From a virus, in IMG/VR virus record IMGVR_UViG_3300032893_000004, positions 91,058 through 155,057 of that record: 64,000 nucleotides of DNA, one strand, 5' to 3'. Positions 1 to 64,000 of the stretch are shown here, one piece after another; within the stretch, counting starts at the first letter, position 1, and every line of letters starts with the position of its first letter. Below the pieces are notes generated by a model, which did no database searches, had not been told where the DNA came from, and was given only the letters and a program-made list of their open reading frames with translations. The translations under genes and the position numbers were made by a program.

Positions 1-1094
1 CAAGCGTTCCGGTTTGGTCGCAGAGCGTGATCCAAAGAAGACGAATGCAAGTACGACATAGGTGTCTCTTTCGAGATGTCGTGGGTGTCAGACTGCTTCC
101 AGTGCAGATCTCCAAGCTTCCTGTGATACTGAAAATTACGCTCGTGATCGATCGCGAGGAGTGGATTGGTACCGCGCGGAGTAGTCCAGTTGCCTATCAT
201 CAGATTACCGTTATGACGATCCAGATTATTAGCAAGATAGTCCATCACTGCTATCTTGTGTACGTCCAGGGGATCAACGTGAGCTTCGATGTTGCGGCTG
301 CCGCGAGACGATATGAGCTGTCCTATGGATTTGTGGTCCGGCGCGAACTTGCGAACCGTCAGAGGAACGCCGTCGTGCTCGTGAGTCGATACATCTTCCG
401 AAAGATGCCCGATTCCGCCAGCATCGAATAAAGCTTTTGTCGCCATGGTAGCCCACCCCAAGATAGGATTCTTGACCCACCGCTTCGTGGCCGACTCGAT
501 CTTCTTGTGGTACGGCTTGGCCATGTAAATGTCATTCTCCCCAGACTGATGCACCATCTTGGCCGAAATGCCATTTTCATCCAGTTTATGCGGCTTATGA
601 ACCGTGTCAGACGACAGTATCTTCGTGTAATCAGGTGGCGCTGGGAATTTTTCGAGATGTTGTTTGTGATCGACCGTAAGATGGGCATCGGCATCATTCT
701 TGTTAGCGACCCGATTCCAGTCTTTCGTTCTAACTTTCTTTTCGAGATCGTGCATCGTCAGATCAGACAAGATATATCCAACCTGAACAGAGAATTCTCC
801 TACGGATTTTGCCAGGAGCGTGCGGTGGAAATTCGACGGCAGTTCAGCTAGCTTCTGCTGTCGGAATGAGCTAGATGCGTTATACTCCTCAGCGAATTGA
901 AGCGGAGTCTTCCCGTCCATGACTCGCCAGAATATGGCAGGCGTCATGCCGTTGATTCGGTTCTGGAACGACTTCGAGAGATCTGGACCTATCTCAGACT
1001 GTAGATCGCGCAGGAATTCATCAGCAGAAATCTTCGGCATCTCTGACTTCTTGATCGTCCTGCTTCGTTGTTCCGCCCATTTCTTTATCTTCAT
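1..1094 (-). CDS. PI3/PI4-kinase/HipA-like kinase domain protein (3' partial; absent from the ORF track)
   Basis: Manual translation from ATG 1094 is open to the window edge: MKIKKWAEQRSRTIKKSE...YMAKPYH...KIAVMDYLANNLDRHNGNLMIG...LLAIDHERNF. DRHNGN is at 204..221. Confidence 0.85.
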   Translation of the reverse strand, partial: MKIKKWAEQRSRTIKKSEMPKISADEFLRDLQSEIGPDLSKSFQNRINGMTPAIFWRVMDGKTPLQFAEEYNASSSFRQQKLAELPSNFHRTLLAKSVGEFSVQVGYILSDLTMHDLEKKVRTKDWNRVANKNDADAHLTVDHKQHLEKFPAPPDYTKILSSDTVHKPHKLDENGISAKMVHQSGENDIYMAKPYHKKIESATKRWVKNPILGWATMATKALFDAGGIGHLSEDVSTHEHDGVPLTVRKFAPDHKSIGQLISSRGSRNIEAHVDPLDVHKIAVMDYLANNLDRHNGNLMIGNWTTPRGTNPLLAIDHERNFQYHRKLGDLHWKQSDTHDISKETPMSYLHSSSLDHALRPNRNA

Positions 1095-1095
1095 T

Positions 1096-2163
1096 TTACA
1101 CGTTAGTGCTGAAAAAATTATTCCCGAACATGACCTTCAGATGCTTGATAATTTCCTTGTACCGCGCTTCCAGAGTGTTCCTCTTATCCTGAAGCAATTC
1201 GATCATTCTGTCTTGGATGGACTGACTCAAACTATCGACGGACATCGACTGAGATACTGTCCGAAACAAGGGAAGGAGAAGGTCTATCGCATACATAGCT
1301 GCAGCCGAACCGATCGCTTCGTTCACGATCACTGGCAACTGGCCGTCTTCGGTCATCATACCTGTTTCAACTTCGACCGTCCAGTAGGCCGGTACCCAGC
1401 CTTGCTGACCAATGAACTGAAGAATAGTCGCACCAGCCGCGCCGGTCGCCTGGGCCGTTCCGAGGGCCGTGAAAGCCGGCGTGAGCGGGTTGACGTTCAG
1501 GTAGCCTCGAACGGCGTTGCCCATCTCGATCCACTGCTCCGGGATACGATAGATCTCACCGCCGGACGGGAATTCCTTTCGACCGTTTCTAGGTGTTCCC
1601 AAGAATTCGCCGGGATCGGCGTTACGTTCGCCGCCGACGATGTCGTACGGATCATCGCCGAAATCGAGGTAACTAGACGAACAGATAGCCATCCGTAGTA
1701 CGCGGCGGATCGGCTTAAACGGCACCTCAAGGAAGATGTGCTGGTTGTACAGGTTCGGATCGAACGGCAACCGGTGACGCCGCGCCGTCAAGTTCACCGA
1801 AGTCTTCGCATCGATCTCGAAGCGGGCTATGCCGCGCTTGATAAAATCCTCTAAGTCGCGCTCGGTAAGCTTTTCTTTGGTCAGAGGAGAAGCTAAAGGG
1901 ATTCCGAACAGGAATCGACGTTGCATCGTCTTGCCGTCCAGAACTGGCTCCAAGCTGTCGTATATACCCGAACCAGCATATGCTCTTTCCGGGAAAACAG
2001 CGCCGGTCGGCTTCTTCGAATACTTGAAGTCTAAAGGTCCCTGCGGGGTATTTCGCTTCTGATTCGGCGGAAAATCCGGACCAGGTTCGTTCCTGGCTAC
2101 TTCGCCCTGCGGATTGATGTGCGTACCGTCGTTCCGAGGCCTGTTATCGTCGTGATCGTGCAT
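1096..2163 (-). CDS. Putative neck / head-tail adaptor protein
   Basis: 355 aa in the late-motif operon. The RFLFGIPL segment and C-terminal SQSMSVDSLSQS resemble the post-capsid neck protein of Herelleviridae-like phages. Confidence 0.55.
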   Translation of the reverse strand: MHDHDDNRPRNDGTHINPQGEVARNEPGPDFPPNQKRNTPQGPLDFKYSKKPTGAVFPERAYAGSGIYDSLEPVLDGKTMQRRFLFGIPLASPLTKEKLTERDLEDFIKRGIARFEIDAKTSVNLTARRHRLPFDPNLYNQHIFLEVPFKPIRRVLRMAICSSSYLDFGDDPYDIVGGERNADPGEFLGTPRNGRKEFPSGGEIYRIPEQWIEMGNAVRGYLNVNPLTPAFTALGTAQATGAAGATILQFIGQQGWVPAYWTVEVETGMMTEDGQLPVIVNEAIGSAAAMYAIDLLLPLFRTVSQSMSVDSLSQSIQDRMIELLQDKRNTLEARYKEIIKHLKVMFGNNFFSTNV

Positions 2164-2175
2164 TTTGTCTCCGAT

Positions 2176-2577
2176 TTAACCGTAGAAGCGACTTGAACCG
2201 GCGCTGCGAGCTATCAAACGTCCGTCCAAGGTCAATGTTTGCATCGTACCGCCGTCGTAGAGGAGAGCTTTCATGGCACCCATGACTATATCGTTCTGGG
2301 TAAGCTGTACCATCCAGATCGACCGATCATCATTGGGGAAGGCCATGGTAGCCGGTCGGCGGATGAAGTTGGCGCAATCCAGGCTGTCGAATATGACAGT
2401 TACCTGCGCAGTAGTGCTCGGAATGTACCTCTGGAATTTATGACAGTTACCGGAAAGCTCCGAAGTCAGCCTGAAGTAGACAGTCTGAGCGTTGCCGTTT
2501 ACGTGTTCGAACTGCTCAACCTCGTAGAAGTTGTTGACATCGTTCACGTTTTCCAAGAGTCTGATTACATTCTTCAT
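2176..2577 (-). CDS. Hypothetical, probably virion-associated protein
   Basis: ATG 2577 has a GGAGGA SD and lies downstream of a late motif. Confidence 0.6.
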   Translation of the reverse strand: MKNVIRLLENVNDVNNFYEVEQFEHVNGNAQTVYFRLTSELSGNCHKFQRYIPSTTAQVTVIFDSLDCANFIRRPATMAFPNDDRSIWMVQLTQNDIVMGAMKALLYDGGTMQTLTLDGRLIARSAGSSRFYG

Positions 2578-2609
2578 TGCACGGAATCCTCCGACGGATT
2601 TGTACACTG

Positions 2610-2619
2610 AAGATTAGGC
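2610..2619 (-). promoter_or_regulatory. Putative late promoter motif GCCTAATCTT
   Basis: Identical 10-mer at four gene junctions of the virion module. Confidence 0.7.
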
Positions 2620-2628
2620 TCTTGAATC

Positions 2629-3312
2629 CTATCTCTTCTTACGTCTTTTCGCGGACTTAGCCATCTCGTGCATCGTTCGCTGCTGCTCGAACGACGGAGC
2701 GTTGCCGATGTACATGACTGGAGGGTGATGCTGCGGTCGCGGGATGCCGACGTGATCGATGAGACCCCAACGCTTTGCGGCACCAGCTTTGAGAGTCCAG
2801 TCGACGTTCTTTTTCTTGTGAATCTCTCTCTCGAATTCCTCGGACGATCGACCGCAGTCGGAAGCCAGGTTCTTGAACATCGTCTTGTTCAGGTCTGCTG
2901 TGACCTTGGCGTACTCCACTATGTCGGAAGCCTTGCCGGGGGCCACTCCAGATACCTGATGAAGCAAGATCTGCGTGTCAGGTGCCGCGAATCGGTATCC
3001 TTTGGTTCCGGCTGCCAGCAGAGACGCTCCGCACGACATCGCCATACCTACCGCGATGGTCGCAACCGGCTTCGGAGAAGACTTTATCAGATCTCGCAAG
3101 GCGAGAAGAGCATGAACGTCGCCTCCGTAGCTGTTGATAAAAACCGGAATTATCTGGACCTCTTCGTCTCGCTCCAGCTGGATAAACTTATCGTAGAAGC
3201 GAATGACCGCTTCCGAGTCAAAGTCTGTAACCCACACCGCCTTGGTGTCATTCATCCCAGCGAGCAGACCTAGCATCCCGAGGTCGGGGCCAGACGATTC
3301 CGTTTTATTCAT
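2629..3312 (-). CDS. clpP: ClpP-like protease proteolytic subunit
   Basis: INSYGG, GMAMSCGASLLAAG (catalytic Ser), LLHQV (His), WGLIDHV. Confidence 0.9.
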   Translation of the reverse strand: MNKTESSGPDLGMLGLLAGMNDTKAVWVTDFDSEAVIRFYDKFIQLERDEEVQIIPVFINSYGGDVHALLALRDLIKSSPKPVATIAVGMAMSCGASLLAAGTKGYRFAAPDTQILLHQVSGVAPGKASDIVEYAKVTADLNKTMFKNLASDCGRSSEEFEREIHKKKNVDWTLKAGAAKRWGLIDHVGIPRPQHHPPVMYIGNAPSFEQQRTMHEMAKSAKRRKKR

Positions 3313-3649
3313 CGCGACCTTCTTCCACGTTGATGCGTTTGGATTCTTCGTTCAACGACTTGGTGGACACTATCAGTTTTTCTACTCCGTTCCGATCGAA
3401 GCGAGTCGGCCCCTCTACCATGAATGGAGTGATGTAAGGCGGAGTCTCAGATCCGAGGAAGAGAGATTCCACGTAACCCACGCCGGATAGGAAACACTTC
3501 CATGCCGGACCTTCGACCAAGACGAACGATCCTACCAGCTGACCGTCTTCCGTTTCGATCGGAAACACTTCGTTAGCCGGCGACCATCTCCCCTCGAAAG
3601 CGACGGTGAACCGATAGATACGTGCGTGTTCATTTTTGACCGTTTTCAT
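3305..3649 (-). CDS. Hypothetical protein
   Basis: ATG 3649 with AGAGGA SD; tiles with its neighbours. Confidence 0.55.
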   Translation of the reverse strand: MKTVKNEHARIYRFTVAFEGRWSPANEVFPIETEDGQLVGSFVLVEGPAWKCFLSGVGYVESLFLGSETPPYITPFMVEGPTRFDRNGVEKLIVSTKSLNEESKRINVEEGRDE

Positions 3650-3887
3650 TGTCTTTCCTCTTTGGATTTCCATTCTTGTCGATTCCGTACTTTTCGCATA
3701 CCTGCTCGATGCCTTCGGCGCAGGCGAACCACGCAAGGCTCATCAGTCCGGTAGCGGCCAGAATGCCTACCGGAATTTCGACTTGTGCATTCACCGATGC
3801 GATGATCAGAAGTAAGTTGATTCCAACGAATCCGCCGATAGCGTATTCGCCGATCTTAAAGACCTTCAACCACGTCTTTGGTGCCAA
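3630..3887 (-). CDS. Small two-TM membrane protein
   Basis: Two hydrophobic segments; GGAG SD. Confidence 0.55.
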   Translation of the reverse strand: MAPKTWLKVFKIGEYAIGGFVGINLLLIIASVNAQVEIPVGILAATGLMSLAWFACAEGIEQVCEKYGIDKNGNPKRKDNENGQK

Positions 3888-4404
3888 ACTTTCTCCTATA
3901 CTTGGCTCGAAGCTCTCTCTGCTTTGCTCGAAGCGCGCCGACGCCGGGATAGTTTCCCTTCTTATAGTAATGCCTGTAGCACCAGATGTCCAGAGCTTTG
4001 TCGGCTGCCACCTTGTACTTCGGCAGCTTGATTCCCACCTCGTGCATGATCTTCGGTCTATACTTCGTATCGTTCTTCTCCGAGAGGTAGATCAGCTTGC
4101 GCTGAGCCTTAGGAGGCGGTTCTTCGGCTGAAGACTCGTTGTCCGCTATGATTGCCGCGTCGACCGCCTCATCTTTCTTTCTCTGGGCATAAATCCACGC
4201 CATGTGGTGGGCTAGTTCGTGAACAATGTTGAGGATTATCGTAGTCTTAGACTGTGACGGCCAGGTAAATACTTCGATCACCGATCCGTCCATGTCCCAC
4301 GTCGCTCCGGGATCACCGCGACGGTGCCGCTTCCACTCCACGCGGAGCCCGAGGCCTTCGGCATACTTCACGAGCCGTTCGATTTCTCTGTCTCGGATGT
4401 GCAT
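3856..4404 (-). CDS. HExxH zinc metallopeptidase-like protein (ImmA/IrrE-like)
   Basis: IVHELAHH motif after a typical N-terminal segment. Confidence 0.6.
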   Translation of the reverse strand: MHIRDREIERLVKYAEGLGLRVEWKRHRRGDPGATWDMDGSVIEVFTWPSQSKTTIILNIVHELAHHMAWIYAQRKKDEAVDAAIIADNESSAEEPPPKAQRKLIYLSEKNDTKYRPKIMHEVGIKLPKYKVAADKALDIWCYRHYYKKGNYPGVGALRAKQRELRAKYRRKFGTKDVVEGL

Positions 4405-4459
4405 ATGGTCCCATCTTAGCGGAAAACGGGCCGGAAATCCAGCCCGCCGAACTATCTGA

Positions 4460-4759
4460 TTACACTAACTTTGCAGCCTTAGGCGCTTCGAGTTGCTGCT
4501 TCGTAGGAACGGTCCAGCCAGGAGCCGCCGAGTGAATCTTCTGCAGCCACACTTTCCCGGCGATGCATTCCGTCGCCAGATTCATCGCGCCTACCAATCC
4601 TTGGGCGTTACCGGGAAACGGGGCGTGTTCTACGACGCCGCCCTTCTCCATGACGATGAAGACTCGGTATGACAGGTTAGGGTCCTGGATCACCTGCACC
4701 AGCTCGTGGTTGACGATCAACTTTCCTTCGACGAACTGGGCGTAAGTTTGGCGCTTCAT
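4460..4759 (-). CDS. Hypothetical protein
   Basis: ATGA overlap with the DUF932 gene. Confidence 0.6.
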   Translation of the reverse strand: MKRQTYAQFVEGKLIVNHELVQVIQDPNLSYRVFIVMEKGGVVEHAPFPGNAQGLVGAMNLATECIAGKVWLQKIHSAAPGWTVPTKQQLEAPKAAKLV

Positions 4760-5721
4760 ACTGAACCGCCCGCTGCCATCTTCACGGCAACCGACATCGC
4801 TCGTGCGTTCGTCTGCTTGTTGGTACCGAACCAGAGACTATCCAGACGCGAGTCGGCGTTATCCTTCGCCTCGTGAGTCAGATACTGCGTGACCCCGTTA
4901 TAGAGAGCCCACATCGTTCCGTTGACTCCAGGCATGCTGTTGCCGTAGCCCGTTTCGAACAAGCGAGTGATGTCGCTCGTGATCGAATCCAGACGAGTCT
5001 GCTGGCGCTCTGTGATAGCGTCTTCAGACACTTGTGGGTAGAACACGAGATGAACGTACTTCTTGAGATCGCGCATGGATACGCCAGCGCGAGCCATCGC
5101 CTTGAAAGCTTCGCCTGTGGCTTCGAACTGCTGGTTGGCAGTGTTGACCATCTCCTGAACCTTTTCTAGAGCGATCTCAACCTTAGAGGTATGGCGAACC
5201 CGCAGAAGCGAAGAATCAGTCGCCGATATCGCAGCTGCCAGGGTATTGGCGCACACGACTCGGATCGGGCTGAAGCCGACCTGGACCGAAGCTGCTCCGT
5301 CGTGACGATTCGTCAGGAGGAGATACTTGCGAACTTCGTCGCCTTTGACGACTTCGATCGGGTTGCGGTTCATCTGCGCGAGGACCCAGATCTTACGACC
5401 GCCGTCGAGGGAACCGGCCGTTTCGAGGGTGATCTCGCCCGACTTGATGAACGGTTCGAAGAACTCGAACGCCTTGTCGTTCTGAAGAGCGTGGTACTTG
5501 GAACCTACTTCTCCGAGGATCGCGTTGTCCGATTCGCGGATCACGGCTCGGGCTCCGACTTTACGGCCGTCGGCCAAGAACAGTGGTTTCAGTCCGACTT
5601 TCCAGTCGAGACCGGCCAGCTTGATACCCTCTTCGATCGAAGGTGCATTCTGGATGATCTTGCCCAGCTGATGCCAAGGGATTTCTTTGACCGAGAACAT
5701 ATTTTCGACTTGGTGGCTCAA
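4756..5721 (-). CDS. DUF932 (phage/plasmid-like TIGR03299 family) protein
   Basis: MSHQVENMFSVKEIPWHQLG, ETAGSL, PIRVVCANTL, GTMWALYNGVT; TTG start with AAGGAG SD. Confidence 0.9.
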   Translation of the reverse strand: MSHQVENMFSVKEIPWHQLGKIIQNAPSIEEGIKLAGLDWKVGLKPLFLADGRKVGARAVIRESDNAILGEVGSKYHALQNDKAFEFFEPFIKSGEITLETAGSLDGGRKIWVLAQMNRNPIEVVKGDEVRKYLLLTNRHDGAASVQVGFSPIRVVCANTLAAAISATDSSLLRVRHTSKVEIALEKVQEMVNTANQQFEATGEAFKAMARAGVSMRDLKKYVHLVFYPQVSEDAITERQQTRLDSITSDITRLFETGYGNSMPGVNGTMWALYNGVTQYLTHEAKDNADSRLDSLWFGTNKQTNARAMSVAVKMAAGGSV

Positions 5722-5760
5722 TTGATACTCCTTTGAAAGTATTTGTGCGAAGACAATACC

Positions 5761-5789
5761 AGGATATCAAGGTCCGGTGCGGAAGGCAA
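5761..5789 (-). promoter_or_regulatory. Sigma70-type promoter TTGCCT-N17-TATCCT with extended TG
   Basis: Intergenic, upstream of DUF932. Confidence 0.5.
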
Positions 5790-5833
5790 TACGCTAAAAT
5801 GAGATTCTCACGAAATGTAGAATCTGCCTTATT

Positions 5834-6412
5834 TCATAAGGTTAGAAACCTCTCGTAGACTCGGAACATCGTGTTGACGTCTCCTTTTGCAGTATGCCAG
5901 TCTGAATCTGGGACAGAAATGTTCAGCGCCTTCGCCAGATTTTTCAAACTGATACTGGCGTTACGCGGCAGAAGCCCCTTATCTTTTAAGAACCCAGCCA
6001 CAACGGCCGTATCGCGAGTGTGGTAATCCGTGAACAGTCGCAGGATCTTCTCTTTCAGCAAGTGGTTGATCACGAAGTCTTTGTCGAACGGTTCGTTCTG
6101 GCCAATACGGATGAGTTTGTTGCGACCATCCTCGGACTCTTCCTTCAGAAAATAATACACCTTTTCCGCCGCTGCGTCGATCGTGATCGCTTCTTTGTCG
6201 TGCTTGACGAGATCTATCTTGTTAATCGCCAGCGCACCAGCGGTGACATTGTAGCATTCATCTTCGTTAGGCTTAATCTTAAGATCCAAGTCTCGAAGGA
6301 TTCGGAATTTGCCAAATTCAAGCACGGCCGTGGCCATGTAGAGCGTCAGCAGACTATGCTGGCGAGCGTACAGTCCACCGGTCTCCGCATCGTATCCGAG
6401 GTACTTGTCCAT
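5834..6412 (-). CDS. DEDDh 3'-5' exonuclease (DnaQ/epsilon-like)
   Basis: YDAETGG, GQNEPFD, HTAKGDV. Confidence 0.85.
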   Translation of the reverse strand: MDKYLGYDAETGGLYARQHSLLTLYMATAVLEFGKFRILRDLDLKIKPNEDECYNVTAGALAINKIDLVKHDKEAITIDAAAEKVYYFLKEESEDGRNKLIRIGQNEPFDKDFVINHLLKEKILRLFTDYHTRDTAVVAGFLKDKGLLPRNASISLKNLAKALNISVPDSDWHTAKGDVNTMFRVYERFLTL

Positions 6413-7641
6413 TATTCTTCCGCTCTGATGCGAAGGCCTACCGGGAATCTCGGGACTCCAGCTGCCCCAGTGAATCCCTGATACTGCACAGTAAGTTTCT
6501 TTCCGGCCCAGAGAGTTGGGTTATCGAAATATTCTTTGAGTCCGCTAAGCGAGCCAGACATCTTTGCAAGGAACTCTTTCCCATCGCTCGTCCGGCACAC
6601 AAAAGCGCCGACGTGTCCTTGAAGGCGGCCGCGACCTTCCTCAACTCCGACGATGTCAAACTCCGCGTCTTCGAATTCTTTGACCTTTTGGAGCCCGTAG
6701 GATCGCTTGTTTTGCTCATATAGACCGTCTCCGTTGCGCAGCATGGCGCCCTCGAAACCCTGGTTGCGGACACCCACGAAGAACTCAGAAACTTGTTCCT
6801 CGTTTTCGACCATTCCGGTCTGCACGGGTTGCAGGTAAGAAGACATGCATGTCGCCAGAGCTGCGGTAAGATCGTCATTGCGATCCGCGAAGATTTTGTC
6901 AGATACCATATCGTAGATATGATATTCGACGTTCTCGTATCCTTCAGCCGGCTCTTCCTGGCGAACCAAGGAAACGATCTCTTCGAAATTCGTGCGAAAC
7001 TTATGGTTATACAATTCGCCGTCGAGAATGATGTCGGTGAACGATTCTTCCAGAGCAGCGACGATGTGCGGCAGCGATGTGATTGGCTTGCGAGTCCGAG
7101 ACCACAGCGTGGCCTTACCGTTGGAAACGATCGCGATGCAGCGGATACCGTCGAACTTAGGCTGGATGTACGCCGGCCATTTTATCTTCTTGCCGTGCTT
7201 AGCGAATGATTGGGCGAGCATCGGGAATAGCCCGCCCGTCACAAGCTCCGCGTCAACTTCTTGATCGCGAGCAGCCTGTTCGCTCTCGACGTATCCTTTT
7301 TTCTTCTGCTTCTTCCACTTCGCTTCGGCTTCTTTTTCAGCCTGCTGGTAAGCAGTCGTGGCATTCTTCTTGCCGGGATTCTTGCCTTCACGTATCACAT
7401 CGACCGTTCGCTGCGGAGACGCCGTGCCGAGTTGGCCGTACATCGTGACAACTTCGCCGGTGACCAGAAACGTTCCGACTTCGGTCTCGGACGGTACGTC
7501 TTTCTGCTGAGCAAAGACGTCCCAGTACTGGATCGCTCCGGTGTTGGTCTTCTTGTAAAGTCTCGGGAAGGTTTTGACGATCAGCTTCGTAGGGGTCGAT
7601 GCGTAGCTTAGCGGATCGAGGCCTGCGGTGGACAGATTCAT
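6412..7641 (-). CDS. ATP-dependent DNA ligase with WGR-like N-terminal domain
   Basis: QPKFDGIRC, LDGELY, FEGAMLR, KVK, PRFPV. Confidence 0.93.
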   Translation of the reverse strand: MNLSTAGLDPLSYASTPTKLIVKTFPRLYKKTNTGAIQYWDVFAQQKDVPSETEVGTFLVTGEVVTMYGQLGTASPQRTVDVIREGKNPGKKNATTAYQQAEKEAEAKWKKQKKKGYVESEQAARDQEVDAELVTGGLFPMLAQSFAKHGKKIKWPAYIQPKFDGIRCIAIVSNGKATLWSRTRKPITSLPHIVAALEESFTDIILDGELYNHKFRTNFEEIVSLVRQEEPAEGYENVEYHIYDMVSDKIFADRNDDLTAALATCMSSYLQPVQTGMVENEEQVSEFFVGVRNQGFEGAMLRNGDGLYEQNKRSYGLQKVKEFEDAEFDIVGVEEGRGRLQGHVGAFVCRTSDGKEFLAKMSGSLSGLKEYFDNPTLWAGKKLTVQYQGFTGAAGVPRFPVGLRIRAEE

Positions 7642-7664
7642 ACATTTCCTCTCGTGTTATGGAA

Positions 7665-8150
7665 CTACTGCTCTTGTTTACTCTTCAGCCAAAAATCGTA
7701 GTCGGCAGATATCTGATTTTGCAAAGACTTTGCATCTTCGTCGGTCTTTGGCATCGTTTTCGTGTAGATCAGAACTGGTACGTATCCTGACGCGAACATA
7801 CACTCGATGTCCTTAGCCTTGCACACGCTTAAGCCCAGGTAAGTCTTGATCACGAGCGTTTGCTCGCTCTGAACACAGAATGCTCCTCTAGAGTTCAACT
7901 GGATCGGGGCTAAACGATCGTCTCGGAGAGCGGCGGCGGAACAGCCAGCTATGATCGCTTCTGATTCCACGTGTCTGACACTAGCATCGAGCAGCACGTC
8001 TTCGAGCTTATACCGCGTCGCTGCGCCAGGCGCGGCGGGCGTCTGGCGAAAAGTCATGTCCATATAGATGCTCGCTATCACAGCTCCCAAGACGACTGCA
8101 ATGGAACCCAGGATCACCGTACCTTCAGTTATTTTAGATATTTTAGACAT
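7665..8150 (-). CDS. Hypothetical protein with N-terminal TM helix
   Basis: GGAGG SD; hydrophobic N-terminus. Confidence 0.6.
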   Translation of the reverse strand: MSKISKITEGTVILGSIAVVLGAVIASIYMDMTFRQTPAAPGAATRYKLEDVLLDASVRHVESEAIIAGCSAAALRDDRLAPIQLNSRGAFCVQSEQTLVIKTYLGLSVCKAKDIECMFASGYVPVLIYTKTMPKTDEDAKSLQNQISADYDFWLKSKQEQ

Positions 8151-8179
8151 TCTGCCTCCGTAGAGGAGAAGATACCAGC

Positions 8180-8494
8180 TTAGTTGTCTGAACGCAAGGG
8201 CAAAACGTTGGCCGGTGATGATGTCTTGATATCATCGGTCAAGACGCCTAGCTTGCGTAGTTCTTGCCGCTCGAACTGTACGTGCCGGCCGATGTAGTTG
8301 ATCTTTCGCACCATAGCTTCGCGTTCCGTCTGGGCAACGAATCGGTCCGAATCGAGTCCTAGAAGATGACGCAGACCGGTCCGGATTCTCGGGATCAGCG
8401 TTGCTCGATTGCGATAGATGTACACGGCAGTTGCCACTTCGATGACCATCCAGCAGGCGATAACGATAACGGCGATTTGAAAAAGGGTGTTCAT
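8180..8494 (-). CDS. Hypothetical membrane-anchored protein
   Basis: ATG 8494 with GGAGGA SD directly after a consensus promoter. Confidence 0.6.
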   Translation of the reverse strand: MNTLFQIAVIVIACWMVIEVATAVYIYRNRATLIPRIRTGLRHLLGLDSDRFVAQTEREAMVRKINYIGRHVQFERQELRKLGVLTDDIKTSSPANVLPLRSDN

Positions 8495-8513
8495 AGATTC
8501 CTCCATTTGAATC

Positions 8514-8542
8514 AGTATATCGAACTCTTAGACAGGTGTCAA
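8514..8542 (-). promoter_or_regulatory. Near-consensus sigma70 promoter TTGACA-N17-TATACT
   Basis: Read directly; the -35 overlaps the stop of the upstream ORF. Confidence 0.8.
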
Positions 8543-9048
8543 ATATTGTCGGAAAGCGACTTGAGATGAGACGTGATGACTCGGTTTCTGAACCGTTTCA
8601 AGGTCTCTTCGTCGTGCGAGAACGGAACGCAGCCTTCGAACCGACGATACGAGATCGCTAGATCGAACGTGTGTTCCAGCGCGAGACGACGGGCGTTGAT
8701 GTCAGCGTACATCCGACCGCTGAATGTGTCCCGAACGCCGTACTCCAACTTCGGAAGGCGAGTTGAGGCAGCTTCGATTCTCATGATCATTTCGAACGTG
8801 TTGGTGACCGTCGAGCACGAGTGCTGTTCGATCAAGTCTTCCAAGATATGGTTCATGTAGAACAGATAGGCGTTCGCCGTCCGGTCGTTCATGCGCTTGG
8901 ACGCGAAGATCGCGTATGGCGATAAGCGATCAAGGACGTGAGACGTCAATCCTCGATATCCGCTATCGATTCTCGGCTGCAGAACAACTTCTTGATCAAG
9001 CACTTTTGCCCCTGACGATAGAGTTTTCGGCCGCTTTTTGGAACACAT
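8539..9048 (-). CDS. Hypothetical protein (start uncertain)
   Basis: ORF in the minus-strand run. Confidence 0.5.
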   Translation of the reverse strand: MCSKKRPKTLSSGAKVLDQEVVLQPRIDSGYRGLTSHVLDRLSPYAIFASKRMNDRTANAYLFYMNHILEDLIEQHSCSTVTNTFEMIMRIEAASTRLPKLEYGVRDTFSGRMYADINARRLALEHTFDLAISYRRFEGCVPFSHDEETLKRFRNRVITSHLKSLSDNI

Positions 9049-9229
9049 CGAAGAATATCTCGTAGTCAGCGATCACGAATGCCAGTATAGCACCCAACTC
9101 TTCCTTCGTCAACTTGTCGGCCGCTGCCGCAAAAAGCTGCCCGAATTCGCTGTCTTCGCGTAGCTTGTTGTCGATCAGCTTGCACATCTCGTCGGTCAAT
9201 CGCTGAACTGCGTCTTCTTGGGAAATCAT
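8996..9229 (-). CDS. Hypothetical protein
   Basis: ATGA overlap with the CYTH gene. Confidence 0.55.
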   Translation of the reverse strand: MISQEDAVQRLTDEMCKLIDNKLREDSEFGQLFAAAADKLTKEELGAILAFVIADYEIFFDVFQKAAENSIVRGKSA

Positions 9230-9816
9230 GATTTACTGACCCTATAGCGTTTGCCGGAGTAGATCTCGTAGAGAGAATCGTTGATGATGTCGGAGTCGGT
9301 CAGCCCGAACGATTCGTTCAGAAATTTCTTCCACTTGTTGAGCATATCTATCGACACCTTGATGGGTGCCTCGTGGATCTCCACTTCGATCAGATCCATG
9401 CGCCGGTCGCCGTCGCACGAAGCTCTGTACCACACGATGTCGACCACGAAGTCCCCGTCCTGGACGAAGTAGATGTCGCAGTCCTTGTAGATCGGCAGGA
9501 TCTTGTTGAAACCTAACTCCGACATCATCTCCCGGATCAGCATAGGAGAAACCGACGGTGGAAGGGTTACGTTGACCTCTTTTCGGACCGTAGTGGAACG
9601 CTTCGAGGTGCGCGCCTTGACGGTCAGCTCGTTGGTCTTCGAACCGTGACGGTGGCGGAGAACGAACGGACCGTTGATGTGGTAGTAGTCGAAGCCGGCT
9701 ATCGTGACCAGCTTCCACTTCTTTCCGCGCAGGTGGCGACGCAGCGCGAGGTTGAAGTCAGATCGCTTCACCCTCTGCGCGTTCCACTTGATCTCGATTT
9801 CTTTCCACTTGGCCAT
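9226..9816 (-). CDS. CYTH / triphosphate tunnel metalloenzyme
   Basis: N-terminal EIEIK, LTVK, RKEVN, IEVEI. Confidence 0.8.
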   Translation of the reverse strand: MAKWKEIEIKWNAQRVKRSDFNLALRRHLRGKKWKLVTIAGFDYYHINGPFVLRHRHGSKTNELTVKARTSKRSTTVRKEVNVTLPPSVSPMLIREMMSELGFNKILPIYKDCDIYFVQDGDFVVDIVWYRASCDGDRRMDLIEVEIHEAPIKVSIDMLNKWKKFLNESFGLTDSDIINDSLYEIYSGKRYRVSKS

Positions 9817-9817
9817 T

Positions 9818-10129
9818 CTACTCCTGAGGATTCGTCTGCATTCCCAAGAACGCGTTGATGACGTCGACCGGTTGGTTCCGGAGTTCCCGGACCGTGCGGC
9901 GAAGTACGTTCATGGCGATCGGCATCTCCACGTCGAACAGCTTCGGGACCGCCTTGCCGGTCTTCGGATCCTTCTCGGTGATCAAGTTGCCCTTGTCGTC
10001 TTTCCGATAAAATTGGCGAGTCACGCCTGATCCGACCATGGTAATCTCGTCCTTGACGCCCATCGCCTTCAGCTTCTGGGTGATCAGTTTCGATACGCGT
10101 TTCTTTTCTTTCTTTGAAATATAGCTCAT
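9818..10129 (-). CDS. Small basic hypothetical protein
   Basis: TATAAT-N7-GGAGG-N5-ATG upstream. Confidence 0.7.
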   Translation of the reverse strand: MSYISKKEKKRVSKLITQKLKAMGVKDEITMVGSGVTRQFYRKDDKGNLITEKDPKTGKAVPKLFDVEMPIAMNVLRRTVRELRNQPVDVINAFLGMQTNPQE

Positions 10130-10146
10130 CTGGGCCTCCTGTTCTC

Positions 10147-10214
10147 ATTATACAACAGAACGCCTGTTTGACTAGCCCTTTATACTTGACTGCTTTGGTG
10201 GACTATCGGATAAT
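10147..10214. promoter_or_regulatory. Divergent promoters: minus TATAAT (10147..10152) and plus TTGACT-N17-GATAAT (10186..10214)
   Basis: Each is followed 6-7 nt later by GGAGG and a start codon. Confidence 0.7.
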
Positions 10215-10231
10215 GTGAGTGGAGGGTCTAC

Positions 10232-11014
10232 ATGGCCAACATCCACAAGTACGTCCAAGCCGCATGGGCTCGCTGTCAGTTCCCAGGTAAAGAACGGTAT
10301 CGCCTCGCTGTCGACCTGCATGCCTACGGACACGGCGAACATCGGCTCACTCTCGCGTGGGATGTGCCTAACGCGGATCCTGAGCGTACTCAGCATAAGT
10401 GGAAAGACAGATTCGGCAACATATACAGTCGATGGCAGGAACCTGGCGAACTTATATCAGTGTACCACCAGGCAGCGTTCCCGTACCAAGATTCGTACCC
10501 GTCAGGATACTTCGAAAGATTGATCTGCCAGATTCACACCGAACTAGCCGTACACGAAGCTCTAGAAACGTTTCTCGTCGACGGCGCACGGCAATGGTAC
10601 CCGCACCAGAAGGCAGACATCGTGTGCCCGCGCACAGGAAAATTTTTACGCAACGACTCATGGCGCAACGTACTCGCATGGGCCGGCGTCAAAGCTGCCA
10701 TGGATCCACACCCTCCAGGGCTTCCCTCTTGGGCCAAAACGATCGTGAAACGGCGTAAGATGATCCTAAAATTGCGCAGCATCCGCGCGACGTGGAAATT
10801 CTTTAGAAGTGGCATATTCGAAAAAGACTCCTTTTTGAAGAAATGCAGGTTTGTGATCATCTGCCTTAGTCATCTCCATAATAGCCTATTCGGCACATAT
10901 AACAACTGCTTATGGCACCTGGAAGACTGGCTTCGAGAGAAAGAAATGGAACGGTTAGTGCGCCGCCTGAAGAAGAGGCAGCTCGAACAAGAAACTAAAA
11001 AGGAGGCCGCGTGA
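10232..11014 (+). CDS. Hypothetical protein
   Basis: Promoter plus SD; contains ELAVHEALE. Confidence 0.7.
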   Translation: MANIHKYVQAAWARCQFPGKERYRLAVDLHAYGHGEHRLTLAWDVPNADPERTQHKWKDRFGNIYSRWQEPGELISVYHQAAFPYQDSYPSGYFERLICQIHTELAVHEALETFLVDGARQWYPHQKADIVCPRTGKFLRNDSWRNVLAWAGVKAAMDPHPPGLPSWAKTIVKRRKMILKLRSIRATWKFFRSGIFEKDSFLKKCRFVIICLSHLHNSLFGTYNNCLWHLEDWLREKEMERLVRRLKKRQLEQETKKEAA

Positions 11015-11304
11015 TCCTCAACGACGCTTTCGATACTGCCTACGAGATCATCGAAGAGATGATGCTTCACGGCATCACGTCCTACAGGTTGCAAGTTACC
11101 CGCGAGAACGAGAACCTCATCCGGCAGATTATCAAGGCGACTCGCGTGTTCCGGTCTTTCCGATATTCTTACATTGGGGTGATCGGCGGGAAGCGGTGGT
11201 TCGTGCTCCGAGATCACTCGGTGGACATCACTGGTCCAGCGCCGGCAGGCGAGCTGATCTTCGTCGATTTCAAAGCCAAGAAGCGGATGGCGAAGGCGGT
11301 CTAG
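11011..11304 (+). CDS. Hypothetical protein
   Basis: AGGAGG SD; GTGA overlap. Confidence 0.65.
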   Translation: MILNDAFDTAYEIIEEMMLHGITSYRLQVTRENENLIRQIIKATRVFRSFRYSYIGVIGGKRWFVLRDHSVDITGPAPAGELIFVDFKAKKRMAKAV

Positions 11305-11351
11305 AACTTATTCGCACATTTACGTTCTTCCATGACTATATTTTGACATAG

Positions 11352-11377
11352 AAAAAGCGGTCTTGCAACCGCTTCTT
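11352..11377. terminator. Intrinsic terminator after the capsid gene, probably bidirectional
   Basis: AAGCGGT-cttgca-ACCGCTT hairpin followed by a U-tract on the minus strand, between convergent genes. Confidence 0.7.
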
Positions 11378-11403
11378 CAAAATCCGTTAACTATACGGAA
11401 TTA

Positions 11404-12795
11404 TTAGAATAAATTGTCCACTATGACATTTTTTCTTGGCTGATAACCGGCAAGCGTCAGGAAGCGGAAGTGAGCTTCCGGGACGGACAAGTCCGCGATT
11501 GCGAGCTTCATGCGGCTGTACGGTGCCAGCTCGTGAAAGCCCCAAGTGTCCTTCTGGACAAGGTAACCGGTCACGAAGCCCGGCGATTTGTTGCCGAGGT
11601 CAGTGAAGGTCACGTTTGCGGATCCGTTTGCTGCGATACGACCGATGTAGTATGCAGTGGAGGCCGACGTCCCGCGATACACGTTGTAGAGCGAAGCTCC
11701 AGCAACGCCTGCGATAACTAGAGCAACTTGTTGGCCAGCTGCGACCGTAACGGGTGCCGAGAACATCTCGACGCCTTCACCGCGTTCATTCTCAGCCGTC
11801 ACGCCGTACACATAAGTGCCAGCGGGGATGAGCGCGCCAGAACCGGACGGCGTACCGACCGCAGTTGCGGGCGGGAGCGGCGAGCCGATCATTGCGCGAA
11901 GAGGCGAAGTTTTGCCGGACAAGAAGCGCGAGTCTTCGAGACCGACCGTTCCGTTGGAAACCCACTGTCTGCGGAGATCCGCGCCGGAAGCGTCTTGTGC
12001 GGAGCCAGCGAGCACGATCCGTTGGATCGAGTTCACGCCCGTACCGAGAGCGACCGAGGTGTTGTAACCGGACAAGATGACCGGGTCAACGAACATGGTT
12101 TCTGCTTTACCCATGTTCATGCGGCTGCGGAGAGCCGAACTTTCGATGATAGGCTGGTCGAGCGAACCGTTCTGCGAGAGAACGACCGACTTGTTCGATC
12201 CGTAAGATGCGAACATCAGATCCTGCGTCGAAACGAGGATGTCCGACATGCGAACTTGCGAATCGAGGCCGAGCATGCTCGGGAGTTCCGGCATCAGAGC
12301 CGGGTTACCGTCGAAGACGCCGTTGTTTGAGAAATCGGCCTTTCCTTTGAAAGAGTCGAATTCGATGTCCGCCGACAATTTGATTGCGGCGTTGTCCGCC
12401 TCACGGTCTTCGGCTTTCTTGCCGTCGATGGTCTCAACCATGTTAGCGGCGATTGTCACACGCTCAACACAGGAGTAGAAACACATCGGAACCGTAGCCC
12501 GGATATAGTCGCCGACGTTCAAGTCGCCGACCGCGCCTTCGCGCTGCGCCGTACCACCGAACCGTCCGTAAGACAGCTGACGGTTAAACTGCACAAGCAA
12601 TGACTTGGCTTTCTTCACCGAGAAGAGCTTCTGGAGCTTGATGTGACTGTCGTCAAACGTCACGTTGTGCATCACAGGCTCAAGGTTTTCGATCTGGAGA
12701 GCAGATCCTTGGACCAACTGCGACGGTGCTACGTTGTAGTTACCGGCCTCCAAGGTTTTCACGAGACTCTCAAGAGTCTTGACTAGATCGTCCAT
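11404..12795 (-). CDS. Major capsid protein (Herelleviridae/SPO1-like type, with FN3-like C-terminal insertion)
   Basis: 463 aa; GSALQIENLE, FNRQLSYG, IEFDSFKG, GTYVYGVTAENERGE, YNVYRG; follows the scaffold. Confidence 0.88.
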   Translation of the reverse strand: MDDLVKTLESLVKTLEAGNYNVAPSQLVQGSALQIENLEPVMHNVTFDDSHIKLQKLFSVKKAKSLLVQFNRQLSYGRFGGTAQREGAVGDLNVGDYIRATVPMCFYSCVERVTIAANMVETIDGKKAEDREADNAAIKLSADIEFDSFKGKADFSNNGVFDGNPALMPELPSMLGLDSQVRMSDILVSTQDLMFASYGSNKSVVLSQNGSLDQPIIESSALRSRMNMGKAETMFVDPVILSGYNTSVALGTGVNSIQRIVLAGSAQDASGADLRRQWVSNGTVGLEDSRFLSGKTSPLRAMIGSPLPPATAVGTPSGSGALIPAGTYVYGVTAENERGEGVEMFSAPVTVAAGQQVALVIAGVAGASLYNVYRGTSASTAYYIGRIAANGSANVTFTDLGNKSPGFVTGYLVQKDTWGFHELAPYSRMKLAIADLSVPEAHFRFLTLAGYQPRKNVIVDNLF

Positions 12796-12797
12796 TA

Positions 12798-13637
12798 TTA
12801 TTTCCCTCCCTTAGAGTGGATAATTTTTTCGACTTCTTCTGCCCCTTCACCGGAGATGTAGAGGCGGTTTACCATTTCACGTTCGCTCTTGGTCAGAGCG
12901 GCAGGCGAAAGCTTGCGAGCTTCTGCCTTAACTTGATCGATCGTCATCGGACGGCCGTTACCAGCTGCCGGATTGTCATTCTCGGTCTTGTTCATGACCT
13001 GAATTTCTGTGATCGACTTGCGAGCAGGCTTAGCGAGAGCTTCGAAGGCCTTCACGACCATCTGATTGGCTTCCTCAGCTTGCTGAACACGTTTTTCAAG
13101 AGCGGCGATCATCGCCTCCGACTTGCCCATATCTTGCGGCGGTGCTTGCGGCGCCGGAGCAGGAGGAGCGGCAGACTCGGGGGCGGCCGGTGCAGCCTGA
13201 CCTTGGTCTTGGCTGTAGGCAGCTTGGAGCTGTTGGCGGATGATCGAATAGTGTCGCTCAAGTTCGTCCGGCGGCATGGATCCGTAGATCTGGGCCAGCT
13301 CTTCATCGGACAACGGCTGGTCTTCGCCAGGTTGCCCTTCGGCCGCAAGTTGTTGCTCGTCGCCCGCCGGAGGCTGTTGGCCATCCATAGGGGGTTGGTC
13401 ACCTGCAGGCGGTTGATCGCCAGCCGGAGGAGCATCATCTGCGGGAGGAGCGTCGTCGGTAGGCGGCGCGTCAGAAGAAGCCGGTGCAGCGGATTTGTCC
13501 GGAGGAGCGTTTTTGTCGTCCTTCGGATCTGAATCTGCCGGATCTGCCTTAGCTAACAGCTCAGCCTTCGCCAGCGTTTCGTCAACGCTATCTAGGATGC
13601 TCTGTACGTCTTGGTCAGTCCATTTTGGCTTAGTCAT
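12798..13637 (-). CDS. Putative capsid scaffold protein
   Basis: Acidic Pro/Ala-rich low-complexity region plus coiled coil, directly upstream of the capsid gene. Confidence 0.7.
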   Translation of the reverse strand: MTKPKWTDQDVQSILDSVDETLAKAELLAKADPADSDPKDDKNAPPDKSAAPASSDAPPTDDAPPADDAPPAGDQPPAGDQPPMDGQQPPAGDEQQLAAEGQPGEDQPLSDEELAQIYGSMPPDELERHYSIIRQQLQAAYSQDQGQAAPAAPESAAPPAPAPQAPPQDMGKSEAMIAALEKRVQQAEEANQMVVKAFEALAKPARKSITEIQVMNKTENDNPAAGNGRPMTIDQVKAEARKLSPAALTKSEREMVNRLYISGEGAEEVEKIIHSKGGK

Positions 13638-13668
13638 TTTCCAATTCCCTTTCTTAGTTAGAGTCCTA

Positions 13669-14160
13669 TTATGAACTCTGGATAAGAGGATTGATCTCGT
13701 CAGACGGGATCGTGATCAGGGGCGTTGCAGCTGCGAAAGTCGTGTCGAACGCGGTGATCGATGCAGCCAAGATCGTAGCCTGCGTGGCTTGGCTGATGAA
13801 CATCTTGAGTCCCATCTTGCCGAGAGCTTGATGAATGCGAGCTTGCAAAGCGCGCGAATCCGTAGTCGTCTGATCGCTGTCTTGCAGCAATTCGATGACA
13901 TGCGGGCTATAAGCAGTTTGAGCGAGACCAAGGCCGTTTACGCGATATGCCGGACCGGGAACACCACCGATTAAAGGATCGGTTGCCGACTGAGCAGGAT
14001 CCTGCAGAACTTTCGTCTGAACTGCGGCTGTGTTGTAAGACACGTTGATCGCCGGATAGCCGTTGGCATCGAGTGCCTGCGTGATCGTAGCAGTAGGCAT
14101 CAGCAACTGTAGTCGCTGCGTCAGTTCTCTGACTTTTGCCTGGGCGGTGAAAGCTGACAT
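13669..14160 (-). CDS. Putative head decoration / minor virion protein
   Basis: Strong AGGAGGA SD; Ala/Thr-rich; first gene of the capsid operon. Confidence 0.5.
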   Translation of the reverse strand: MSAFTAQAKVRELTQRLQLLMPTATITQALDANGYPAINVSYNTAAVQTKVLQDPAQSATDPLIGGVPGPAYRVNGLGLAQTAYSPHVIELLQDSDQTTTDSRALQARIHQALGKMGLKMFISQATQATILAASITAFDTTFAAATPLITIPSDEINPLIQSS

Positions 14161-14205
14161 ATTTTATCCTCCTATTAAGGATTGAACGTTCGTTCTACAG
14201 ACCAT

Positions 14206-14259
14206 ACGATTAGGTACGAATAGTCGACCAAAATGGTTAACTTACTGAAATGGTTAACT
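14206..14259 (-). promoter_or_regulatory. Variant late motif CCTAATCGT (14206..14214) and 12-bp direct repeat AAATGGTTAACT x2 (14231..14242, 14248..14259)
   Basis: Intergenic region upstream of the capsid operon. Confidence 0.5.
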
Positions 14260-14268
14260 AAAAAAATT

Positions 14269-14709
14269 TTAGACGTGGTATTTTACGTACTTGACGCAGA
14301 CGCCGGAAGGCGGCTCAGATAGTCCGCAGATGACGTACGACGGCGCGCCGTCGTTCTTTTCGAGGGATGCCTCGATGGTTTTGAGGCCTTTCTTCTTAGC
14401 CCACTGCATCGCAGCCTTCTTGATCTTCGGATCGATCTCTTCGCCAAAATCCATCCGGATGGCGCCGTTTTGGAAGGCGGAAACCATACACTCGTTCTTC
14501 TTCAGTTCCTTGATGGCCTTCATGTGTTCGAAGGCAGCATTGATCGTTTTGTTGACCATATTGTTCTGCTTTGGAGCCGGAAGGTGACGATACTGCTTCA
14601 GCCACTTGTAAAAACGATATCTTAGCTTCGGCGGAAGAGCTTTTTCCAACGGAGACATAGCCAATTCTTGCGTGATCTCAGCCGAGAGGGAGTCGATGTC
14701 TATATTCAT
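14269..14709 (-). CDS. Hypothetical head-module protein
   Basis: ATG 14709 lies 7 nt after a late motif; contains LEKAL. Confidence 0.6.
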   Translation of the reverse strand: MNIDIDSLSAEITQELAMSPLEKALPPKLRYRFYKWLKQYRHLPAPKQNNMVNKTINAAFEHMKAIKELKKNECMVSAFQNGAIRMDFGEEIDPKIKKAAMQWAKKKGLKTIEASLEKNDGAPSYVICGLSEPPSGVCVKYVKYHV

Positions 14710-14716
14710 AGTGCCG

Positions 14717-14726
14717 AAGATTAGGC
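14717..14726 (-). promoter_or_regulatory. Putative late promoter motif GCCTAATCTT
   Basis: Overlaps the TAA stop of the 2191-aa gene. Confidence 0.7.
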
Positions 14727-17700
14727 TCTGCGCTTCTTCGGCGCCTTCGGCTGCAGTTCCAGTACCCAGCACTTCGTGGAAAGCTTGTTCTTCTTGAGAT
14801 TGTTCAGCATCTCTTTGTTATGCTTGGGATAATCTGTATAATCGCACTGCTGGAATCCAAATTTTCTAGGATTCTCGTCGTAGATCTTCCTGAACCCAAC
14901 CGTAAAAGGCTTGGTATTCGGATTGTCCCAGTACTCGCGGTCATATTTCCCACCGTTCGACATGTATCCGCGCAGTTCGGCGCCGTGCATGTAGAGGTGG
15001 GTGATGCCTTGAGCACGTGCGTTTTCGATAACCGCAGACATGGATGCTTCCGTCCAGTCCGACAGGTGAGTGTCGATCTTCTTGGCGTATTGCTTCATGT
15101 CCTCGGCGGTGATGTTCTGCCCATTGATCTTAGTCCCGGCCGGGAATTGGCTCATAAGAGCCTTCAGGTTTCGCCGGAACTTCTGGGCGAAATCCGATTG
15201 ATATTCCTCGATCGCCCACGCGTTCTTGCCTTTGACAGATTGATCGGTGTCAACCCGCGACCAGGAAACCATATGGGGCGTAGTGGGATGCATACCGATG
15301 GACCCGTTCGAGATGCCGTTTGTCTTCTGAAGTAGATGCTGGTATAGAGACCAAAGTTTCGGATCCTGGGACAGCTCCTTCTCGGAAGCCTCTGAATTGT
15401 TGACCTGGACAACCAAGTTAGCTCTGCCAGGTGGATTGTGTCGCTGCAGCTTAGAAGACCATTCCGAATATGTCAGGTGATACTTCTTGGAATTATCGTC
15501 TAGAGCGCGCATAGCTTGCGCGAATTGTTCCGGCATCACCGGCTTATTCTGAGCTGAAGTGAACACGGCCTTCACTGATGGCGGGAGAGACTTCTCTTCG
15601 GCCGGAAACTTCCTCTTGAATTCGGCCCACGCCATACCTTCAGCAGGTATGAGAGCCATGGTCGCTTTCATGCGCTCGTAGTCCTTGTGCTGGAGGCTGA
15701 TATCGCGTAGAACCTTCGACTCGTCCACACTTCCGCTGGCGCCGGCCTTCTGAGATTCCGGCAGCGCCACAGGGATGGCTCGAAACAGCTTGCCGCCGTA
15801 CGTCGGATTGGTCAAAGCCGGGTTGAACTTTCCGCCTGGGGCAAAGAACTTCGGAAACTGCTCGTTGGAAAGAGCAAACAACTCGCCGAGATCTTGTTCC
15901 GACACGTTCGGATGTTGCATGAGTTGAGTAGCCATTTCCGACGCCGTCCTCTTATCGATGTCCTTGTAATTTTGAGCATCGTTCCGGAGAATCGCGTCGG
16001 TGTACATCTTGACAGCTTTTGGCGGAGTAGACTTGTTCGAAAGTATATCGATCGAAGCCTGAGCCATCGCTTCTTTGTTGCGATCGAACATATCGTAGAC
16101 TTGAGCTGCAAGATCTTCGTCGATGTGAGGAGATGACGTCACAGGCTTAAGCTTCATAGCCAAATTATGACCTTCCGAGGGGTGGATGTCGGTGTGCCCG
16201 GAGAACATGTAATCGTGATTTTCCTTGGCATACGCTCGTAAGCTCTCGACGCCGCCGACGCCGTTTTCGACGGCCGTCTGGAACAAAGAGTTCCTAAGAT
16301 CGTGGGCACCGGATTGCGCCAGAAGATCGGTTAGGTCCTTGTGAGACATGTCTGGACCCATATACTTGAGACCTTCTTCCATCGCGTACGTATAGTCGTT
16401 GTGGAATATCTCGTTGTTGTTCTTGAGCTTGACGTACATGTGCAGAAGATTCTTACCGTGGTGAGCGATATCCTCCTTGGACATCTTCGCAAACCAATCT
16501 TTAGACGATTTAACGAACGCGGTCTTCGCTCGGTTCTCATCTTTATTCGTCGATTTCTCGCCGAACTGCTGGTAGTTCGAACCGTTGAGCGCTTCCGTCG
16601 GAATATTCGTCCGATCACGTAGAGCAAAGATCGCATGCGGAGCGGACTTAAACATCTCGCGCCAATCCTGCTCTTCGAAATTTTCTGCGGCTCCTACGAT
16701 ACCTTTGATGGCTTCATGGGTCTTTTCGGGAGCCAATTCTTTTCCGGAAGCCTCCTCGATGGAGTGGTACTCTTTCACCATGTCCATGACCTTGAGAGCA
16801 TCCTCGCGGTCCAGTTGTATGCCAGTCTTGGCGATCTTAGTCAGAATCGACAGCATCGTGGCATGGTCGCGGGACGCTTCTAACTTACCAGTATTGTTCA
16901 GGTCCGGTGCTTGGAGTCGCATATGAGACGCAACCGTTTTTATGTGACCGTGGATCTGTCCGATCATTTCGGAAATTTTGCCTAGCTTGTCTTTCAGATT
17001 CGGCGTTTCTTCCTTGACGCTGGCATTGTGTATGGCTGTGGCGTACTGATCTAGATTGCTCAGGATCTTGTTACGGTGTTCCGCGCCCATAAATGGGGCA
17101 TTCGGCGCAGCCAGATTCGGATCTTTGACCAACGCGTCCATATCACGCATCTTAGCGTGAACCGCGTAGATCAAGTTCCCGTCCATAGCCTGTCCTATCT
17201 GACGGATCAGCGGATTGAATTTTTCGTCCGGCATCGAACGAGCGAGCTTGACGGAATCGTCCGGCTGCACGTACTGGTTATGCTCCATCTTGCTGAACAT
17301 TCTAGACTGATCGATCGAGTACGGGTTCTCTGCGTTCACAGCCAGAGACCGATTCACCAGAATCGAAGAGTTCGCGCCGGTCAAGCGATCTGCGTTCTCT
17401 GCGAGAGCTTGAAGCTTCCACTCCGACGCAGATGCTTCGACGAATCTAGGATCATTGAGCAAGTTATCCGGTATTCGGTCTTCAGATAGTTCCGCGCCGG
17501 CGGCTAATTGATTGGGATCGTTTGGCAACTGTTCCCAAAGACTGACCGCCTGATCGACGTTGCCGGCTTCGGCAGACTGCATAGCCATGTTCCTGAGTTG
17601 AGCATGCGCGAACGGAGCGATCTTAGGATCCAGAGTCTGCTTCTTGATGTAGTTCAAGACGAATTCGTTCTTTTGCTGTTCTTCCGGTCCAGATTCTGAA

Positions 17701-20700
17701 GGCGTAAACGTCGATGCGAGATTGTTCATGAACTTTTCTCGCACCAATCCGCGAGGATCGTTTATCCCTTCCTGGGAGATCTTGTTTTCGAACGTCTTCG
17801 CAATTTCCAGCACCGCAGCCGGTTCGGTATTGGAATTCAGCTGGGACGACACGCCGGCTATCTGACGAGCGTTGAGAGTATTCGGCTGAGCCGCAGCTCT
17901 GGCCAAAGCACTGATGCCTTCGCTCGACAAGATCCCGTGATCAGAAAGCTGGATCATAGTATCGTAGTCTTTTTGATCAATGGCGTTGCGTTCGATCTGC
18001 TTGCCCATGTTAGCCGGCGCCATATTGCGCGATTTTAGAGCTACGTACGCCGACAACATCGTTCCGTTCTTATCTTCCGGGATGGCGTAGGATGCGGATG
18101 CCAAATGTTCAAGGACACTTTTTGCGATGCGCTTTCTGTCGTCCTGCGTCAGATCATCGCCTTGCGCTGGAGCCGAGAGCGCTTGCGCCAACATAGTCGA
18201 CAACTCGCCCGGACTCTTCGTACGATACAAGTCGATCAGGTTGTTCAATCGAGAATTATAGATACCCAGCGTTTCGTCTCTCATCGATGAGCGACGTCCG
18301 TGCTCGTGCGCCTCCGGGTTCAGCATAGACGAGTTGATCTTTGCGGCCAGATGCTCCAGATCTTCCGGTGTGTGATTTCCGCCGGAGACCCACGAATCGA
18401 GAGTTCTTTGACGCAGCTTAGGATTGCCTATCGCCAAGATGTCTCTGACGGAGTTAGCTTGAGTCATCTGCTGCAGTTTTTCTGGCGAGAGCAGATTATC
18501 GGCCAGAGCTTGGTGCTTTACAAGTTCGCCGTCTTTACCTGGCATATCAGCTAGAAAATCTAGGTTTGCACCAGCCGCCTTCAAAGATGATAGGAACCGA
18601 TCGTCGTGATACCCCTGCTTCTGACGAGTCATCAACGAATACCACTTCTCAGCGATCGGATTGTCTGTCTCTGAATCGCTGAAAGACGGCATCGACGCGA
18701 CCCGTCCGTGTAAATAATTGACGAGGTCTTCCGCCTTCTGGCGGCCGATGGCCTTTTTGTCCTCCGACTCGTAGCTGGAGACATGCACCCCACGACTCAG
18801 TTGATTCATCTTCCGCGCGAGCAGATTGTAGGCAAGCGGTGCCTTGCCTGAAGCGGCCGCGTGATCGATCAGCGCATCGTCTCCTGGCTTGGTGTACATC
18901 TCATCGGGGATATTATTTAGCAACCCTTCGTCGGACATGTGCCCAGGTTGGCCTTCCGGTACTGAAATAAGCTGATCCAATACAGATCTGTCATTCGGCG
19001 ATTCAGGATCCAAGTGGCTTACAGCCTTCGCCTGATAATTCTGGAAACTGCCGCCGATCCTATCGTTATCTCCCGGATCGTTGTACATGCCAAGCACGGC
19101 GTTGTGGAATATGTCCGGTCTGTGGTTCTTAACATGTTCGACTTCATCTTTGATTAGTCGCTGCTTGTTATCAGTCGACAACATGTTGAAAGCGCGGTCC
19201 CACGACGCCTGAGGAGCGTTAGCGCGAACAACTGATATGGCCGCCTTCTGCGAACCGCTGTTCAAGATCGGTTCGTATTTTTTGTTCTGCTCATCCTCCG
19301 GAAGGGAATCGTAGCGCTTAAAATAATCTCCCGCTCCGATCTTATCCATAAGTTCGCCGTTCCGGGCAATCTCATGGAACAGATATTCCGGCATATTGTT
19401 AGATTCAAACAGCTTTCGTGCCATGTGAGCGGAATCATCGAACAGCTCTGGGCGACCGCCATGGTCGTATACTTGCGTGTTGTTTGCGATATATTCCTGA
19501 CGTTTTCGGAACATGTCGGCCAAGAAATCTGGATCGGCATCGTTCAGATTTATGTTGGACTGAACCTCGGAAAGATATCCTGGATTTTTGAGAATAGCAG
19601 CTTGGGCGTTTTTGTCGCCGTTCACCGCCAGATGCGAGATGGCCGTTACGATCCTGGAGTTGTTGTCCCGCTGGTTCCTGCCCATCACGTCGTTAGAATG
19701 CGATACGACCATCTGGTTCTTCGGAACTTTGTCGTCGAAGATGTTAGCGAGATCTTTAGAATTAGCCTCGCGGATGGCAGACGGTACGCGCTGATCGAGC
19801 GCCAAGTTGAACTTACTGCTTATGACGTTCTCCGGACGCTCCTTGGTCTTCTTGGAGATCTCATCTATGTTATCGCCCTGATACTTCTCGTGAGCCTTCG
19901 CGAAGATGGCTTCCTGATCCATCTTGGGCAACTTATCGAACTGCTGCTGAAACTTCGGATCATGGTACACGTTCGAGAGACTGGTCGCACCGGACTTTAG
20001 TCCTTCCTTCACCTGCTGTTCAGCCACCAACGGATGCAGCCGTGCGGCGTCTTGAACAGTCTTTGCCCGACGTTTCAAACCTTCGTCAACCACATCCATG
20101 TCTGCGTTCGGATGATTCAGAGCCTTGACGGCGACTTCCTGGTTCTTGTGGTTTACGATCTCTTTCAGCACGTCGGGCGGTACGGACTGGGCTTGAAGAA
20201 TATCGCGTGCAGAATCTAGGTCCTTCGAGCCTTTTTGCCAGTAATCGCGGACGTCCGCTTCGTCTGCCATAGGATGCTTGATCGCTTTGTTGAAACCTTT
20301 TTGGATCAGAGCCTTAACCTGCGGCTTCGTCAGCGATGGGTTCTGAAGAAGACTGTCGACCTTGTTACGGGTCTCCCAGTCGCCTGAATCTTTGAACCGC
20401 TTTATCATACCGTTGATGGACTCTTGCGGCAGACGCGGATTCTCGATGGCACTATCGCGGGAATTCTTGCCTACCGCGTACTTTGCCAGCAGCGCCGGGT
20501 CGACGTTCTTGTGGCTTAGCAGGGCATCTAAACGCTGGTTGGCGTAATAGTCATGTCTATCGCCGGACTTGTTAGCTTCGTACCACTGGTGAATCTTGTT
20601 TAACTGATCCTTCGATAGATCTTCGCGTCCTTCCACCAGATCGTTGAGAGCTTCGTGCGGATCATGCTTCGAAGCCGCAAACGCGTCGATAGTCCGATCG

Positions 20701-21296
20701 AGAGTTTCCGGAGTGTGCCGCGAACTGTTGATCAGACCTTTCTTGGCAAAATCTAACTCTCGGGAATGCTGCTTCTGGCCATTCTCATCCAGTTCGTTCG
20801 GATCTTGCTGAGACCGACCTTTGAAGAATTTCATATAGTAGTTCGGGCCAAGATGCTTGTAGGCATGAGGTACATCGCCGGAAGCTAGAACTTTCTCCGC
20901 CATTCCTTTCAGCTGATTCTCGTCCAAGATACCAGAATCGGCCATTTCTGCGTGCAAATCCGACGAAGGATTCTCCGGATTGAAAGTCTTCAAGACAAAG
21001 TCTTGCTTCAACTCTTTAGGAGTATTCGGATGCTTGAGGATATTCTCCATCAAGTCGTTGCGCGGTTCGGCGTCGCCGGTAGCAGCCGAGGTCGAGTCAG
21101 GAGTTACCGGCGCCATCGTGTGATGATAAAGCTTATCGATCGAATGAGCTGACAGATTGGGATGAGAAGTCACTTCCTTCATCAGGTCGATGTTGTCAGC
21201 CTGCTCGTGTTCGGGCAGCTGGATATGATGTTCCACGTGGGCGTGCAAGGTATCTGCCGGCGTGTCGGGCGCTAAGTGTTTGATCTCGTCGCTCAT
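14721..21296 (-). CDS. 2191-aa protein with HPN/NP-type helical repeats and a C-terminal EEYQSD domain; likely internal virion protein
   Basis: Repeats ILKHPNTP, LLSHKNVD, AIENPRLP, LLQNPSLT, ALNHPNAD; lies between protease and scaffold. Confidence 0.6.
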   Translation of the reverse strand: MSDEIKHLAPDTPADTLHAHVEHHIQLPEHEQADNIDLMKEVTSHPNLSAHSIDKLYHHTMAPVTPDSTSAATGDAEPRNDLMENILKHPNTPKELKQDFVLKTFNPENPSSDLHAEMADSGILDENQLKGMAEKVLASGDVPHAYKHLGPNYYMKFFKGRSQQDPNELDENGQKQHSRELDFAKKGLINSSRHTPETLDRTIDAFAASKHDPHEALNDLVEGREDLSKDQLNKIHQWYEANKSGDRHDYYANQRLDALLSHKNVDPALLAKYAVGKNSRDSAIENPRLPQESINGMIKRFKDSGDWETRNKVDSLLQNPSLTKPQVKALIQKGFNKAIKHPMADEADVRDYWQKGSKDLDSARDILQAQSVPPDVLKEIVNHKNQEVAVKALNHPNADMDVVDEGLKRRAKTVQDAARLHPLVAEQQVKEGLKSGATSLSNVYHDPKFQQQFDKLPKMDQEAIFAKAHEKYQGDNIDEISKKTKERPENVISSKFNLALDQRVPSAIREANSKDLANIFDDKVPKNQMVVSHSNDVMGRNQRDNNSRIVTAISHLAVNGDKNAQAAILKNPGYLSEVQSNINLNDADPDFLADMFRKRQEYIANNTQVYDHGGRPELFDDSAHMARKLFESNNMPEYLFHEIARNGELMDKIGAGDYFKRYDSLPEDEQNKKYEPILNSGSQKAAISVVRANAPQASWDRAFNMLSTDNKQRLIKDEVEHVKNHRPDIFHNAVLGMYNDPGDNDRIGGSFQNYQAKAVSHLDPESPNDRSVLDQLISVPEGQPGHMSDEGLLNNIPDEMYTKPGDDALIDHAAASGKAPLAYNLLARKMNQLSRGVHVSSYESEDKKAIGRQKAEDLVNYLHGRVASMPSFSDSETDNPIAEKWYSLMTRQKQGYHDDRFLSSLKAAGANLDFLADMPGKDGELVKHQALADNLLSPEKLQQMTQANSVRDILAIGNPKLRQRTLDSWVSGGNHTPEDLEHLAAKINSSMLNPEAHEHGRRSSMRDETLGIYNSRLNNLIDLYRTKSPGELSTMLAQALSAPAQGDDLTQDDRKRIAKSVLEHLASASYAIPEDKNGTMLSAYVALKSRNMAPANMGKQIERNAIDQKDYDTMIQLSDHGILSSEGISALARAAAQPNTLNARQIAGVSSQLNSNTEPAAVLEIAKTFENKISQEGINDPRGLVREKFMNNLASTFTPSESGPEEQQKNEFVLNYIKKQTLDPKIAPFAHAQLRNMAMQSAEAGNVDQAVSLWEQLPNDPNQLAAGAELSEDRIPDNLLNDPRFVEASASEWKLQALAENADRLTGANSSILVNRSLAVNAENPYSIDQSRMFSKMEHNQYVQPDDSVKLARSMPDEKFNPLIRQIGQAMDGNLIYAVHAKMRDMDALVKDPNLAAPNAPFMGAEHRNKILSNLDQYATAIHNASVKEETPNLKDKLGKISEMIGQIHGHIKTVASHMRLQAPDLNNTGKLEASRDHATMLSILTKIAKTGIQLDREDALKVMDMVKEYHSIEEASGKELAPEKTHEAIKGIVGAAENFEEQDWREMFKSAPHAIFALRDRTNIPTEALNGSNYQQFGEKSTNKDENRAKTAFVKSSKDWFAKMSKEDIAHHGKNLLHMYVKLKNNNEIFHNDYTYAMEEGLKYMGPDMSHKDLTDLLAQSGAHDLRNSLFQTAVENGVGGVESLRAYAKENHDYMFSGHTDIHPSEGHNLAMKLKPVTSSPHIDEDLAAQVYDMFDRNKEAMAQASIDILSNKSTPPKAVKMYTDAILRNDAQNYKDIDKRTASEMATQLMQHPNVSEQDLGELFALSNEQFPKFFAPGGKFNPALTNPTYGGKLFRAIPVALPESQKAGASGSVDESKVLRDISLQHKDYERMKATMALIPAEGMAWAEFKRKFPAEEKSLPPSVKAVFTSAQNKPVMPEQFAQAMRALDDNSKKYHLTYSEWSSKLQRHNPPGRANLVVQVNNSEASEKELSQDPKLWSLYQHLLQKTNGISNGSIGMHPTTPHMVSWSRVDTDQSVKGKNAWAIEEYQSDFAQKFRRNLKALMSQFPAGTKINGQNITAEDMKQYAKKIDTHLSDWTEASMSAVIENARAQGITHLYMHGAELRGYMSNGGKYDREYWDNPNTKPFTVGFRKIYDENPRKFGFQQCDYTDYPKHNKEMLNNLKKNKLSTKCWVLELQPKAPKKRRA

Positions 21297-21892
21297 TTTT
21301 CACCGTACTTTAGCCAACGCATCAGCTCTTTTGTCCAGTCTTGATCTTCCGCACCGGAGAGGTTAGCTTCGTCGATGGCCGGATCATATTCTCTGGAAGC
21401 CATTTCCCGATCGTCGTCGTGCTTCTGCTGATCTTTTTCAACCATACCGAGAACTGTATCGTTGATCTTAGCCTTGGGCGAATGGAAGTCCGGCGGCGGA
21501 TTGGCCGGCACAACCGGTAGGGCCTGCTGAACGTCTGTTTTGCGAGCTACTTTGATCTCGCCGCGAGTGAAAGCATTGAACAGCGCGTCCTTCTCTTCCT
21601 GCGGCAACAGGTGACCGTTGAGGATGACCGTGTGGCCGTCCGAGGTGATCTCTACCACGTCGCCGTTGTCCATGACGTACCGTAAAAGATTGACGGTGGC
21701 CTTGGTCGGCTCCGACATAGTCAGGTGCGACGAATTTCCGACAACCTGCTGCATCTTCGGATAACTGTTCTGGAACAACTTAGGCAATTGGCCGTTTGTA
21801 TTGTCTACGACAAAGTCGAGCGCATCTCCGTCCGTGCGGATCTCCGCGAGCGGTATTTCGGAATAATCTGATTTGATGACTACGACTTTCAT
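21293..21892 (-). CDS. Hypothetical head-module protein
   Basis: ATGA-coupled on both sides. Confidence 0.7.
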   Translation of the reverse strand: MKVVVIKSDYSEIPLAEIRTDGDALDFVVDNTNGQLPKLFQNSYPKMQQVVGNSSHLTMSEPTKATVNLLRYVMDNGDVVEITSDGHTVILNGHLLPQEEKDALFNAFTRGEIKVARKTDVQQALPVVPANPPPDFHSPKAKINDTVLGMVEKDQQKHDDDREMASREYDPAIDEANLSGAEDQDWTKELMRWLKYGEK

Positions 21893-23589
21893 GCTACTCT
21901 CTTCGCTCTTTCTTCGGCGTTAACCTTGGTCATATGATTCGCTGCGTGATCAAACATCTGTCCTATGCTCATGTCAGAACGATCGGCGAGTTTTTGATAA
22001 TATTTCAATCCAGAAACCGCCGTTTTTATTGTAGCAGGATCGTGACCTTGATCCAACATCTTTCCGGCAAGAGTTTTAGCGTCTATGCCCTTGAGCCACT
22101 TCGCAGCTTCCGGATGAAGCTTATCGTTCCCTTTTTCGGCAGAAATAAGGTCAGGTTCCGTAAAACCACCGTTCCAACCGAGAAAAGCATCGTCGTGATC
22201 TATGCTCATCAGATGACCTTTAGGATGAACCAACAAATTGCCGTTATGCCGGTCACCTACACCAAGAATATGATTCGCGATAATCAACTTGTGAATGTGG
22301 CCATCCTTCTCGTGTTTCCGAAAAGCGTTGGCTAGAACATCTCCGCTTTGCAAAGGAGTCTTTGCTTCTTTTATGTATTCCATGGCTGATATGGCATTGC
22401 CGCCGTGGACGTTCGGATGTGCTACTTTTGTGACAATCGGCACATACTTTCCGAGTCCAAAAACGTCTTTCATGATCTGAAAGTGATTGTGCGCATTCGT
22501 GTATTCTTTGTCCGCCATACGATTTCCGACTGGACCTTCCGGCCTATGCTTAACCAAGACGTCCCGTCCTTGATCGTTACGAAGATGCAGGATTTTCTTT
22601 TTCCGACTGGAATGCACAGACTCGGAAGCTGGATCGTAGTAAAGTCCCTCTACCAGCGACTTCTGGTCATCGTCGGACGACGGATGGGCGTGCTTAGCTC
22701 CGATGCGCACCAGCTTTGGAGACGGCATGTTCTTCTTGAGCGCCAGCTCTTCCGCCAGCTTCTCGAAGTGGCCGATGTAGTCGTCTGACACCTCTGGTAG
22801 AGCGCCTTTCAGCACTTCCTTGAGAGGACGCTTGCGGTCCCAGTCGCGAACAGCGGCCTTCACGCGATTTCTCTGGAATCCGCTGATATGCTCGCGGGTA
22901 AGTGCGGCTTGACCGGTCAGCTGGGACGGAGCTACGTTGCCCATACCAGCCTCTATGCTCTTCGTGAGACTCTCGACGGCCTTGTGCAGATCCAGTATCG
23001 GATCCTTGGGGATGAACATATCATCGAGGATAATTGAATCGATTTCGATTAAATGATCGACTCGATCCGACACATCTGAAATATATTTAGCTATTGAGAT
23101 CGATTTTGGATCTTCAAGTAATCCGGCTATGGCTGCCTTATTGCACGCGCGTAAGGTGCATGCCACGCGCCTTCCGACAGTTTCTTTTAAGATGTAGTCA
23201 TCCCGCTCAAGCGTCGCACCCTCAATACTGAAGTTTGTAAGTAGCCGTTCGCCCTGTTTTGCATAATAACGTATCATTGCGGCGACTGCGACTGCGCCAG
23301 GATGATTTACATCATCGTCATCGAACAATTCTGAAATAATATAAACAAACGGCTTTTTTACTATGTTCCAATAATATCTTTGACGATCATTTTCACAATC
23401 TTCTTTTTTAAGAATTTTTCTTGCATAGATAATTGCCCCGATGATATCGTCGGATTTATTCGAATGCTCCCAATTTAATACCCCTCGGCCTTCGACGAGA
23501 TCTGATATGTCGTGGTTGGCAACAACGAGTAACTCACCTGAGCTGTCGATTGTTTCAACTGTTGCACATCCGTCCAGTTTGAGGCCCAT
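21889..23589 (-). CDS. Prohead protease fused to a C-terminal PI3/PI4-kinase/HipA-like domain
   Basis: N-terminal GCATVETIDSSGE..LNWEH..FSIEG..VACT; C-terminal VLVKH..GDRHNGNLLV..SIDHDDAF; ATG 23589 with GGAGGT SD. Confidence 0.78.
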   Translation of the reverse strand: MGLKLDGCATVETIDSSGELLVVANHDISDLVEGRGVLNWEHSNKSDDIIGAIIYARKILKKEDCENDRQRYYWNIVKKPFVYIISELFDDDDVNHPGAVAVAAMIRYYAKQGERLLTNFSIEGATLERDDYILKETVGRRVACTLRACNKAAIAGLLEDPKSISIAKYISDVSDRVDHLIEIDSIILDDMFIPKDPILDLHKAVESLTKSIEAGMGNVAPSQLTGQAALTREHISGFQRNRVKAAVRDWDRKRPLKEVLKGALPEVSDDYIGHFEKLAEELALKKNMPSPKLVRIGAKHAHPSSDDDQKSLVEGLYYDPASESVHSSRKKKILHLRNDQGRDVLVKHRPEGPVGNRMADKEYTNAHNHFQIMKDVFGLGKYVPIVTKVAHPNVHGGNAISAMEYIKEAKTPLQSGDVLANAFRKHEKDGHIHKLIIANHILGVGDRHNGNLLVHPKGHLMSIDHDDAFLGWNGGFTEPDLISAEKGNDKLHPEAAKWLKGIDAKTLAGKMLDQGHDPATIKTAVSGLKYYQKLADRSDMSIGQMFDHAANHMTKVNAEERAKRVA

Positions 23590-24338
23590 TATGCGTACCT
23601 CCAAATGTATCCTCTATGCGTTTTTGTGACTCCGCAACAAACACCGCGTACCTTCGATGCGCAACATCCAATAGATTCAGTATCTTTAGGGCAGTCCCAT
23701 ACCTTTACTGTCAATCCCGTCAGCGGATCGATCTGCAAAACTTTTTTGGCTCTTTTTAATTGAAGTTCTCGCTTGAAAATTGGGTCCAGACGCAATTTAT
23801 TTAGTCTCGCTTCATTCGCTGCGCTAAGAGCTTCGCTGCGATCATGGGTCGACCAGTATTTTTCGGCTCCGGCCATGCGATTTTGTTTGCCGGAATCAGA
23901 CATTTTCCGCAATTGTTCTTTTCCAGCATCTGTGGCTGCCCACAGTTTACGTTCTTCTGACTTTTTCGTACGTCGGTCTTTGTCCCAGCTCGCGATTGCG
24001 CTGGCAGAAAGTGTCTTTTTCAATTCTGATGTGTATATGCATCCTTCTTTCCCGCCATGTTTAATGTTGTATCCCGAGGGACGAAGTGAGCCAAAACATA
24101 CTATAAAATGTCTCTCCATGCGATCCAAGGAAGTCTGATCTATATATGTAATCAACTCTTCCTTTTCAAAAGATTCGCGCCCATATTTTTTTATGGCATT
24201 CTTGATTGGCCTAGAAGTATTTTTGGTCGCACAACAATGGTCTGCCCAACGCTCGGCCATTGAGCGAGTAGTCTGGCCGATATAGATCTTACCGTTCACA
24301 TTGTTCGTGATTTTGTAAATGATTCCGTATCGTTGCAT
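23589..24338 (-). CDS. Free-standing GIY-YIG homing endonuclease with NUMOD1-like C-terminus
   Basis: GIIYKITN..KIYIGQT..R, GYNI, KTHRGYIWRY; AT-rich. Confidence 0.9.
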   Translation of the reverse strand: MQRYGIIYKITNNVNGKIYIGQTTRSMAERWADHCCATKNTSRPIKNAIKKYGRESFEKEELITYIDQTSLDRMERHFIVCFGSLRPSGYNIKHGGKEGCIYTSELKKTLSASAIASWDKDRRTKKSEERKLWAATDAGKEQLRKMSDSGKQNRMAGAEKYWSTHDRSEALSAANEARLNKLRLDPIFKRELQLKRAKKVLQIDPLTGLTVKVWDCPKDTESIGCCASKVRGVCCGVTKTHRGYIWRYA

Positions 24339-24344
24339 TCTCGT

Positions 24345-24354
24345 AAGATTAGGC
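24345..24354 (-). promoter_or_regulatory. Putative late promoter motif GCCTAATCTT
   Basis: Between the stop of the gpF-like gene and ATG 24338 (6-nt gap). Confidence 0.7.
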
Positions 24355-25239
24355 TCATCCGTGATTACATCCTGGTCCGTGTTCATGCTCTCTCTCGTGT
24401 TCAATATTCATAGCTAAATACTCATCGTAACTCACGAATTCGCTCTTAACAAGAGGAACTGCATCTGGCACTTCTTCGGCTTTCTTCAGCTTCCAGTAGT
24501 CCTTGTGGTAGTCATACCCAAATTCGACGAACTCGATCACGCCAGCATCGTTGAAGCCGAAGTTCGGCGGGACAAAGCTCATCACGTGTCGGCAGCGCGG
24601 GTGAAGCGGCGACTGATGCGGAGTCTTTCCGTCCCATTCTTTGGGCTTGAAGTATCCCTCCTGGATCTGTGACAACTTGTACGGCTTCGGCTTCCGTATC
24701 GCAGCGGAGTCGTGGTACATCGCCTTGCAGTATTTACAAATCTTGTGGTCGCAGACTCCTAGAAAAACGACGGTCGGATCTTTGACACCGATGTCAGACG
24801 CAAGCTTGCCGATACCCTCGCGCGAGGCATATGTCTGCACGATGCGCGCTTCGTTCGAGACGAGCAGATCGACGTACTGACCTGCCTTCTCGAAGTGCCC
24901 GCGAATAGATCGAATCGCTTCAGATGGGGTCTTCGCTTTAGCCACGTCTGCCAGAATGTGGTTCTTGATCTTGAGCTGCTGTGAATCCATGTAATTACTC
25001 GTAATATCAGCCAAATTTTCGATATTCTTCTGATCAGGCTTAGAATGGGCTCCGTACATGGTCTTCAGAGTGAAGTTGTACAGGCCTTCGATCGTATGGA
25101 GCGGATCAGCTCGGCGAACGACTTCGAAGTACAGCTTCGGCCCTTTGAACATCTTGCCTAGCAGCTTAGCCTTCGTTCCTTCGAACAGAGACTCGATCCG
25201 CTGGATTATGATGTTCCTCTGGGCGTCGGTGAGCTTCAT
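24355..25239 (-). CDS. Mu gpF / SPP1 gp7-like minor head protein
   Basis: DHKICKYC and PLHPRCRH; follows the portal. Confidence 0.75.
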   Translation of the reverse strand: MKLTDAQRNIIIQRIESLFEGTKAKLLGKMFKGPKLYFEVVRRADPLHTIEGLYNFTLKTMYGAHSKPDQKNIENLADITSNYMDSQQLKIKNHILADVAKAKTPSEAIRSIRGHFEKAGQYVDLLVSNEARIVQTYASREGIGKLASDIGVKDPTVVFLGVCDHKICKYCKAMYHDSAAIRKPKPYKLSQIQEGYFKPKEWDGKTPHQSPLHPRCRHVMSFVPPNFGFNDAGVIEFVEFGYDYHKDYWKLKKAEEVPDAVPLVKSEFVSYDEYLAMNIEHEREHEHGPGCNHG

Positions 25240-27440
25240 CAGCTCCCCTTCTTTTTACCGTCTTTGAGGATCCTCGCCATGGCGGCGACCTCTTTCGCAG
25301 ATTCGCGCTTGAAGTGGGCCATCGTGGAGTCTACCAGCTGCTTGTGCTGGCGCATCAGGCGACGCGAGATTCTATCGTGGTTATTCTGGATGGTCTTTTC
25401 GAGCAGCATGTAGCTATTCGTCGACCACGCCATATTCTTGGCCGAGATATCCTTCACGATGTCGATCGCTTTTTCGGCTTTAGAAGTCTGCTCAGGCGGC
25501 ATGCTGCCGCCTCCGGAGTCGCTGCTGTCATCGTCCGACCCGGAATCCTTGTTGTCCGAGCCAGAATCTTTGTTATCACCTTCGTCGTCCTGGATAGGGT
25601 TTCCCTGCGCGTCAGCCGTGATACCTTGCTCGGCCAGTGCCTGCTGCTGCATCATCTGCTGAGCTTGCATCTGCTGCTGCATCGCTATCTGAGCTTGCTG
25701 GAGGATCATCTGCTTGTTCTGGAACCAGAACGGATCGCGGATGTACTGGTAGCGAGGATCAGACGCAGCGCCTTTCACTTTGAAGAAGTTTTCGAGGATC
25801 TGACCAACAGTCAGGTACTTGTCCATGACTGCCTGGAACTGCGGGTTAAGCGGAAAGTCGCCGCCCATCTCGACCGGAACCGGGTTCTTCTCGACCTGTT
25901 CCATGATCTCGTTGTAGTTCATGTGAACGGCCATGTCCTGCTGCAGACGGGTGTTCTCTTTTTCCGGAGAATCCTTATCCAAACCAGTCAGAACGATCTG
26001 ATGCGTCTTAGCCAGTTCCGGATCCACGAATGGGAGGATATGGGTATTCAAAAAGTCTTGGATATCGGATAAGAGCGGACGGAGGCCCACATCGCGGGCA
26101 GCCGTAAGCTTCCACTCGTTGTCCGATTCTGAAAGTGCCTGAGTATTCGTGCCCCGAGCAAGGTGAGCGTAGCCAGGCAATTCTTCCGGCGACATCTGGA
26201 AGGCCGAGAGGATCACCCGAGCGTTGTTGTCCATCAGGTACTGGAATTCTGCGTCGCGGCCGGAGTTATCGATCGCTTCCCAGTTCAGCTTATCCTCGGA
26301 TCCGATCGCGAAGACGGGCATGCGCCACGAGTTTTGAACGGAGTTGATCGACTGATGGAATTGGAGGCGAATACGCTGTGCTGCTGCTTCGTCCATGGAG
26401 TCGGACTGGAACACGAGCATGCCCTTCGAAGCGCGGCCGTGCTGGAAGTACAGCTTGTTATGGACAGTGATGTTGATGTGGGTCGTGATCGCGTTGAGCG
26501 CCTGATCGATCGGAGTAAGAGGGTAGCCGTTATACTCGATGCCTGTCGTCGGATAAAGATTGTAGACGACCATCTCTTCTTCGGTGAATGTCTGAACCGG
26601 CTTTCCTTCGATGACCTGAACGTAGCGGTACTCGTCCTTCTTGTACTTCTCGATGTCGATCTTCTTGTTCTTGATCTGCTGCAACTGACGAATAGCTTCT
26701 TGGCGAAGCGACTGGTCGTGTTCTTTCTGCGGCAAGATTTTCAACATCGTGCCGGCGTCGGAAGCGCGCCATGCGTATAGTTCTCGTTTGCCTGTTTCCG
26801 GATTCGTCCACCAGCTACGTTCGCAGGCGAGACGACCGAAGGCAAGTCCATCGCGGGTCACCAGCTTCAGGAATTGAGACAAGTTGACTTGATCAAGCTC
26901 GCCGTCAAGAGTGCCGCGACCGCACTGCCAGAACTTCTTCTTGGCTGCGTCGATTCTCTCTTGAATCTTGCGCTGATCTTCTTCAGAACGCTTGGCGTTC
27001 TTGTCCATGTCTTGAAATTCGAAGCCTACACTGAAGCGGTCCGTCCTAGGACGACCGAAGGATGATATATGGTTCGAACGAGCTTGAAGAATCTCGTTGA
27101 CCAACTCGTCGCCGCCCGGCCCGCAGATACGCTTGATGATATGATCAGGCGTTAGATTCTGTTTTAGCCGGTAAAATCCGAGAGCACCGGAATAGTTAGC
27201 ATGCGGGTCAACCTGGAACGACATTCGTTCGAGTTGAGCTGCCTGCATAGCGTTCTGAGCTTTGATAGACTTAACAATCTCACCGAGAACACCGGTATCA
27301 GCTGTAGTCACTTCCTCTTTTTCGTTGGAAAGTTCCCGCGCCGCCGCGTCAGCTTTAAGAAGCTTCAGAGCGTTCGGATCCAGAGCGACTATCTCTTGCC
27401 GTGGGCGATAACGCTTCTTTTTTTCTTCTTCGTTTGCCAT
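25239..27440 (-). CDS. Portal protein
   Basis: 733 aa; GYPLTPID, YFQHG..KGML, WRMPV, DAEFQ, AFQMSPEE; between terminase and head genes. Confidence 0.88.
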   Translation of the reverse strand: MANEEEKKKRYRPRQEIVALDPNALKLLKADAAARELSNEKEEVTTADTGVLGEIVKSIKAQNAMQAAQLERMSFQVDPHANYSGALGFYRLKQNLTPDHIIKRICGPGGDELVNEILQARSNHISSFGRPRTDRFSVGFEFQDMDKNAKRSEEDQRKIQERIDAAKKKFWQCGRGTLDGELDQVNLSQFLKLVTRDGLAFGRLACERSWWTNPETGKRELYAWRASDAGTMLKILPQKEHDQSLRQEAIRQLQQIKNKKIDIEKYKKDEYRYVQVIEGKPVQTFTEEEMVVYNLYPTTGIEYNGYPLTPIDQALNAITTHINITVHNKLYFQHGRASKGMLVFQSDSMDEAAAQRIRLQFHQSINSVQNSWRMPVFAIGSEDKLNWEAIDNSGRDAEFQYLMDNNARVILSAFQMSPEELPGYAHLARGTNTQALSESDNEWKLTAARDVGLRPLLSDIQDFLNTHILPFVDPELAKTHQIVLTGLDKDSPEKENTRLQQDMAVHMNYNEIMEQVEKNPVPVEMGGDFPLNPQFQAVMDKYLTVGQILENFFKVKGAASDPRYQYIRDPFWFQNKQMILQQAQIAMQQQMQAQQMMQQQALAEQGITADAQGNPIQDDEGDNKDSGSDNKDSGSDDDSSDSGGGSMPPEQTSKAEKAIDIVKDISAKNMAWSTNSYMLLEKTIQNNHDRISRRLMRQHKQLVDSTMAHFKRESAKEVAAMARILKDGKKKGS

Positions 27441-27443
27441 TCA

Positions 27444-29072
27444 TCACTCAACCGTGAAAAATTTTACGTGTGCCTGATTTACCGAATCGTTGACGACCGT
27501 GCAACTGTACGTTTCCCCAATCTTATTGAGAAATCCTCTAAGATTGCGGGACCCCGGCTTGATCGGGGTGATCATGTTCAACATATCGACCTGGCCGTTG
27601 AACTGGACCGCACAAGGCTGATCGACTTCGACGTAGACCATTCGCTTGACGCCGGTGTAGAACGTGATAGTTCCTGGCGTGAACGTCTTGCCGTCTTCTT
27701 GCGGAATCGGTTGCGTCGAGCAGAACGAGATGAAGTTCGGCGTCGACTCCACCACTGTATACGTCCTCTGGGTCACTTCGCTGAACGTTCCGGTCACCTG
27801 GAACTGCATGCCTGGCATCACCATATCGTTCGCGAAGAACATCACGTCGTTGGCGGTTGGACCCGGCGGATTCTCTTGCGTGGCCGTGAACGGTGTGCCA
27901 GCTGGTCGGATGCATTGAACTGTATTTCCGGAAATCCCGATAACGATCCAAGTACCTGAATTTATTGCATTAAACGCATACGGAGGCGTGTCATAACCAT
28001 TTTGACCGTTGATCCGCATGATATCGCCTATCTGAACGGCGGTGATATTCGGCAGTGAAACGTTGGCTGGCGAAACTGTAAAGGTGTACGTAGAGCCGGA
28101 AGCAGACACCGCCGAGAAGATGATCAGCGGATCGCCGACTCCGGACACTTGCGTTAGCACTCCAGCTGGAGTGTAATTCGTGAACGTGATAGTTGCATCG
28201 CCGGTACCGGACACTAAGGTGAGTTGACCGGTGAACGTGAATGCTGAATATGTGATCGTTGCGTCGCCGCTGCCGGACACGAGAGTGAGCATCCCGGAGG
28301 CAGTAGGCTGAGTCGTACCGGTGGCGGTCAACGTTGTGCCGCCTGCGATAGTGGTAGTTGCCACGAACTGAGCCAATCCTTGAGCGTATACTGCTCCGGC
28401 AGTAGCGTTGGCCGGACTGCAAGTGATACTGTAGGTGACTTCAGGCGCTGTGCCGGGCTGCGTCGTGATCAGAATTGTTCCGGCGACGATCGTTTCAACA
28501 ACAGGATAGTCGACCGAATTGTTCGAGTAGACCGCTCCAGCGGTTGCGTTGGCGGAAGAAACTGCCCAAGAATACGCATTCAAAGCGGGCGCGCCGGTAC
28601 CGACGGCAACCAAAATTGTACCGCCAGTGAGGGGAGCCGTTGCCTCAAAATTTTCGTTATTATTCGAATAGTTAGCTCCGCCAAATGCGAACGAAGCAAC
28701 CGCGTTGTTGTTGATCGTGACGGTGCATCCCGCAAGATCGGATACAGTCCGACCGGTTCGAAAATTGTTTGTCGTGCCGGATTCAACATTCAGATGATAG
28801 TTCGAGTTCGGCGGGCTCTGCGGGTCCATCCCGATAATAGAGCTTCCGGTAAGACCAGACGCTACGACCGTCGAAAAGAGAGAGAACGATTGACCAGGTC
28901 CGATCATGATCTCGTTGCCGTACGGATTCTTACACCCGATCGCTTCCAATCGCAGTCGATAATCGAAGTTTCTTTGGTGAGGGTTGTCGGTCTGTACGCC
29001 GTCTGAATAGCACAGTAACGATGTGATAATACTCAGAATATTTTCAGAACAATCATCCGAATTCTGGTGCAT
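27444..29072 (-). CDS. Virion structural protein with internal Thr/Gly/Ala beta repeats
   Basis: ANATAGAVY x2; LT[LQ]VSG.GD x3. Confidence 0.6.
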   Translation of the reverse strand: MHQNSDDCSENILSIITSLLCYSDGVQTDNPHQRNFDYRLRLEAIGCKNPYGNEIMIGPGQSFSLFSTVVASGLTGSSIIGMDPQSPPNSNYHLNVESGTTNNFRTGRTVSDLAGCTVTINNNAVASFAFGGANYSNNNENFEATAPLTGGTILVAVGTGAPALNAYSWAVSSANATAGAVYSNNSVDYPVVETIVAGTILITTQPGTAPEVTYSITCSPANATAGAVYAQGLAQFVATTTIAGGTTLTATGTTQPTASGMLTLVSGSGDATITYSAFTFTGQLTLVSGTGDATITFTNYTPAGVLTQVSGVGDPLIIFSAVSASGSTYTFTVSPANVSLPNITAVQIGDIMRINGQNGYDTPPYAFNAINSGTWIVIGISGNTVQCIRPAGTPFTATQENPPGPTANDVMFFANDMVMPGMQFQVTGTFSEVTQRTYTVVESTPNFISFCSTQPIPQEDGKTFTPGTITFYTGVKRMVYVEVDQPCAVQFNGQVDMLNMITPIKPGSRNLRGFLNKIGETYSCTVVNDSVNQAHVKFFTVE

Positions 29073-29094
29073 ATTTACTCCATCTCGTGGCTTG

Positions 29095-29104
29095 AAGATT
29101 AGGC
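29095..29104 (-). promoter_or_regulatory. Putative late promoter motif GCCTAATCTT
   Basis: Immediately after the terminase stop. Confidence 0.7.
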
Positions 29105-31012
29105 TTAGTCATCGCTACCCTCTTCGGTTCCAAAATCCCATATAACGTTCCCGTCAGCCGACCTACCTTTCAGACCAGCGCTGGTGTCGCCGCCTTCTAG
29201 TGCCTGCCTCTTCTGGGTCTGCCAGTCCTGAAAATGTTTCTCTGGAGTCGGAGTCTGAACGAAGAACTGCTCGAACGGGTTAGGCGGCCCCTTCGGAGGA
29301 GGAGTGTTGACTTTCGACACTTTGTACAGGTTCTGAGCTTGGTATCTGACCGAATCCGCTATATCAGCGAATTCACCGTCGTCCGGATCCTTCGTCAAGT
29401 TACCGAGTGTATCGAGTTTGAAGCAGTGCTCCGCGAACATCTTAATGAACAGTTCGGTCCTGTCGTGCTTGATGACCTTCAAGAATCGGCGGTTACGGGC
29501 ATTGATGATTCGCCCGCGAACGGCCGAGATGCCGCCGAATACGTCCTTAGTGAACTTCTTGCACGGCATCCGCGAGTTCTTGAATTCTTTGATGAACATC
29601 GGCTCCGACGTGTCCGCGAACCACTGCACGATTCGGTACATATCGCGGACTTCTATCGCGAGCGCCATCATCTGAGCAAATTCCAGCCCAGGCACGGAAT
29701 AAGCGTCGACGAGCCACCATTCACCGTTTGGCATCTTGGCAGAAACAGAGATCGCGAAAGCGTGCGTAGTTCCCCAATCCACGCCCGCGTAGAACCGAAT
29801 ACCTTTACTTAGCATGAACTGGATCAGATCCGGGAAAGTAAGACCTTTCGGGGCCGCGTCGCCGGTGTACACTTCCCACGCTTGTTTCACGCTGTACGTA
29901 TTACCGGAGCCGTCAGCGGCGTCCACGAAGCGCGGGTACACCATGCCGGCCGAAGACGGCTTCCAGCACATCAGCTGGGCTTCGGCTAGATCTGGGTCCT
30001 TATCGAACTGCGAGATCGTAAAGTCTATAGGCTTCCATAGGCCGCCCTTGTCTTTTTCGGAGCGGTGCGCCAGGCGAGTGCGGCAGACTGGAAGAAGCGG
30101 ACACTTGAGGCATCCTTCGTACGCCTCTGTACGATCGTACCCTTCCTTCTCCTTCTCGATCAGGTTGGCATATTCCACTTCCGTGATCGTACGAAGCGGC
30201 AAGTTCTTGGCAACGTACACGAAGGTTTTTGGTTTTTCAGGCATGTGTCGCTTCGGCTCGCACTTCTCGGTGATGTCGATGATATTCCATCGAAAGACTC
30301 GGTACCCGTTCTTCTGCGCCTTCTCCATCTCGCGCGTAAACAAGCCGCCGGGGAACTTGAGGGTCGACGTCTTGATCGTAACGGGATGCTGACCGTTGAA
30401 TACTCCTGGGATGTATTCCGCTTCTTTGTACGCTCGAAGCTGCTCCTTAGAGCGTATCGTATCGATCTCGTCGATTGTGAAGATGTTGGTGTGAGCTGAG
30501 TTCGCGCCGGTGACGGTGCAAACGATGATCTTCATATAAGCATCTTTTTCTTCAGGCGTGCCAGGGTTGATCTTGAGACTGATCTCTTTGGAGTTCGAAG
30601 AGTCCAGTTCGATCTTGTGATACTCAAGATATGGTCTGATCTTGTCGATGAACATGGAAATATAATTCTGGGCCGCCGTAGCTTGCGGAACGATCGCTGC
30701 CATGTGGGCTATGGAAGCCCCGAATTGAACCATCATGATGATCGCGAATGCCGCCTCCGAAAGTGTCTTGTACGACTCCCGAGACGAGATCACGATCGTG
30801 CTGGGCGACTTGTGACCTTCGTTTGCCTCGTACATCTTGTACGTGTCGTAGAGCCAGTGAACTGGGCTGGAGTTTGAATCGGGATCGACCCAAGAATCCG
30901 GGAAATCCAGATCGAGGAAATTATGAATCCACGTCTTGGCATGTTTTGGGCTCGTGAACCGCTTTAAGAAAGTCTGAGCTAAGTGTGGATCTACCTGAGA
31001 CTTAGAGTTCAT
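29105..31012 (-). CDS. terL: Terminase large subunit
   Basis: SSRESYKT (Walker A-like), IDEID (Walker B), GVDWG nuclease motif, DIADSVRY. Confidence 0.88.
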   Translation of the reverse strand: MNSKSQVDPHLAQTFLKRFTSPKHAKTWIHNFLDLDFPDSWVDPDSNSSPVHWLYDTYKMYEANEGHKSPSTIVISSRESYKTLSEAAFAIIMMVQFGASIAHMAAIVPQATAAQNYISMFIDKIRPYLEYHKIELDSSNSKEISLKINPGTPEEKDAYMKIIVCTVTGANSAHTNIFTIDEIDTIRSKEQLRAYKEAEYIPGVFNGQHPVTIKTSTLKFPGGLFTREMEKAQKNGYRVFRWNIIDITEKCEPKRHMPEKPKTFVYVAKNLPLRTITEVEYANLIEKEKEGYDRTEAYEGCLKCPLLPVCRTRLAHRSEKDKGGLWKPIDFTISQFDKDPDLAEAQLMCWKPSSAGMVYPRFVDAADGSGNTYSVKQAWEVYTGDAAPKGLTFPDLIQFMLSKGIRFYAGVDWGTTHAFAISVSAKMPNGEWWLVDAYSVPGLEFAQMMALAIEVRDMYRIVQWFADTSEPMFIKEFKNSRMPCKKFTKDVFGGISAVRGRIINARNRRFLKVIKHDRTELFIKMFAEHCFKLDTLGNLTKDPDDGEFADIADSVRYQAQNLYKVSKVNTPPPKGPPNPFEQFFVQTPTPEKHFQDWQTQKRQALEGGDTSAGLKGRSADGNVIWDFGTEEGSDD

Positions 31013-31460
31013 CTGACGGCAGACTGACGCCCGCTGCGGCGCGTTCTTTGCGCGTCATTCTTCGCAGCCGAGCGTTCAGAAGGTCTTCCTCTGTGAGAGT
31101 CTTGAGAGTGACGTTCGGGCCGGTCAGTAGTATGATCGACTGCCCTTTGCCGTGGCTGGCATAATAATCGCGGATCTGCGTAAAAACAGCCTGCCGGAGC
31201 ATTCGCTCGTCAGCCACAGTTATCCAGATTATCTCGCCGAGCGAGTCGAGATCGATAGCCGACAGCTGAGACCGAACATCGAGCGCCGTACCGCGATCGT
31301 GCTTTGATACCTGGGCCTCCAGTTTGGCCTTGTCGGTTCTTAGAAACGTGATCTCGCGCTGAGCGCGCGTCATCGCATCCACGAACTCGCTGCGCATTCC
31401 GAACAGCCAGACGAGAAGATTGTACAAGCGATAGAACAGCTTATTTTTTAGCTTCCGCAT
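31002..31460 (-). CDS. Hypothetical protein
   Basis: Fills the gap between the terminase genes; probable ATG 31460. Confidence 0.55.
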   Translation of the reverse strand: MRKLKNKLFYRLYNLLVWLFGMRSEFVDAMTRAQREITFLRTDKAKLEAQVSKHDRGTALDVRSQLSAIDLDSLGEIIWITVADERMLRQAVFTQIRDYYASHGKGQSIILLTGPNVTLKTLTEEDLLNARLRRMTRKERAAAGVSLPSDEL

Positions 31461-32094
31461 TCTTCTTCCTTTTGGCATCGGACAGGATTTCCAAGATCTT
31501 GCCAGCGTCTTCGTCTGAGAGATCGTTCGAAGGTCCGACTCCGGTGAGACTGACATTGAGATTTTGCGTGTTTTCAGTTTTCACTTTCGAAACACGATCC
31601 TGGCCGGTGATCTTCAGAAGACCTTCGGCCACCTTCATGAGACTCTGAAGAGACTCGATGTTCAATGCGCCGTCCAAATCTTTTTCGTTGCCCGTCTGAA
31701 TGAATTTCTTCAGTTTATCTGAATGCTGTTTATTGGCAGCTACGAGCATGTCAGACATCAGCTCCGTCGTCGCTACCTGGGCTCGCATGACCGTATCTCG
31801 CAGCTTGCTCTGCCTCTCCAACGCGTCCGCATCGCGAGCTGCCGTCCACTTATATCGAATTTGGGCATCTAGGATGCCGCCTAGAGGAAACGCACTGTTT
31901 AAACGATGGATCTCGTGGGCGTCGGACCCGTTCAGAAACAGCTCGAACATGTTCGTGGAAGTTACCGGCGACAGCGGGCGACCGCCGCCAGCGATGTAAG
32001 CTCTGAGGATCTCTTGATCGTCTAGCGATAGATCCGCCTTCGCAAGCTGGACATAATCGTCCGGGCGATATAGTTGTAGGCCTTTTTCTTCCAC
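31441..32094 (-). CDS. Putative terminase small subunit
   Basis: HTH-like N-terminus, coiled coil and a C-terminal NLNVSL strand; GTG 32094 lies 6 nt after TATAAT. Confidence 0.5.
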   Translation of the reverse strand: MEEKGLQLYRPDDYVQLAKADLSLDDQEILRAYIAGGGRPLSPVTSTNMFELFLNGSDAHEIHRLNSAFPLGGILDAQIRYKWTAARDADALERQSKLRDTVMRAQVATTELMSDMLVAANKQHSDKLKKFIQTGNEKDLDGALNIESLQSLMKVAEGLLKITGQDRVSKVKTENTQNLNVSLTGVGPSNDLSDEDAGKILEILSDAKRKKNAEAKK

Positions 32095-32116
32095 ACCTAC
32101 ATTATACCGGAATTCG

Positions 32117-32458
32117 TCAATTGGCCGTGTCAAAGACCTTTTTGCCGTTGATTTCGACGATAACACGAGTATCGTTCCAGAGAATGTTTCGAACCCATTC
32201 GGCTATATTCCGGTACAGAAGCTTAGTGCGCTTCGCGTTGCTGACTTTCCGAGCTTCGCAGACGAACGTTACCATCTGCAGATCCGTGTCGACCCTAGCC
32301 TCCGCTTTGGTAACATTTGGTATCAGCATCGGCCATGATTTAAGCTGGAGAGCCTGCGCCTCGTGGATCACGCCGGTGCGGATCGTCATACCTTTCAGCA
32401 GTTGCAACTGTTCCGATATCGTAGCTGTCACTGTGTCCCACTCCTTAGCGACGGACAT
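32117..32458 (-). CDS. Hypothetical protein
   Basis: ORF in the operon. Confidence 0.55.
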   Translation of the reverse strand: MSVAKEWDTVTATISEQLQLLKGMTIRTGVIHEAQALQLKSWPMLIPNVTKAEARVDTDLQMVTFVCEARKVSNAKRTKLLYRNIAEWVRNILWNDTRVIVEINGKKVFDTAN

Positions 32459-33483
32459 CTCGCTAGAACACGGTCCAGTATCGCTTTTCTAACGTGATCT
32501 GGTGTACCGGCCTTCTCGAAGTAATTGGCCGAGAACTTCGCAAAAGTCTTCGGAATTCCTTCAGATTCCTTAACGGTTACAGTCCGATCGATGTCAGTGT
32601 ACGTCGAGTGGCGGCGGCAAAGCGACGGTAGCAGACGATCTATCCTCTTGGCAAAATTGCGGCTACCCTTGATCTCAACATAAACCTTCGTGGAATCCGG
32701 TATAGTCTCGATGATCTTCTCGTCGAACGACGCGGACTCTTCGAGAAGTATCGACTGGAACGGTTCGAATACGTCAACAGGTGTCGGAGTAAATTTGGTC
32801 TCACCAGAAACGAGGTTGATCGAATAAACACCTTTCGTTTCGCCGATGTCTGACTTTGTTAGATGTCGAGGAGTGCCGATGCACCATACGTTTCCGAACT
32901 GCTGCTCCTTGTGAATGTGACCGGTTATGAACGACAAGTCTTTCGGATACCTATCCAACTTGAAGCCGTTCGGGGCATAGGTCCCGGATTCGTACTGCGA
33001 CCCCTCAAACTCAGCGTGGCAAAATATCGTCCGCGCCCCCTCGCCGTACGCCTTCATCGCGGCTGCACGGAACGCTTCCTCATCACGTATGAAACCGATC
33101 GCGGCGGCGTTCTCGGACAAGAACACCGGATCCCGTCCAGCTAAGACGGTTCTCTCGTCGTAAACCGACATGGTGGAAGCCGATTCTTCCTGATTCAGAT
33201 CATGGTTTCCTATCAGAGAAAGCGTGAGGATATTACTGCGATGTTTGCGAAGTTCGTCGTAGGCCCATTTCCAAAATTCCAGAACCTCTGCGCGAGCGAT
33301 GCCGAAATCGTTGAGCTGATCTCCCATGAACACGATCAAGACCGGTCCGATCTCGATAAAGCGATATGCAGTCTGAATAAGAAATTCTATAAATTTTCGC
33401 GCTTCGGGGATATCCTGCTTGCGGATATGCATGTCTCCGACAGGTATAACAACAGCTGCCGCTTGTTCAATCTTAGCCGGCAT
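32428..33483 (-). CDS. sbcD: SbcD/Mre11-like nuclease
   Basis: GDMH, GDQLN, GNHD, FCH, GHIH, GTP. Confidence 0.85.
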   Translation of the reverse strand: MPAKIEQAAAVVIPVGDMHIRKQDIPEARKFIEFLIQTAYRFIEIGPVLIVFMGDQLNDFGIARAEVLEFWKWAYDELRKHRSNILTLSLIGNHDLNQEESASTMSVYDERTVLAGRDPVFLSENAAAIGFIRDEEAFRAAAMKAYGEGARTIFCHAEFEGSQYESGTYAPNGFKLDRYPKDLSFITGHIHKEQQFGNVWCIGTPRHLTKSDIGETKGVYSINLVSGETKFTPTPVDVFEPFQSILLEESASFDEKIIETIPDSTKVYVEIKGSRNFAKRIDRLLPSLCRRHSTYTDIDRTVTVKESEGIPKTFAKFSANYFEKAGTPDHVRKAILDRVLARCPSLRSGTQ

Positions 33484-33784
33484 TTCCGCTCTCCAAGGTA
33501 CGGTACCCTATAACAGCATCCTCCGGGCAGAGCACGAAGGCAGTCCCGTCTGATAGCCGCAATTCGTTTGCAGCCCATTTGGCAAGGCCGGCGTCGCCGC
33601 GTAACAGAACTGAGTCGCCGGCTCGCAGCTCGACTCCTTGCAAGTTGTAGTTCATGACCAGAACGGACTCCGTCACCGCAATCCGCTGAGTAATGCGAGC
33701 CATGCCGCCGATAACTTCGGCTTCGATCTTCTTGAACTCCGGCTTAACGATAGCCAGTTCACCCTTCTTTGTTCCGAGTGCCAT
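33473..33784 (-). CDS. GroES-like co-chaperonin
   Basis: 103 aa; mobile-loop-like IGGM, LRAGDSVL, FVLCPEDAVIG. Confidence 0.6.
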   Translation of the reverse strand: MALGTKKGELAIVKPEFKKIEAEVIGGMARITQRIAVTESVLVMNYNLQGVELRAGDSVLLRGDAGLAKWAANELRLSDGTAFVLCPEDAVIGYRTLESGNAG

Positions 33785-33792
33785 ACAGCCTC

Positions 33793-34884
33793 CTACTCGA
33801 ATATACCGTATATCTCGCCGGTCTTCATCAACAAAACTTTCTTTTCGATAACCCTCAGCTTGTTCAGCTGAATCAGCAGCTGACTTCCAACTTCTTTGCG
33901 CTCTACGTGATCTTCCATAGAAGCTGGATCAGCGATCGTCTCCGACATAGGCCGGGAATACTCATCCTTGGCGTCGATAGAAACGACCTGATTAGCAGCA
34001 GCCTCGATCATCTCGATCTCCGAAGAAGTCGTACCCCCGAAGCTTTCAGCAACGAACGACTGCAAGTCCTCGTTCGAGATGTCGACGTTCTTCTGCTTAG
34101 CCTTCCGGGCGCGGTACAGGATGCGCTTATCCTTGGGCGGCAGCTTAACCAAAGTCGACGAAGCATCGTCATACATGTTCAAGCCGATCCTGCCGATCGC
34201 GACCGATCTGAAGACGGTCTTATACGGCGGCACGAAGTTATCGATCGCTTCCAGCAATCCTTTACTGGCATCTTGAACCAGATCCATGTACTGAGCGTGC
34301 GATGGCGGTATCTTGGAGAAGAAGAGGGCCGTCCGATTCAAGGCGAGCGGTAGGTTGTTCTCGCACAGAAGGTGGCGTATCTCGACCATCTTGTCGTGCA
34401 AGAGGGACAGCTTACGCTTGTTCGGACCGCGATATCGCGAGACTTCCTCGTGATCCTTCGACAGCACCCATTGGACGAACAGATAGTTGATGCGAAATCG
34501 ATGGAGACGTTTGGATTCTTTCTCGCCGGTCTTCTTTTTCTCCTGGGCCTCCGCGAAATCATCCAAGATAGGAAATACTTTGTTGGAAAACGTGTCCTGC
34601 CGCTCACGAAAATACGGACGTATCGAAAGCTTGTTTCCTTTGCCACCTTCAGATTTGTCCCCCAGGATGAATTCTATGAACCGCCTGTACGTCTGGAATC
34701 CGTGCTCATTCAGAAGCAAGAGAGTTTTGAACTGCCGTTCTAGTTTGAACAGTTCGTTGAGAAGTGATCTCTGCGACTGTCCGTTCGATTCGTCGTTTTC
34801 TCGCAGAACCAAGTTCATCTCGTGGCGGAACTGATTGTACAGATCTCTTTTAACGGTTGGCTCGGGCGGCTTGGCATCGCTCAT
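33793..34884 (-). CDS. Phage sigma70-family factor truncated before region 4.2
   Basis: NNLPLAL..DLVQDASKGLLEAIDNF..FRSVA..RI (region 2), VSID (3.2); ends at LNKLRVIEKKVLLMKTG (4.1). Confidence 0.85.
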   Translation of the reverse strand: MSDAKPPEPTVKRDLYNQFRHEMNLVLRENDESNGQSQRSLLNELFKLERQFKTLLLLNEHGFQTYRRFIEFILGDKSEGGKGNKLSIRPYFRERQDTFSNKVFPILDDFAEAQEKKKTGEKESKRLHRFRINYLFVQWVLSKDHEEVSRYRGPNKRKLSLLHDKMVEIRHLLCENNLPLALNRTALFFSKIPPSHAQYMDLVQDASKGLLEAIDNFVPPYKTVFRSVAIGRIGLNMYDDASSTLVKLPPKDKRILYRARKAKQKNVDISNEDLQSFVAESFGGTTSSEIEMIEAAANQVVSIDAKDEYSRPMSETIADPASMEDHVERKEVGSQLLIQLNKLRVIEKKVLLMKTGEIYGIFE

Positions 34885-36377
34885 GCGTTGATCTCCTGAA
34901 CATCGCCCATAGTTCGGTATATTTCGCAGCGAGTATCTGCGTGGCGCTCCATAGCCGACGAGCCGACGACTCTGAAGTCAACTACGATCAGATCTTTCTT
35001 CTTGTCGGTTACGCGAGTCCCACGGCCGATTGCTTGCTTAGTGGCAACTTCCGACAAACCGCCTTGCAAATTCACGAGACAACCGGTCGGCTTGGTATCC
35101 ACACCGGTCGAGATGGCCTTCGTTCCGACTAGCAGCTGCGTGTCACCGCGATTGAAGCGATCGACGGCTCCTTCGACATCAGATTCCCAGAACTCTTTCG
35201 GAAGGATATCTCGAACTTTCGTGCCCTTCTTATCCTCGCCGTTCGCGCCGCCGTGACAAAATTCGAACGGAATCGAACCGAGATACGGCCTTATCGCTGC
35301 GAATTGAACGAACTCGTCCAGGAGAATTATCGTTGGCCGCGAGGCTAGGCGGATTGCTTTTTCTGCGAACTCGGCCGCCAATCGGTTGACGTTTGGATTC
35401 AGGTACAACTGCTCTCGCTGCTCGCGGGCGATGTCGCGGTTGTTAGCGAGACCGTGCGACGGGACGTTGAACACCTTGAAGTACGGTCTAGCCAAGAAAC
35501 CTTCCTCGACCAGCTCTTTGAACTCTTTGCGGTAGACGATCGGCCCGATAATTCCTCGCAGCTTCATGTCCTGGCCGTCGTGGCGCATCTGGGTAGCCGA
35601 AACGTGGAATCGGTACGGAACATTCCTCAACAGACCAAGTTCCACCGCGTCGAATGTGTTAGCCGGAGTAGTGTGCGATTCGTCCCACACGAACTGCTGG
35701 CAAGCCGAAAAGAATTCCCACTCCTCCGAACCTTCCTCTACGCGCATCAGCGCCTGGGCGGTACACACCGTAAACAGTTTGCCGATGTCGTGCCGGCCGT
35801 CGCCGTACTTGCCAACGAGCTTGGTGCCAAAAAGCCACGCCATCTCGCGGTACAGCTGATTGGTCACATTCTTCGAAGGGGTGATCACGGTTGTCTGGAC
35901 CGGATTACGCTTGCACACCTCCTCGATGATGCGGGATTTACCGGAACCGGTAGGAAGCTCGATGGCCACCGGTCCTTGATGAGCATTGTTCAAGAGAGCT
36001 TCGGTAGCATCGTTCTGATAGTACCGTATCTCGTGTTCCGGCGGGTGCGCCCAAGGAATCATGTGGCGCGGCGGTTCGCAGTGGAACTCTTTCGGTTGTA
36101 GCTGCCACCCAAATTCTTCTCTAAGCTCAGACCATAGCCCAGAATACGTGTACGGACCAGAAGCATCGTACTTCAAGAGGGTCTTGTGGACGGAAGCCTT
36201 CAATTCGTCCATCCTGGCTTGGAACGCTTCCGGATCATTTCTCTTCCAGTGATATTTTTTAGACAACTCCTTGATCTGATATTGAATCGCAGAATCTGTG
36301 TAAGTAAGGAATTTCCTGACCTTATCCGAGTCTTCGGGGAGCCGAACTGTCGATGGTGTGGTCAAAATCATATCCAT
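34881..36377 (-). CDS. Superfamily 2 helicase (UvsW/SSL2-like)
   Basis: LPTGSGKS, WDESH, SAT, TGVD, QAIGRGTR. Confidence 0.92.
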   Translation of the reverse strand: MDMILTTPSTVRLPEDSDKVRKFLTYTDSAIQYQIKELSKKYHWKRNDPEAFQARMDELKASVHKTLLKYDASGPYTYSGLWSELREEFGWQLQPKEFHCEPPRHMIPWAHPPEHEIRYYQNDATEALLNNAHQGPVAIELPTGSGKSRIIEEVCKRNPVQTTVITPSKNVTNQLYREMAWLFGTKLVGKYGDGRHDIGKLFTVCTAQALMRVEEGSEEWEFFSACQQFVWDESHTTPANTFDAVELGLLRNVPYRFHVSATQMRHDGQDMKLRGIIGPIVYRKEFKELVEEGFLARPYFKVFNVPSHGLANNRDIAREQREQLYLNPNVNRLAAEFAEKAIRLASRPTIILLDEFVQFAAIRPYLGSIPFEFCHGGANGEDKKGTKVRDILPKEFWESDVEGAVDRFNRGDTQLLVGTKAISTGVDTKPTGCLVNLQGGLSEVATKQAIGRGTRVTDKKKDLIVVDFRVVGSSAMERHADTRCEIYRTMGDVQEINA

Positions 36378-36393
36378 AACGCATTATACCCAA

Positions 36394-37710
36394 TTACCAG
36401 TTCGTTAGACGAAGCTGGCCGTGAACAAACTCGAAGGTAGCTATCTTCCCAACATTATCTCCGTGTCTAGAAAGGTGACAGTGAACTTCTGTAATCGGAG
36501 CAGCGTCTGTCGGACCGCCGTGACCGCGCCTTATCTCCAGTCCAACATGAACGTGATTTGCGAGCCACATATCGCCTTGTATCCGCTGAGAAAACGGCAT
36601 ATCGCTGTCCGGCGGCTGAGGCTTCAGCTGAGCGAACACTATCAGCGGTATCGATAGATCGATGGCGTAGCTCTTTAACCACAGTCCGAACTCTTTGGCG
36701 ACGCCGACCGGCGCGAGCGCCTTGTTGCGCCGAGAATTTGACACGATCTGGTAGTAGTCGAGCATGATCGCCGAGTACAACCCGCTTTCCTTCGCTTCGA
36801 GAAGAAGATCCTGGACGGTTTCCATGTTGGTCACGTCGTAGTCAGGCACGGACGCGACCGTTACCCGAGTAGCGACCCAGGCCATGGTCTGCTCTACCTC
36901 GGCCAGCTTAACCGGATCGATCTTCTGCGGGAACATGAGGTAGTCGCGGATGGACACCCCGCACGCGGCGCACGCGATCCTGGCAGATACCTTGTGATCG
37001 TCATCCTCGTTCGAGATGATCAAGATCTTCTTGTCAGGCACGTGACGAATAATGGCAGGCGCTAAGTTGGCGACGATAGTAGATTTTCCGGCCTTAGTTA
37101 CCCCGCCTATCAGCGTGATGCCCGGCGTGAGCATGAACGTGCCTTCGATAGCCGGAGTGATGAACGGAACCCGATTCTTGAGCACTTCCCGCCAGCGGGC
37201 GGTCTTCGCTGCGATCGAGTCGACGGCTTCTTGATCCGACTTGACGCCGGTCGTGCGCATGTTTTTAAGATCGGCGATCTCGGCGGACGTTTCCACGATC
37301 TTGTCTATGTCGCCTTTATCGTAGTGCTTGGCAAGCTCAAATGCCTTACCCTTGATCAGCATGAACTTGTGCTGCTCGGCTACGAGTCGCGTGATGTCGC
37401 CCTTAGAAAACATGGCCGACATAGCCTCGGCGTTGTTGGCGTATCCCTTGTAGACCGAGATCGTTTGAGGGTCAGATTGATTCTGCTCGATGATACTCGT
37501 GAGCGCGACGGTTGAAACTGCGCCGTTTCGGCGCTCGTATTCCTTCGACACGTACTCGAAGAGAACTCGGATGATCGGGTGGCGAAAATATTCAGGCTTG
37601 AGGGCAGGTATAGATCTCGCATAAAAAGCTGGATCTCTCATGCAAAGACCGAGGGCAGCTAACTGTTGATCGTCCGTGAGGACAGGATCAGTTTTCTGAA
37701 GTTCTGGCAT
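36394..37710 (-). CDS. DnaB-like (SF4) replicative helicase
   Basis: GGVTKAGKST, ISNE, MLDYYQ, FAQL. Confidence 0.8.
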   Translation of the reverse strand: MPELQKTDPVLTDDQQLAALGLCMRDPAFYARSIPALKPEYFRHPIIRVLFEYVSKEYERRNGAVSTVALTSIIEQNQSDPQTISVYKGYANNAEAMSAMFSKGDITRLVAEQHKFMLIKGKAFELAKHYDKGDIDKIVETSAEIADLKNMRTTGVKSDQEAVDSIAAKTARWREVLKNRVPFITPAIEGTFMLTPGITLIGGVTKAGKSTIVANLAPAIIRHVPDKKILIISNEDDDHKVSARIACAACGVSIRDYLMFPQKIDPVKLAEVEQTMAWVATRVTVASVPDYDVTNMETVQDLLLEAKESGLYSAIMLDYYQIVSNSRRNKALAPVGVAKEFGLWLKSYAIDLSIPLIVFAQLKPQPPDSDMPFSQRIQGDMWLANHVHVGLEIRRGHGGPTDAAPITEVHCHLSRHGDNVGKIATFEFVHGQLRLTNW

Positions 37711-38266
37711 CGCTTTTTTTCTCTAAAAAATTTTTATTTAGTTTTAAGTCTTTAGTATTATATAGAGGCGGTGCATCCGGCGCACCGATGTCGGTGCATG
37801 GCGCGCACCGATCATGGTGCATATATGCACCGGTGCATAATGGAACCGGTGCATCCGGCGCACCGAGAATGGCGTCTATCGGTGCATGATGCGCACCGTC
37901 TTGGACGTCTAACGGTGCGCCACGCGCACCACTTTTTCGAGAATTTGCTTCCAAAATCGACGAATCCCACTGATTCCTCGGATTGATTTCAAACACCCAC
38001 TGATGCTTGTATTCGTATTTTTTTATGATGTTGAAAGCTTCTAGAATAGCAAGTCTGTCGGTCACAGTTCGTTTATTGAGACGAAGAGTCCGAACGATTT
38101 CGTTGCGCGAACCTTTCCAGCCTTCACCGTTCATCGCGATGAACATAAAAATGCACTTGGCGTAGCAGTCGAGATGTTTGAATACGATCAACTCGTTTGC
38201 GATCCGGGTGTAATTACCGGTTTTGTTCAACTCGTTCTCGTATTCTTTTTTCGTTAAACCGGCCGT
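37688..38266 (-). CDS. Replication initiator (HTH, lambda O-like organisation); start uncertain (ACG 38266 or ATG 38347)
   Basis: NYTRIANELI and a winged-HTH segment; internal iteron array; immediately upstream of the helicase. Confidence 0.75.
   Translation of the reverse strand, partial: TAGLTKKEYENELNKTGNYTRIANELIVFKHLDCYAKCIFMFIAMNGEGWKGSRNEIVRTLRLNKRTVTDRLAILEAFNIIKKYEYKHQWVFEINPRNQWDSSILEANSRKSGARGAPLDVQDGAHHAPIDAILGAPDAPVPLCTGAYMHHDRCAPCTDIGAPDAPPLYNTKDLKLNKNFLEKKSDARTSEN
37714..37930. repeat. Putative replication origin: seven 16-17 bp palindromic iterons plus an AT-rich tract
   Basis: GGTGC..GCACC units at 37770, 37793, 37816, 37832 (degenerate), 37848, 37881 and 37914; AT-rich at 37714..37766. 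Confidence 0.82.
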
Positions 38267-38332
38267 ATAAACTCCTCCCGAGACGACGGAGTGCGGCTCA
38301 CCCTTGCGGAAGCAAGGGCACCGAACATAGAT

Positions 38333-38384
38333 ATCATACCATAACATCGCTCACGGAGGACTATAGCAGGACATGTGGTATAAT
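38333..38384. promoter_or_regulatory. Back-to-back extended -10 promoters TGGTATGAT (minus, 38333..38341) and TGGTATAAT (plus, 38376..38384)
   Basis: At the strand switch of the window. Confidence 0.7.
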
Positions 38385-38400
38385 GCAATTGGAGGTTCAT

Positions 38401-40191
38401 ATGTCACTTTTCCAGGTCTCGAAGCCGAAATCAGCAGCCAAGGTTATGATACCGTCTGGCGACACTCTTACGCAGTATACGATCAATACGCTGGCCCACA
38501 TGTCCAACATGGCTGGCGTCACTCTCGGGCCGGGCGGAAAAGCAGTTCTGCTCGAACGTTCAGAAATCAACATGAAGCCGATTATCACCAAAGACGGCGT
38601 TACGGTCATCAAGTCGCTCGGATACGACAACTCGATCCAGCAGCTCATCCTCGAAGCTGCTCGCGATGCGGCCATCCGAACCGCTTCCGAAGCGGGCGAC
38701 GGTACCACGACGGCTACGATCCTGTCCGCCGCGATATGCCGGGCGACGATCGACGTAGTCAAGGCGAACCCAAAATTGTCACCCCAGAAGATCGTGCGCG
38801 AGATGCAGCGTCTCGTTCCTGGAATAACGTCTCAGATCGAGACGTGTCGTTTTCAGATCGATGCAGATAACTACGAGGAAACACTTGAGAAAGTGGCAAC
38901 TTTATCGGCAAACGGCGATACCGAGCTGGCGAAGAAGATTATCGAAGGACTCGACCTGGTCGGCGAAGAAGGCGACATGACAATCGTCGAGATCAACGCT
39001 GGCGGCGACTCCCGGTACGCTATCGAGAAGATCAACGGCTATACTTCCGAGCGCGGATACGAGGAATCCTGCCGCACGCTCGCGAACGGATTCATCAACG
39101 ACAAGACCGGAACTATGGTCGTCCTCGAATCGCCGATCTTCATCCTATTCGACGGGGTCATCAACGATTTCAGCCAAGTATTTGATTCTCTTAATAAAGT
39201 CTACGACGCCTGCGTTGCCGCAAAGCGGCAGGATCCGTCCGTTGTCCTAGTAGCTCACGGCTTCTCTGATACGGCGCTGGGCGACATGCACGTGATCTGG
39301 AACCACCCCAAGTCGGCCATGAAGATCTTTCCGCTCATGACGCCGGAGCGGGCGATCATGAACTGGCGGACCAATCTCCTCTACGATCTTCAAGCCTACA
39401 CCGGCACACCGGTATTCAACCCGATCGACCGTCCGATCTCCGACATCAACGGCGAGAGTCTCTTGAACTCATGCCGCGTGAAGCGCTTCGAGTGCAGCCG
39501 GTTCAAAGCGATGATCTTCGCCGACGAAGACGCCGACGCCATCAAGATCCGAGTCGACGAGTTGAAAGAGCAGCGCAAAGCGCCGGAATCCGATTACGAA
39601 TTGAATGATCTGAACATCCGTATAGGAAAACTCACCTCCGGGATCGTTCGCTTGAATATCTACGGGCCGTCGGCCGGCGAAACTCGCGAGAAGCGCGACC
39701 GGGCTGAAGATGCCTGGATGGCGATCAAGGGCGCGATCAAGCACGGGGCAGTCCCCGGCGGAGGTTACGTACTGGTCAGACTCGCCGCAGATCTTCATAC
39801 TTCTGCGTTCAGTCTCCCGATTTCGGCCCGCCGCCACGCGATCGAGATCCTGGCCGAGGCGCTTCTCGAACCTGTCCGTCTCCTGTACCACAACTACGGA
39901 TACAACGAGGAAGAAATCACGCGACAGATCGGCGAACTTCTTCTGAATGAGAAGCAAACGTACGATATATCCGAAGAAAAATGGGTCAACAAGATCGATC
40001 TGCTCGACAGCCTGCCTGCTGTCTCCGAAGCGATCCGCAACAGTATCTCGATCGCATCCCTGATAGGCACGCTCGGCGGCATCGTAGCTTTCAAGCGCGA
40101 CTACAATACCGACAAGTCCGAGGAGGATATGGTCCGCCAGTTCGAAAAAGCGATCGGCGAAAGAGGGTCGCTACAGCGCGGAGATCGCTGA
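38401..40191 (+). CDS. groEL: GroEL-like chaperonin
   Basis: TLGPGG, ITKDGVTV, AGDGTTTAT, GAVPGGG; GGAGG SD. Confidence 0.93.
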   Translation: MSLFQVSKPKSAAKVMIPSGDTLTQYTINTLAHMSNMAGVTLGPGGKAVLLERSEINMKPIITKDGVTVIKSLGYDNSIQQLILEAARDAAIRTASEAGDGTTTATILSAAICRATIDVVKANPKLSPQKIVREMQRLVPGITSQIETCRFQIDADNYEETLEKVATLSANGDTELAKKIIEGLDLVGEEGDMTIVEINAGGDSRYAIEKINGYTSERGYEESCRTLANGFINDKTGTMVVLESPIFILFDGVINDFSQVFDSLNKVYDACVAAKRQDPSVVLVAHGFSDTALGDMHVIWNHPKSAMKIFPLMTPERAIMNWRTNLLYDLQAYTGTPVFNPIDRPISDINGESLLNSCRVKRFECSRFKAMIFADEDADAIKIRVDELKEQRKAPESDYELNDLNIRIGKLTSGIVRLNIYGPSAGETREKRDRAEDAWMAIKGAIKHGAVPGGGYVLVRLAADLHTSAFSLPISARRHAIEILAEALLEPVRLLYHNYGYNEEEITRQIGELLLNEKQTYDISEEKWVNKIDLLDSLPAVSEAIRNSISIASLIGTLGGIVAFKRDYNTDKSEEDMVRQFEKAIGERGSLQRGDR

Positions 40192-40436
40192 TGGCATGGT
40201 TTACCTTCGAATGCCCGAATCACGGCGAATTCCGACGGTCTTTACCTAGACGTGCCAAGACCGTCGCATGCCCGACTTGCCAAACCGAGTCGAAGGCTGT
40301 AATACGTAGTGGGAGCATCTCGGTGGTCGAGAGGCTAGACAACGGAGCTATGGGCAGGCGTGTCGAACGACTTCACAACATCGAAGAAATTATGAACGAT
40401 AGAGCGGACAAGTATTCCGGCGAAAGCGAAAACTGA
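40191..40436 (+). CDS. FmdB-like zinc-ribbon protein
   Basis: FTFECPNHGEF..CPTC; TGATG overlaps. Confidence 0.65.
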   Translation: MAWFTFECPNHGEFRRSLPRRAKTVACPTCQTESKAVIRSGSISVVERLDNGAMGRRVERLHNIEEIMNDRADKYSGESEN

Positions 40437-42217
40437 TGGATATACAACTGGTTAGCCTGGAGATGGAAGGATTCGGCTCTTTCAAGAAGAGGGTTAAGAT
40501 CTCGTTCCCGCGCGGAAACGCCATCATGCTGCTGTCCGGCCAGTGGAAAGGCTCCGGCGTATCGTCTGGGTCAGGCAAGACCACCATCCTCAAAGCTATC
40601 GCAGTTTGTCTCGGCATAGGCGGCGGCACGCTGTCATCGCTCAAGAACTGGGACTCGAAGAAGATGTTCGTCAAGCTCACCATTCAGGTAGGGCCTGACA
40701 CGGTTGAGATCGTCATGGACCCAAAGTTATCTCTGATCATCAACGGTGAGCAATATCCAGGTCTTACCAAAGGTCCGCGCGAGAAGCTGATGGAAATACT
40801 AGGGACGAACGAGGATATGCTCGAAATCCTGACATACCGTAAGCAGCGGGCCAAGGGAACGATCGTCCGCGCTACAGATTCGGATCTCAAGGAATATCTC
40901 ACCGGTCCGCTGAAACTCGGCGAAGTCGAGCAGGCCGTCGAGGAGTTCACCCAATCAGCCAACAAGACTGCCGAGGCGATCAAGCTGACTCAGAGGGATA
41001 TTCAACACTACGAACTCAACATGCCCGGCAACTATGTCACTCAAGAAGAGATCGATAGAGCCTACGAGACACACAACAAAGCCAAGATAGAATTCCTATC
41101 GCTTGGAAGCCCAGCGGCTTCGGACAGCATAAACGCAGAGATCAACGCCGTTAAAACGGAACAGTATGGCTTGCGACAGGAAATGAATCTCGTTCACCAA
41201 GAAGCGAAGAAGATCGAAGATTTGAAGTATTCCGTGAACTCCAAGAAGACAGAAAATACTGGATTGAAGAGCCAGATAATCTCGCTCCAAGCTCAGGTCC
41301 AGAAATTAGAGAAGAATGCCTGCCCAACTTGCGAAAGAGAGTGGGATGCGGCCAGAGCATACTTGGACCAAAAGAACGCTGAGATCGACCATCTCATCGA
41401 GAGGATGAAGGCCAACATCGAGTACGTCAAGAACGCTGAGCCGATTCTGCAAAGCGTGCAGCAGGTATCCGCCCGTCTCGTCGAATTGACGAACGAGGAC
41501 GCTGCTTTGAACGAACGTCTCCGAGACCTCAACGGGAAGCTAGGATCGCTGTCTGCGCCGTTTCGGCTGGCAGAATCGGCTATGAACTCTGCCGCCGCGA
41601 ATCTCCAGACAGTCATCAGCAAAGCCAATTTTTATCAGAAACAACTGGGAGAATACGAGCAGTTAAAGAGGAAATTGGCTTCGGAAGAATCCACCTTGGC
41701 AATCGAGCAGGGGGCAGTAAGCCTGCTCGGTCGATCCGGATTCCTCGGGTCGATCTTCGACGAGATCTTGGCCGATATCGAGGTTCGCACCAACGACATG
41801 CTCAGCTATTTCCCGAACGCGCGGCACTTCACGGTGACCATCTCATCGAATAAGTTCGTGAAAACTAAGGGAACGACCAAGAAGGAAATCTCTGTAACGA
41901 TTTCCAACAACGGGATCGACGTCGATTTGGACAACAATTGCTCGGGTGGTCAGCAAGGTGCCATCGAACTGTGCTCTGATCTTGCCGCCGCAGAGGCCAT
42001 CCGTGCTCGATCGGGGTGCGCCGTACAGTGGACGGGACTGGACGAAGTCATGGAAGGACTTGGCCCCGATGAAAAGAAGGCCGTCATCGAGATGATCAAA
42101 GGCCGGGTCAAAGGCCTCGTGCTGATGATCGACCACGCTACAGAAATCAAAGAATCGTTCGACAAAGTAGTGTCCATCGAATACGACGGCAGAGAATCAT
42201 ATGTCGCAACAATTTAG
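40436..42217 (+). CDS. sbcC: SbcC/Rad50-like ATPase
   Basis: SGSGKTT, coiled coil with CPTC hook, SGGQ, LDE, IDH. Confidence 0.9.
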   Translation: MDIQLVSLEMEGFGSFKKRVKISFPRGNAIMLLSGQWKGSGVSSGSGKTTILKAIAVCLGIGGGTLSSLKNWDSKKMFVKLTIQVGPDTVEIVMDPKLSLIINGEQYPGLTKGPREKLMEILGTNEDMLEILTYRKQRAKGTIVRATDSDLKEYLTGPLKLGEVEQAVEEFTQSANKTAEAIKLTQRDIQHYELNMPGNYVTQEEIDRAYETHNKAKIEFLSLGSPAASDSINAEINAVKTEQYGLRQEMNLVHQEAKKIEDLKYSVNSKKTENTGLKSQIISLQAQVQKLEKNACPTCEREWDAARAYLDQKNAEIDHLIERMKANIEYVKNAEPILQSVQQVSARLVELTNEDAALNERLRDLNGKLGSLSAPFRLAESAMNSAAANLQTVISKANFYQKQLGEYEQLKRKLASEESTLAIEQGAVSLLGRSGFLGSIFDEILADIEVRTNDMLSYFPNARHFTVTISSNKFVKTKGTTKKEISVTISNNGIDVDLDNNCSGGQQGAIELCSDLAAAEAIRARSGCAVQWTGLDEVMEGLGPDEKKAVIEMIKGRVKGLVLMIDHATEIKESFDKVVSIEYDGRESYVATI

Positions 42218-42647
42218 CTTCGAATTCAAAACATTCATCCCGTCGCTTCTATACACTAGATACTTTGAAACATGCGTGGCCGATGCTCCGGTGTATATAT
42301 GCGTGGTCAACAACGATAGTCAAATCGGACAAGTATACTTGGAAAAGCCGCCGGAAGCAAACTACGTCGGCGCTCAGCCACTAGAAGGCCAGATCAGAGT
42401 CTTCTTCACGGCAGAAGACCATCGTCGGTATGCCAAGTCAGTATCTCTAGCCGAAGGGATCCCGTTCGAATTCATTCGAAGGTGGGAAATGAAATTTTCA
42501 GTTTTCGTCGATTACATCTCTCAGATGGACGCCGCGTACAAAGAACTCGGCAAGCCAGGCGTGCGAGCCGTCGCGTCAGCTATTCACGACGAAAAATTCG
42601 TAGATTTAGATATTCTTTGGACGGCCGAACGCGATTGTATGGTATAA
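42201..42647 (+). CDS. Hypothetical protein
   Basis: ORF in the operon. Confidence 0.6.
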   Translation: MSQQFSFEFKTFIPSLLYTRYFETCVADAPVYICVVNNDSQIGQVYLEKPPEANYVGAQPLEGQIRVFFTAEDHRRYAKSVSLAEGIPFEFIRRWEMKFSVFVDYISQMDAAYKELGKPGVRAVASAIHDEKFVDLDILWTAERDCMV

Positions 42648-42648
42648 T
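42640..42648 (+). promoter_or_regulatory. Extended -10 promoter TGGTATAAT
   Basis: Same 9-mer at 38376, 43911 and 52071. Confidence 0.7.
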
Positions 42649-42665
42649 CAAACTAGGAGGTATCC

Positions 42666-42998
42666 ATGAAACAAGTAGACTCTCTAACGAAAAACTTTGC
42701 TGATCAGCTGAATCAGACAAATCAGCAGATCGCACAACTCCAGCAACAGCTGGAAATGTTGCAAAGCCGCCGGGAACAACTGAAAGGCGCAGTTTTTGCG
42801 CTGCAGACTGTGACCGAACAGGTCAATGCTGAAAAGGCTGAAGCTGACAAAGCAGCGTCGGCAGCGTCGGCAGCGACTGCGCCGACGGAAGGAACCAGCG
42901 CACCAGCGGCTGATTCGACGCCGTCTACGCCCACGCCGAGCGGAACCGATAGCCAGTCGGCAGCACCGTCCAGCGACACACCAGCGACAGTTCAGTAG
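42666..42998 (+). CDS. Coiled-coil protein with low-complexity tail
   Basis: AGGAGG SD. Confidence 0.7.
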   Translation: MKQVDSLTKNFADQLNQTNQQIAQLQQQLEMLQSRREQLKGAVFALQTVTEQVNAEKAEADKAASAASAATAPTEGTSAPAADSTPSTPTPSGTDSQSAAPSSDTPATVQ

Positions 42999-43007
42999 GA
43001 TCTGCCG

Positions 43008-43304
43008 ATGGCACGCCGAGCACGCAAAGGTCCAAAAACTCTGTGGGACAAGGTTAAGGACATCGACGAAACTTTCGCGCAGGAAGTTTATTCTGCGACT
43101 GACGAAAATCTCCGGAACCGTTTGTCGACCATCGCCATTCAGATGACTCTGAATGAAAACGAGATGGAGAAGGATCAGGACCTGAAAAGTCTGCGCGAGC
43201 AAGCGAAGCAAGCGGCCAAGACCTACACGGAGCCGCTCGCCGCCCTGAAGCTGAAACGCAAGCTCTGCTACAAGATTCTGGAAGAGCGGGGCAAGGCCCC
43301 TTGA
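43008..43304 (+). CDS. Hypothetical coiled-coil protein
   Basis: ORF in the operon. Confidence 0.65.
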   Translation: MARRARKGPKTLWDKVKDIDETFAQEVYSATDENLRNRLSTIAIQMTLNENEMEKDQDLKSLREQAKQAAKTYTEPLAALKLKRKLCYKILEERGKAP

Positions 43305-43918
43305 GAGTCCTCGGACTCGACATTAGCACGAAAACGGGTTACGCTGTCTTAGTTGACGGCGTTCTTACTTCGTACGGTCTGCTGACATCTCCGATGGTCA
43401 ACGACCCTAGCCTAGCCTCGGACTTCGCACTCCTGCAACGCGCAAGACATATGCGAAACTTGATCTCGAATCTGATCTTATCCGAAGTTCCGGATATGAT
43501 CGTCATCGAGCAGACTAATCAAGGAAGTTTCCGAACGGATCAAAAACAGCTGGAATTCATACACTGCCTCACCCTCGAATACATCAGAAGCACGCCGTGG
43601 GCAGCCAAGACGCAGTACGTTGACACTTCTCGATGGCGCTCGCGACTGGAAATCAAGCTGTCGAAGGATCAGCGCAAGCATAACAAGGCCGTTAAGTCTA
43701 AGCTGGCTCGCGGTAAAGTCACGCCGAAACACCTCGCTGTGGCTTGGGCCAACGAGAAATACAACCTGGACCTTCTGAAGAAGGATCACGATATCGCCGA
43801 CGGGATCTGTCTGGCCACGTACGGATGGAACGAAGAGAATCGTAAGGCAGCGCTTCCGCCAGGATGCAACATCACTGTGGAAGAGGCGCTGGCCTCGCTC
43901 CCGAAAAGTATGGTATAA
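43301..43918 (+). CDS. RuvC-like Holliday junction resolvase
   Basis: VLGLDISTKTGY, IVIEQ, W..K, HDIADG. Confidence 0.85.
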   Translation: MRVLGLDISTKTGYAVLVDGVLTSYGLLTSPMVNDPSLASDFALLQRARHMRNLISNLILSEVPDMIVIEQTNQGSFRTDQKQLEFIHCLTLEYIRSTPWAAKTQYVDTSRWRSRLEIKLSKDQRKHNKAVKSKLARGKVTPKHLAVAWANEKYNLDLLKKDHDIADGICLATYGWNEENRKAALPPGCNITVEEALASLPKSMV

Positions 43919-43919
43919 T
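43911..43919 (+). promoter_or_regulatory. Extended -10 promoter TGGTATAAT, probably leaderless
   Basis: ATG follows after 5 nt with no SD. Confidence 0.7.
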
Positions 43920-43924
43920 CCGAT

Positions 43925-44782
43925 ATGAACAATCCGAACAATAACTTTCTGGATTCCGACGTCGAAGAGATCGTCGAGGAGATCGAGGAAGAAGTAGTCG
44001 AAGAAACGGAAGAGGCTGAATCGACCGCGTCCGTTATTAACGAAGCAATGAAGCGGATCGAGCAGGCTAAGCTCTACGAGGCGTTGCTAAACCACCAACT
44101 CTTCGCGCCTGGCTCAGCTCGGCCAGAGATCATCAAGTCTGTCCGGAAAGAATTCAAGGAATTCATCCAGTTCAGACTGGAAGTGTTACTGGGGATCAAG
44201 CCTGATGGCAAGCCAGGGCAAGCTTCGCAGCGGGCGGCTATCCAGTCGCCGTTCAGCGATGAAGAGACCGCCGCATTGAAGGATATCGCTCGCAAGCTGG
44301 TAGACAAGAACCGCCTGGTGTCCTCCGTTCCGTCGATATCGGCCGTGTCGGCGCCACAGCCCATGGTCCAGGAAATGCCTGCACCGCCGGAAGTGCGGAT
44401 TCAGTTGCCAGAGGCTCAACCGGCGCCAACTACCACGACCCGCAAGACAGTTACACGCCGCGTCGTGAAACGTAACGGACAAGTCGTATCCTCCGAAGAT
44501 GTCCCGTCGCCTACGCCAGCTCAAGCGCCTGCTAAGCCAAACGCACCGCGCAAGAAATCAAACAACGTTAATCAGTTCACAGGCGCTGATCTCTCCCAGG
44601 CGGTATCCACGATTCGGCCGCCGCAGCCGATGCCGTCGCAAGCTCAGATGGACATGCTCAACGCTCGCCAGGTCGCTCGCATCCGGAACTCTCCTGGAGT
44701 CGGCGACGGCACCGGTTCCGACGCTGGTGCCGGGACGGGAAGCTTGTCCGCCGCTCTTGACATGATGCTTAAATCGAGGTAA
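43925..44782 (+). CDS. Hypothetical protein, acidic N-terminus and Pro-rich C-half
   Basis: 285-aa ORF after a promoter. Confidence 0.7.
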   Translation: MNNPNNNFLDSDVEEIVEEIEEEVVEETEEAESTASVINEAMKRIEQAKLYEALLNHQLFAPGSARPEIIKSVRKEFKEFIQFRLEVLLGIKPDGKPGQASQRAAIQSPFSDEETAALKDIARKLVDKNRLVSSVPSISAVSAPQPMVQEMPAPPEVRIQLPEAQPAPTTTTRKTVTRRVVKRNGQVVSSEDVPSPTPAQAPAKPNAPRKKSNNVNQFTGADLSQAVSTIRPPQPMPSQAQMDMLNARQVARIRNSPGVGDGTGSDAGAGTGSLSAALDMMLKSR

Positions 44783-44791
44783 TAGGGACGT

Positions 44792-45517
44792 ATGAATACA
44801 CTCAATAAGATCGCTGATCTGGAACAAGAACTCGGCCGACTCAAATCCAAGTTTGTAGTATTCGAAAATCTGGCCATGAGCATGCCGACAGTAAATCAGG
44901 ACGTAGGCAACCTCAGAAAAGACATCGTGACCCTGACTCAGGCGATCAAGAATATCACCGAAGGCGTCAACGTACGCCACTCCAAGCTGAACGAGCAGAA
45001 CAACGCGATCATAACCCGTTGCATGGGGCTGGAATCGTCGTTTGCATCGCTCAGCAAGATGTTCGCTGCGGTGGTAACTGAACTGTCCGATTCAAAAGTT
45101 CTGGACCAGAAAAAAGTCATGGTGAATCTACGAAAATCGCAGGAAGACAACGATCGACAGCAAGTCGAAGGAATGATCAAGCTCAAAGTTATCGAGGAAT
45201 CTCAATCGATCGACAACGAATCGATGGTCATCGTATCCCAGATCTTCACTCCGGCCGATACGACCAAAGAGCCTGATATTATTTCGGAATATCGAGTTCT
45301 GAATTTTGCGAACCCCGAACTTGAAAAAGACAACAAGCAAAATTATCTCGGCAAAGCTGCAAACGACGTCGTAGATCTTAATCTTCCAGATGGCGTCCTT
45401 TCAACGACCATCGTGAAGGTGTACTCGTATGTTAAGATTTATTCGAAAGGCGAGGGCGAGCCAGCAGCCCCGCAGGATGTCGTCGATTCGCCCGCAGACG
45501 CTCCAGCTTCAACATAA
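44792..45517 (+). CDS. Coiled-coil protein with GreA/GreB-like C-terminal domain
   Basis: YLGKAANDVVDLNLPDGVLSTTIVKV resembles the Gre C-terminal consensus. Confidence 0.45.
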   Translation: MNTLNKIADLEQELGRLKSKFVVFENLAMSMPTVNQDVGNLRKDIVTLTQAIKNITEGVNVRHSKLNEQNNAIITRCMGLESSFASLSKMFAAVVTELSDSKVLDQKKVMVNLRKSQEDNDRQQVEGMIKLKVIEESQSIDNESMVIVSQIFTPADTTKEPDIISEYRVLNFANPELEKDNKQNYLGKAANDVVDLNLPDGVLSTTIVKVYSYVKIYSKGEGEPAAPQDVVDSPADAPAST

Positions 45518-45539
45518 AACTGAAACACAGGCGGTATAG

Positions 45540-46835
45540 GTGTCCAAGAAGGAAAAGGCTGTAAGGTCAGAAACAGGTGTCTCTAAACTTACCGGCCAGA
45601 AGCTGCTCAACGCGATAGCGAGCGATATTCGCACCGTCGCCGAAGGTGCGGACGTTGAACCCGGTCTTCTATCTCTCCCAGATTATTATGCCCACGGCGG
45701 ATACTTCAAGGAATGGCAGTTGCGTAAAGTCGGTGGGTACAACGCCGTAAAGAAGCTTTTCTTCGAAAAAGACCTCCCGAAAGATCGCGCCACGATAGGA
45801 GAGGTGAAAGAATTACGCAAGAAGTACCTCAAGACCGAGCGCGAGCTTGAACTGCGCGATCTGTTCATCGAGCGTATGGAAGCAGCCATCAGTCAGATCA
45901 AGCCGATAAACATCAAGCCGTTCAAGCCGAAAGACGCGTACAAACCGATCAAGAGGGTCGTCAACCTTCTCCTGTCCGACCTTCACTTCGGATCAGATAT
46001 CTCGTCGGAGGAGACCGGCATCTCGTGGGGCAAGGTCGAAGAAGCTCGCTCGTTCGCGAAAGTCATCAAGAACGTATGCGCTTACAAGACCCACTACCGT
46101 TCGGAAACTCGCTTGGTGGCCAATATCATCGGCGATGTGATCGAGAACGAATTGCACGACAAGTCTACCGCCGCACCGATCCACGAACAGTGCTGCCGCG
46201 CCATCCATCTCTTGTCTCAAGGGATCGGTCGGTTGGCCGAGAATTATCCGGAAGTGGTGGTCAACTTCGCGGTCGGCAATCACGGCCGAGACATGGCCGT
46301 TCACCACGGGCGCGCCACTTCTATGAAGTGGAACGCCGTCGAAACTACGATCTACTATGCCGTCAAGAAGGCGTGCGCTAATCTCAAGAACGTGACGTTC
46401 CACCAACCGCTGACTCCGTGGGTGATCTACGAGGCTCTCGGGCACAAAGTGTACGTAACGCACGGCGACACGAACTTAGCCGTTGGCAACCCTGGGAACA
46501 CCATCTCGATTCGGTCGATCGAGGATCGCATCAACAGACTGAATTCATCGCTCAAAGATGACGAAAAGCTCGCAGTCGTAGCGATGGGACACGTTCACAT
46601 CTCTCTTTGCATTCACCTTCCAAACGGGACGTATCTGTTCCTCAACGGACCGCTCGTCCCTCCGAACTCCTTCGCTCAGACCTTGAGTATCATGCGTTCG
46701 CCGCAAGACCAGGTCATATGGGAGACGACGGAAAAATTCGCCGTAGGCGATCAGAGGTTCATCAATGCCCAAGGAGCCGAGTCAGACGCATCGCTCGATG
46801 CGGTCATCCAGCCGTTTAGAGGAATTGACGTATAA
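45540..46835 (+). CDS. Calcineurin-like metallophosphoesterase
   Basis: SDLHFG, GDVIE, GNHGR, THGD, GHVH. Confidence 0.85.
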   Translation: MSKKEKAVRSETGVSKLTGQKLLNAIASDIRTVAEGADVEPGLLSLPDYYAHGGYFKEWQLRKVGGYNAVKKLFFEKDLPKDRATIGEVKELRKKYLKTERELELRDLFIERMEAAISQIKPINIKPFKPKDAYKPIKRVVNLLLSDLHFGSDISSEETGISWGKVEEARSFAKVIKNVCAYKTHYRSETRLVANIIGDVIENELHDKSTAAPIHEQCCRAIHLLSQGIGRLAENYPEVVVNFAVGNHGRDMAVHHGRATSMKWNAVETTIYYAVKKACANLKNVTFHQPLTPWVIYEALGHKVYVTHGDTNLAVGNPGNTISIRSIEDRINRLNSSLKDDEKLAVVAMGHVHISLCIHLPNGTYLFLNGPLVPPNSFAQTLSIMRSPQDQVIWETTEKFAVGDQRFINAQGAESDASLDAVIQPFRGIDV

Positions 46836-46853
46836 TGTCCTTGTGAGGTCTGT

Positions 46854-47174
46854 GTGAGCCGTACGTACGGTGATCGCGGAGACAAGGATAACAAGATCAG
46901 GCTGTTGAAGAGACAGCTAGAATCCTTGAAACGCGAAAATGCTAGGCTACAGCGAGAGCTGCAAAAAGCTCAGAGCATGATCGACGAACTGCTCAGCGAA
47001 TCCGTACAGGAGGATACAGACGTCCGAAAACCGGCGCGTAAGCGAGGAGACGGTCTTGTCTGCAGCGATTGCGGTAAGGGCACTTTGGTACCGATGACGG
47101 TCAAGTTTAGAGACGGCGTCGAGAAAACGTATTTGAACTGCAACTTGTGCAAAGCGAGCAAGACCCAGCGATGA
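46854..47174 (+). CDS. Coiled-coil plus zinc-ribbon protein
   Basis: CSDC..CNLC; TATAAT at 46831 and GAGG SD. Confidence 0.65.
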   Translation: MSRTYGDRGDKDNKIRLLKRQLESLKRENARLQRELQKAQSMIDELLSESVQEDTDVRKPARKRGDGLVCSDCGKGTLVPMTVKFRDGVEKTYLNCNLCKASKTQR

Positions 47175-47549
47175 ATGGTCCTCTGGTTCACCAAAGACAA
47201 TCCGATGTATTTAGCGGCCGAATACCGCCTCAGTACCGCCAAGTCGGACCTCGAACGCCTGAAATTTGAACTTAAGAAAAACGAAGAAGATCTGGCCCGC
47301 GCCGAATCAACGGTCGAAAGTATCGACACTACTCTAAGTTATCTGCGCAAATACGCCGAATCGGTCTCGATTCGTGAATATCGAATTATCAGGGACCAGC
47401 GAGTCTACGAATGGGCCACTGTCGTCCATCTTCGCAAGGGAATCCCGATGATCGAAAGAAATATCCGGCTTGTTCAAGCCGAAATACAAGAACTGGAGAT
47501 CAAGATCCCCGACCTACGGTGCAAAGTGCTGGAGTTCAAACGTGATTAA
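47175..47549 (+). CDS. Hypothetical coiled-coil protein
   Basis: ORF in the operon. Confidence 0.6.
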   Translation: MVLWFTKDNPMYLAAEYRLSTAKSDLERLKFELKKNEEDLARAESTVESIDTTLSYLRKYAESVSIREYRIIRDQRVYEWATVVHLRKGIPMIERNIRLVQAEIQELEIKIPDLRCKVLEFKRD

Positions 47550-47763
47550 GAAAGAAGAATCTATCAAAATATCCAGAGATTTCGATTATATACACGCACC
47601 GAAGCATTCCAACTCTCTCCGAGAATTCCTCGCCTACTACCCTGACGGAGCGCCAGATAGCGTCATCTGCAAGGCTCTATGCATCACACAGCAGGAACTT
47701 GAAGATCTGTACAATTCTGCTATAACAAAGCTCAAGCAGGGTATGGTACCGAATGGCCGATAA
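47542..47763 (+). CDS. Stand-alone sigma region 4-like HTH protein
   Basis: SVICKALCITQQELEDLYNSAITKLKQ; GTG 47542 with GGAG SD. Confidence 0.55.
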   Translation: MIKKEESIKISRDFDYIHAPKHSNSLREFLAYYPDGAPDSVICKALCITQQELEDLYNSAITKLKQGMVPNGR

Positions 47764-48400
47764 ACATTGTAACCGTTGCGGAGCGATCCAGATTACTTGG
47801 TGGAAACGGAACGGTAGAGCGTTTATTTGTAATAAATGCTATAAACGTGATTGGTATCTTAAGAATCGTGGACCGCTCAAACGAATTCCAATGACCGCAG
47901 AAGAACGGCGAACAGTTAGAAAAGCAGCAAAACAAAAGTATGCCGATGCGCATAAAACAGAAAGGAAAGCGTACCGAGATGCTCGCAAGGCCGAAAAAAG
48001 CGAATACGACAAACGATACAGAAAAAAGAATAAAATCAAATTGAAACTTCAGTCAAAAAAACGATTTACTGCAAGTTTGCAGGTGAGATTGGCAGTTAAA
48101 CTCAGAGGCAGAGTGAAAGATGCCATGAGAGATATGTTTAACGGTAAGCGAAAGGCCGGCTCTGCCGTCAGAGATCTTGGATGTACATTATCAGAACTGA
48201 TAAATTGGCTCGAATCTAAATTTCAGCCAGGAATGTCTTGGGACAATTGGGGATTGCATGGTTGGCATATCGATCACAAAATTCCATTAGCTAAATTTGA
48301 TCTGACTGACCGAAAGCAATTCGCCAAAGCATGTCATTACACCAATCTGCAACCTCTGTGGGCGAAAGAAAACATGAGTAAGGGGGCTAAAATTGTATAA
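47753..48400 (+). CDS. Free-standing HNH-type homing endonuclease
   Basis: WHIDHKIPL..CHYTNLQPLWAKENMSKG; CxxC pairs; AT-rich. Confidence 0.85.
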   Translation: MADKHCNRCGAIQITWWKRNGRAFICNKCYKRDWYLKNRGPLKRIPMTAEERRTVRKAAKQKYADAHKTERKAYRDARKAEKSEYDKRYRKKNKIKLKLQSKKRFTASLQVRLAVKLRGRVKDAMRDMFNGKRKAGSAVRDLGCTLSELINWLESKFQPGMSWDNWGLHGWHIDHKIPLAKFDLTDRKQFAKACHYTNLQPLWAKENMSKGAKIV

Positions 48401-51400
48401 TAAATTCAGGCAGTTAATCAACTGCCACAGCCATTCAGACCATAGCCTCGATGGCGCGTCCACCGTGAAACAGATCGTCAAGCGAAACGCCGAACTCGGC
48501 GCGACGCATGTGACGCTAACAGAACACGGAAATCTCAACTCCGCCATGGACCTTTACGTGGAAGCACCTAAAGCCGGTTTAAAGCCTATCCTAGGCATCG
48601 AAGCGTACATGGTCAACCCTTTTCACGAGGAGTATGTCAAGGTCTACCGCGACGCCTATAAAAGCGGCATGTGGAAGCCGCGCATCAAGGAAGGGAATAC
48701 CGAGGCCATCGAGCGGGCCATACAATCGAAAGCGATGAACCAGTACCTTCACGTTACGGTTCATTTCAAAGATGAATGGGCCTATCGCTACTTCTGCGGG
48801 CTGTCGAAGGCGATGTACTCTCGCGCAGTCAAGAAGTACGATGAGCTTAAGCCGATGATCACCCTCGAAGAGCTGCAAGGCGCCGCAGGCCATATCACGA
48901 TCGGGTCGTCCTGCATGAAAGGGCCGGTCCAGAACTTTTTGCTGCCGTCCCGCGACGGGCTTATCCAACCGGATCTTCAAAAGGCAAACTGGATGTACGG
49001 CATGCTCAAGTCCATCGCCGGTCCAGACGGATTCTTCATCGAAGTGTTCCCGCACACGGTCACGCACGACTGGCAGAAGCCTGAAAAAGGCGACGACGGG
49101 CGCATAGTGAAGGAAGGGTACTACAAGCCGCACGAATGCACGTGCCACGCGCCCGAAGGCGATCTGCAGAAGCCGCTGAATCAGTACGTGATCGGCCTGG
49201 CCGAATCGAACAGAGACAAGGTCATCATCTCGCTCGATTCTCACTTCGCAACTGAACAGCAAAAAGTCATCCAGGACGCCAAGTTAGGTAACGGCGAAGA
49301 GAACTGGCGCTTCCACAACTCGTATCACATCATGCCTACCGACGAGGCCGCCGCCATTCTGAAGAAGACTCTCGGTGTCGACGATCGCAAGATCGAGGAA
49401 TGGGTCGACAACTCGTACGCTTTCGCTTCCAACTTCGATAACTTCAAGCTGGAGACATCCAAGGAACGGTGGATTCTGGCCGGCGACGCGGAAGGGTTCC
49501 TGGGCCGATTGAAGACCACGATCGACAAGTGGGGTCGCATGGATTGGAACGACGCCAGGATGGTCGAACAGCTCAAGAAGGAAGTCCAGATTCTGGCTTT
49601 CAACGGGAAGCTGAATCTGCTATCGTACGTCGAAACGATCGAAGATATTGCTAATTTTTGTCGTGAAAACGACGTCCTCATGAACGTGCGGGGCTCGGCC
49701 GCCGGTTCGCTGCTTCTGTACTTGATCGGCGTGTCGGGCGTGAATCCCCTCAAGCACAATCTGTCGTTCGGTCGTTTCCTGACGGCCGGTCGAATCAAAG
49801 CGAACAACCTGCCAGACGTTGACATGGACGTGTCCGACCAAGAGACGGTCATCGAGTATCTTAAGCAGAAGTACGGCGACAAAGCGTGTCGACTATCGAT
49901 CGATATGCTCCTTCGGCTCAAGTCATCGATCAAAGACGCCGAGCGGTCGGTTTTCGGCGCCGTCCGACCTGCGACGGAGCGCTTGTGTACGAAGCTTCCC
50001 TCCACTCCTCAAGGAACAGACGACGAAGCCTTCGTGTTCGGATCCGACAAGGATGGCGTCCATACGCCCGGACTGTACGACACCAACATGTTCTTGAAGC
50101 AGTACGCCGACGAGAACCCAGAACTCTGGAACATCATCTCAGAGATGCTAGGTATCGTCCGAAACAAGTCCTCGCATCCGTGCGGCTTCGTGATCGCAGA
50201 CAAGCCGATCACCGAATATGTCCCGATCATCAAGGTGAACGACGAGTTTACAACCGCGTTCTCTCCCAAGCCAGCTGAAGCTGCCGGATTGGTCAAATTC
50301 GATCTTCTTGGTCTGAACACCTTGCGGGACATCAGGTTGGCGGTGAAATCGATCAAGGAGAGGACCGGCGTCCAGCTCGATCCTTTCCATCTACCGTTCG
50401 ATCCTAAGTGCGCGGAGCAGTTCGCTCTCGGTAACACGATAGGAGTTTTTCAGTTCGATACTCCGACTGTCAGGCCTTATCAGACGAAGATCGTCAAGCC
50501 GGATAAGATCAAGAATCTCGTTGATTTGATCGAAATTAACGCCGCGATCACCTCACTCTGCCGACCTGGTACCCTCGACGCTCCGTCGGGTGACGGCCGC
50601 ACGCTCGCCGACGTCTTCCTCGCCTGCGCGAACGGGGAACCTGTCCGCTACCTGCACCCGGATCTCGAACCGATTCTGAAAGACACGTACGGGATTCAAC
50701 TTTACCAAGAGCAGACAATGCGCATCTTCACCGAGATCGGCGGAATGGACGATGCCGAAGCGGATGAGGTCAGACGGGGTATCGGCAAGAAGAACAAGAA
50801 GGTGTTGGAAGATGCGACGAACAAGCTGAAAGGCCGAGCACTGCAGCGAGGATGGAGCGAGGAGCAGGTCAAGTTGCTCATGGACCAGATCAACGCGTCG
50901 TCCAACTATTCTTTCAACAAGTCTCACGGCGTGAGCTATTCGTACGTCGCGTACGCCTGCATGTACCTCAAAACGAATTACAAGCTCGACTGGTGGAAAG
51001 CGATCCTGTCGAATTCTACAAAAGACGAGTTAGCAACTAAGTTCTGGAAACATGTTCAGGAATTTACCGCTCTGCCGGACATCAACATGTCTAAGGAATC
51101 GTACGAGATCGTCGGCGACCGGATCGTAGCACCGTTTTCTATTCTATCTGGCGTCGGCGAAAAAGCATACGCCGATCTGATGCGGTGCAAACCGTACTCG
51201 TCCCTCGAACACTTCGTACGCAGCCACTTTCCGACCAAAGAGGAAGAGCAGGCAAAGAAGGTCGCAGCCAAGAACAAGAAGGCGGCTAAGGATGCTGGAG
51301 AAGTTGTCGAAAAGACCGCCGGATCACGTAAGTCGGCCGTCAACGCCGGTATCGCTCGCAAGCTGATCGCAGCTGGTGTCCTCGACTCGCTGTTCGAACC

Positions 51401-52067
51401 GGATATGATAATCGAGCAGAAACTCATGCAATTCGAAGCTGTTCGCGGTGCCGTTCGCGGCAAGAAGCCAGAGGCCGTTCCGGAAGAATTCGCATCCATC
51501 TCCGCGCTGGGCAAGTATCTCCTTCGAAAAGAGCTGGTACAGATTCATTCCGAGGACCTCCGTCCGGTCATGCTCAAGAATCGCGGCGGCCGTCAAGCTC
51601 CAATCGTAGCCGATCACGAGGTGAACGGATGGTTCACGCAGGACGGATTCCCCGTGCTAGACGGTAACATGCTAGAATTGTTCAAGACAAAGTTCGCTGC
51701 AGGTATGCCTGCCGAGCGATTAGGGCAATACTTCGATCGGTTGTTGCCGTACGGCAACGACAACACGTATCACCCGGCCAGGATCTCACCGAACGAGCGC
51801 AGGTTCTACGTGCTCGCGTACGTGATCTCTGAGAAGTCGTTCCCGTACAAGAACAAGACCAAGTACGCCAACAAGATGGTCCTCGACGTGAACGGTTTCT
51901 TCACCGAAGAGATGCTGTGGCCGCCCAAGGACGCCGACTCGGCCGAAATCGGATACAAACGTCTGCCGGTACTCGCGTCGTTCTACATTTCTCCTCGCGG
52001 GGTGAGTCTCGGATCAATCAATCCTCTGCTTGCAGAATCGGACCTTGAGAAATATAACATGGCATAG
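48393..52067 (+). CDS. dnaE: DNA polymerase III alpha subunit (family C)
   Basis: PHP HSHSDHS.LDG, RGSAAGS, PDVDMD, KFDLLGL, YQEQ, YSFNKSH. Confidence 0.96.
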   Translation: MYNKFRQLINCHSHSDHSLDGASTVKQIVKRNAELGATHVTLTEHGNLNSAMDLYVEAPKAGLKPILGIEAYMVNPFHEEYVKVYRDAYKSGMWKPRIKEGNTEAIERAIQSKAMNQYLHVTVHFKDEWAYRYFCGLSKAMYSRAVKKYDELKPMITLEELQGAAGHITIGSSCMKGPVQNFLLPSRDGLIQPDLQKANWMYGMLKSIAGPDGFFIEVFPHTVTHDWQKPEKGDDGRIVKEGYYKPHECTCHAPEGDLQKPLNQYVIGLAESNRDKVIISLDSHFATEQQKVIQDAKLGNGEENWRFHNSYHIMPTDEAAAILKKTLGVDDRKIEEWVDNSYAFASNFDNFKLETSKERWILAGDAEGFLGRLKTTIDKWGRMDWNDARMVEQLKKEVQILAFNGKLNLLSYVETIEDIANFCRENDVLMNVRGSAAGSLLLYLIGVSGVNPLKHNLSFGRFLTAGRIKANNLPDVDMDVSDQETVIEYLKQKYGDKACRLSIDMLLRLKSSIKDAERSVFGAVRPATERLCTKLPSTPQGTDDEAFVFGSDKDGVHTPGLYDTNMFLKQYADENPELWNIISEMLGIVRNKSSHPCGFVIADKPITEYVPIIKVNDEFTTAFSPKPAEAAGLVKFDLLGLNTLRDIRLAVKSIKERTGVQLDPFHLPFDPKCAEQFALGNTIGVFQFDTPTVRPYQTKIVKPDKIKNLVDLIEINAAITSLCRPGTLDAPSGDGRTLADVFLACANGEPVRYLHPDLEPILKDTYGIQLYQEQTMRIFTEIGGMDDAEADEVRRGIGKKNKKVLEDATNKLKGRALQRGWSEEQVKLLMDQINASSNYSFNKSHGVSYSYVAYACMYLKTNYKLDWWKAILSNSTKDELATKFWKHVQEFTALPDINMSKESYEIVGDRIVAPFSILSGVGEKAYADLMRCKPYSSLEHFVRSHFPTKEEEQAKKVAAKNKKAAKDAGEVVEKTAGSRKSAVNAGIARKLIAAGVLDSLFEPDMIIEQKLMQFEAVRGAVRGKKPEAVPEEFASISALGKYLLRKELVQIHSEDLRPVMLKNRGGRQAPIVADHEVNGWFTQDGFPVLDGNMLELFKTKFAAGMPAERLGQYFDRLLPYGNDNTYHPARISPNERRFYVLAYVISEKSFPYKNKTKYANKMVLDVNGFFTEEMLWPPKDADSAEIGYKRLPVLASFYISPRGVSLGSINPLLAESDLEKYNMA

Positions 52068-52070
52068 TTA

Positions 52071-52079
52071 TGGTATAAT
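52071..52079 (+). promoter_or_regulatory. Extended -10 promoter TGGTATAAT
   Basis: TATAAT-N6-GGAGG-N4-ATG. Confidence 0.7.
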
Positions 52080-52094
52080 GATAACGGAGGTACC

Positions 52095-52841
52095 ATGAAC
52101 GAATTAAAAGACGCTCTGAACGCAATCGCCGATAAGGAAGCTGAATCCAAAGTGAACCCAGGTGACGCCGATCCCCGCACCCGCAACGGTGTTGAGGCTA
52201 TGGTTCGCAACGCCAAGAAAGATCTCGACAAACTCTACAGGAATTACAAGGCGTTGGTTATGAACCACGTCGTCATCATCGGTGTGAAAGGCGAAACTGC
52301 CGAGGAATTTGCTCTGGCAGCTGAAAAACTAGGATCGATCTCGGTGGACTTCAACTTGGTAAAGAATCGATTAGTCGGCTTTCTCAAGAAAGCTGGAGTT
52401 GGGCAGACTTACAGTTCCACCGCTAACTTTCGTCTGATGGCGGAACTTCACAAGATCAAGACTGAGTACGAGATGAAAGAACTTCCGACTCCGAAGATTA
52501 ACGGATACTCGGACGGCATCTACGATTCTCCGTTCGACGTGGCAGTTTCCAAGCTGATCGATAACAACTACGGGTCTAGCCTACAATCGGCCATCACCCG
52601 CCGAGAGATCGAGAGGAAAGCCCTTGAATCCCGGTTCGGCGGCAGCAAATTGCCAGTCGTAGTTTACAACCTTGACAAAGAGATCGATTCGCAATATCTT
52701 AGCCAAGCGACGACGGTTATCGAGTCAAATAGCAAGATCACCGGCGATACGGTAAAGAAGAAACTTTCGGCTATCCGAGCATCGCTGACGTCGAAAGTTA
52801 AACCAGAGGCCGAGCTGCCTCAGACACAGGAGAATCAATGA
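52095..52841 (+). CDS. Hypothetical protein
   Basis: Promoter plus SD. Confidence 0.7.
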   Translation: MNELKDALNAIADKEAESKVNPGDADPRTRNGVEAMVRNAKKDLDKLYRNYKALVMNHVVIIGVKGETAEEFALAAEKLGSISVDFNLVKNRLVGFLKKAGVGQTYSSTANFRLMAELHKIKTEYEMKELPTPKINGYSDGIYDSPFDVAVSKLIDNNYGSSLQSAITRREIERKALESRFGGSKLPVVVYNLDKEIDSQYLSQATTVIESNSKITGDTVKKKLSAIRASLTSKVKPEAELPQTQENQ

Positions 52842-54169
52842 GCACGGAACAAGTAGCGATCGGGCGATCAGCTTTCGGACGACAAGGTCGGGCAGGCTTC
52901 TTCGACATCGAGGCTAACAAGGAGAATATCTATCGCGTGCTGCCGCCGATCAAGAGTCTTGCTCAGAAGAGTAAGTACGCCCAGTTCTACGCAACGCATC
53001 GCGGTTTCCGAGGGACCGACGGTAAACAGCGTCCATTCCGCTGCATCGAAGAGATGAACTTCAAGACCAAGGTTATCACTACTCACTGCCCTGTATGCGA
53101 CAAGGTAGCTGAGATGGAAGCACAGCTCAAAGCGTGGGCAGACTCGGGCGCTCCTAAGGATCAGGTCAAGAAGTTCCGCGACGAAAACATCTTCCCGTTC
53201 CAGGCGGAGCGCAAGTATTACCTGAACGTTGTGAATCCGGAAAACCGCATCGGTATCTTGCCGATCGGCTCGAAGATGTTCAAAGCTCTGGATGATCTCT
53301 GCAAGAAGCAAGAAGCGCTTGGCCGTGATATCACCGGACTCGAAGGTGTGTATCTCACTTTCCAGAAGAAATCGGCGTACAAAGGTGATGCTCAAGCTAT
53401 CTTCAACGTGGAAATATACATGCACCGCCAGCAGGACGGTTCGTATCGCGAGGTTGTTCACCACATCGACGCCGCGTTCGCTCAGCGCCTCGGACCGGAA
53501 GCGGCAGATCTCGGAATGCTGTTCAATCGCATCTTGAATGCCGAACAGATCGCCCAGATCGTAGCTCTGGACGGTGCTGCACGTGCGTCTTACATCGATC
53601 AGTTATTCGCGAGCGACGATAAGCCGCAAGCGCAGACGTACACTCCGCCTCAAGGCTACGTTCCGCCGATGGGCGCTGCTAGCGCACCAGCTCCAACGCA
53701 GGTACCTCCGCCAGTGGCTTTTGCGGCTCCTCCGACGACCTTTGCAGCACCGCCAATTGCGACGCCGGCTGTCCCGCCAGCCTTTCAACCTCCAGCAGGA
53801 TTTGGGGCTCCGGCAGCTCCTCCGGTTCAAGCAGCGTCTCCGACACCTCCTACGCTGCCTCCGGCGGGCTTCACGCCGCCAGTTGGTTTTGGGACTGAAC
53901 CAAGCGCTCAGGCTCCCGCATCGCAGGCTCCCGCATCGCAGGCTCCCGCATCGCAGGCTCCCGCATCGCAGGCTCCCGCATCGCAGGCTCCCGCATCGCA
54001 GGCGTCTGCGCCTCCTCCGCCACCGGCATTTGGCGGCAACGTGACCATGTCCTCTCCAGCACCGCTTGCGCCCCCAGCCGGGTTCGGCGCGCCGCCTTCG
54101 GCCTCAGCCAGTCCAATCGCGGATGATCAAGACTTCATCAATATGGTGCGTCCTAAGAAAGAAGGATAA
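52838..54169 (+). CDS. gp32-like single-stranded DNA-binding protein with long Pro/Ala tail
   Basis: YRVLPP, H..C..CPVC, KYYLNVV; adjacent to the recombinase genes. Confidence 0.75.
   Translation: MSTEQVAIGRSAFGRQGRAGFFDIEANKENIYRVLPPIKSLAQKSKYAQFYATHRGFRGTDGKQRPFRCIEEMNFKTKVITTHCPVCDKVAEMEAQLKAWADSGAPKDQVKKFRDENIFPFQAERKYYLNVVNPENRIGILPIGSKMFKALDDLCKKQEALGRDITGLEGVYLTFQKKSAYKGDAQAIFNVEIYMHRQQDGSYREVVHHIDAAFAQRLGPEAADLGMLFNRILNAEQIAQIVALDGAARASYIDQLFASDDKPQAQTYTPPQGYVPPMGAASAPAPTQVPPPVAFAAPPTTFAAPPIATPAVPPAFQPPAGFGAPAAPPVQAASPTPPTLPPAGFTPPVGFGTEPSAQAPASQAPASQAPASQAPASQAPASQAPASQASAPPPPPAFGGNVTMSSPAPLAPPAGFGAPPSASASPIADDQDFINMVRPKKEG
53909..54003 (+). repeat. Perfect 15-bp tandem repeat CAGGCTCCCGCATCG x6 (QAPAS)
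   Basis: Read directly. Confidence 0.95.
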
Positions 54170-54172
54170 GTA

Positions 54173-54739
54173 ATGAGCGTGCCAACTTCGCCGCGCATGC
54201 TCAGGGTACCCAGAGGGTACTTTGATCAGCCGGAAATTGAACTGGACATGACTCGAATCGACGAGGCGAATAGACGAATGCAAGAGGCTCGCTTCGTCAA
54301 TCCGTCTACTCAAAAGGAGTTAGAAGGCCTGTTCAACGAAGCGGCGAACGACGCTGGCAAATATATGGCCTGGGTCGACTACGAGATACTGAAGATTAAG
54401 AAGATCTACGATAAAGCTCGCGCTCGCGTGACGCTCGGCAAGGCTGTGGAAGAAGCTAAGCGATTCAAGGCCGACGGCATAAAGATGAACGAAGATATCC
54501 GGAATGCCCTGTATGCCATGGATCCGGACTGCGAAAGGGCGTTAGACATACAGAACGACCTCACAGCCGCTAAATCCGTGTTAGAAACAGCGTTTTGGTC
54601 GTTCGTGCGAGCGCACAAGTCGGTCGCCGAATCTGCTCAGAATCGCGGATCAGCGCCCACGCCAAATTTGATAGGTACGATCGGTCGAACCTACGAAACG
54701 CCGCAGGCTAATTTCATGGGGAAAGATGAGAGGAAATAA
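54173..54739 (+). CDS. Putative UvsY-like recombination mediator
   Basis: Helical protein between SSB and RecA; called mainly on position. Confidence 0.4.
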   Translation: MSVPTSPRMLRVPRGYFDQPEIELDMTRIDEANRRMQEARFVNPSTQKELEGLFNEAANDAGKYMAWVDYEILKIKKIYDKARARVTLGKAVEEAKRFKADGIKMNEDIRNALYAMDPDCERALDIQNDLTAAKSVLETAFWSFVRAHKSVAESAQNRGSAPTPNLIGTIGRTYETPQANFMGKDERK

Positions 54740-55833
54740 TGAGCAAATTGTTGAACAAGCTTAAAAATTTAGAGGGAGCAGTTGACACCGAGGCTGGCGA
54801 TGAATCGCTGATGAATTGTCTCGCAACACCTAGTCCTTCTGTAAACTGGGCGTTTGCTCAGCCTGGGTTCGGTCTTCCTTACGGTTGCGGATTGGTTCTG
54901 TATGGTCCTCCAAAAGGCGGAAAGTCCGTGTTTCTCAACGGGATTATCGGCCAAATGCACAAAGACAATCCTGACTACGTGGCCATAAAGTTTGACACCG
55001 AATTGCGGAGTCGGTTCACGGCCACGCCGACGACTCTCAGGAAGTTTGGCATCAATCCAGACAAGTTCATCCCGTACGACGTGAACGAGCCGAAGCTAAT
55101 CTTCGACCGCATCGAGCATGACATCGCGGCAGTCTGCCAAGAGGGCGAGCAGATCAAGTTAATCATCATCGATTCGATGTCCGGCGTCGCAGGCCGTCGC
55201 GCTCTGAATGCTGATTCGATCGAAACTCAGCAGATCGGCGACCAAGCGGCTACCATCAAGGACGGTCTGATGCGCATCATGCCGACTATCCGCAAGTACA
55301 ACATCGCGTTTATCTGCACCGCCCACATTCGGGCCGAGATGGACCAAGCCGAACAGATGCGCGGCAAGAAAGTGAAGATGCAGGCGGCGTGGGCCGCTAA
55401 ACACACGTTCGAATACTTCTGCTACATCGAACCGAATCGGTCGAAAACCGGCAAGGTTACTCTGGCGGGCCAGGAATTTACCGATCCCGCCATCGTCGAC
55501 TTCATGGACAAAGGACAGAAGACTGGCCACAAAGTTCGCTTGAAAGTAGAAGACAGTTCTTTCCCATACGGTGGCCGAACCGCCGAGTTCACGCTTGATT
55601 TCGATCGCGGTATCATCAATCAGTACGAGGAAATCTTCACTCTGGCGTCCAACTACGGTCTCATACAGCGCCCCAACAACACCATGTACAAGATCGGCGA
55701 AGAAAGCTATCGTGGTGTGGTAGCTTGCCTGGAAGCTATCCGCGACAATCAAGAACTGGCGGACAAGCTCCTTCGGGACGTAAAGATGATAGATTTCAAG
55801 CGCATCAAGGGTATCAAAGACACAGCGGAGTGA
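54739..55833 (+). CDS. RecA/UvsX-like recombinase
   Basis: YGPPKGGKS, FDTE, IIIDSM. Confidence 0.9.
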   Translation: MSKLLNKLKNLEGAVDTEAGDESLMNCLATPSPSVNWAFAQPGFGLPYGCGLVLYGPPKGGKSVFLNGIIGQMHKDNPDYVAIKFDTELRSRFTATPTTLRKFGINPDKFIPYDVNEPKLIFDRIEHDIAAVCQEGEQIKLIIIDSMSGVAGRRALNADSIETQQIGDQAATIKDGLMRIMPTIRKYNIAFICTAHIRAEMDQAEQMRGKKVKMQAAWAAKHTFEYFCYIEPNRSKTGKVTLAGQEFTDPAIVDFMDKGQKTGHKVRLKVEDSSFPYGGRTAEFTLDFDRGIINQYEEIFTLASNYGLIQRPNNTMYKIGEESYRGVVACLEAIRDNQELADKLLRDVKMIDFKRIKGIKDTAE

Positions 55834-55834
55834 C

Positions 55835-56833
55835 ATGAGCCTTCGGGACAGGATGGTCGAAATTTTGTCCGAATCTGGCGTTGGATTCGTCGAGAAGCGC
55901 AACACGCTCCGTACAGCGTGCCCCATCTGCAAGCGTGAGGACAAATTCTCGATCCTGAAAGAAAACGGCGCGTCCAGATGCTACCGAGCTTCGTGCGACT
56001 TCGGCAAGCGTTGGTTCGCAGACTGGATGGTACTCACCCTCGGTATTACGATAAAAGAAGCCCGAGCGATGCTGCGGGCCGAAGGTGATGACCGCTACCA
56101 TGCCACCGCCGAAGAGAAGCTTACCAAGTTCAGCTCTGGCTTCGAAGAGCGCGAAGATCTCACAAACGATATCGAAGCAATATCGTGGCCCGAGTTTCAC
56201 ATGACGGACATTTCCTCTCCAGATTCAGCCGAAGGGATGGTCTATCTCGCTCGGCGCGGCGTGACACCTGAGATGGCGTCCAAGTACGAAGTTTACTACT
56301 CTAAGTTCTACCGGCGGGTCTACTTCCCGATAACGATGGGAGGCTATTGCTACGGCTACCAAGGTCGAGCGATCGATCCTGTGGAAGAGGGGCTTCGGAT
56401 GCGTAACAACGACGGCTTCAGACGAGACGTATTGGTCATGTTCGCGGACAACCTCGAAGGCTCCGACTTTGCGATCATGGCCGAAGGTCCGTTCGACGCT
56501 CTCAAGTTCGACGCAGTCGGATCGAACGTTTGCACGATGGGGAAAGCTGTCACTGACAAACAACTTGACATAATCAAGAGCTATGGTATACGGAGACTGT
56601 ACCTGGCGCTGGACGATGACGCTGCAGTCGAGATGAACGAGATCGCAGCGATGCAGACGTTCGAATCTTATTACAAGATCGACGTCCCGGCATCATGCGT
56701 CGCCAGATGCGCCGCCATGAGTAAGAAGGCTGATTTCGGCGAATGCACTCTGGAAGAAGCCAAACTGGCGTTCGAAAATGCAAAACCGTTAGGGTCAACG
56801 ATCTTGTTCCGCCCCAACAATAGGTTCAGATGA
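55835..56833 (+). CDS. DNA primase (zinc finger plus TOPRIM)
   Basis: CPIC, GYQGR, AEGPFDA, LALDDDA. Confidence 0.9.
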   Translation: MSLRDRMVEILSESGVGFVEKRNTLRTACPICKREDKFSILKENGASRCYRASCDFGKRWFADWMVLTLGITIKEARAMLRAEGDDRYHATAEEKLTKFSSGFEEREDLTNDIEAISWPEFHMTDISSPDSAEGMVYLARRGVTPEMASKYEVYYSKFYRRVYFPITMGGYCYGYQGRAIDPVEEGLRMRNNDGFRRDVLVMFADNLEGSDFAIMAEGPFDALKFDAVGSNVCTMGKAVTDKQLDIIKSYGIRRLYLALDDDAAVEMNEIAAMQTFESYYKIDVPASCVARCAAMSKKADFGECTLEEAKLAFENAKPLGSTILFRPNNRFR

Positions 56834-57522
56834 CGCGAAACAACATATCGGACAATTTCGAAGCCTGCTATCTGCGAGAGAATTCTGCCAGGAAAGCCTT
56901 CGCGAACGCCGCCTCCAAGGATCTGATGGCCGACAAAGAATTCGACAAGTGTGTGAATTACATCACCAAGATGACTTTTTCGACCAACCGAGACATGCTC
57001 ATGCGTCACGGATTCGACTTCGAGGACATGCTGAGCGTGGTTCGAGTTCTTGGCCTGCAGTTCGTCAACAGCGAATTCGATGCTCGTTCCAAAAAAGACT
57101 ATTATTACGTGATGATGCACGGCATCAATCAAAAATTGACCAACTTTTACGGTTTTCTGGATCGTAAATTCCGGATATCTGAGAGCCATCTAGATCTATC
57201 GCTCGATGACGTTTTCAGCTCTTTCATCGCAGACGGGAAGGACTACCCGATCGAAGCGCCGCTGGCCGTGGAGGAAGAGTCCGCCCCAGAGCCGCTCTGG
57301 GTGCGCAAGGCACGCCGCCAGAATCTACGCAGTATTCTAGAGGAAAACATCGGTGACTATGCCGACAAGCTGTCAGAACTAGCCACCCTCAAGCTGACCG
57401 AATTCGAAATACGAAAAAAGGCTAGGTCAATCTGCAAGAAACATGGTATAGACTATATTGCCTGGGCTAGAAATCAGATCGAAACCAGGAATCTGAGTAC
57501 ACACGACTTCGTGCTGGACTAG
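56830..57522 (+). CDS. Possible divergent sigma region 2-like protein
   Basis: FDFEDMLSVVRVLGLQF..FD..YYYVMMHGINQKLTN; LSLDD. Confidence 0.4.
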   Translation: MTRNNISDNFEACYLRENSARKAFANAASKDLMADKEFDKCVNYITKMTFSTNRDMLMRHGFDFEDMLSVVRVLGLQFVNSEFDARSKKDYYYVMMHGINQKLTNFYGFLDRKFRISESHLDLSLDDVFSSFIADGKDYPIEAPLAVEEESAPEPLWVRKARRQNLRSILEENIGDYADKLSELATLKLTEFEIRKKARSICKKHGIDYIAWARNQIETRNLSTHDFVLD

Positions 57523-57543
57523 CCGAATCAAAAAGGAGAATGT

Positions 57544-58023
57544 ATGGAAATCAGTATCAAGACAAGCGCGATAGTACTCGCGGTCGCCGTCGCAGCTTCA
57601 TTCTGCGTTGGTCGATACTCTACCCCGAGCAAAGTCGTCACAAAGACTCAGACGGTCGCGGCCCAGACGGATGACAGCGTCACGAACGTGGCGGACGACA
57701 AAGATGAAACGATCGACAAGACGATCGAAAAAGACGGTACGATCAAGGAAGAAATCCACATCACGGACAAGACCGATTCTACAACCACTGACCAGAAAAC
57801 ATCTACGACCACTTCGAACACCGAAACGACCAAGACGAATTTGAACGCGGAGTGGAACGTATCAGCGCTGGCCACGCCGAGCAGGCTGGACGATGTTCTG
57901 ATCAATACCGGCTCCATGGCATACGGCATTCACGTGCAGCGTCGGATAATTGGTCCGTTCAGCATCGGCGTATTCGGTTTGTCCAACAAAGTGTACGGTC
58001 TTTCAGTCGGAGCCAGTTTCTGA
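57544..58023 (+). CDS. Membrane-anchored protein, spanin-like candidate
   Basis: N-terminal TM helix, Thr/Lys-rich stalk, C-terminal beta strands ending in Phe. Confidence 0.45.
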   Translation: MEISIKTSAIVLAVAVAASFCVGRYSTPSKVVTKTQTVAAQTDDSVTNVADDKDETIDKTIEKDGTIKEEIHITDKTDSTTTDQKTSTTTSNTETTKTNLNAEWNVSALATPSRLDDVLINTGSMAYGIHVQRRIIGPFSIGVFGLSNKVYGLSVGASF

Positions 58024-58832
58024 AACGAATATCCGACACACTCTTCGTAGCTTTCTTCCTGCTAGCGACCATGGTTCTCACTTCGCTCGAAGCGCCAGAC
58101 GCGCACCGCATGCTTCTGCGGCAGTACATGTCTAGAAAAGTAGTCATGCTGGCTGACAAGAACGAACCTTCCTTTCCGAACGGCGAAGGTGGGACAGGCT
58201 TTTACGTGACCGCTCCTTCCGGAAAGACATATATCATGACCAACAGGCACGTTTGCCAAACCACCAGCGCTGGGTCGCTGTGGGCTTCCGCCGGAGATCA
58301 GGGCGAAAAGCAGATACAGATTCTTGTCGTTTCTGACGAATCCGATCTGTGTCTGCTGGAAACACCAACTGACGAGTCTGGTCTATCGTTCGCGCCCGGT
58401 GTATCAGCAGGACAACAGATCTACTATGCAGGCCACCCTGATCTCAATCCGTTTACGTTCACGATGGGCGAGGCAGTCGGCATAACGCAAGAAACCGTCG
58501 GCATCGGCGTCATAGGCAAAGATATTCAACTAGCAGATTGCCAAACGATGAAGGATAGCTTCATCTCGCGCGTGTCGCAGTACGAAGAAATTTTTGAAAA
58601 TTATCCATTCCTCCGAGAAAGTCCCATTTTTCCGAAGACAAAAACGGTTGACTTATGCTTCGAAAAGGACGATGCTTTGATAACGACTCTGCAGATATAT
58701 TCAGGGGCATCCGGAGGGCCCGTTACGGATTTCCTCGGAAGACTCGTAGGAGTCGCATATGCTACTGGTCCAACGAATTGGGCATACGCGGTACCACTTT
58801 CAGCTGTTCGCAAAATTTTAAAAGGGAGATAA
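58020..58832 (+). CDS. Trypsin-like (S1) serine protease with N-terminal signal/anchor; start uncertain
   Basis: GTGF, MTNRHVC, DLCLL, GASGGPV. Confidence 0.85.
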   Translation: MKRISDTLFVAFFLLATMVLTSLEAPDAHRMLLRQYMSRKVVMLADKNEPSFPNGEGGTGFYVTAPSGKTYIMTNRHVCQTTSAGSLWASAGDQGEKQIQILVVSDESDLCLLETPTDESGLSFAPGVSAGQQIYYAGHPDLNPFTFTMGEAVGITQETVGIGVIGKDIQLADCQTMKDSFISRVSQYEEIFENYPFLRESPIFPKTKTVDLCFEKDDALITTLQIYSGASGGPVTDFLGRLVGVAYATGPTNWAYAVPLSAVRKILKGR

Positions 58833-58833
58833 C

Positions 58834-59268
58834 ATGAACTCGCACAAGCCACTCGGTACGAACCCTAAAGATCTGCTCGGCGCTAAGAAGATCAACCTTC
58901 ATCTCGTCCCGCCAGCTTCGATCATCTACCAGGCGTTGGCCATGGAAGACGGAGCGGTCAAGTACGGCCCGTACAACTGGCGCGGAAACAAGGTCGTCTG
59001 CACGATCTACCTCGACGCGGCCATGCGGCACATCCTATCGTTTTTGGACGGCGAGGAGTTCGCCGCCGACTCAAAGAAGCCGCACCTCGCGCATGCTCTC
59101 GCTTGCCTCGGTATCATCGTAGATGCGCTTGAAACCGGCAACTTGGTCGACGATAGGCCGGCAGCCGGAGCTGCAGCCGCTATTATCGCCAGATTGGAAC
59201 ATTTAAAGAAATCCGGAGGCCCGGTGGCAGGGGCGAAGACGGGGCCAGAACCTGGAGTTACCGGATGA
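58834..59268 (+). CDS. dATP/dGTP diphosphohydrolase domain protein (DUF5664-type)
   Basis: TNPKD..G..K, GAVKYGPYNWR, YLDAAMRH, DS..PHLAHA. Confidence 0.88.
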   Translation: MNSHKPLGTNPKDLLGAKKINLHLVPPASIIYQALAMEDGAVKYGPYNWRGNKVVCTIYLDAAMRHILSFLDGEEFAADSKKPHLAHALACLGIIVDALETGNLVDDRPAAGAAAAIIARLEHLKKSGGPVAGAKTGPEPGVTG

Positions 59269-59468
59269 ACTTCAAGGTATTGGCAAAAATCTTGCCTCAT
59301 CCGTCCATCAAGACAGCCGTCGAAGTCGAGATGACGAAGGGTGGCGAGCCAGCCGGCCACGGTTCGGTCAATTTAGCCACTCTAGCTGAGAGCGTCGAAA
59401 GCGCTAAGAAGCTGATAAAAAACCATTATCCGAGCATCTCGGAGGATGATATCCGTGTTCTCGTATAG
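59265..59468 (+). CDS. Hypothetical protein
   Basis: ATGA overlap; GGAG SD. Confidence 0.55.
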   Translation: MNFKVLAKILPHPSIKTAVEVEMTKGGEPAGHGSVNLATLAESVESAKKLIKNHYPSISEDDIRVLV

Positions 59469-59469
59469 T

Positions 59470-59673
59470 ATGGTTGCCAAAGAAATCGAGATGTTGTTCG
59501 AGCAGGCCGGCTTCACTAAGACCGCCGCGTTCGAAGCGATGATGCATGCCAATAACATGAACGAGGATATGTGCGCCCACAAGATAAAAGACTTGGAAGC
59601 TTTCACGAAACAGTTGCAGCAGAAGATTACCGATCTGAAGAACAAGATCGAATATATTAAGCAGCACCCGTAA
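59470..59673 (+). CDS. Hypothetical coiled-coil protein
   Basis: ORF in the operon. Confidence 0.5.
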   Translation: MVAKEIEMLFEQAGFTKTAAFEAMMHANNMNEDMCAHKIKDLEAFTKQLQQKITDLKNKIEYIKQHP

Positions 59674-59682
59674 AGAGAAACT

Positions 59683-60111
59683 ATGGACTGGACGAACCCG
59701 ACAGATCATGTGACCGACCATTTCACGGTCAACGACTGCTTGATGCTCCACAATTGGAACCGGCTCGCTACCGAAGCCGACGGTGCCGACTTCGACAAGC
59801 TAACCATTCTTTGCCAGAAGCTAGAAGAAGTGCGAGCTGCGCTCGGCGCTCCTATGTCAGTTCACTGTATGTTTCGTTCGACTCAGTACAACATTGCCCA
59901 AGGCATTCTTCTCCCGACCGGAAAGGACGTTCATACTCAAAATCTCGCTTGCGATTTTGATTGCAACAGTACCATGTCGATTCAAGATGTGAAAGATAAA
60001 CTTGAACCTCTACTCGACCAGCTTGATATCAGAATGGAACGAGGGACTGCAACTTGGGTTCACGTTGATCTGAGAGCGCCTGGACCTTCCGGACGCTACT
60101 TCACGCCTTAA
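59683..60111 (+). CDS. Peptidase M15 (endolysin candidate)
   Basis: FRS..YN, H-x6-D (HTQNLACD), WVHVD. Confidence 0.85.
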   Translation: MDWTNPTDHVTDHFTVNDCLMLHNWNRLATEADGADFDKLTILCQKLEEVRAALGAPMSVHCMFRSTQYNIAQGILLPTGKDVHTQNLACDFDCNSTMSIQDVKDKLEPLLDQLDIRMERGTATWVHVDLRAPGPSGRYFTP

Positions 60112-60123
60112 AATGAGAATATC

Positions 60124-60151
60124 TTGATCTGGATGTCAGACCTGATATAAT
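60124..60151 (+). promoter_or_regulatory. Promoter TTGATC-N16-TATAAT with extended TG, probably leaderless
   Basis: ATG 60157 follows 5 nt after the -10. Confidence 0.6.
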
Positions 60152-60156
60152 GGGTC

Positions 60157-60375
60157 ATGGCAAAGATGATGAAGATGGGCGATGTGATGCACGAGATCGA
60201 ACGCATCATCGGCGGTCAGATGATCGAGAAGCACGACCTCCAAAAGGGCGAAGTGCTCGCTCTCATCTCCAAGTACATTGACATCCACTATCCAGGTGCG
60301 ATAGAAGAGTACGAGGATGGGTCTAGGCCTGTCGAATATTATGGGCCGAAAGAAGGACTGAAGAATGCTGGATAG
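60157..60375 (+). CDS. Hypothetical protein
   Basis: ORF after a promoter. Confidence 0.6.
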   Translation: MAKMMKMGDVMHEIERIIGGQMIEKHDLQKGEVLALISKYIDIHYPGAIEEYEDGSRPVEYYGPKEGLKNAG

Positions 60376-60664
60376 AGAAATCGAAAAATGGTTCTACGGC
60401 ATCGGCGGACTGGCCGCCGGCATCGGCGTGATGCTGTTCTACATCGCGTTCCTGCAGTATCGTCCTCCTACGCCGCCGGAAGCCGACGAACTTGCTTCGA
60501 TGATGCAGACTATTAAAAACCAGCAACATACCGACGAGCAAGAGATGGAAAGTTTTCGCCGGCACGTCGAAGACATGAACGATAAGATGATAGTCATAAC
60601 CGGATCGATGGAAGACGATATTGCCCAGATCCGGACCAGGATGGATTCCAAGGAGTCTAAATGA
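60365..60664 (+). CDS. Hypothetical TM plus coiled-coil protein
   Basis: Hydrophobic N-terminus. Confidence 0.55.
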   Translation: MLDREIEKWFYGIGGLAAGIGVMLFYIAFLQYRPPTPPEADELASMMQTIKNQQHTDEQEMESFRRHVEDMNDKMIVITGSMEDDIAQIRTRMDSKESK

Positions 60665-60903
60665 GATATCTGGCGTTCGCTCTATTCTTCTTTACATCGG
60701 CCAGAGCGGTTACATGTCGTGTGCTGGAAGGCTCCGGTGGTGCAGGGTCGGCTACTACCAAAATAGAGGCTTCTAAGATCGCGTGGAAAGAATGCATCGC
60801 GAATAAGATTTCTGAACGCGAGCGACTTCGAGGTCCGTCGGCCGAAGAAGATGCGCTGGCCGACGCAGAAGCTTGCGTGAACGCCAAGCTGGAGTGTAGA
60901 TGA
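60661..60903 (+). CDS. Small exported Cys-containing protein
   Basis: Signal-peptide-like N-terminus; four Cys; AAGGAG SD. Confidence 0.6.
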   Translation: MRYLAFALFFFTSARAVTCRVLEGSGGAGSATTKIEASKIAWKECIANKISERERLRGPSAEEDALADAEACVNAKLECR

Positions 60904-61376
60904 AAACGTACGAGATTCTCAAAGACGGTCACGAGCTTCTAGGCAAGAAGTGTTCTCAGGTTGAAAAGTTTAAGGACGTAGACCTGCGCGATCAGGTCAA
61001 CAGAATGTTCGAGACGATGGATAAGTTCAACGGTATAGGTCTGGCCGCCAACCAAGTCGGCCTGCTGAATCGAGTGCTGGTTGTGAATACCCGGAAGATG
61101 TTGGACGAGAACAAAAAGCCGGTCGCTGGCGGCTGGCGCGGGGTCATGATCAATCCGACGGTCGAATTTTTGAACGACGAGTTGATCGCCGACGAAGAAG
61201 GATGCCTTTCGTTCCCAGGCGTTAGACTGTCCGTGCGTCGCACTCTGGCGATCAATGTATCTTGGCAGAATCTAGACGGCTATATTCAAGAAAAAGAATT
61301 CTTCGGCATCACCGCCCGCTGCATCCTGCATGAATTCGATCATCTCAACGGTATCACTTTCCGTCAGAGGGTCTAA
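60900..61376 (+). CDS. def: Peptide deformylase
   Basis: GIGLAANQVG, EGCLS, HEFDHLNG. Confidence 0.96.
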   Translation: MKTYEILKDGHELLGKKCSQVEKFKDVDLRDQVNRMFETMDKFNGIGLAANQVGLLNRVLVVNTRKMLDENKKPVAGGWRGVMINPTVEFLNDELIADEEGCLSFPGVRLSVRRTLAINVSWQNLDGYIQEKEFFGITARCILHEFDHLNGITFRQRV

Positions 61377-62140
61377 TGGACAAAGAGTTCGTCAGCGGCA
61401 TGAGGAAAGCCGGGAAGCTCGCAGCGCGTACGCTGGCCCATACCATCAAGCACGCCGTGGCCGGTGTGACTACGAACGACCTCGACAAGATCGCGTCAGA
61501 CTTCACGCTGTCCAACGGGGGTACGAACGCGTGTGTCGGTTACGGAGGCTATCCCAAAGCCATATGCACTTCCGTAAACGAGGTAATGTGTCACGGAGTG
61601 CCGGACGACCGTTTTCTCGTACAGGACGATACGCTCAACATCGACGTGACCGTTAAAGTCGGTCCGTATCACGGCGACTGCTCGGCCACCATCGGTATAG
61701 GGGCTCTTCCGGCACGCGCAGCAGCGGTCATCCAGGCCGCTCTAGAGGCCCGCGACGCAGGCATCCGAGCCATCAGGCCGTTCGGAAAGACCGGCGATAT
61801 CGGATTCGCTACCGAATCGCTGATCTATCGCAAGTTTCCGCAGTTTTATCTGGTAAAGGATATCGGCGGCCACGGGATCGGCAAGATATTCCACGATCAT
61901 CCGTTCGTGCCGGCACACGGCAAGTTCGGCACAGGCGACGTCCTGAAACCTTGGACCTGCATCACCGTAGAGCCGATCGTTTGGGAGAACCAAGGCTACA
62001 AGGCCGTGGACATAGCACCTCTCCCTGGGCACGAGAAGTGCAAGGTGAAGATGTACGTCTGCCCGAAAGGATTGTCCGCGCAGTTCGAGCATACCGTGCT
62101 GGTGACCGACAAAGGATACGAGGTCTTGACGGTCGAATGA
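61376..62140 (+). CDS. map: Methionine aminopeptidase type I
   Basis: CTSVNEVMCHGVP, NIDV, GDCS, GHGIG..FH, TVEP, AQFEHT. Confidence 0.96.
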   Translation: MDKEFVSGMRKAGKLAARTLAHTIKHAVAGVTTNDLDKIASDFTLSNGGTNACVGYGGYPKAICTSVNEVMCHGVPDDRFLVQDDTLNIDVTVKVGPYHGDCSATIGIGALPARAAAVIQAALEARDAGIRAIRPFGKTGDIGFATESLIYRKFPQFYLVKDIGGHGIGKIFHDHPFVPAHGKFGTGDVLKPWTCITVEPIVWENQGYKAVDIAPLPGHEKCKVKMYVCPKGLSAQFEHTVLVTDKGYEVLTVE

Positions 62141-62694
62141 TCTACAAACTGCTGGCGTGCTTACGCAATCTCTTGACTAACCAGAATTTTAACGGCCATG
62201 ACATCTATAACTATCGGGATGATTCGAAGCATGACTTTTACTATATCATTCTGGCCAAACCTTCGGTCGATAAGAATATCGTCAAATACCTGAACGCCAG
62301 CATGGAACTTTCCGCTCAGTGGCTGCTGGATCCGGTAATCGCGAAGTCCAACGATCTGGAATGTCTGTGGACCGTTAACGATTCGACCGGCGATATCCAG
62401 TCGCACTGGATCGGATACGGTAGGTTGAAGTTACCCGGCATCGTCAACGCGATCCAATACAGTCTGTCGGATCTAGAAACAGCCGTGAATCAGTACATGC
62501 AGAATACCGTGGCAGGTTGGCACGGTTATCTTCCGATCGGCGACGGCAACGACTTAGAGATGGAAGACGAAGTCACCAAGCCGATCATGATCTGCGACTG
62601 CGGTGCGCACAAGTGCGGGTACGCAGATACGGATCTTCACGGCCACGGCTCGTGGTGCAAGGTTCACGAGGTGTATAGTGATAAAAAGAATTAA
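62137..62694 (+). CDS. Hypothetical protein with C-terminal Cys/His cluster
   Basis: ATGA overlap with map; CDCG..C..H..WC. Confidence 0.55.
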   Translation: MIYKLLACLRNLLTNQNFNGHDIYNYRDDSKHDFYYIILAKPSVDKNIVKYLNASMELSAQWLLDPVIAKSNDLECLWTVNDSTGDIQSHWIGYGRLKLPGIVNAIQYSLSDLETAVNQYMQNTVAGWHGYLPIGDGNDLEMEDEVTKPIMICDCGAHKCGYADTDLHGHGSWCKVHEVYSDKKN

Positions 62695-63103
62695 GTGCGG
62701 TCAGAAGGTATTCGGAGTCGATATCGATGAAACGCTCGTACTGATGGAGATATTCGAGAACGGTATTCCGGACTGGGTAGATCCGAAATCGATTCTATGG
62801 CTGACTTCCAAAACAGGCGTAAAGGTCCCGACACTCCCGCACGCCAGGCACATCGCTATCGTCAAGCAGTTCGCCGCGAGAGACTTCACGCTGGTGGCGT
62901 GGTCTGCAGGCGGCGAAGAATGGGCGTACAAAGTGGTGATGGCTCTCGGGCTAGAACACGAGTTCACGTACTCGATGTCCAAGTTTGACTGGATCATGGA
63001 CGACAAGCCTGCATCAGCATTCTTGCCGGAGACGAATCGCATTTACCGCCATCTTTTCGATAAGTTGAAGGATTCTGGTCCAAAACTTGACGAGATCGAA
63101 TGA
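62678..63103 (+). CDS. HAD-superfamily phosphatase
   Basis: DIDETL, WSAGG, K..MDD; GTG 62678 with GAGGTG SD. Confidence 0.75.
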   Translation: MIKRIKCGQKVFGVDIDETLVLMEIFENGIPDWVDPKSILWLTSKTGVKVPTLPHARHIAIVKQFAARDFTLVAWSAGGEEWAYKVVMALGLEHEFTYSMSKFDWIMDDKPASAFLPETNRIYRHLFDKLKDSGPKLDEIE

Positions 63104-63122
63104 CTGTGAGACACTGCTGATT

Positions 63123-64000
63123 ATGAAATACATACTGTTCGCGTTGTTCTTCGTGCACAGCGTTGCGTCTGCGACTCCGATTGAAGCCACAAAAGCCGCT
63201 AACGGATGGCCGGTGGTCAATCGGACAGAACCGGTTACGTCCAAAACGATAAAGGTGGCAGTCATCGACACCGGCGCCCAGATAACTCACCGTGGGATCA
63301 AGGAGCACTTGTGTGAAAATCCAGGTGAGACGGGCAAGGATGCACGAGGTCGCGACAAGGCGAACAATCACATCGACGACGACGGCAACGGCTTCATCGA
63401 CGACGTGTACGGCTGGAACTTCGTCGACAACGACAACGACCTCACCGATAAGCACGGCCACGGTACGCACGTCGCCGGCATCATAGCCGAGTATGCTGGT
63501 TCAGCGGACTACTGTCTCATGATCCTGAGGTACTATGATCCTAAGTCTAACGAATCCCACAATCTTACCAACACTGTGAAGTCTATACAGTATGCCAAGA
63601 AGATGGGCGCGTCGATTATCAACTACTCTGGCGGCGGGCTGGCTCCGGCGAACGACGAGCGAACCGCTGTCACGGAGTTCATGGACAACGGCGGCATCTT
63701 CGTAGCTGCAGCCGGCAACGAACGGTCAGACATCAACGTCAAGAAATACTACCCCGCCTCCTACGAATCTAGGATCGTAGCAGTATCGGCGAACGATAAG
63801 GGAGGCGCAGTCATCCCATCGTCGAATTATTCCGGGGAATTGGCGGAAGACAGGAAAGTCGATACCATCAAGCCTGGCGACAAGAAGGTGGAGTACGAAC
63901 TGGGCAACAATGTCTATTCTACTTTACCGGACGACAAGTGGGGTCTCATGACCGGCACTTCTCAAGCCACCGCCATCATGACCGGTAACTTGACGAGTCG
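63123..64000 (+). CDS. Subtilisin-like S8 protease with signal peptide (3' partial; absent from the ORF track)
   Basis: Manual translation: MKYILFALFF.., VAVIDTG, HGHGTHVAG, AAAGN, MTGTSQAT. Confidence 0.92.
   Translation, partial: MKYILFALFFVHSVASATPIEATKAANGWPVVNRTEPVTSKTIKVAVIDTGAQITHRGIKEHLCENPGETGKDARGRDKANNHIDDDGNGFIDDVYGWNFVDNDNDLTDKHGHGTHVAGIIAEYAGSADYCLMILRYYDPKSNESHNLTNTVKSIQYAKKMGASIINYSGGGLAPANDERTAVTEFMDNGGIFVAAAGNERSDINVKKYYPASYESRIVAVSANDKGGAVIPSSNYSGELAEDRKVDTIKPGDKKVEYELGNNVYSTLPDDKWGLMTGTSQATAIMTGNLTS

Follow-up and report, generated by a model that had tools for sequence, protein, structure and literature searches.

The window analysed here, a stretch of 64,000 nucleotides, belongs to an uncultured phage of 155 kb that is a relative of the Myxococcus phage Mx1. 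Its head genes (Table 1) run from the terminase and portal genes through the 294-aa ORF and the homing endonuclease to the protease and, farther along, the capsid, and the order is alike in Mx1 and in a complete relative (L019). The gene of interest lies in the usual position of a prohead protease, between the portal gene and the scaffold and capsid genes, and encodes a protease-linker-kinase fusion protein.

The ORF begins with an ATG at position 23589 of the minus strand and ends with a stop codon at 21889-21891, and the plus-strand translation of 21889-23589 is riddled with stops. It overlaps the upstream gene by 1 nt and the downstream gene by 2 nt (start codon 21892-21890 over stop codon 21891-21889), and in the alignment homologues share the start methionine of the 566-aa ORF. 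An earlier note had described a fusion at 21889-23589 in the canonical protease position and quoted six short motifs from it. The coordinates and the genomic position were right, the strand is minus, and every motif was located: IDSSGE (aa 13-18), LNWEH (38-42), FSIEG (120-124), VLVKH (344-348), DRHNGN (446-451) and IDH (463-465). The fusion is well beyond chance, given a Pfam score above the cutoff, independent fold matches for each half, and about 90 full-length homologues of 35-69% identity that retain the motifs. Nested internal starts are known from herpesvirus UL26.5 and lambda Nu3. A start of this kind, giving a free kinase, was rejected here, as the alignment contains no conserved internal methionine.

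Downstream of the fusion gene is an accessory block, located between the protease gene and the scaffold and capsid genes, that includes the 199-aa and 2191-aa ORFs. The overlap of the 199-aa ORF start with the kinase stop codon suggests that this ORF is translationally coupled to the fusion gene; it is missing from minimal relatives. Neither of the two ORFs has similarity to the hypothetical protein or the cyclase encoded downstream in Mx1, and a GGDEF profile found no match in the window.

Table 1. Features of the head gene region and of the fusion gene, with positions in the window and residue numbers (aa) of the encoded protein
Feature	Position	Strand	Basis or remark
ClpP-family protease ORF	2629-3312		115 bits
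Major capsid protein gene	11404-12795		
Capsid protein, N-terminal 40 aa	12676..12795	minus	original of the linker motif
Probable scaffold gene			downstream of the fusion gene, before the capsid gene
2191-aa ORF	14721..21296	minus	start overlaps stop of 199-aa ORF; apparently coupled
199-aa ORF	21293..21892	minus	no assigned function; start overlaps kinase stop codon
Protease-linker-kinase ORF, whole	21889..23589	minus	566 aa plus stop
Type II PI4K-like kinase domain, aa 291-566	21892..22719	minus	Pfam PF00454 and fold matches
Metal-binding IDH, aa 463-465 (Asp464)	22195-22203	minus	
Catalytic loop DRHNGN, aa 446-451	22237-22254	minus	coordinates verified by translation
ATP-binding Lys347	22549-22551	minus	
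Conserved three-helix module, aa 236-290	22720..22884	minus	RDWDRKRPLKE ... LKK
Capsid N-terminus copy, aa 198-235	22885..22998	minus	two [L]-x-K-[S/A] sites, aa 201 and 208
Tether, aa 166-194	23008..23094	minus	poorly conserved, low-confidence; pLDDT <50 for aa 177-194
Predicted prohead serine protease domain (assemblin / T4 gp21 fold), aa 1-165	23095..23589	minus	AF2 model and fold matches
Candidate catalytic Ser121	23227-23229	minus	
Candidate catalytic His42	23464-23466	minus	
GIY-YIG homing endonuclease gene	23589-24404		directly upstream of the fusion gene
294-aa ORF			between portal and GIY-YIG genes
Portal gene	25239-27440		
542-aa ORF			between large terminase and portal genes
Large terminase gene	29105-31012		

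The N-terminal domain has the fold of head-maturation proteases

The protease half was identified only by fold search. Residues 1-200 matched nothing in Pfam even at an E-value of 10, and the domain gave no sequence-level match in profile searches of PHROG, NCBIfam and the PDB. Peptidase_S78 and S77 searches of the whole genome likewise had no match, with the S77 control search being empty in every genome. Because Foldseek returned only kinases for the model of the whole protein, the N-terminal domain was modelled separately. The resulting AF2 model (pLDDT 90.8) matches the T4 protease gp21 (5jbl_A; VIA Z 11.0, rmsd 2.2 Å over 118 aa) and the assemblin of VZV (1vzv; Z 10.0), whereas unrelated folds score Z 5.2 or lower. 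The top Foldseek matches are herpesvirus assemblins (probability 0.99), which make up nearly all of the top 30.

His42 and Ser121 are invariant in 60 of 60 and 47 of 47 sequences, and the nearly invariant His96 is a possible third catalytic residue. The order of histidine before serine is as expected, and the pair would presumably be equivalent to the active-site positions of gp21. With its assemblin / T4 gp21 fold, this domain is predicted to be the serine protease that matures the head, and it is a fold-level relative rather than a member of the S77 or S78 sequence families.

The genome also carries a ClpP-family ORF, whose product might in principle contribute to the maturation of the head. 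Some phages use ClpP/S49-type enzymes as their prohead proteases. We consider it very improbable that this second protease is the real maturation enzyme and that the assemblin-fold domain, active or not, is a self-processing or cargo-loading module. The failure of the assemblin-like domain to match any curated protease HMM is in keeping with such an arrangement. However, the ClpP gene is located outside the head module, some 8 kb past the capsid gene in the neighbourhood of DUF932 and DNA ligase genes, and it is the assemblin-fold gene that occupies the portal-protease-scaffold-capsid position. In addition, the His/Ser pair of the assemblin-fold domain is invariant among relatives drawn from 768 clusters, and even minimal relatives keep this protease.

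The linker resembles the N-terminus of the capsid protein

The protease domain is followed by a tether, at whose position relatives carry inserts of 100-390 aa (local BLAST), and then by a region that we term module B, which is composed of a capsid-like linker motif and a three-helix module. The linker is 56% identical to residues 3-38 of the capsid protein over 36 aa (pairwise E-value 3e-7). A profile of the 37-aa motif matches the capsid protein and the fusion only, both in the window and in each related locus holding the two. The model places the helices of the three-helix module at aa 237-248, 256-263 and 269-286, and K261, Y271, F275 and K286 are invariant in the alignment. Module B is present in relatives without the kinase, including minimal proteases of 300 aa.

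The linker motif tends to co-vary with the capsid sequence of each genome. In one locus (L018), an odd one-residue insertion (TYAGTAP) is common to the capsid and linker segments, and in Mx1 both segments contain KAMEAGNFNA. The identity values point the same way, with a linker identity of 0.567 to the capsid of the same genome versus 0.508 to the capsids of other genomes, a small effect that is confounded by genome relatedness.

The only two occurrences of a short motif, [LIMVF]-x-K-[STA], in the 566 aa lie in the linker, and the second lysine site is kept in 59 of 60 homologues. The absence of this motif from the kinase is statistically unremarkable, as about 2.4 chance occurrences are expected over the whole protein. 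The linker copy is a putative signal for self-cleavage, for procapsid docking or for both; it could also serve docking only, without cleavage. We looked to the literature on SPO1/Twort-type head proteases for a cleavage specificity that would fix the exact site and found none, and for this reason Leu-x-Lys is proposed as the cut site only as a hypothesis.

The C-terminal domain is a type II PI 4-kinase-like kinase

The Pfam model PF00454 (PI3_PI4_kinase) scores 42.8 bits with the whole protein and 44.5 bits with its C-terminal half (cutoff 27.1), with the catalytic-loop region alone aligning. The model of aa 299-562 is closest to type II PI 4-kinases, with VIA Z scores of 17-18 over 230-247 aligned residues and the best values for 9hhm_A (17.9), 4wtv_A (17.8) and 4pla (17.4). 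Foldseek gives a probability of 1.00 to PI3K/PI4K. Scores are lower, near Z 11, for type III PI4K, PI3K, ATM and mTOR, and the Helicobacter pylori kinase CtkA (Z 12.7) forms a second tier well below PI4KII. CtkA and actin-fragmin kinase share this fold and are protein kinases.

The earlier proposal of a protease fold in the N-terminal half and a kinase fold in the C-terminal half, with an intact kinase motif set, is therefore borne out by the fold matches of each half. Its placement of the kinase in a PI3/PI4-kinase, HipA and CtkA clade stands for the first of these, with type II PI 4-kinases as the closest relatives, and fares less well for the others, since no HipA Pfam model matches the fusion protein and CtkA reaches only the score given above. 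One distant relative does match HipA_2 (E-value 9.5e-6). Separately, the ESM Atlas lists HipA_2 clusters as feature neighbours.

The catalytic set is intact in this protein (Lys347, D446-R-H-N-G-N451 and Asp464), as are all four catalytic residues in 137 of 178 family members. The remaining 41 (~23%) lack at least one of these residues and keep the domain nonetheless, which suggests that the kinase may have an additional or alternative non-catalytic role.

The kinase is an accessory and rapidly diversifying domain

The protease domain heads 768 protein clusters, with members of up to 1764 aa, and among the matches listed it starts between residues 1 and 107, at the N-terminus or close to it. 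The protease-kinase arrangement is common to hundreds of phages, often with about 600 aa of spacer before the kinase, as in the cultured phage Mx1. Among 130 representatives, the C-terminal partner is this kinase in about 81 and an intact GGDEF cyclase in 12; a GGDEF domain with an intact motif also takes the place of the kinase in L024, L032 and L035. Five loci, Mx1 among them, encode GGDEF in a separate neighbouring gene. The earlier suggestion that homologous proteases would carry swapped C-terminal cargo holds to the extent of the GGDEF proteins, while the kinase is the commonest partner and not one of many interchangeable cargoes. A homologue search with the kinase only, which was insensitive, gave 13 matches, all from the same family, and tblastn of the kinase against cultured phages had Mx1 as its sole match. 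As a further lead, and as a candidate only, the ESM Atlas shows a similar kinase fold on Phage_Mu_F head proteins.

The kinase is accessory and dispensable in relatives, because a complete 144-kb relative (G001/L019) whose capsid protein is 72% identical encodes a 300-aa protease with module B and has no kinase detectable anywhere in its genome. In comparison with another relative (L002), the capsid protein is 99% and module B 98% identical, whereas the kinase is only 37-46% identical, and the DNA aligns at about 75% on either side of the kinase and not across it. The nearest relatives of the kinase (P0004, P0003) differ from those of module B (P0016, P0009), which indicates recombination. Since its identity is about 40% where that of the capsid protein is 99%, the kinase behaves as a rapidly diversifying, hypervariable cassette.

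These data bear on whether the kinase-fold domain might serve head assembly, either as a structural core or spacer or as an ATP-dependent regulator that phosphorylates the scaffold, the capsid or the protease, with delivery being incidental or absent. The retention of the domain in members with a degenerate active site would fit this role, as would its tie to a morphogenetic protease in 81 of the 130 representatives and the textbook analogy of herpesvirus proteases, which are likewise fused to scaffold. Nevertheless, complete relatives without a detectable kinase build heads, and a kinase only about 40% identical between phages in which the capsid protein and module B are 98-99% identical runs counter to what a partner of conserved head proteins should show. 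The same position can also be filled by the unrelated GGDEF enzyme, and we regard an assembly role as improbable.

Comparison with known systems

The protease domain shares with T4 gp21 and herpesvirus assemblin (pUL26) its fold, the order of histidine before serine and the location in the head module, but lacks a sequence match to Pfam S77/S78 or the PDB. As in herpesvirus pUL26, the protease forms the start of a longer polypeptide, and a site similar to its own substrate comes after it. The passenger of the herpesvirus and lambda/P2-type proteases is a scaffold protein, whereas here it is an enzyme, either a kinase or a GGDEF cyclase.

The kinase resembles PI4KII alpha and beta over about 240 aligned residues (rmsd 3.5 Å), including the lysine, DRHxxN, and ID[NH] replacing DFG. 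It differs in having 12-15% identity and in lacking the eukaryotic membrane-anchoring inserts. Phosphatidylinositol is absent from most bacteria, and the bacterial PI4K relatives LepB and RisK1 are effectors injected by secretion systems. The present kinase is not in the T4SS_Risk1 family of NCBIfam, because it scores 19 bits against a cutoff of 800.

Enzymes that are injected with phage DNA include T4 Alt, the N4 RNA polymerase and MuF toxins, and in T4 the internal cargo is trimmed by the prohead protease. MuF polymorphic toxins and T4 Alt/internal proteins have a variable enzymatic domain at the C-terminus that enters the capsid by means of a head-internal carrier or signal and is delivered along with the DNA, and the fusion may be loaded in a like manner. 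Its carrier would be the protease itself, in contrast to MuF or a short targeting peptide at the N-terminus. The fusion protein has no match to PF04233 (Phage_Mu_F), and the MuF toxin paper lists no kinase (Jamet et al. 2017, PMC5576092).

Polyvalent proteins combine unrelated enzymatic domains in one polypeptide among virion genes and are predicted to be packaged, processed and injected; the domains listed include GGDEF and kinases (Iyer et al. 2017, PMC5512222). The fusion resembles them in joining a protease and a kinase, which are unrelated domains, in one head-module polypeptide. However, the assemblin-like peptidase of polyvalent proteins is always C-terminal and their kinases are eukaryotic-protein-kinase-like without a C-lobe (PMC5512222), whereas here the protease is N-terminal, among the matches listed, and the kinase is PI4K-like. 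Our search of the literature found no paper describing a protease-kinase fusion, a head-delivered kinase or cyclase, or a maturation protease as carrier.

The closest cultured counterpart is the Mx1 protein WNM70322 (1239 aa), annotated as a 'putative prohead protease', from a phage whose capsid protein is 53% identical to that of the present one. It shares the protease and module B (41% identity over aa 3-287) and a homologous C-terminal kinase-like domain (aa 957-1182, E-value 9e-11). It differs in that module B and the kinase are set apart by a spacer of roughly 650 aa and that the catalytic loop reads DRN rather than DRH, and a separate GGDEF 'nucleotide cyclase' gene is located two genes downstream. 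The Mx1 genome announcement makes no mention of a protease-kinase fusion, the spacer or the placement of the cyclase gene. Mx1 is cultured, and plaque assays on a laboratory strain of M. xanthus have been published (PMC11506125).

A possible route from the procapsid to the next host

We give about an even chance to a reading in which a head protease, a capsid-mimicking module B and an accessory kinase are loaded together, and the kinase is released in the head and delivered to the next host. The whole fusion would be built into the procapsid in the manner of prohead proteases, possibly docked via module B. The active protease, to judge from the shared motif, might then cut both the N-terminus of the capsid protein and, near Lys210, the corresponding site in its linker. 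The product released would be a fragment of about 40 kDa, consisting of module B and the kinase, which would presumably stay in the head with the DNA because it has no further copy of the motif and is too large to leave the shell. Finally, the kinase would be ejected into, or exposed to, the next host and could phosphorylate a host protein, lipid or small molecule, perhaps before phage genes are expressed.

Alternatively, the kinase might not be a virion component at all and might act late in the cytoplasm of the producing cell, on metabolism, defence or lysis timing, with the fusion ensuring late co-expression or inactivity until release. An accessory, fast-evolving kinase fits any host-directed role. 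Moreover, where a separate GGDEF gene lies next to the fusion, as it does in Mx1 and four further loci, this gene is without a capsid-like motif, so not every enzyme in the cluster has an obvious loading signal. On the other hand, prohead proteases are normally inactive until assembled (HK97, T4, herpesviruses), and cargo that follows the C-terminal module of the protease would enter the procapsid unless cut off first. Processing within the shell is also suggested by the cut-site mimic, which corresponds to the maturation region of the capsid itself, and enzymes acting late in the cytoplasm would have no evident reason to be joined to a head protein across hundreds of lineages. We therefore judge action in the producing cell to be unlikely.

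Delivery by the virion may also be one case of something broader, which we advance tentatively as a possibility with less than even prospects. The capsid-like self-cleavage module would let recombination attach PI4K-like kinases or GGDEF cyclases, such that the protease would act as a common loading platform across a large clade of 140-170-kb phages, most of them uncultured. Tens of enzyme copies per virion, producing phospho-marks or second messengers, could then reprogram or disarm the next host before phage genes are transcribed. With regard to host defence, a statement cited in PMC13728456 holds that prohead proteases can trigger type I CBASS, a link that would be speculative for the fusion.

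If loading and delivery occur as proposed, the fusion would reveal a modular rule for the capsid loading of foreign enzymes, in which a protease is followed by a capsid-like cut site and then by cargo. It would also represent a large family of fast-evolving PI4K-like kinases that target bacteria, possibly including their defence systems, and may offer a reason for the presence of kinase and GGDEF genes inside Mx1-like head modules.

Organization of the fusion ORF and its head module

The ORF runs on the minus strand from an ATG at position 23589 to a stop codon at 21889-21891 and encodes 566 amino acids. The earlier note had described one ORF across this interval, and its reading holds on the minus strand only, as plus-strand translation of 21889-23589 carries stops throughout. 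All six motifs that it quoted (IDSSGE, LNWEH, FSIEG, VLVKH, DRHNGN and IDH) are present, and translation confirms the coordinates. The observation is confirmed, and the interpretation built on it, in which maturation frees a packaged kinase for injection, is partly supported.

The source record is an uncultured virus of 155,057 bp with an estimated completeness of 96%. Among cultured phages, its capsid protein is nearest to that of the Myxococcus phage Mx1 (53% identity), followed by those of SPO1-type Bacillus phages (approximately 25%). The ORFs of 199 and 2191 aa have no significant family match and do not resemble their positional counterparts in Mx1, and their overlapping start and stop codons suggest that they may be translationally coupled downstream of the kinase. 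A homing endonuclease gene separates the protease gene from the 294-aa head gene. Its absence from a close relative, L002, makes it look like a mobile element that entered the head module recently. The phage also has a second protease, of the ClpP family, encoded away from the head module beside genes for a DUF932 protein and DNA ligase.

Features of the window, in minus-strand order from the terminase downstream, and of related phage loci
Locus	Feature	Coordinates	Strand	Remarks
Window	Large terminase	29105-31012	minus	
Window	542-aa ORF		minus	between large terminase and portal
Window	Portal	25239-27440	minus	
Window	294-aa ORF, head gene		minus	between portal and homing endonuclease
Window	GIY-YIG homing endonuclease, 271 aa	23589-24404	minus	PF01541, phrog_314
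Window	Protease-linker-kinase fusion ORF	21889-23589	minus	
Window	199-aa ORF, then 2191-aa ORF	14721-21892	minus	start of each overlaps preceding stop
Window	Two small ORFs and 279-aa probable scaffold		minus	after 2191-aa ORF, before capsid gene
Window	Major capsid protein	11404-12795	minus	phrog_752
Window	ClpP-family protease, 227 aa	2629-3312	minus	PF00574, 115 bits
L019	Minimal head module	9995-14194		300-aa protease, ORFs of 76, 140 and 315 aa, capsid gene
L021	Separate GGDEF ORF	13305-14432		
L036	Separate GGDEF ORF	14681-15928		
L025	Separate GGDEF ORF	15040-15849		
L028	Separate GGDEF ORF	12355-13389		
L001 (Mx1)	Separate GGDEF ORF	13064-13855		

Protease and kinase folds

Sequence searches of Pfam, PHROGs, NCBIfam and the PDB gave no match for the N-terminal half, yet its fold is clear. 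An AlphaFold2 model of residues 1-178 (pLDDT 90.8) was compared in an all-against-representatives structural search, in which gp21, the prohead protease of T4, scored Z 11.0 (rmsd 2.2 Å over 118 residues) and varicella-zoster assemblin Z 10.0, with the next unrelated fold at Z 5.2. Foldseek independently ranked herpesvirus assemblins at the top, with probabilities up to 0.99. His42, which lies in LNWEH, and Ser121, which lies in FSIEG, are candidate catalytic residues and do not vary in any of the alignments; His96 is nearly invariant. The protease-like character proposed for this half is borne out by the model, and this assemblin-fold protease is encoded at the usual protease gene position. 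That the ClpP-family enzyme is instead the real maturation protease appears highly improbable.

The C-terminal half matches the Pfam PI3_PI4_kinase family (42.8 bits, cutoff 27.1). In a full-length model (pLDDT 85.9), residues 299-562 align with type II PI 4-kinases over approximately 240 residues at Z 17-18, well ahead of CtkA (Z 12.7) and of LepB, type III PI4K, PI3K, ATM, mTOR and actin-fragmin kinase (all Z ~11). Given this ranking, the closest known class is type II PI4K-like rather than HipA; the proposed PI3/PI4-kinase fold stands. The residues K347, D446, N451 and D464 are all retained in 137 of 178 kinase domains, and the remaining 23% have a substitution in at least one of the four.

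A capsid-like linker

The protease domain is followed by a C-terminal module that mimics the N-terminus of the capsid protein. Linker residues 200-235 align without gaps to capsid residues 3-38 (56% identity, pairwise E 3e-7). When a 37-position profile built from linker and capsid N-terminus segments was searched on all six-frame ORFs of the window, its sole matches were the capsid protein (E 4e-23) and the fusion ORF (E 1e-18), and in each related locus holding both proteins only those two were matched. Among 60 homologues, the core L-x-K-[T/S/A]-[L/I]-x-A-G-x-x-N-x-A-P-S-x-L hardly varies. In some genomes, both copies have the same unusual features: locus L018 has an identical one-residue insertion (TYAGTAP) in both copies, Mx1 has KAMEAGNFNA in both, and the copies of L025 and L035 deviate in parallel. 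Across 18 genomes, identity between linker and capsid N-terminus is 56.7% within a genome and 50.8% between genomes, a small effect reached by none of 10,000 permutations, with a significance inflated by the kinship of the genomes.

The candidate cut site [LIMVF]-x-K-[STA] occurs twice in the 566 residues, both times in the linker, a count that is only suggestive because approximately 2.4 occurrences are expected by chance. The second site is kept in 59 of 60 homologues. The full-length model predicts disorder at residues ~177-194 and 214-232, as would be expected of an exposed processing site.

The kinase as a hypervariable accessory domain

A complete relative with terminal repeats (record G001, locus L019; 144 kb), whose capsid protein is 72% identical to that of the window, encodes a protease of 300 aa in which only module B (the linker motif and a three-helix module, residues 195-290) accompanies the protease domain, with scaffold and capsid genes within 2 kb. 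Its head module lacks the kinase, the 199-aa gene and the giant gene, and a genome-wide single-sequence search detected no kinase. The kinase is therefore not required for head assembly in this clade, and we consider an assembly or structural role for it quite unlikely. The block 14721-22719, which holds the kinase and the ORFs of 199 and 2191 aa, is an accessory add-on.

Between the window and L002, identity is 99% for the capsid protein, 98% for module B and 80% for the protease domain, and falls to 37-46% for the kinase. The DNA is approximately 75% identical throughout, except at the homing endonuclease and the kinase segment 22721-21904. The closest relatives of the kinase (homologues P0004 and P0003) differ from those of module B (P0016 and P0009), which indicates cassette exchange by recombination. 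The kinase of the fusion ORF is intact, dispensable, fast-evolving and PI4K-like.

Residues 1-200, searched in full with HMMER against 1.84 billion representative proteins, matched 768 clusters (E below 0.001); in all matches listed, the protease domain lies at or near the N-terminus of proteins of 147-1764 aa. Sorting of 130 representatives with local profiles assigned module B and a C-terminal kinase, often separated by a spacer of ~600 aa, to 81, and module B alone or with unknown domains to 31; none of module B, kinase or GGDEF was detected in six. The swapped C-terminal domains that the earlier note had suggested looking for were found in the other 12, which end in a GGDEF cyclase and never carry the kinase (module B was detected in 11 and not in one). 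The exact GGDEF motif is present in nine of 13 GGDEF-bearing proteins, these 12 and P0103. GGDEF is fused to the protease in loci L024, L032 and L035, and is encoded by a separate ORF that closely follows the protease-kinase gene in Mx1 and four other loci (L021, L025, L028 and L036). The window has no GGDEF domain. Among the relatives P0090, P0091, P0098, P0105 and P0117, some have DUF5661 (PF18905) inserted ahead of module B, after the protease domain; DUF6321 is present in one and an intein splicing domain in another.

Possible delivery and relation to known systems

Presumably, the fusion enters the procapsid together with the protease, and self-cleavage would then occur where the linker resembles the capsid protein. 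The released piece of ~40 kDa would have no further site and be unable to leave the shell, so that it might ride in the head, reach the next host with the DNA and phosphorylate some target there. We give this full model about an even chance. A host-directed role is best supported, indirectly, by the way the kinase evolves and by the occurrence of another signalling enzyme at the same position. A late cytoplasmic role for the kinase seems rather unlikely. Among the strongest reservations on delivery are the degenerate active sites in the family and the presence of the ClpP-family protease.

In herpesvirus pUL26 and the lambda/P2-type proteases, the fusion partner is a scaffold rather than an enzyme. 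A structural neighbour search of the ESM Atlas suggests that Phage_Mu_F proteins may carry similar kinase domains too (TM 0.65). The MuF polymorphic toxins (PMC5576092) use a head carrier other than the protease, and that paper lists no kinase. The 'polyvalent proteins' of Iyer et al. 2017 (PMC5512222) combine several enzymes in one polypeptide, for which packaging and injection were predicted, and GGDEF and kinase domains are among their listed domains, as in this protease family. No account of a prohead protease fused to a PI4K turned up in full-text literature searches aimed at this fusion. The 1239-aa 'putative prohead protease' of Mx1 (WNM70322) has the same plan, with a homologous kinase-like domain at its end (E 9e-11); the genome announcement of this phage does not mention a protease, kinase or cyclase. 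The fusion would be a variation on a familiar theme, that of effector enzymes packaged in the virion; it is widespread and experimentally testable in Mx1.

Follow-up and report, generated by a model that had tools for sequence, protein, structure and literature searches.

A capsid-like segment in the prohead proteases of SPO1/Mx1-type phages co-varies with the N-terminus of the capsid protein and may act as a shared maturation and recruitment signal

The window, by which we mean the whole 64,000-nucleotide stretch of viral DNA analysed here, encodes on its minus strand a head-assembly module that includes a predicted prohead protease fused to a kinase-like domain. The features of this module are given below, with residues of the protease-kinase fusion numbered throughout in the 571-residue frame that opens with TTG:

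25239..27440, minus strand: portal protein, matched by Pfam Phage_portal and PHROG portal families, which marks the head-assembly module
21889..23604, minus strand: protease-kinase fusion ORF, 571 residues counted from TTG
23062..23580, minus strand: predicted prohead serine protease domain, residues 9-181 of the fusion, from the AF2 fold and a profile alignment
22885..22992, minus strand: linker segment, residues 205-240 of the fusion, a copy of the putative capsid maturation site and N-arm start
22732..22881, minus strand: small helical domain, residues 242-291 (50 residues), between the copy and the kinase
21895..22710, minus strand: predicted PI3/PI4-kinase-like cargo domain, residues 299-570, from Pfam PF00454 and fold matches
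12798..13637, minus strand: scaffold-like protein, 279 residues, immediately upstream of the capsid gene
11404..12795, minus strand: major capsid protein, 463 residues, SPO1-type HK97 fold (phrog_752, E = 2e-33)
12682..12789, minus strand: capsid N-terminal segment, residues 3-38, the ungapped match to the protease linker

Translation of the fusion ORF probably begins instead at the ATG at 23589: a GGAGG precedes this codon by 8 nt, and the resulting protein has 566 residues, the length of protein P0009 in the record. The head genes are arranged in the order portal, protease, scaffold-like protein, and capsid protein, with the protease gene lying between the portal and the scaffold and capsid genes, as in HK97-family phages. 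A 2191-residue ORF and several small ORFs are intercalated in the module.

In the AF2 model of the fusion, the protease domain is predicted with a pLDDT mostly above 85, and model residues 1-152 match T4 gp21 (5jbl; Z 11.0, rmsd 2.4, 122 residues aligned) as well as the VZV protease (1vzv; Z 9.6), pointing to an assemblin-like fold. His47 and Ser126, the latter within the motif SIEG, are invariant across 40 sequences and are presumably the catalytic residues. The domain had no direct match in Pfam, even at E up to 5. A 40-sequence protease profile, on the other hand, matched SPO1 gp3.2 in hhalign with 98.7% probability (E = 3e-16), and the 21-bit cut-off of PF04586 is passed both by SPO1 gp3.2 (23.7 bits) and by the protease of phage f2b1 (22.8 bits). 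By this profile match, which is indirect and runs via SPO1 gp3.2, the window protease is assigned to the HK97-family (Pfam Peptidase_S78) prohead serine proteases.

The C-terminal half of the fusion scores 42.8 bits against PF00454 (cut-off 27.1) over residues 437-474, contains DRHNGN and IDH motifs, and in its modelled fold matches PI4K II-alpha (4pla; Z 17.9, 239 residues aligned), CtkA (Z 12.3), and HipA (Z 11.3). Judged by profile, predicted fold, and catalytic loop, this cargo domain is a member of the PI3/PI4-kinase-like kinases. The last residues of the small helical domain that precedes it, L289-K290-K291 (nt 22732-22740), hardly vary and form a candidate second cut site that may split the kinase from the copy. 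Two possible relatives of the helical domain were considered and set aside: the scaffold C-terminal domain, for which hhalign gave a probability of ~1%, and the C-termini of HK97 gp4 and SPO1 gp3.2, with which no homology was found.

The major capsid protein is 52.6% identical to that of Mx1, and its sequence matches in the PDB are SPO1 gp6.1 (9vel) and the phage 812 capsid protein. The scaffold-like protein encoded next to it has an acidic, proline-rich N-terminal half and a helical C-terminal half. As a first-pass annotation of this DNA had noticed, the linker of the fusion resembles the capsid N-terminus without gaps: BLASTP aligns fusion residues 205-240 with capsid residues 3-38 at 20/36 identities and 26/36 positives (E = 3e-7). 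We confirmed that NVAPSQL is identical in both copies and that each has a doubled [L]-x-K-[AST] site, as the annotation had described; the spacing within each pair of sites is seven residues. The annotation's coordinates for the linker, 22885-22990, are right at the start and 2 nt short at the end, which lies at 22992. When the six-frame translation of the 155-kb genome was searched with a profile of the copies from the window and from Mx1, only these two sites were found (E ~1e-25 and ~1e-24); there is no third copy in the whole genome by this profile, the next best match having E = 0.46.

In both proteins, the module can be described as a predicted amphipathic helix bearing an [LIVMF]-x-K|[AST] bond, followed by ~25 residues that would make up the start of the mature capsid N-arm. 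The AF2 model of the fusion has a helix at residues 202-219 and otherwise leaves the linker undocked and at low confidence (pLDDT <50), a result that says little for or against docking. The capsid model (22 relatives; pLDDT 44) is too poor for N-arm contacts and offers only an N-terminal helix, at residues 2-17.

The place of the cut follows from phage 812, whose capsid protein has been deposited both as a 463-residue precursor (5lii) and as a 439-residue chain (9row) that is exactly 24 residues shorter and starts after the aligned lysine, VVK|SFQTG. These chain lengths put the cut after K13 of the window capsid protein and after K215 of the protease. The capsid maturation cut is very probably K13|T14 (nt 12754-12759), leaving TLEAG as the mature N-terminus, and the idea in the first-pass annotation that L-x-K|[AST] is a cleavage site holds up well in the light of this homology, by which the capsid segment directly follows the maturation site. 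In the fusion, the homologous scissile bond would be K215|S216 (LTK|SIEAG; nt 22957..22962), and L213 and K215 are nearly invariant across the protease family. Peptide coverage of the capsid protein of phage Bc431v3, which starts right after the aligned lysine (PMC3601020 supplement), is consistent with this site. A peptide inside the copy of the Bc431v3 protease (residues 175-197) was detected in purified virions, with a low ion score of 23 and from a protein of low abundance (PMC3601020 supplement 2). The cut sites are assigned from homology and from how long the deposited chains are, both in relatives of the window phage; the literature searched contained no published direct evidence for the cut site or the shared motif.

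The first-pass annotation had proposed that co-conservation be checked in related phages, and both segments are indeed kept. The copy is present in 119 of 120 protease homologues in the databases, and likewise in Mx1, SPO1, a Bastillevirinae phage, and ST4/Dolphis/Mecenats66-type phages. At 24 viral-contig and phage loci, too, the second copy is always located in the protease ORF, C-terminal to the catalytic domain. At two loci, L003 and L004, the protease copy is also present, in divergent form. Deep lineages pair capsid and protease with their own versions of the motif; for instance, when the capsid N-terminus of a phage is compared with its own protease, BLASTP gives E = 4e-12 for SPO1, 7e-10 for ST4, and 9e-9 for f2b1. 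The motif is more conserved than most of either protein, and it persists from Bacillus phages to myxophages, still co-varying.

What accompanies the copy is far from constant. In relatives, it is followed by a kinase, GGDEF, PF18905, or SAM lyase domain, or preceded by a GNAT domain or a transglycosylase-like region, and in SPO1 it occurs in a protease without any cargo. It begins ~10-15 residues past the catalytic domain in minimal proteases such as SPO1 gp3.2, and 100-400 residues are inserted between the two in some relatives. The first-pass annotation had tied the segment to the kinase, and this link is not borne out: by its distribution among homologous sequences, the copy is a conserved module of SPO1/Mx1-type HK97-family (S78) prohead proteases and not a kinase tag. 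The extended copy is absent from HK97, where the corresponding position shows no more than a K|S-[VL] resemblance, and from DAC19 and MA9V-3, Bacteroidota capsid relatives with S78-type proteases. Thus, the copy is not indispensable for the S78 protease type. A protease fused to its scaffold and lacking a copy would be a natural experiment, and MA9V-3 fits this description; DAC19, however, is also without a copy but has a separate scaffold, which makes the case unclean, and it was set aside.

The protease copy co-evolves with the N-terminus of its own capsid protein. Among 17 clade representatives, capsid-protease identities were 17.06 within a genome against 12.33 across genomes, a value reached in 0 of 100,000 permutations. 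In 14/17 cases, no other capsid copy matched the protease copy better than the phage's own, and independent lineage-specific changes are seen in both copies. The first-pass annotation had also remarked that the similarity is visible in the DNA; the two segments of the window are 61% identical in nucleotides, but this is only what their shared amino acids impose. In the window pair (36 residues), the same codon is used at 11 of the 20 identical residues, with 7.3 expected, and over a 29-column core in 21 genomes, at 139 of 369 against 137 expected. Since synonymous codons match at the level of chance, selection on the protein and not gene conversion maintains the similarity, and gene conversion was rejected as the source of the likeness.

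Our preferred reading, to which we give a probability of about 50%, is that the linker is a self-processing and recruitment module of SPO1/Mx1-type proteases, with the kinase riding behind it as cargo. By virtue of such a module, the protease and what is fused to it would probably be recruited and processed in the manner of a capsid subunit. As the procapsid assembles, the copy would engage whatever normally takes the N-terminus of a capsid subunit. By analogy with separate-scaffold phages, in which the capsid N-arm helix is bound by the scaffold C-terminus (PMC5744158, PMC12749128), this putative partner is most probably the scaffold C-terminal domain or the adjoining surface of the inner shell. 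The protease and fused cargo would thereby be built into the procapsid. Once activated, the protease would cleave the same site in the capsid protein and in its own chain. This self-cleavage would detach the catalytic domain, leaving the C-terminal module and cargo in the head, from which they would probably reach the host along with the DNA. In this scheme, the cut position comes from homology, whereas the binding partner, head retention, and ejection are steps that we infer.

Under this scheme, each copy has to suit one common partner and one common active site, which would account for their co-evolution. In addition, ~25 residues are conserved past the scissile bond, whereas scaffold relatives keep invariant K|[AS] sites without such an extension, so that what is conserved seems to go beyond recognition by the active site. 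The Bc431v3 virion peptide from the protease copy also speaks for this reading. Co-variation on its own fits a purely enzymatic exosite equally well. We regard a shared maturation-plus-recruitment signal, a new form of the known capsid-targeting and cleavage signals, as the best reading; its first half, the shared maturation signal, had been suggested in the first-pass annotation and agrees with the family-wide conservation and co-variation.

A more far-reaching version of the recruitment idea can be put forward only tentatively. The copy may be a portable, lineage-matched entry signal that binds the receptor site for the capsid N-terminus, on the scaffold C-terminal domain or in a groove of the inner shell, so that a neighbouring protein is built into the head, and phages may have drawn on it time and again to bring kinases, GGDEF cyclases, SAM lyases, acetyltransferases, and wall hydrolases into heads for injection. 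If this were true, a working tag would have to be matched to the capsid, since the two copies co-evolve, and this would amount to a design rule for filling SPO1- or phage K-type heads with cargo. The proposal that the segment is usable as a capsid-loading tag fares less well within the window phage itself: none of the other putative head cargo in the genome carries a copy, nor does a second kinase paralogue, so the segment is not this phage's general loading tag.

Recruitment could also be dispensed with. It is possible, although we consider it doubtful, that a ~30-residue determinant, read by cleft and exosite, merely marks the two cuts that are primary and obligatory, trimming of the capsid protein and self-release of the protease, with no recruitment or docking role. 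Capsid and protease are both substrates, or presumed ones, of the same enzyme, and their co-variation would arise because a single enzyme surface shapes both. P3 (Leu), P1 (Lys), and P1'-P5' are among the positions that do not vary, the copy lies close to the catalytic domain in minimal proteases such as SPO1 gp3.2, and in herpesvirus proteases, too, one consensus is common to the release site and the maturation site. These herpesvirus enzymes, however, read about four residues around the bond. Proteases of the same fold, including T4 gp21, which reads I/L-x-E (PMC12991175), recognize few residues at the bond, whereas conservation here reaches P25'. The invariant scaffold sites do without the extension, the catalytic domain and the copy can be hundreds of residues apart in relatives, and AF2 leaves the copy undocked on the protease domain.

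Anchoring of the kinase in the inner shell, one of the mechanisms suggested in the first-pass annotation, is unlikely. Here, the fragment released after K215, comprising the copy, the small domain, and the kinase, would lodge like a capsid N-arm, for example in unfilled N-arm sites by the portal. Its putative neo-N-terminus, SIEAG, does resemble the capsid TLEAG, with similarity over 25 residues; the N-arm of HK97-type capsids, flexible in the prohead, takes on an ordered position on adjacent subunits once the shell has expanded (PMC12749128); and the Bc431v3 virion peptide comes from the copy. Free sites should nevertheless be few because every capsid subunit brings its own N-arm. A kinase with a capsid-like neo-N-terminus is also hard to reconcile with the intervening helical domain: the candidate cut at LKK 289-291 lies ahead of the kinase, which may therefore not keep that N-terminus. 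Furthermore, the cargo found upstream of the copy in some relatives would leave with the catalytic domain, and SPO1 has the copy with no cargo to anchor.

Still less probable is a pseudo-substrate latch, in which the copy would fill its own or a neighbour's active site and keep the enzyme inactive in the cytoplasm until genuine capsid N-termini, which are locally at high concentration in the procapsid, displace it. Prohead proteases must stay silent until assembly, as T4 gp21 and HK97 gp4 do, and a faithful imitation of the main substrate tethered to the enzyme would suit this purpose. Yet the bond is cleavable and not an uncleavable variant, its P1 lysine being nearly invariant; the tether varies enormously in length; and no docking appears in the AF2 model. 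Finally, the notion that the copy has no current function and is a relic, left by an ancient duplication or by recurrent gene conversion of two adjacent head genes, for which one can cite the location of both genes in the same module, ~10 kb apart, is close to refuted by the codon test across 21 genomes and by a motif that is better conserved than most of either protein and keeps co-varying from Bacillus phages to myxophages.

With recruitment together with self-processing as the preferred reading, the module can be set against systems already described. How proteases and injected cargo enter the head is known for a few models, namely the C-terminal signal of HK97, the targeting peptides of T4 and P1, and protease-scaffold fusions. 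A protease that carries a mimic of the capsid maturation site and of the first part of the N-arm, co-evolving with the original, would be a solution different from these; we found no description of a capsid N-terminus copy in a protease in the literature searched, in which older Herelleviridae papers were thinly covered. It is spread over a vast assemblage of phages, among them SPO1 and the myoviruses of Staphylococcus, Listeria, and Enterococcus used in therapy, and it would account for the diverse enzymes fused to the protease in metagenomic phages. It also predicts cut positions, the residues to be matched between the two genes, and the effect of deleting the extension.

Among the closest known systems is HK97 gp4, reportedly characterized by Duda, Oh and Hendrix in 2013 (J Mol Biol 425:2765) as a maturation protease with a C-terminal encapsidation region. 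It is alike in protease family and fold and in having its gene between portal and capsid; in both, a region C-terminal to the catalytic domain carries, or would carry, the enzyme into the procapsid; and gp4 cuts after lysine (K103|S104 in gp5) and also cuts itself. Unlike the window phage and its relatives, HK97 has no N-arm copy, and its capsid protein has a 102-residue scaffold domain in place of a 6-33-residue propeptide and a separate scaffold. The short head-targeting peptides of T4 also direct a cargo enzyme into the head, can carry foreign proteins, and are removed by the prohead protease. These signals, however, are N-terminal, ~10 residues long, without likeness to the capsid protein, and cut after the glutamate of I/L-x-E, whereas the predicted signal described here is internal (residues 205-240), lies in the protease, would be cut after lysine, and imitates the capsid N-terminus. 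The segment is not a member of the T4-type family of capsid targeting sequences, though it may work like one.

Herpesvirus UL26 is a protease-scaffold polyprotein with a release and a maturation site. It has the assemblin-like fold noted above for the VZV protease, its C-terminal part carries the protease in, and its self-release site resembles the maturation site. In contrast to the phage module, the consensus shared by these sites spans ~four residues, the scaffold itself makes up the C-terminal part, and the herpesvirus capsid protein is neither cut nor imitated. Staphylococcal phage 80alpha is comparable in that its capsid and scaffold proteins share N-terminal sequence at a common cleavage site and its scaffold C-terminus binds the capsid N-arm helix (PMC5744158). 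In 80alpha, however, the enzyme is the host protease Prp, which has no copy, and the shared part is mainly the 13-14 residues that are removed, also common to ribosomal protein L27 (PMC5744158). The cargo-loading peptides of encapsulins are C-terminal and uncleaved, copy no shell protein, and involve no protease or scaffold; they are short, sit on cargo enzymes, and dock inside an HK97-fold shell, as the proposed module would.

The linker of the protease-kinase fusion carries a copy of the N-terminal segment of the major capsid protein. Residues 205–240 of the fusion (nt 22885–22992) align without gaps to capsid residues 3–38 (nt 12682–12789), both on the minus strand, with 20/36 identities and 26/36 positives. 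This likeness, already reported in the first-pass annotation, is borne out and not due to chance: the BLASTP E-value is 3e-7, and when all six frames of the 155-kb genome, a single contig, were scanned with a profile of the segment, these two sites alone were hit (E ~1e-25 and ~1e-24). The same search found no third copy (next best E = 0.46) and none in any other protein of the genome, including a second kinase paralogue at 2–1094. Similarity is also visible in the DNA, as first claimed, but as a mere shadow of protein selection (same codon at 11 of the 20 identical residues, versus 7.3 expected). The relevant features are listed below, with residues of the fusion numbered from its TTG.

11404–12795, minus strand: major capsid protein, 463 aa (phrog_752, E = 2e-33; sequence matches to the SPO1 gp6.1 and phage 812 capsid structures)
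12798–13637, minus strand: scaffold-like gene, directly upstream of the capsid gene
21889–23604, minus strand: protease-kinase ORF, 571 residues from TTG
25239–27440, minus strand: portal gene
Fusion residues 9–181: N-terminal domain, confident in AF2
Fusion residues 182–239: linker, low confidence in AF2, predicted helix at 202–219
Fusion residues 242–291: small helical domain in AF2
Fusion residues 299–570: C-terminal domain, confident in AF2

The true start is probably an ATG at 23589, five residues after the TTG at 23604, since a GGAGG lies 8 nt 5′ of this ATG and a database protein of 566 aa shows 100% identity throughout its alignment; the annotation should read 23589. The AF2 model, built from 40 relatives, has a mean pLDDT of 83.8 and consists of the four parts listed. 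Its N-terminal domain resembles the varicella-zoster protease (Z 9.6) and the T4 prohead protease gp21 (5jbl; 122 residues aligned at rmsd 2.4, Z 11.0), and His47 and Ser126 are invariant in the family alignment. Similarly, the family profile matches SPO1 gp3.2 (98.7% probability, E = 3e-16), which itself exceeds the Pfam Peptidase_S78 cut-off. The C-terminal domain resembles PI3/PI4 kinases: PF00454 scores 42.8 bits (cut-off 27.1), and the fold matches PI4K II-alpha (Z 17.9).

Paired copies were found in Mx1, viral contigs, SPO1, and other lineages. In the closest isolate, Myxococcus phage Mx1, which has a 52.6% identical capsid protein and a 1239-aa fusion annotated as ‘putative prohead protease’, protease residues ~257–298 and capsid residues 3–44 share a Mx1-specific version of the motif. 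A search with the capsid protein yielded 29 viral contigs, all with the motif at the capsid N-terminus; wherever the fetched flank includes the protease gene, a second copy follows the protease domain C-terminally within one ORF. Among database homologues of the protease region, 119/120 contain it; the exception, P0032, is unrelated exactly at this place (residues ~200–235) with normal flanks, which points to a frameshift or an error of assembly more than to genuine loss. Between 20 and ~400 residues separate the catalytic domain from the copy, and 60 to ~1000 follow it. Fused cargo can be C-terminal (kinase, GGDEF (PF00990), PF18905, S-adenosylmethionine lyase) or N-terminal to the copy (GNAT domain, transglycosylase-like region with E-S-S-G-G). 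The GGDEF, lyase, GNAT, and transglycosylase-like fusions are exemplified by proteins P0114–P0116 and these viral loci:

L027, 5741–7597, minus strand: cargo fusion
L020, 5760–8003, minus strand: cargo fusion
L003, 9986–11677, plus strand: cargo fusion

Such variety hints that enzymes destined for injection, some anti-defence in flavour, are loaded by this route in general. SPO1 has a 256-aa protease without cargo that still matches its own capsid N-terminus (BLASTP E = 4e-12 over 63 residues). Its likeness (L034, 4158–4928 and 5692–5950) reaches further than in the window’s clade, continuing well past the core motif to the capsid segment that follows it (L-x-N-L-S-[FY]). Protease and capsid N-terminus also match by BLASTP within Bastillevirinae phage f2b1 (E = 9e-9) and Aeromonas phage ST4 (E = 7e-10), and a copy is present in Pseudomonas phage Dolphis and Morganella phage Mecenats66. 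HK97 has only a K|S-[VL] resemblance, and no copy was detectable in the Bacteroidota capsid relatives DAC19 and MA9V-3. As judged from these sequences, the segment is a feature of the protease family, not of the kinase.

HK97 gp5 is cleaved after K103. For phage 812, the PDB holds capsid chains of 463 (5lii) and 439 residues (9row and two further entries), the latter offset by exactly 24 residues in alignments; therefore, the shorter chain begins at the Ser after V-V-K, equivalent to K13|T14 in the window. Along the same lines, capsid peptide coverage in the Bc431v3 virion proteome begins directly after the aligned Lys (L-Q-K|S-F-T-T-G; PMC3601020 supplement), which agrees with this cut without proving it, the digest being tryptic. 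L213 and K215 are nearly invariant across the protease family, unlike the first Lys of the doubled site (two L-x-K-[AST] sites seven residues apart); thus, K215|S216 is the likely bond cut in the fusion, and the first L-x-K is a clade-specific extra. Scaffold homologues have several invariant K|[AS] positions without the 25-residue extension, which look like conserved degradation sites. In their alignment, the invariant Lys precedes Ala, Ser, or Thr; the window’s sites are K|SE, P-x-x-K|S-I-T, K|TE, and T-K|SER, one within the conserved C-terminal domain.

A cut at K215 would leave a capsid-like neo-N-terminus, as the first-pass annotation expected, but the kinase lies a 50-residue helical domain away. 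This domain ends with a nearly invariant L289-K290-K291 that fits the same L-x-K rule, and therefore the kinase may be released without the copy. The idea that the copy is the kinase’s own tag does not hold: some relatives place cargo upstream of it, SPO1 is cargo-free, and the paralogous kinase lacks it. The copy is the protease’s own signal, which cargo probably exploits by fusion. The paralogue (minus strand; PF00454 E = 2.3e-7) runs off the window start and is unfused to a protease.

Both proteins are conserved from P3 to ~P25′ (residues before and after the scissile bond), which far exceeds the known reading range of proteases with this fold, and the presumed scaffold cut sites manage without such an extension. 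The capsid residues after the bond begin the mature N-arm. In HK97-type shells, this arm is mobile at the prohead stage and takes up an ordered position on adjacent subunits once the shell has expanded. In separate-scaffold phages, the N-arm helix is bound by the scaffold C-terminus in the procapsid (PMC12749128, PMC5744158). The most economical reading, with a probability of about 0.5, is that the protease mimics the N-terminus of a capsid subunit; it would therefore share with the capsid protein both the partner that draws it into the procapsid and the bond that is cut, and fused cargo would finish inside the head. Purified Bc431v3 virions yielded a low-score peptide from the protease copy (residues 175–197) and one catalytic-domain peptide; therefore, at least traces of this region persist in heads.

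The two copies co-vary. Over 29 core positions in 21 non-redundant genomes, identity averaged 17.6 within a genome versus 15.3 between genomes (0/20,000 permutations), and for 17 clade representatives of all lineages 17.06 versus 12.33 (0/100,000); since relatedness is not accounted for in the permutations, how many independent events there were weighs more than these counts. The own capsid copy was the best or tied match for 14/17 protease copies, and at least seven separate lineage-specific changes occur in both copies at the same column:

L024/L027 (viral loci): G-A-A-L stretch with Leu replaced by Tyr
L028 (viral locus): Ala to Val
SPO1: F-R
f2b1: whole FQTG/FLTG...PETQ version
ST4 and Dolphis: EAS...TD
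L003/L004 (viral loci): AGYGG
The window’s own clade: doubled heptad

A purely enzymatic exosite would fit this co-variation as well as recruitment does, and we consider it the less probable of the two. Gene conversion is rejected, the same codon being used at 139/369 identical residues versus 137 expected from codon usage. Since codon sharing is at the expected level, the likeness is, on sequence grounds, maintained by selection on the protein.

Among the closest analogues of the recruitment-plus-cleavage mimicry are the HK97 protease C-terminal encapsidation region, the T4 and P1 capsid-targeting peptides, the 80alpha capsid/scaffold shared cleavage motif, herpesvirus release and maturation sites, and encapsulin loading peptides; unlike the present case, none places within the protease an extended copy of the capsid’s retained N-terminus that co-evolves with it. 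No earlier description was found in the searchable literature, with Herelleviridae work covered in part.

Within the head module, a GIY-YIG homing endonuclease gene (23589–24404, minus strand; Pfam GIY-YIG; phrog_314, E = 5e-35) adjoins the protease gene upstream, and its end overlaps the TTG-to-ATG stretch of the protease ORF. Between the protease-kinase and scaffold/capsid genes lies a 2191-aa ORF (14721–21296, minus strand) with no Pfam match; Mx1 has no giant gene there, and instead its 1239-aa protease fusion is followed by a nucleotide cyclase. In the 2191-aa ORF, the strict pattern L-x-K-[AST]-[LIVMF]-[EDQT] occurs once, near residue 1165.
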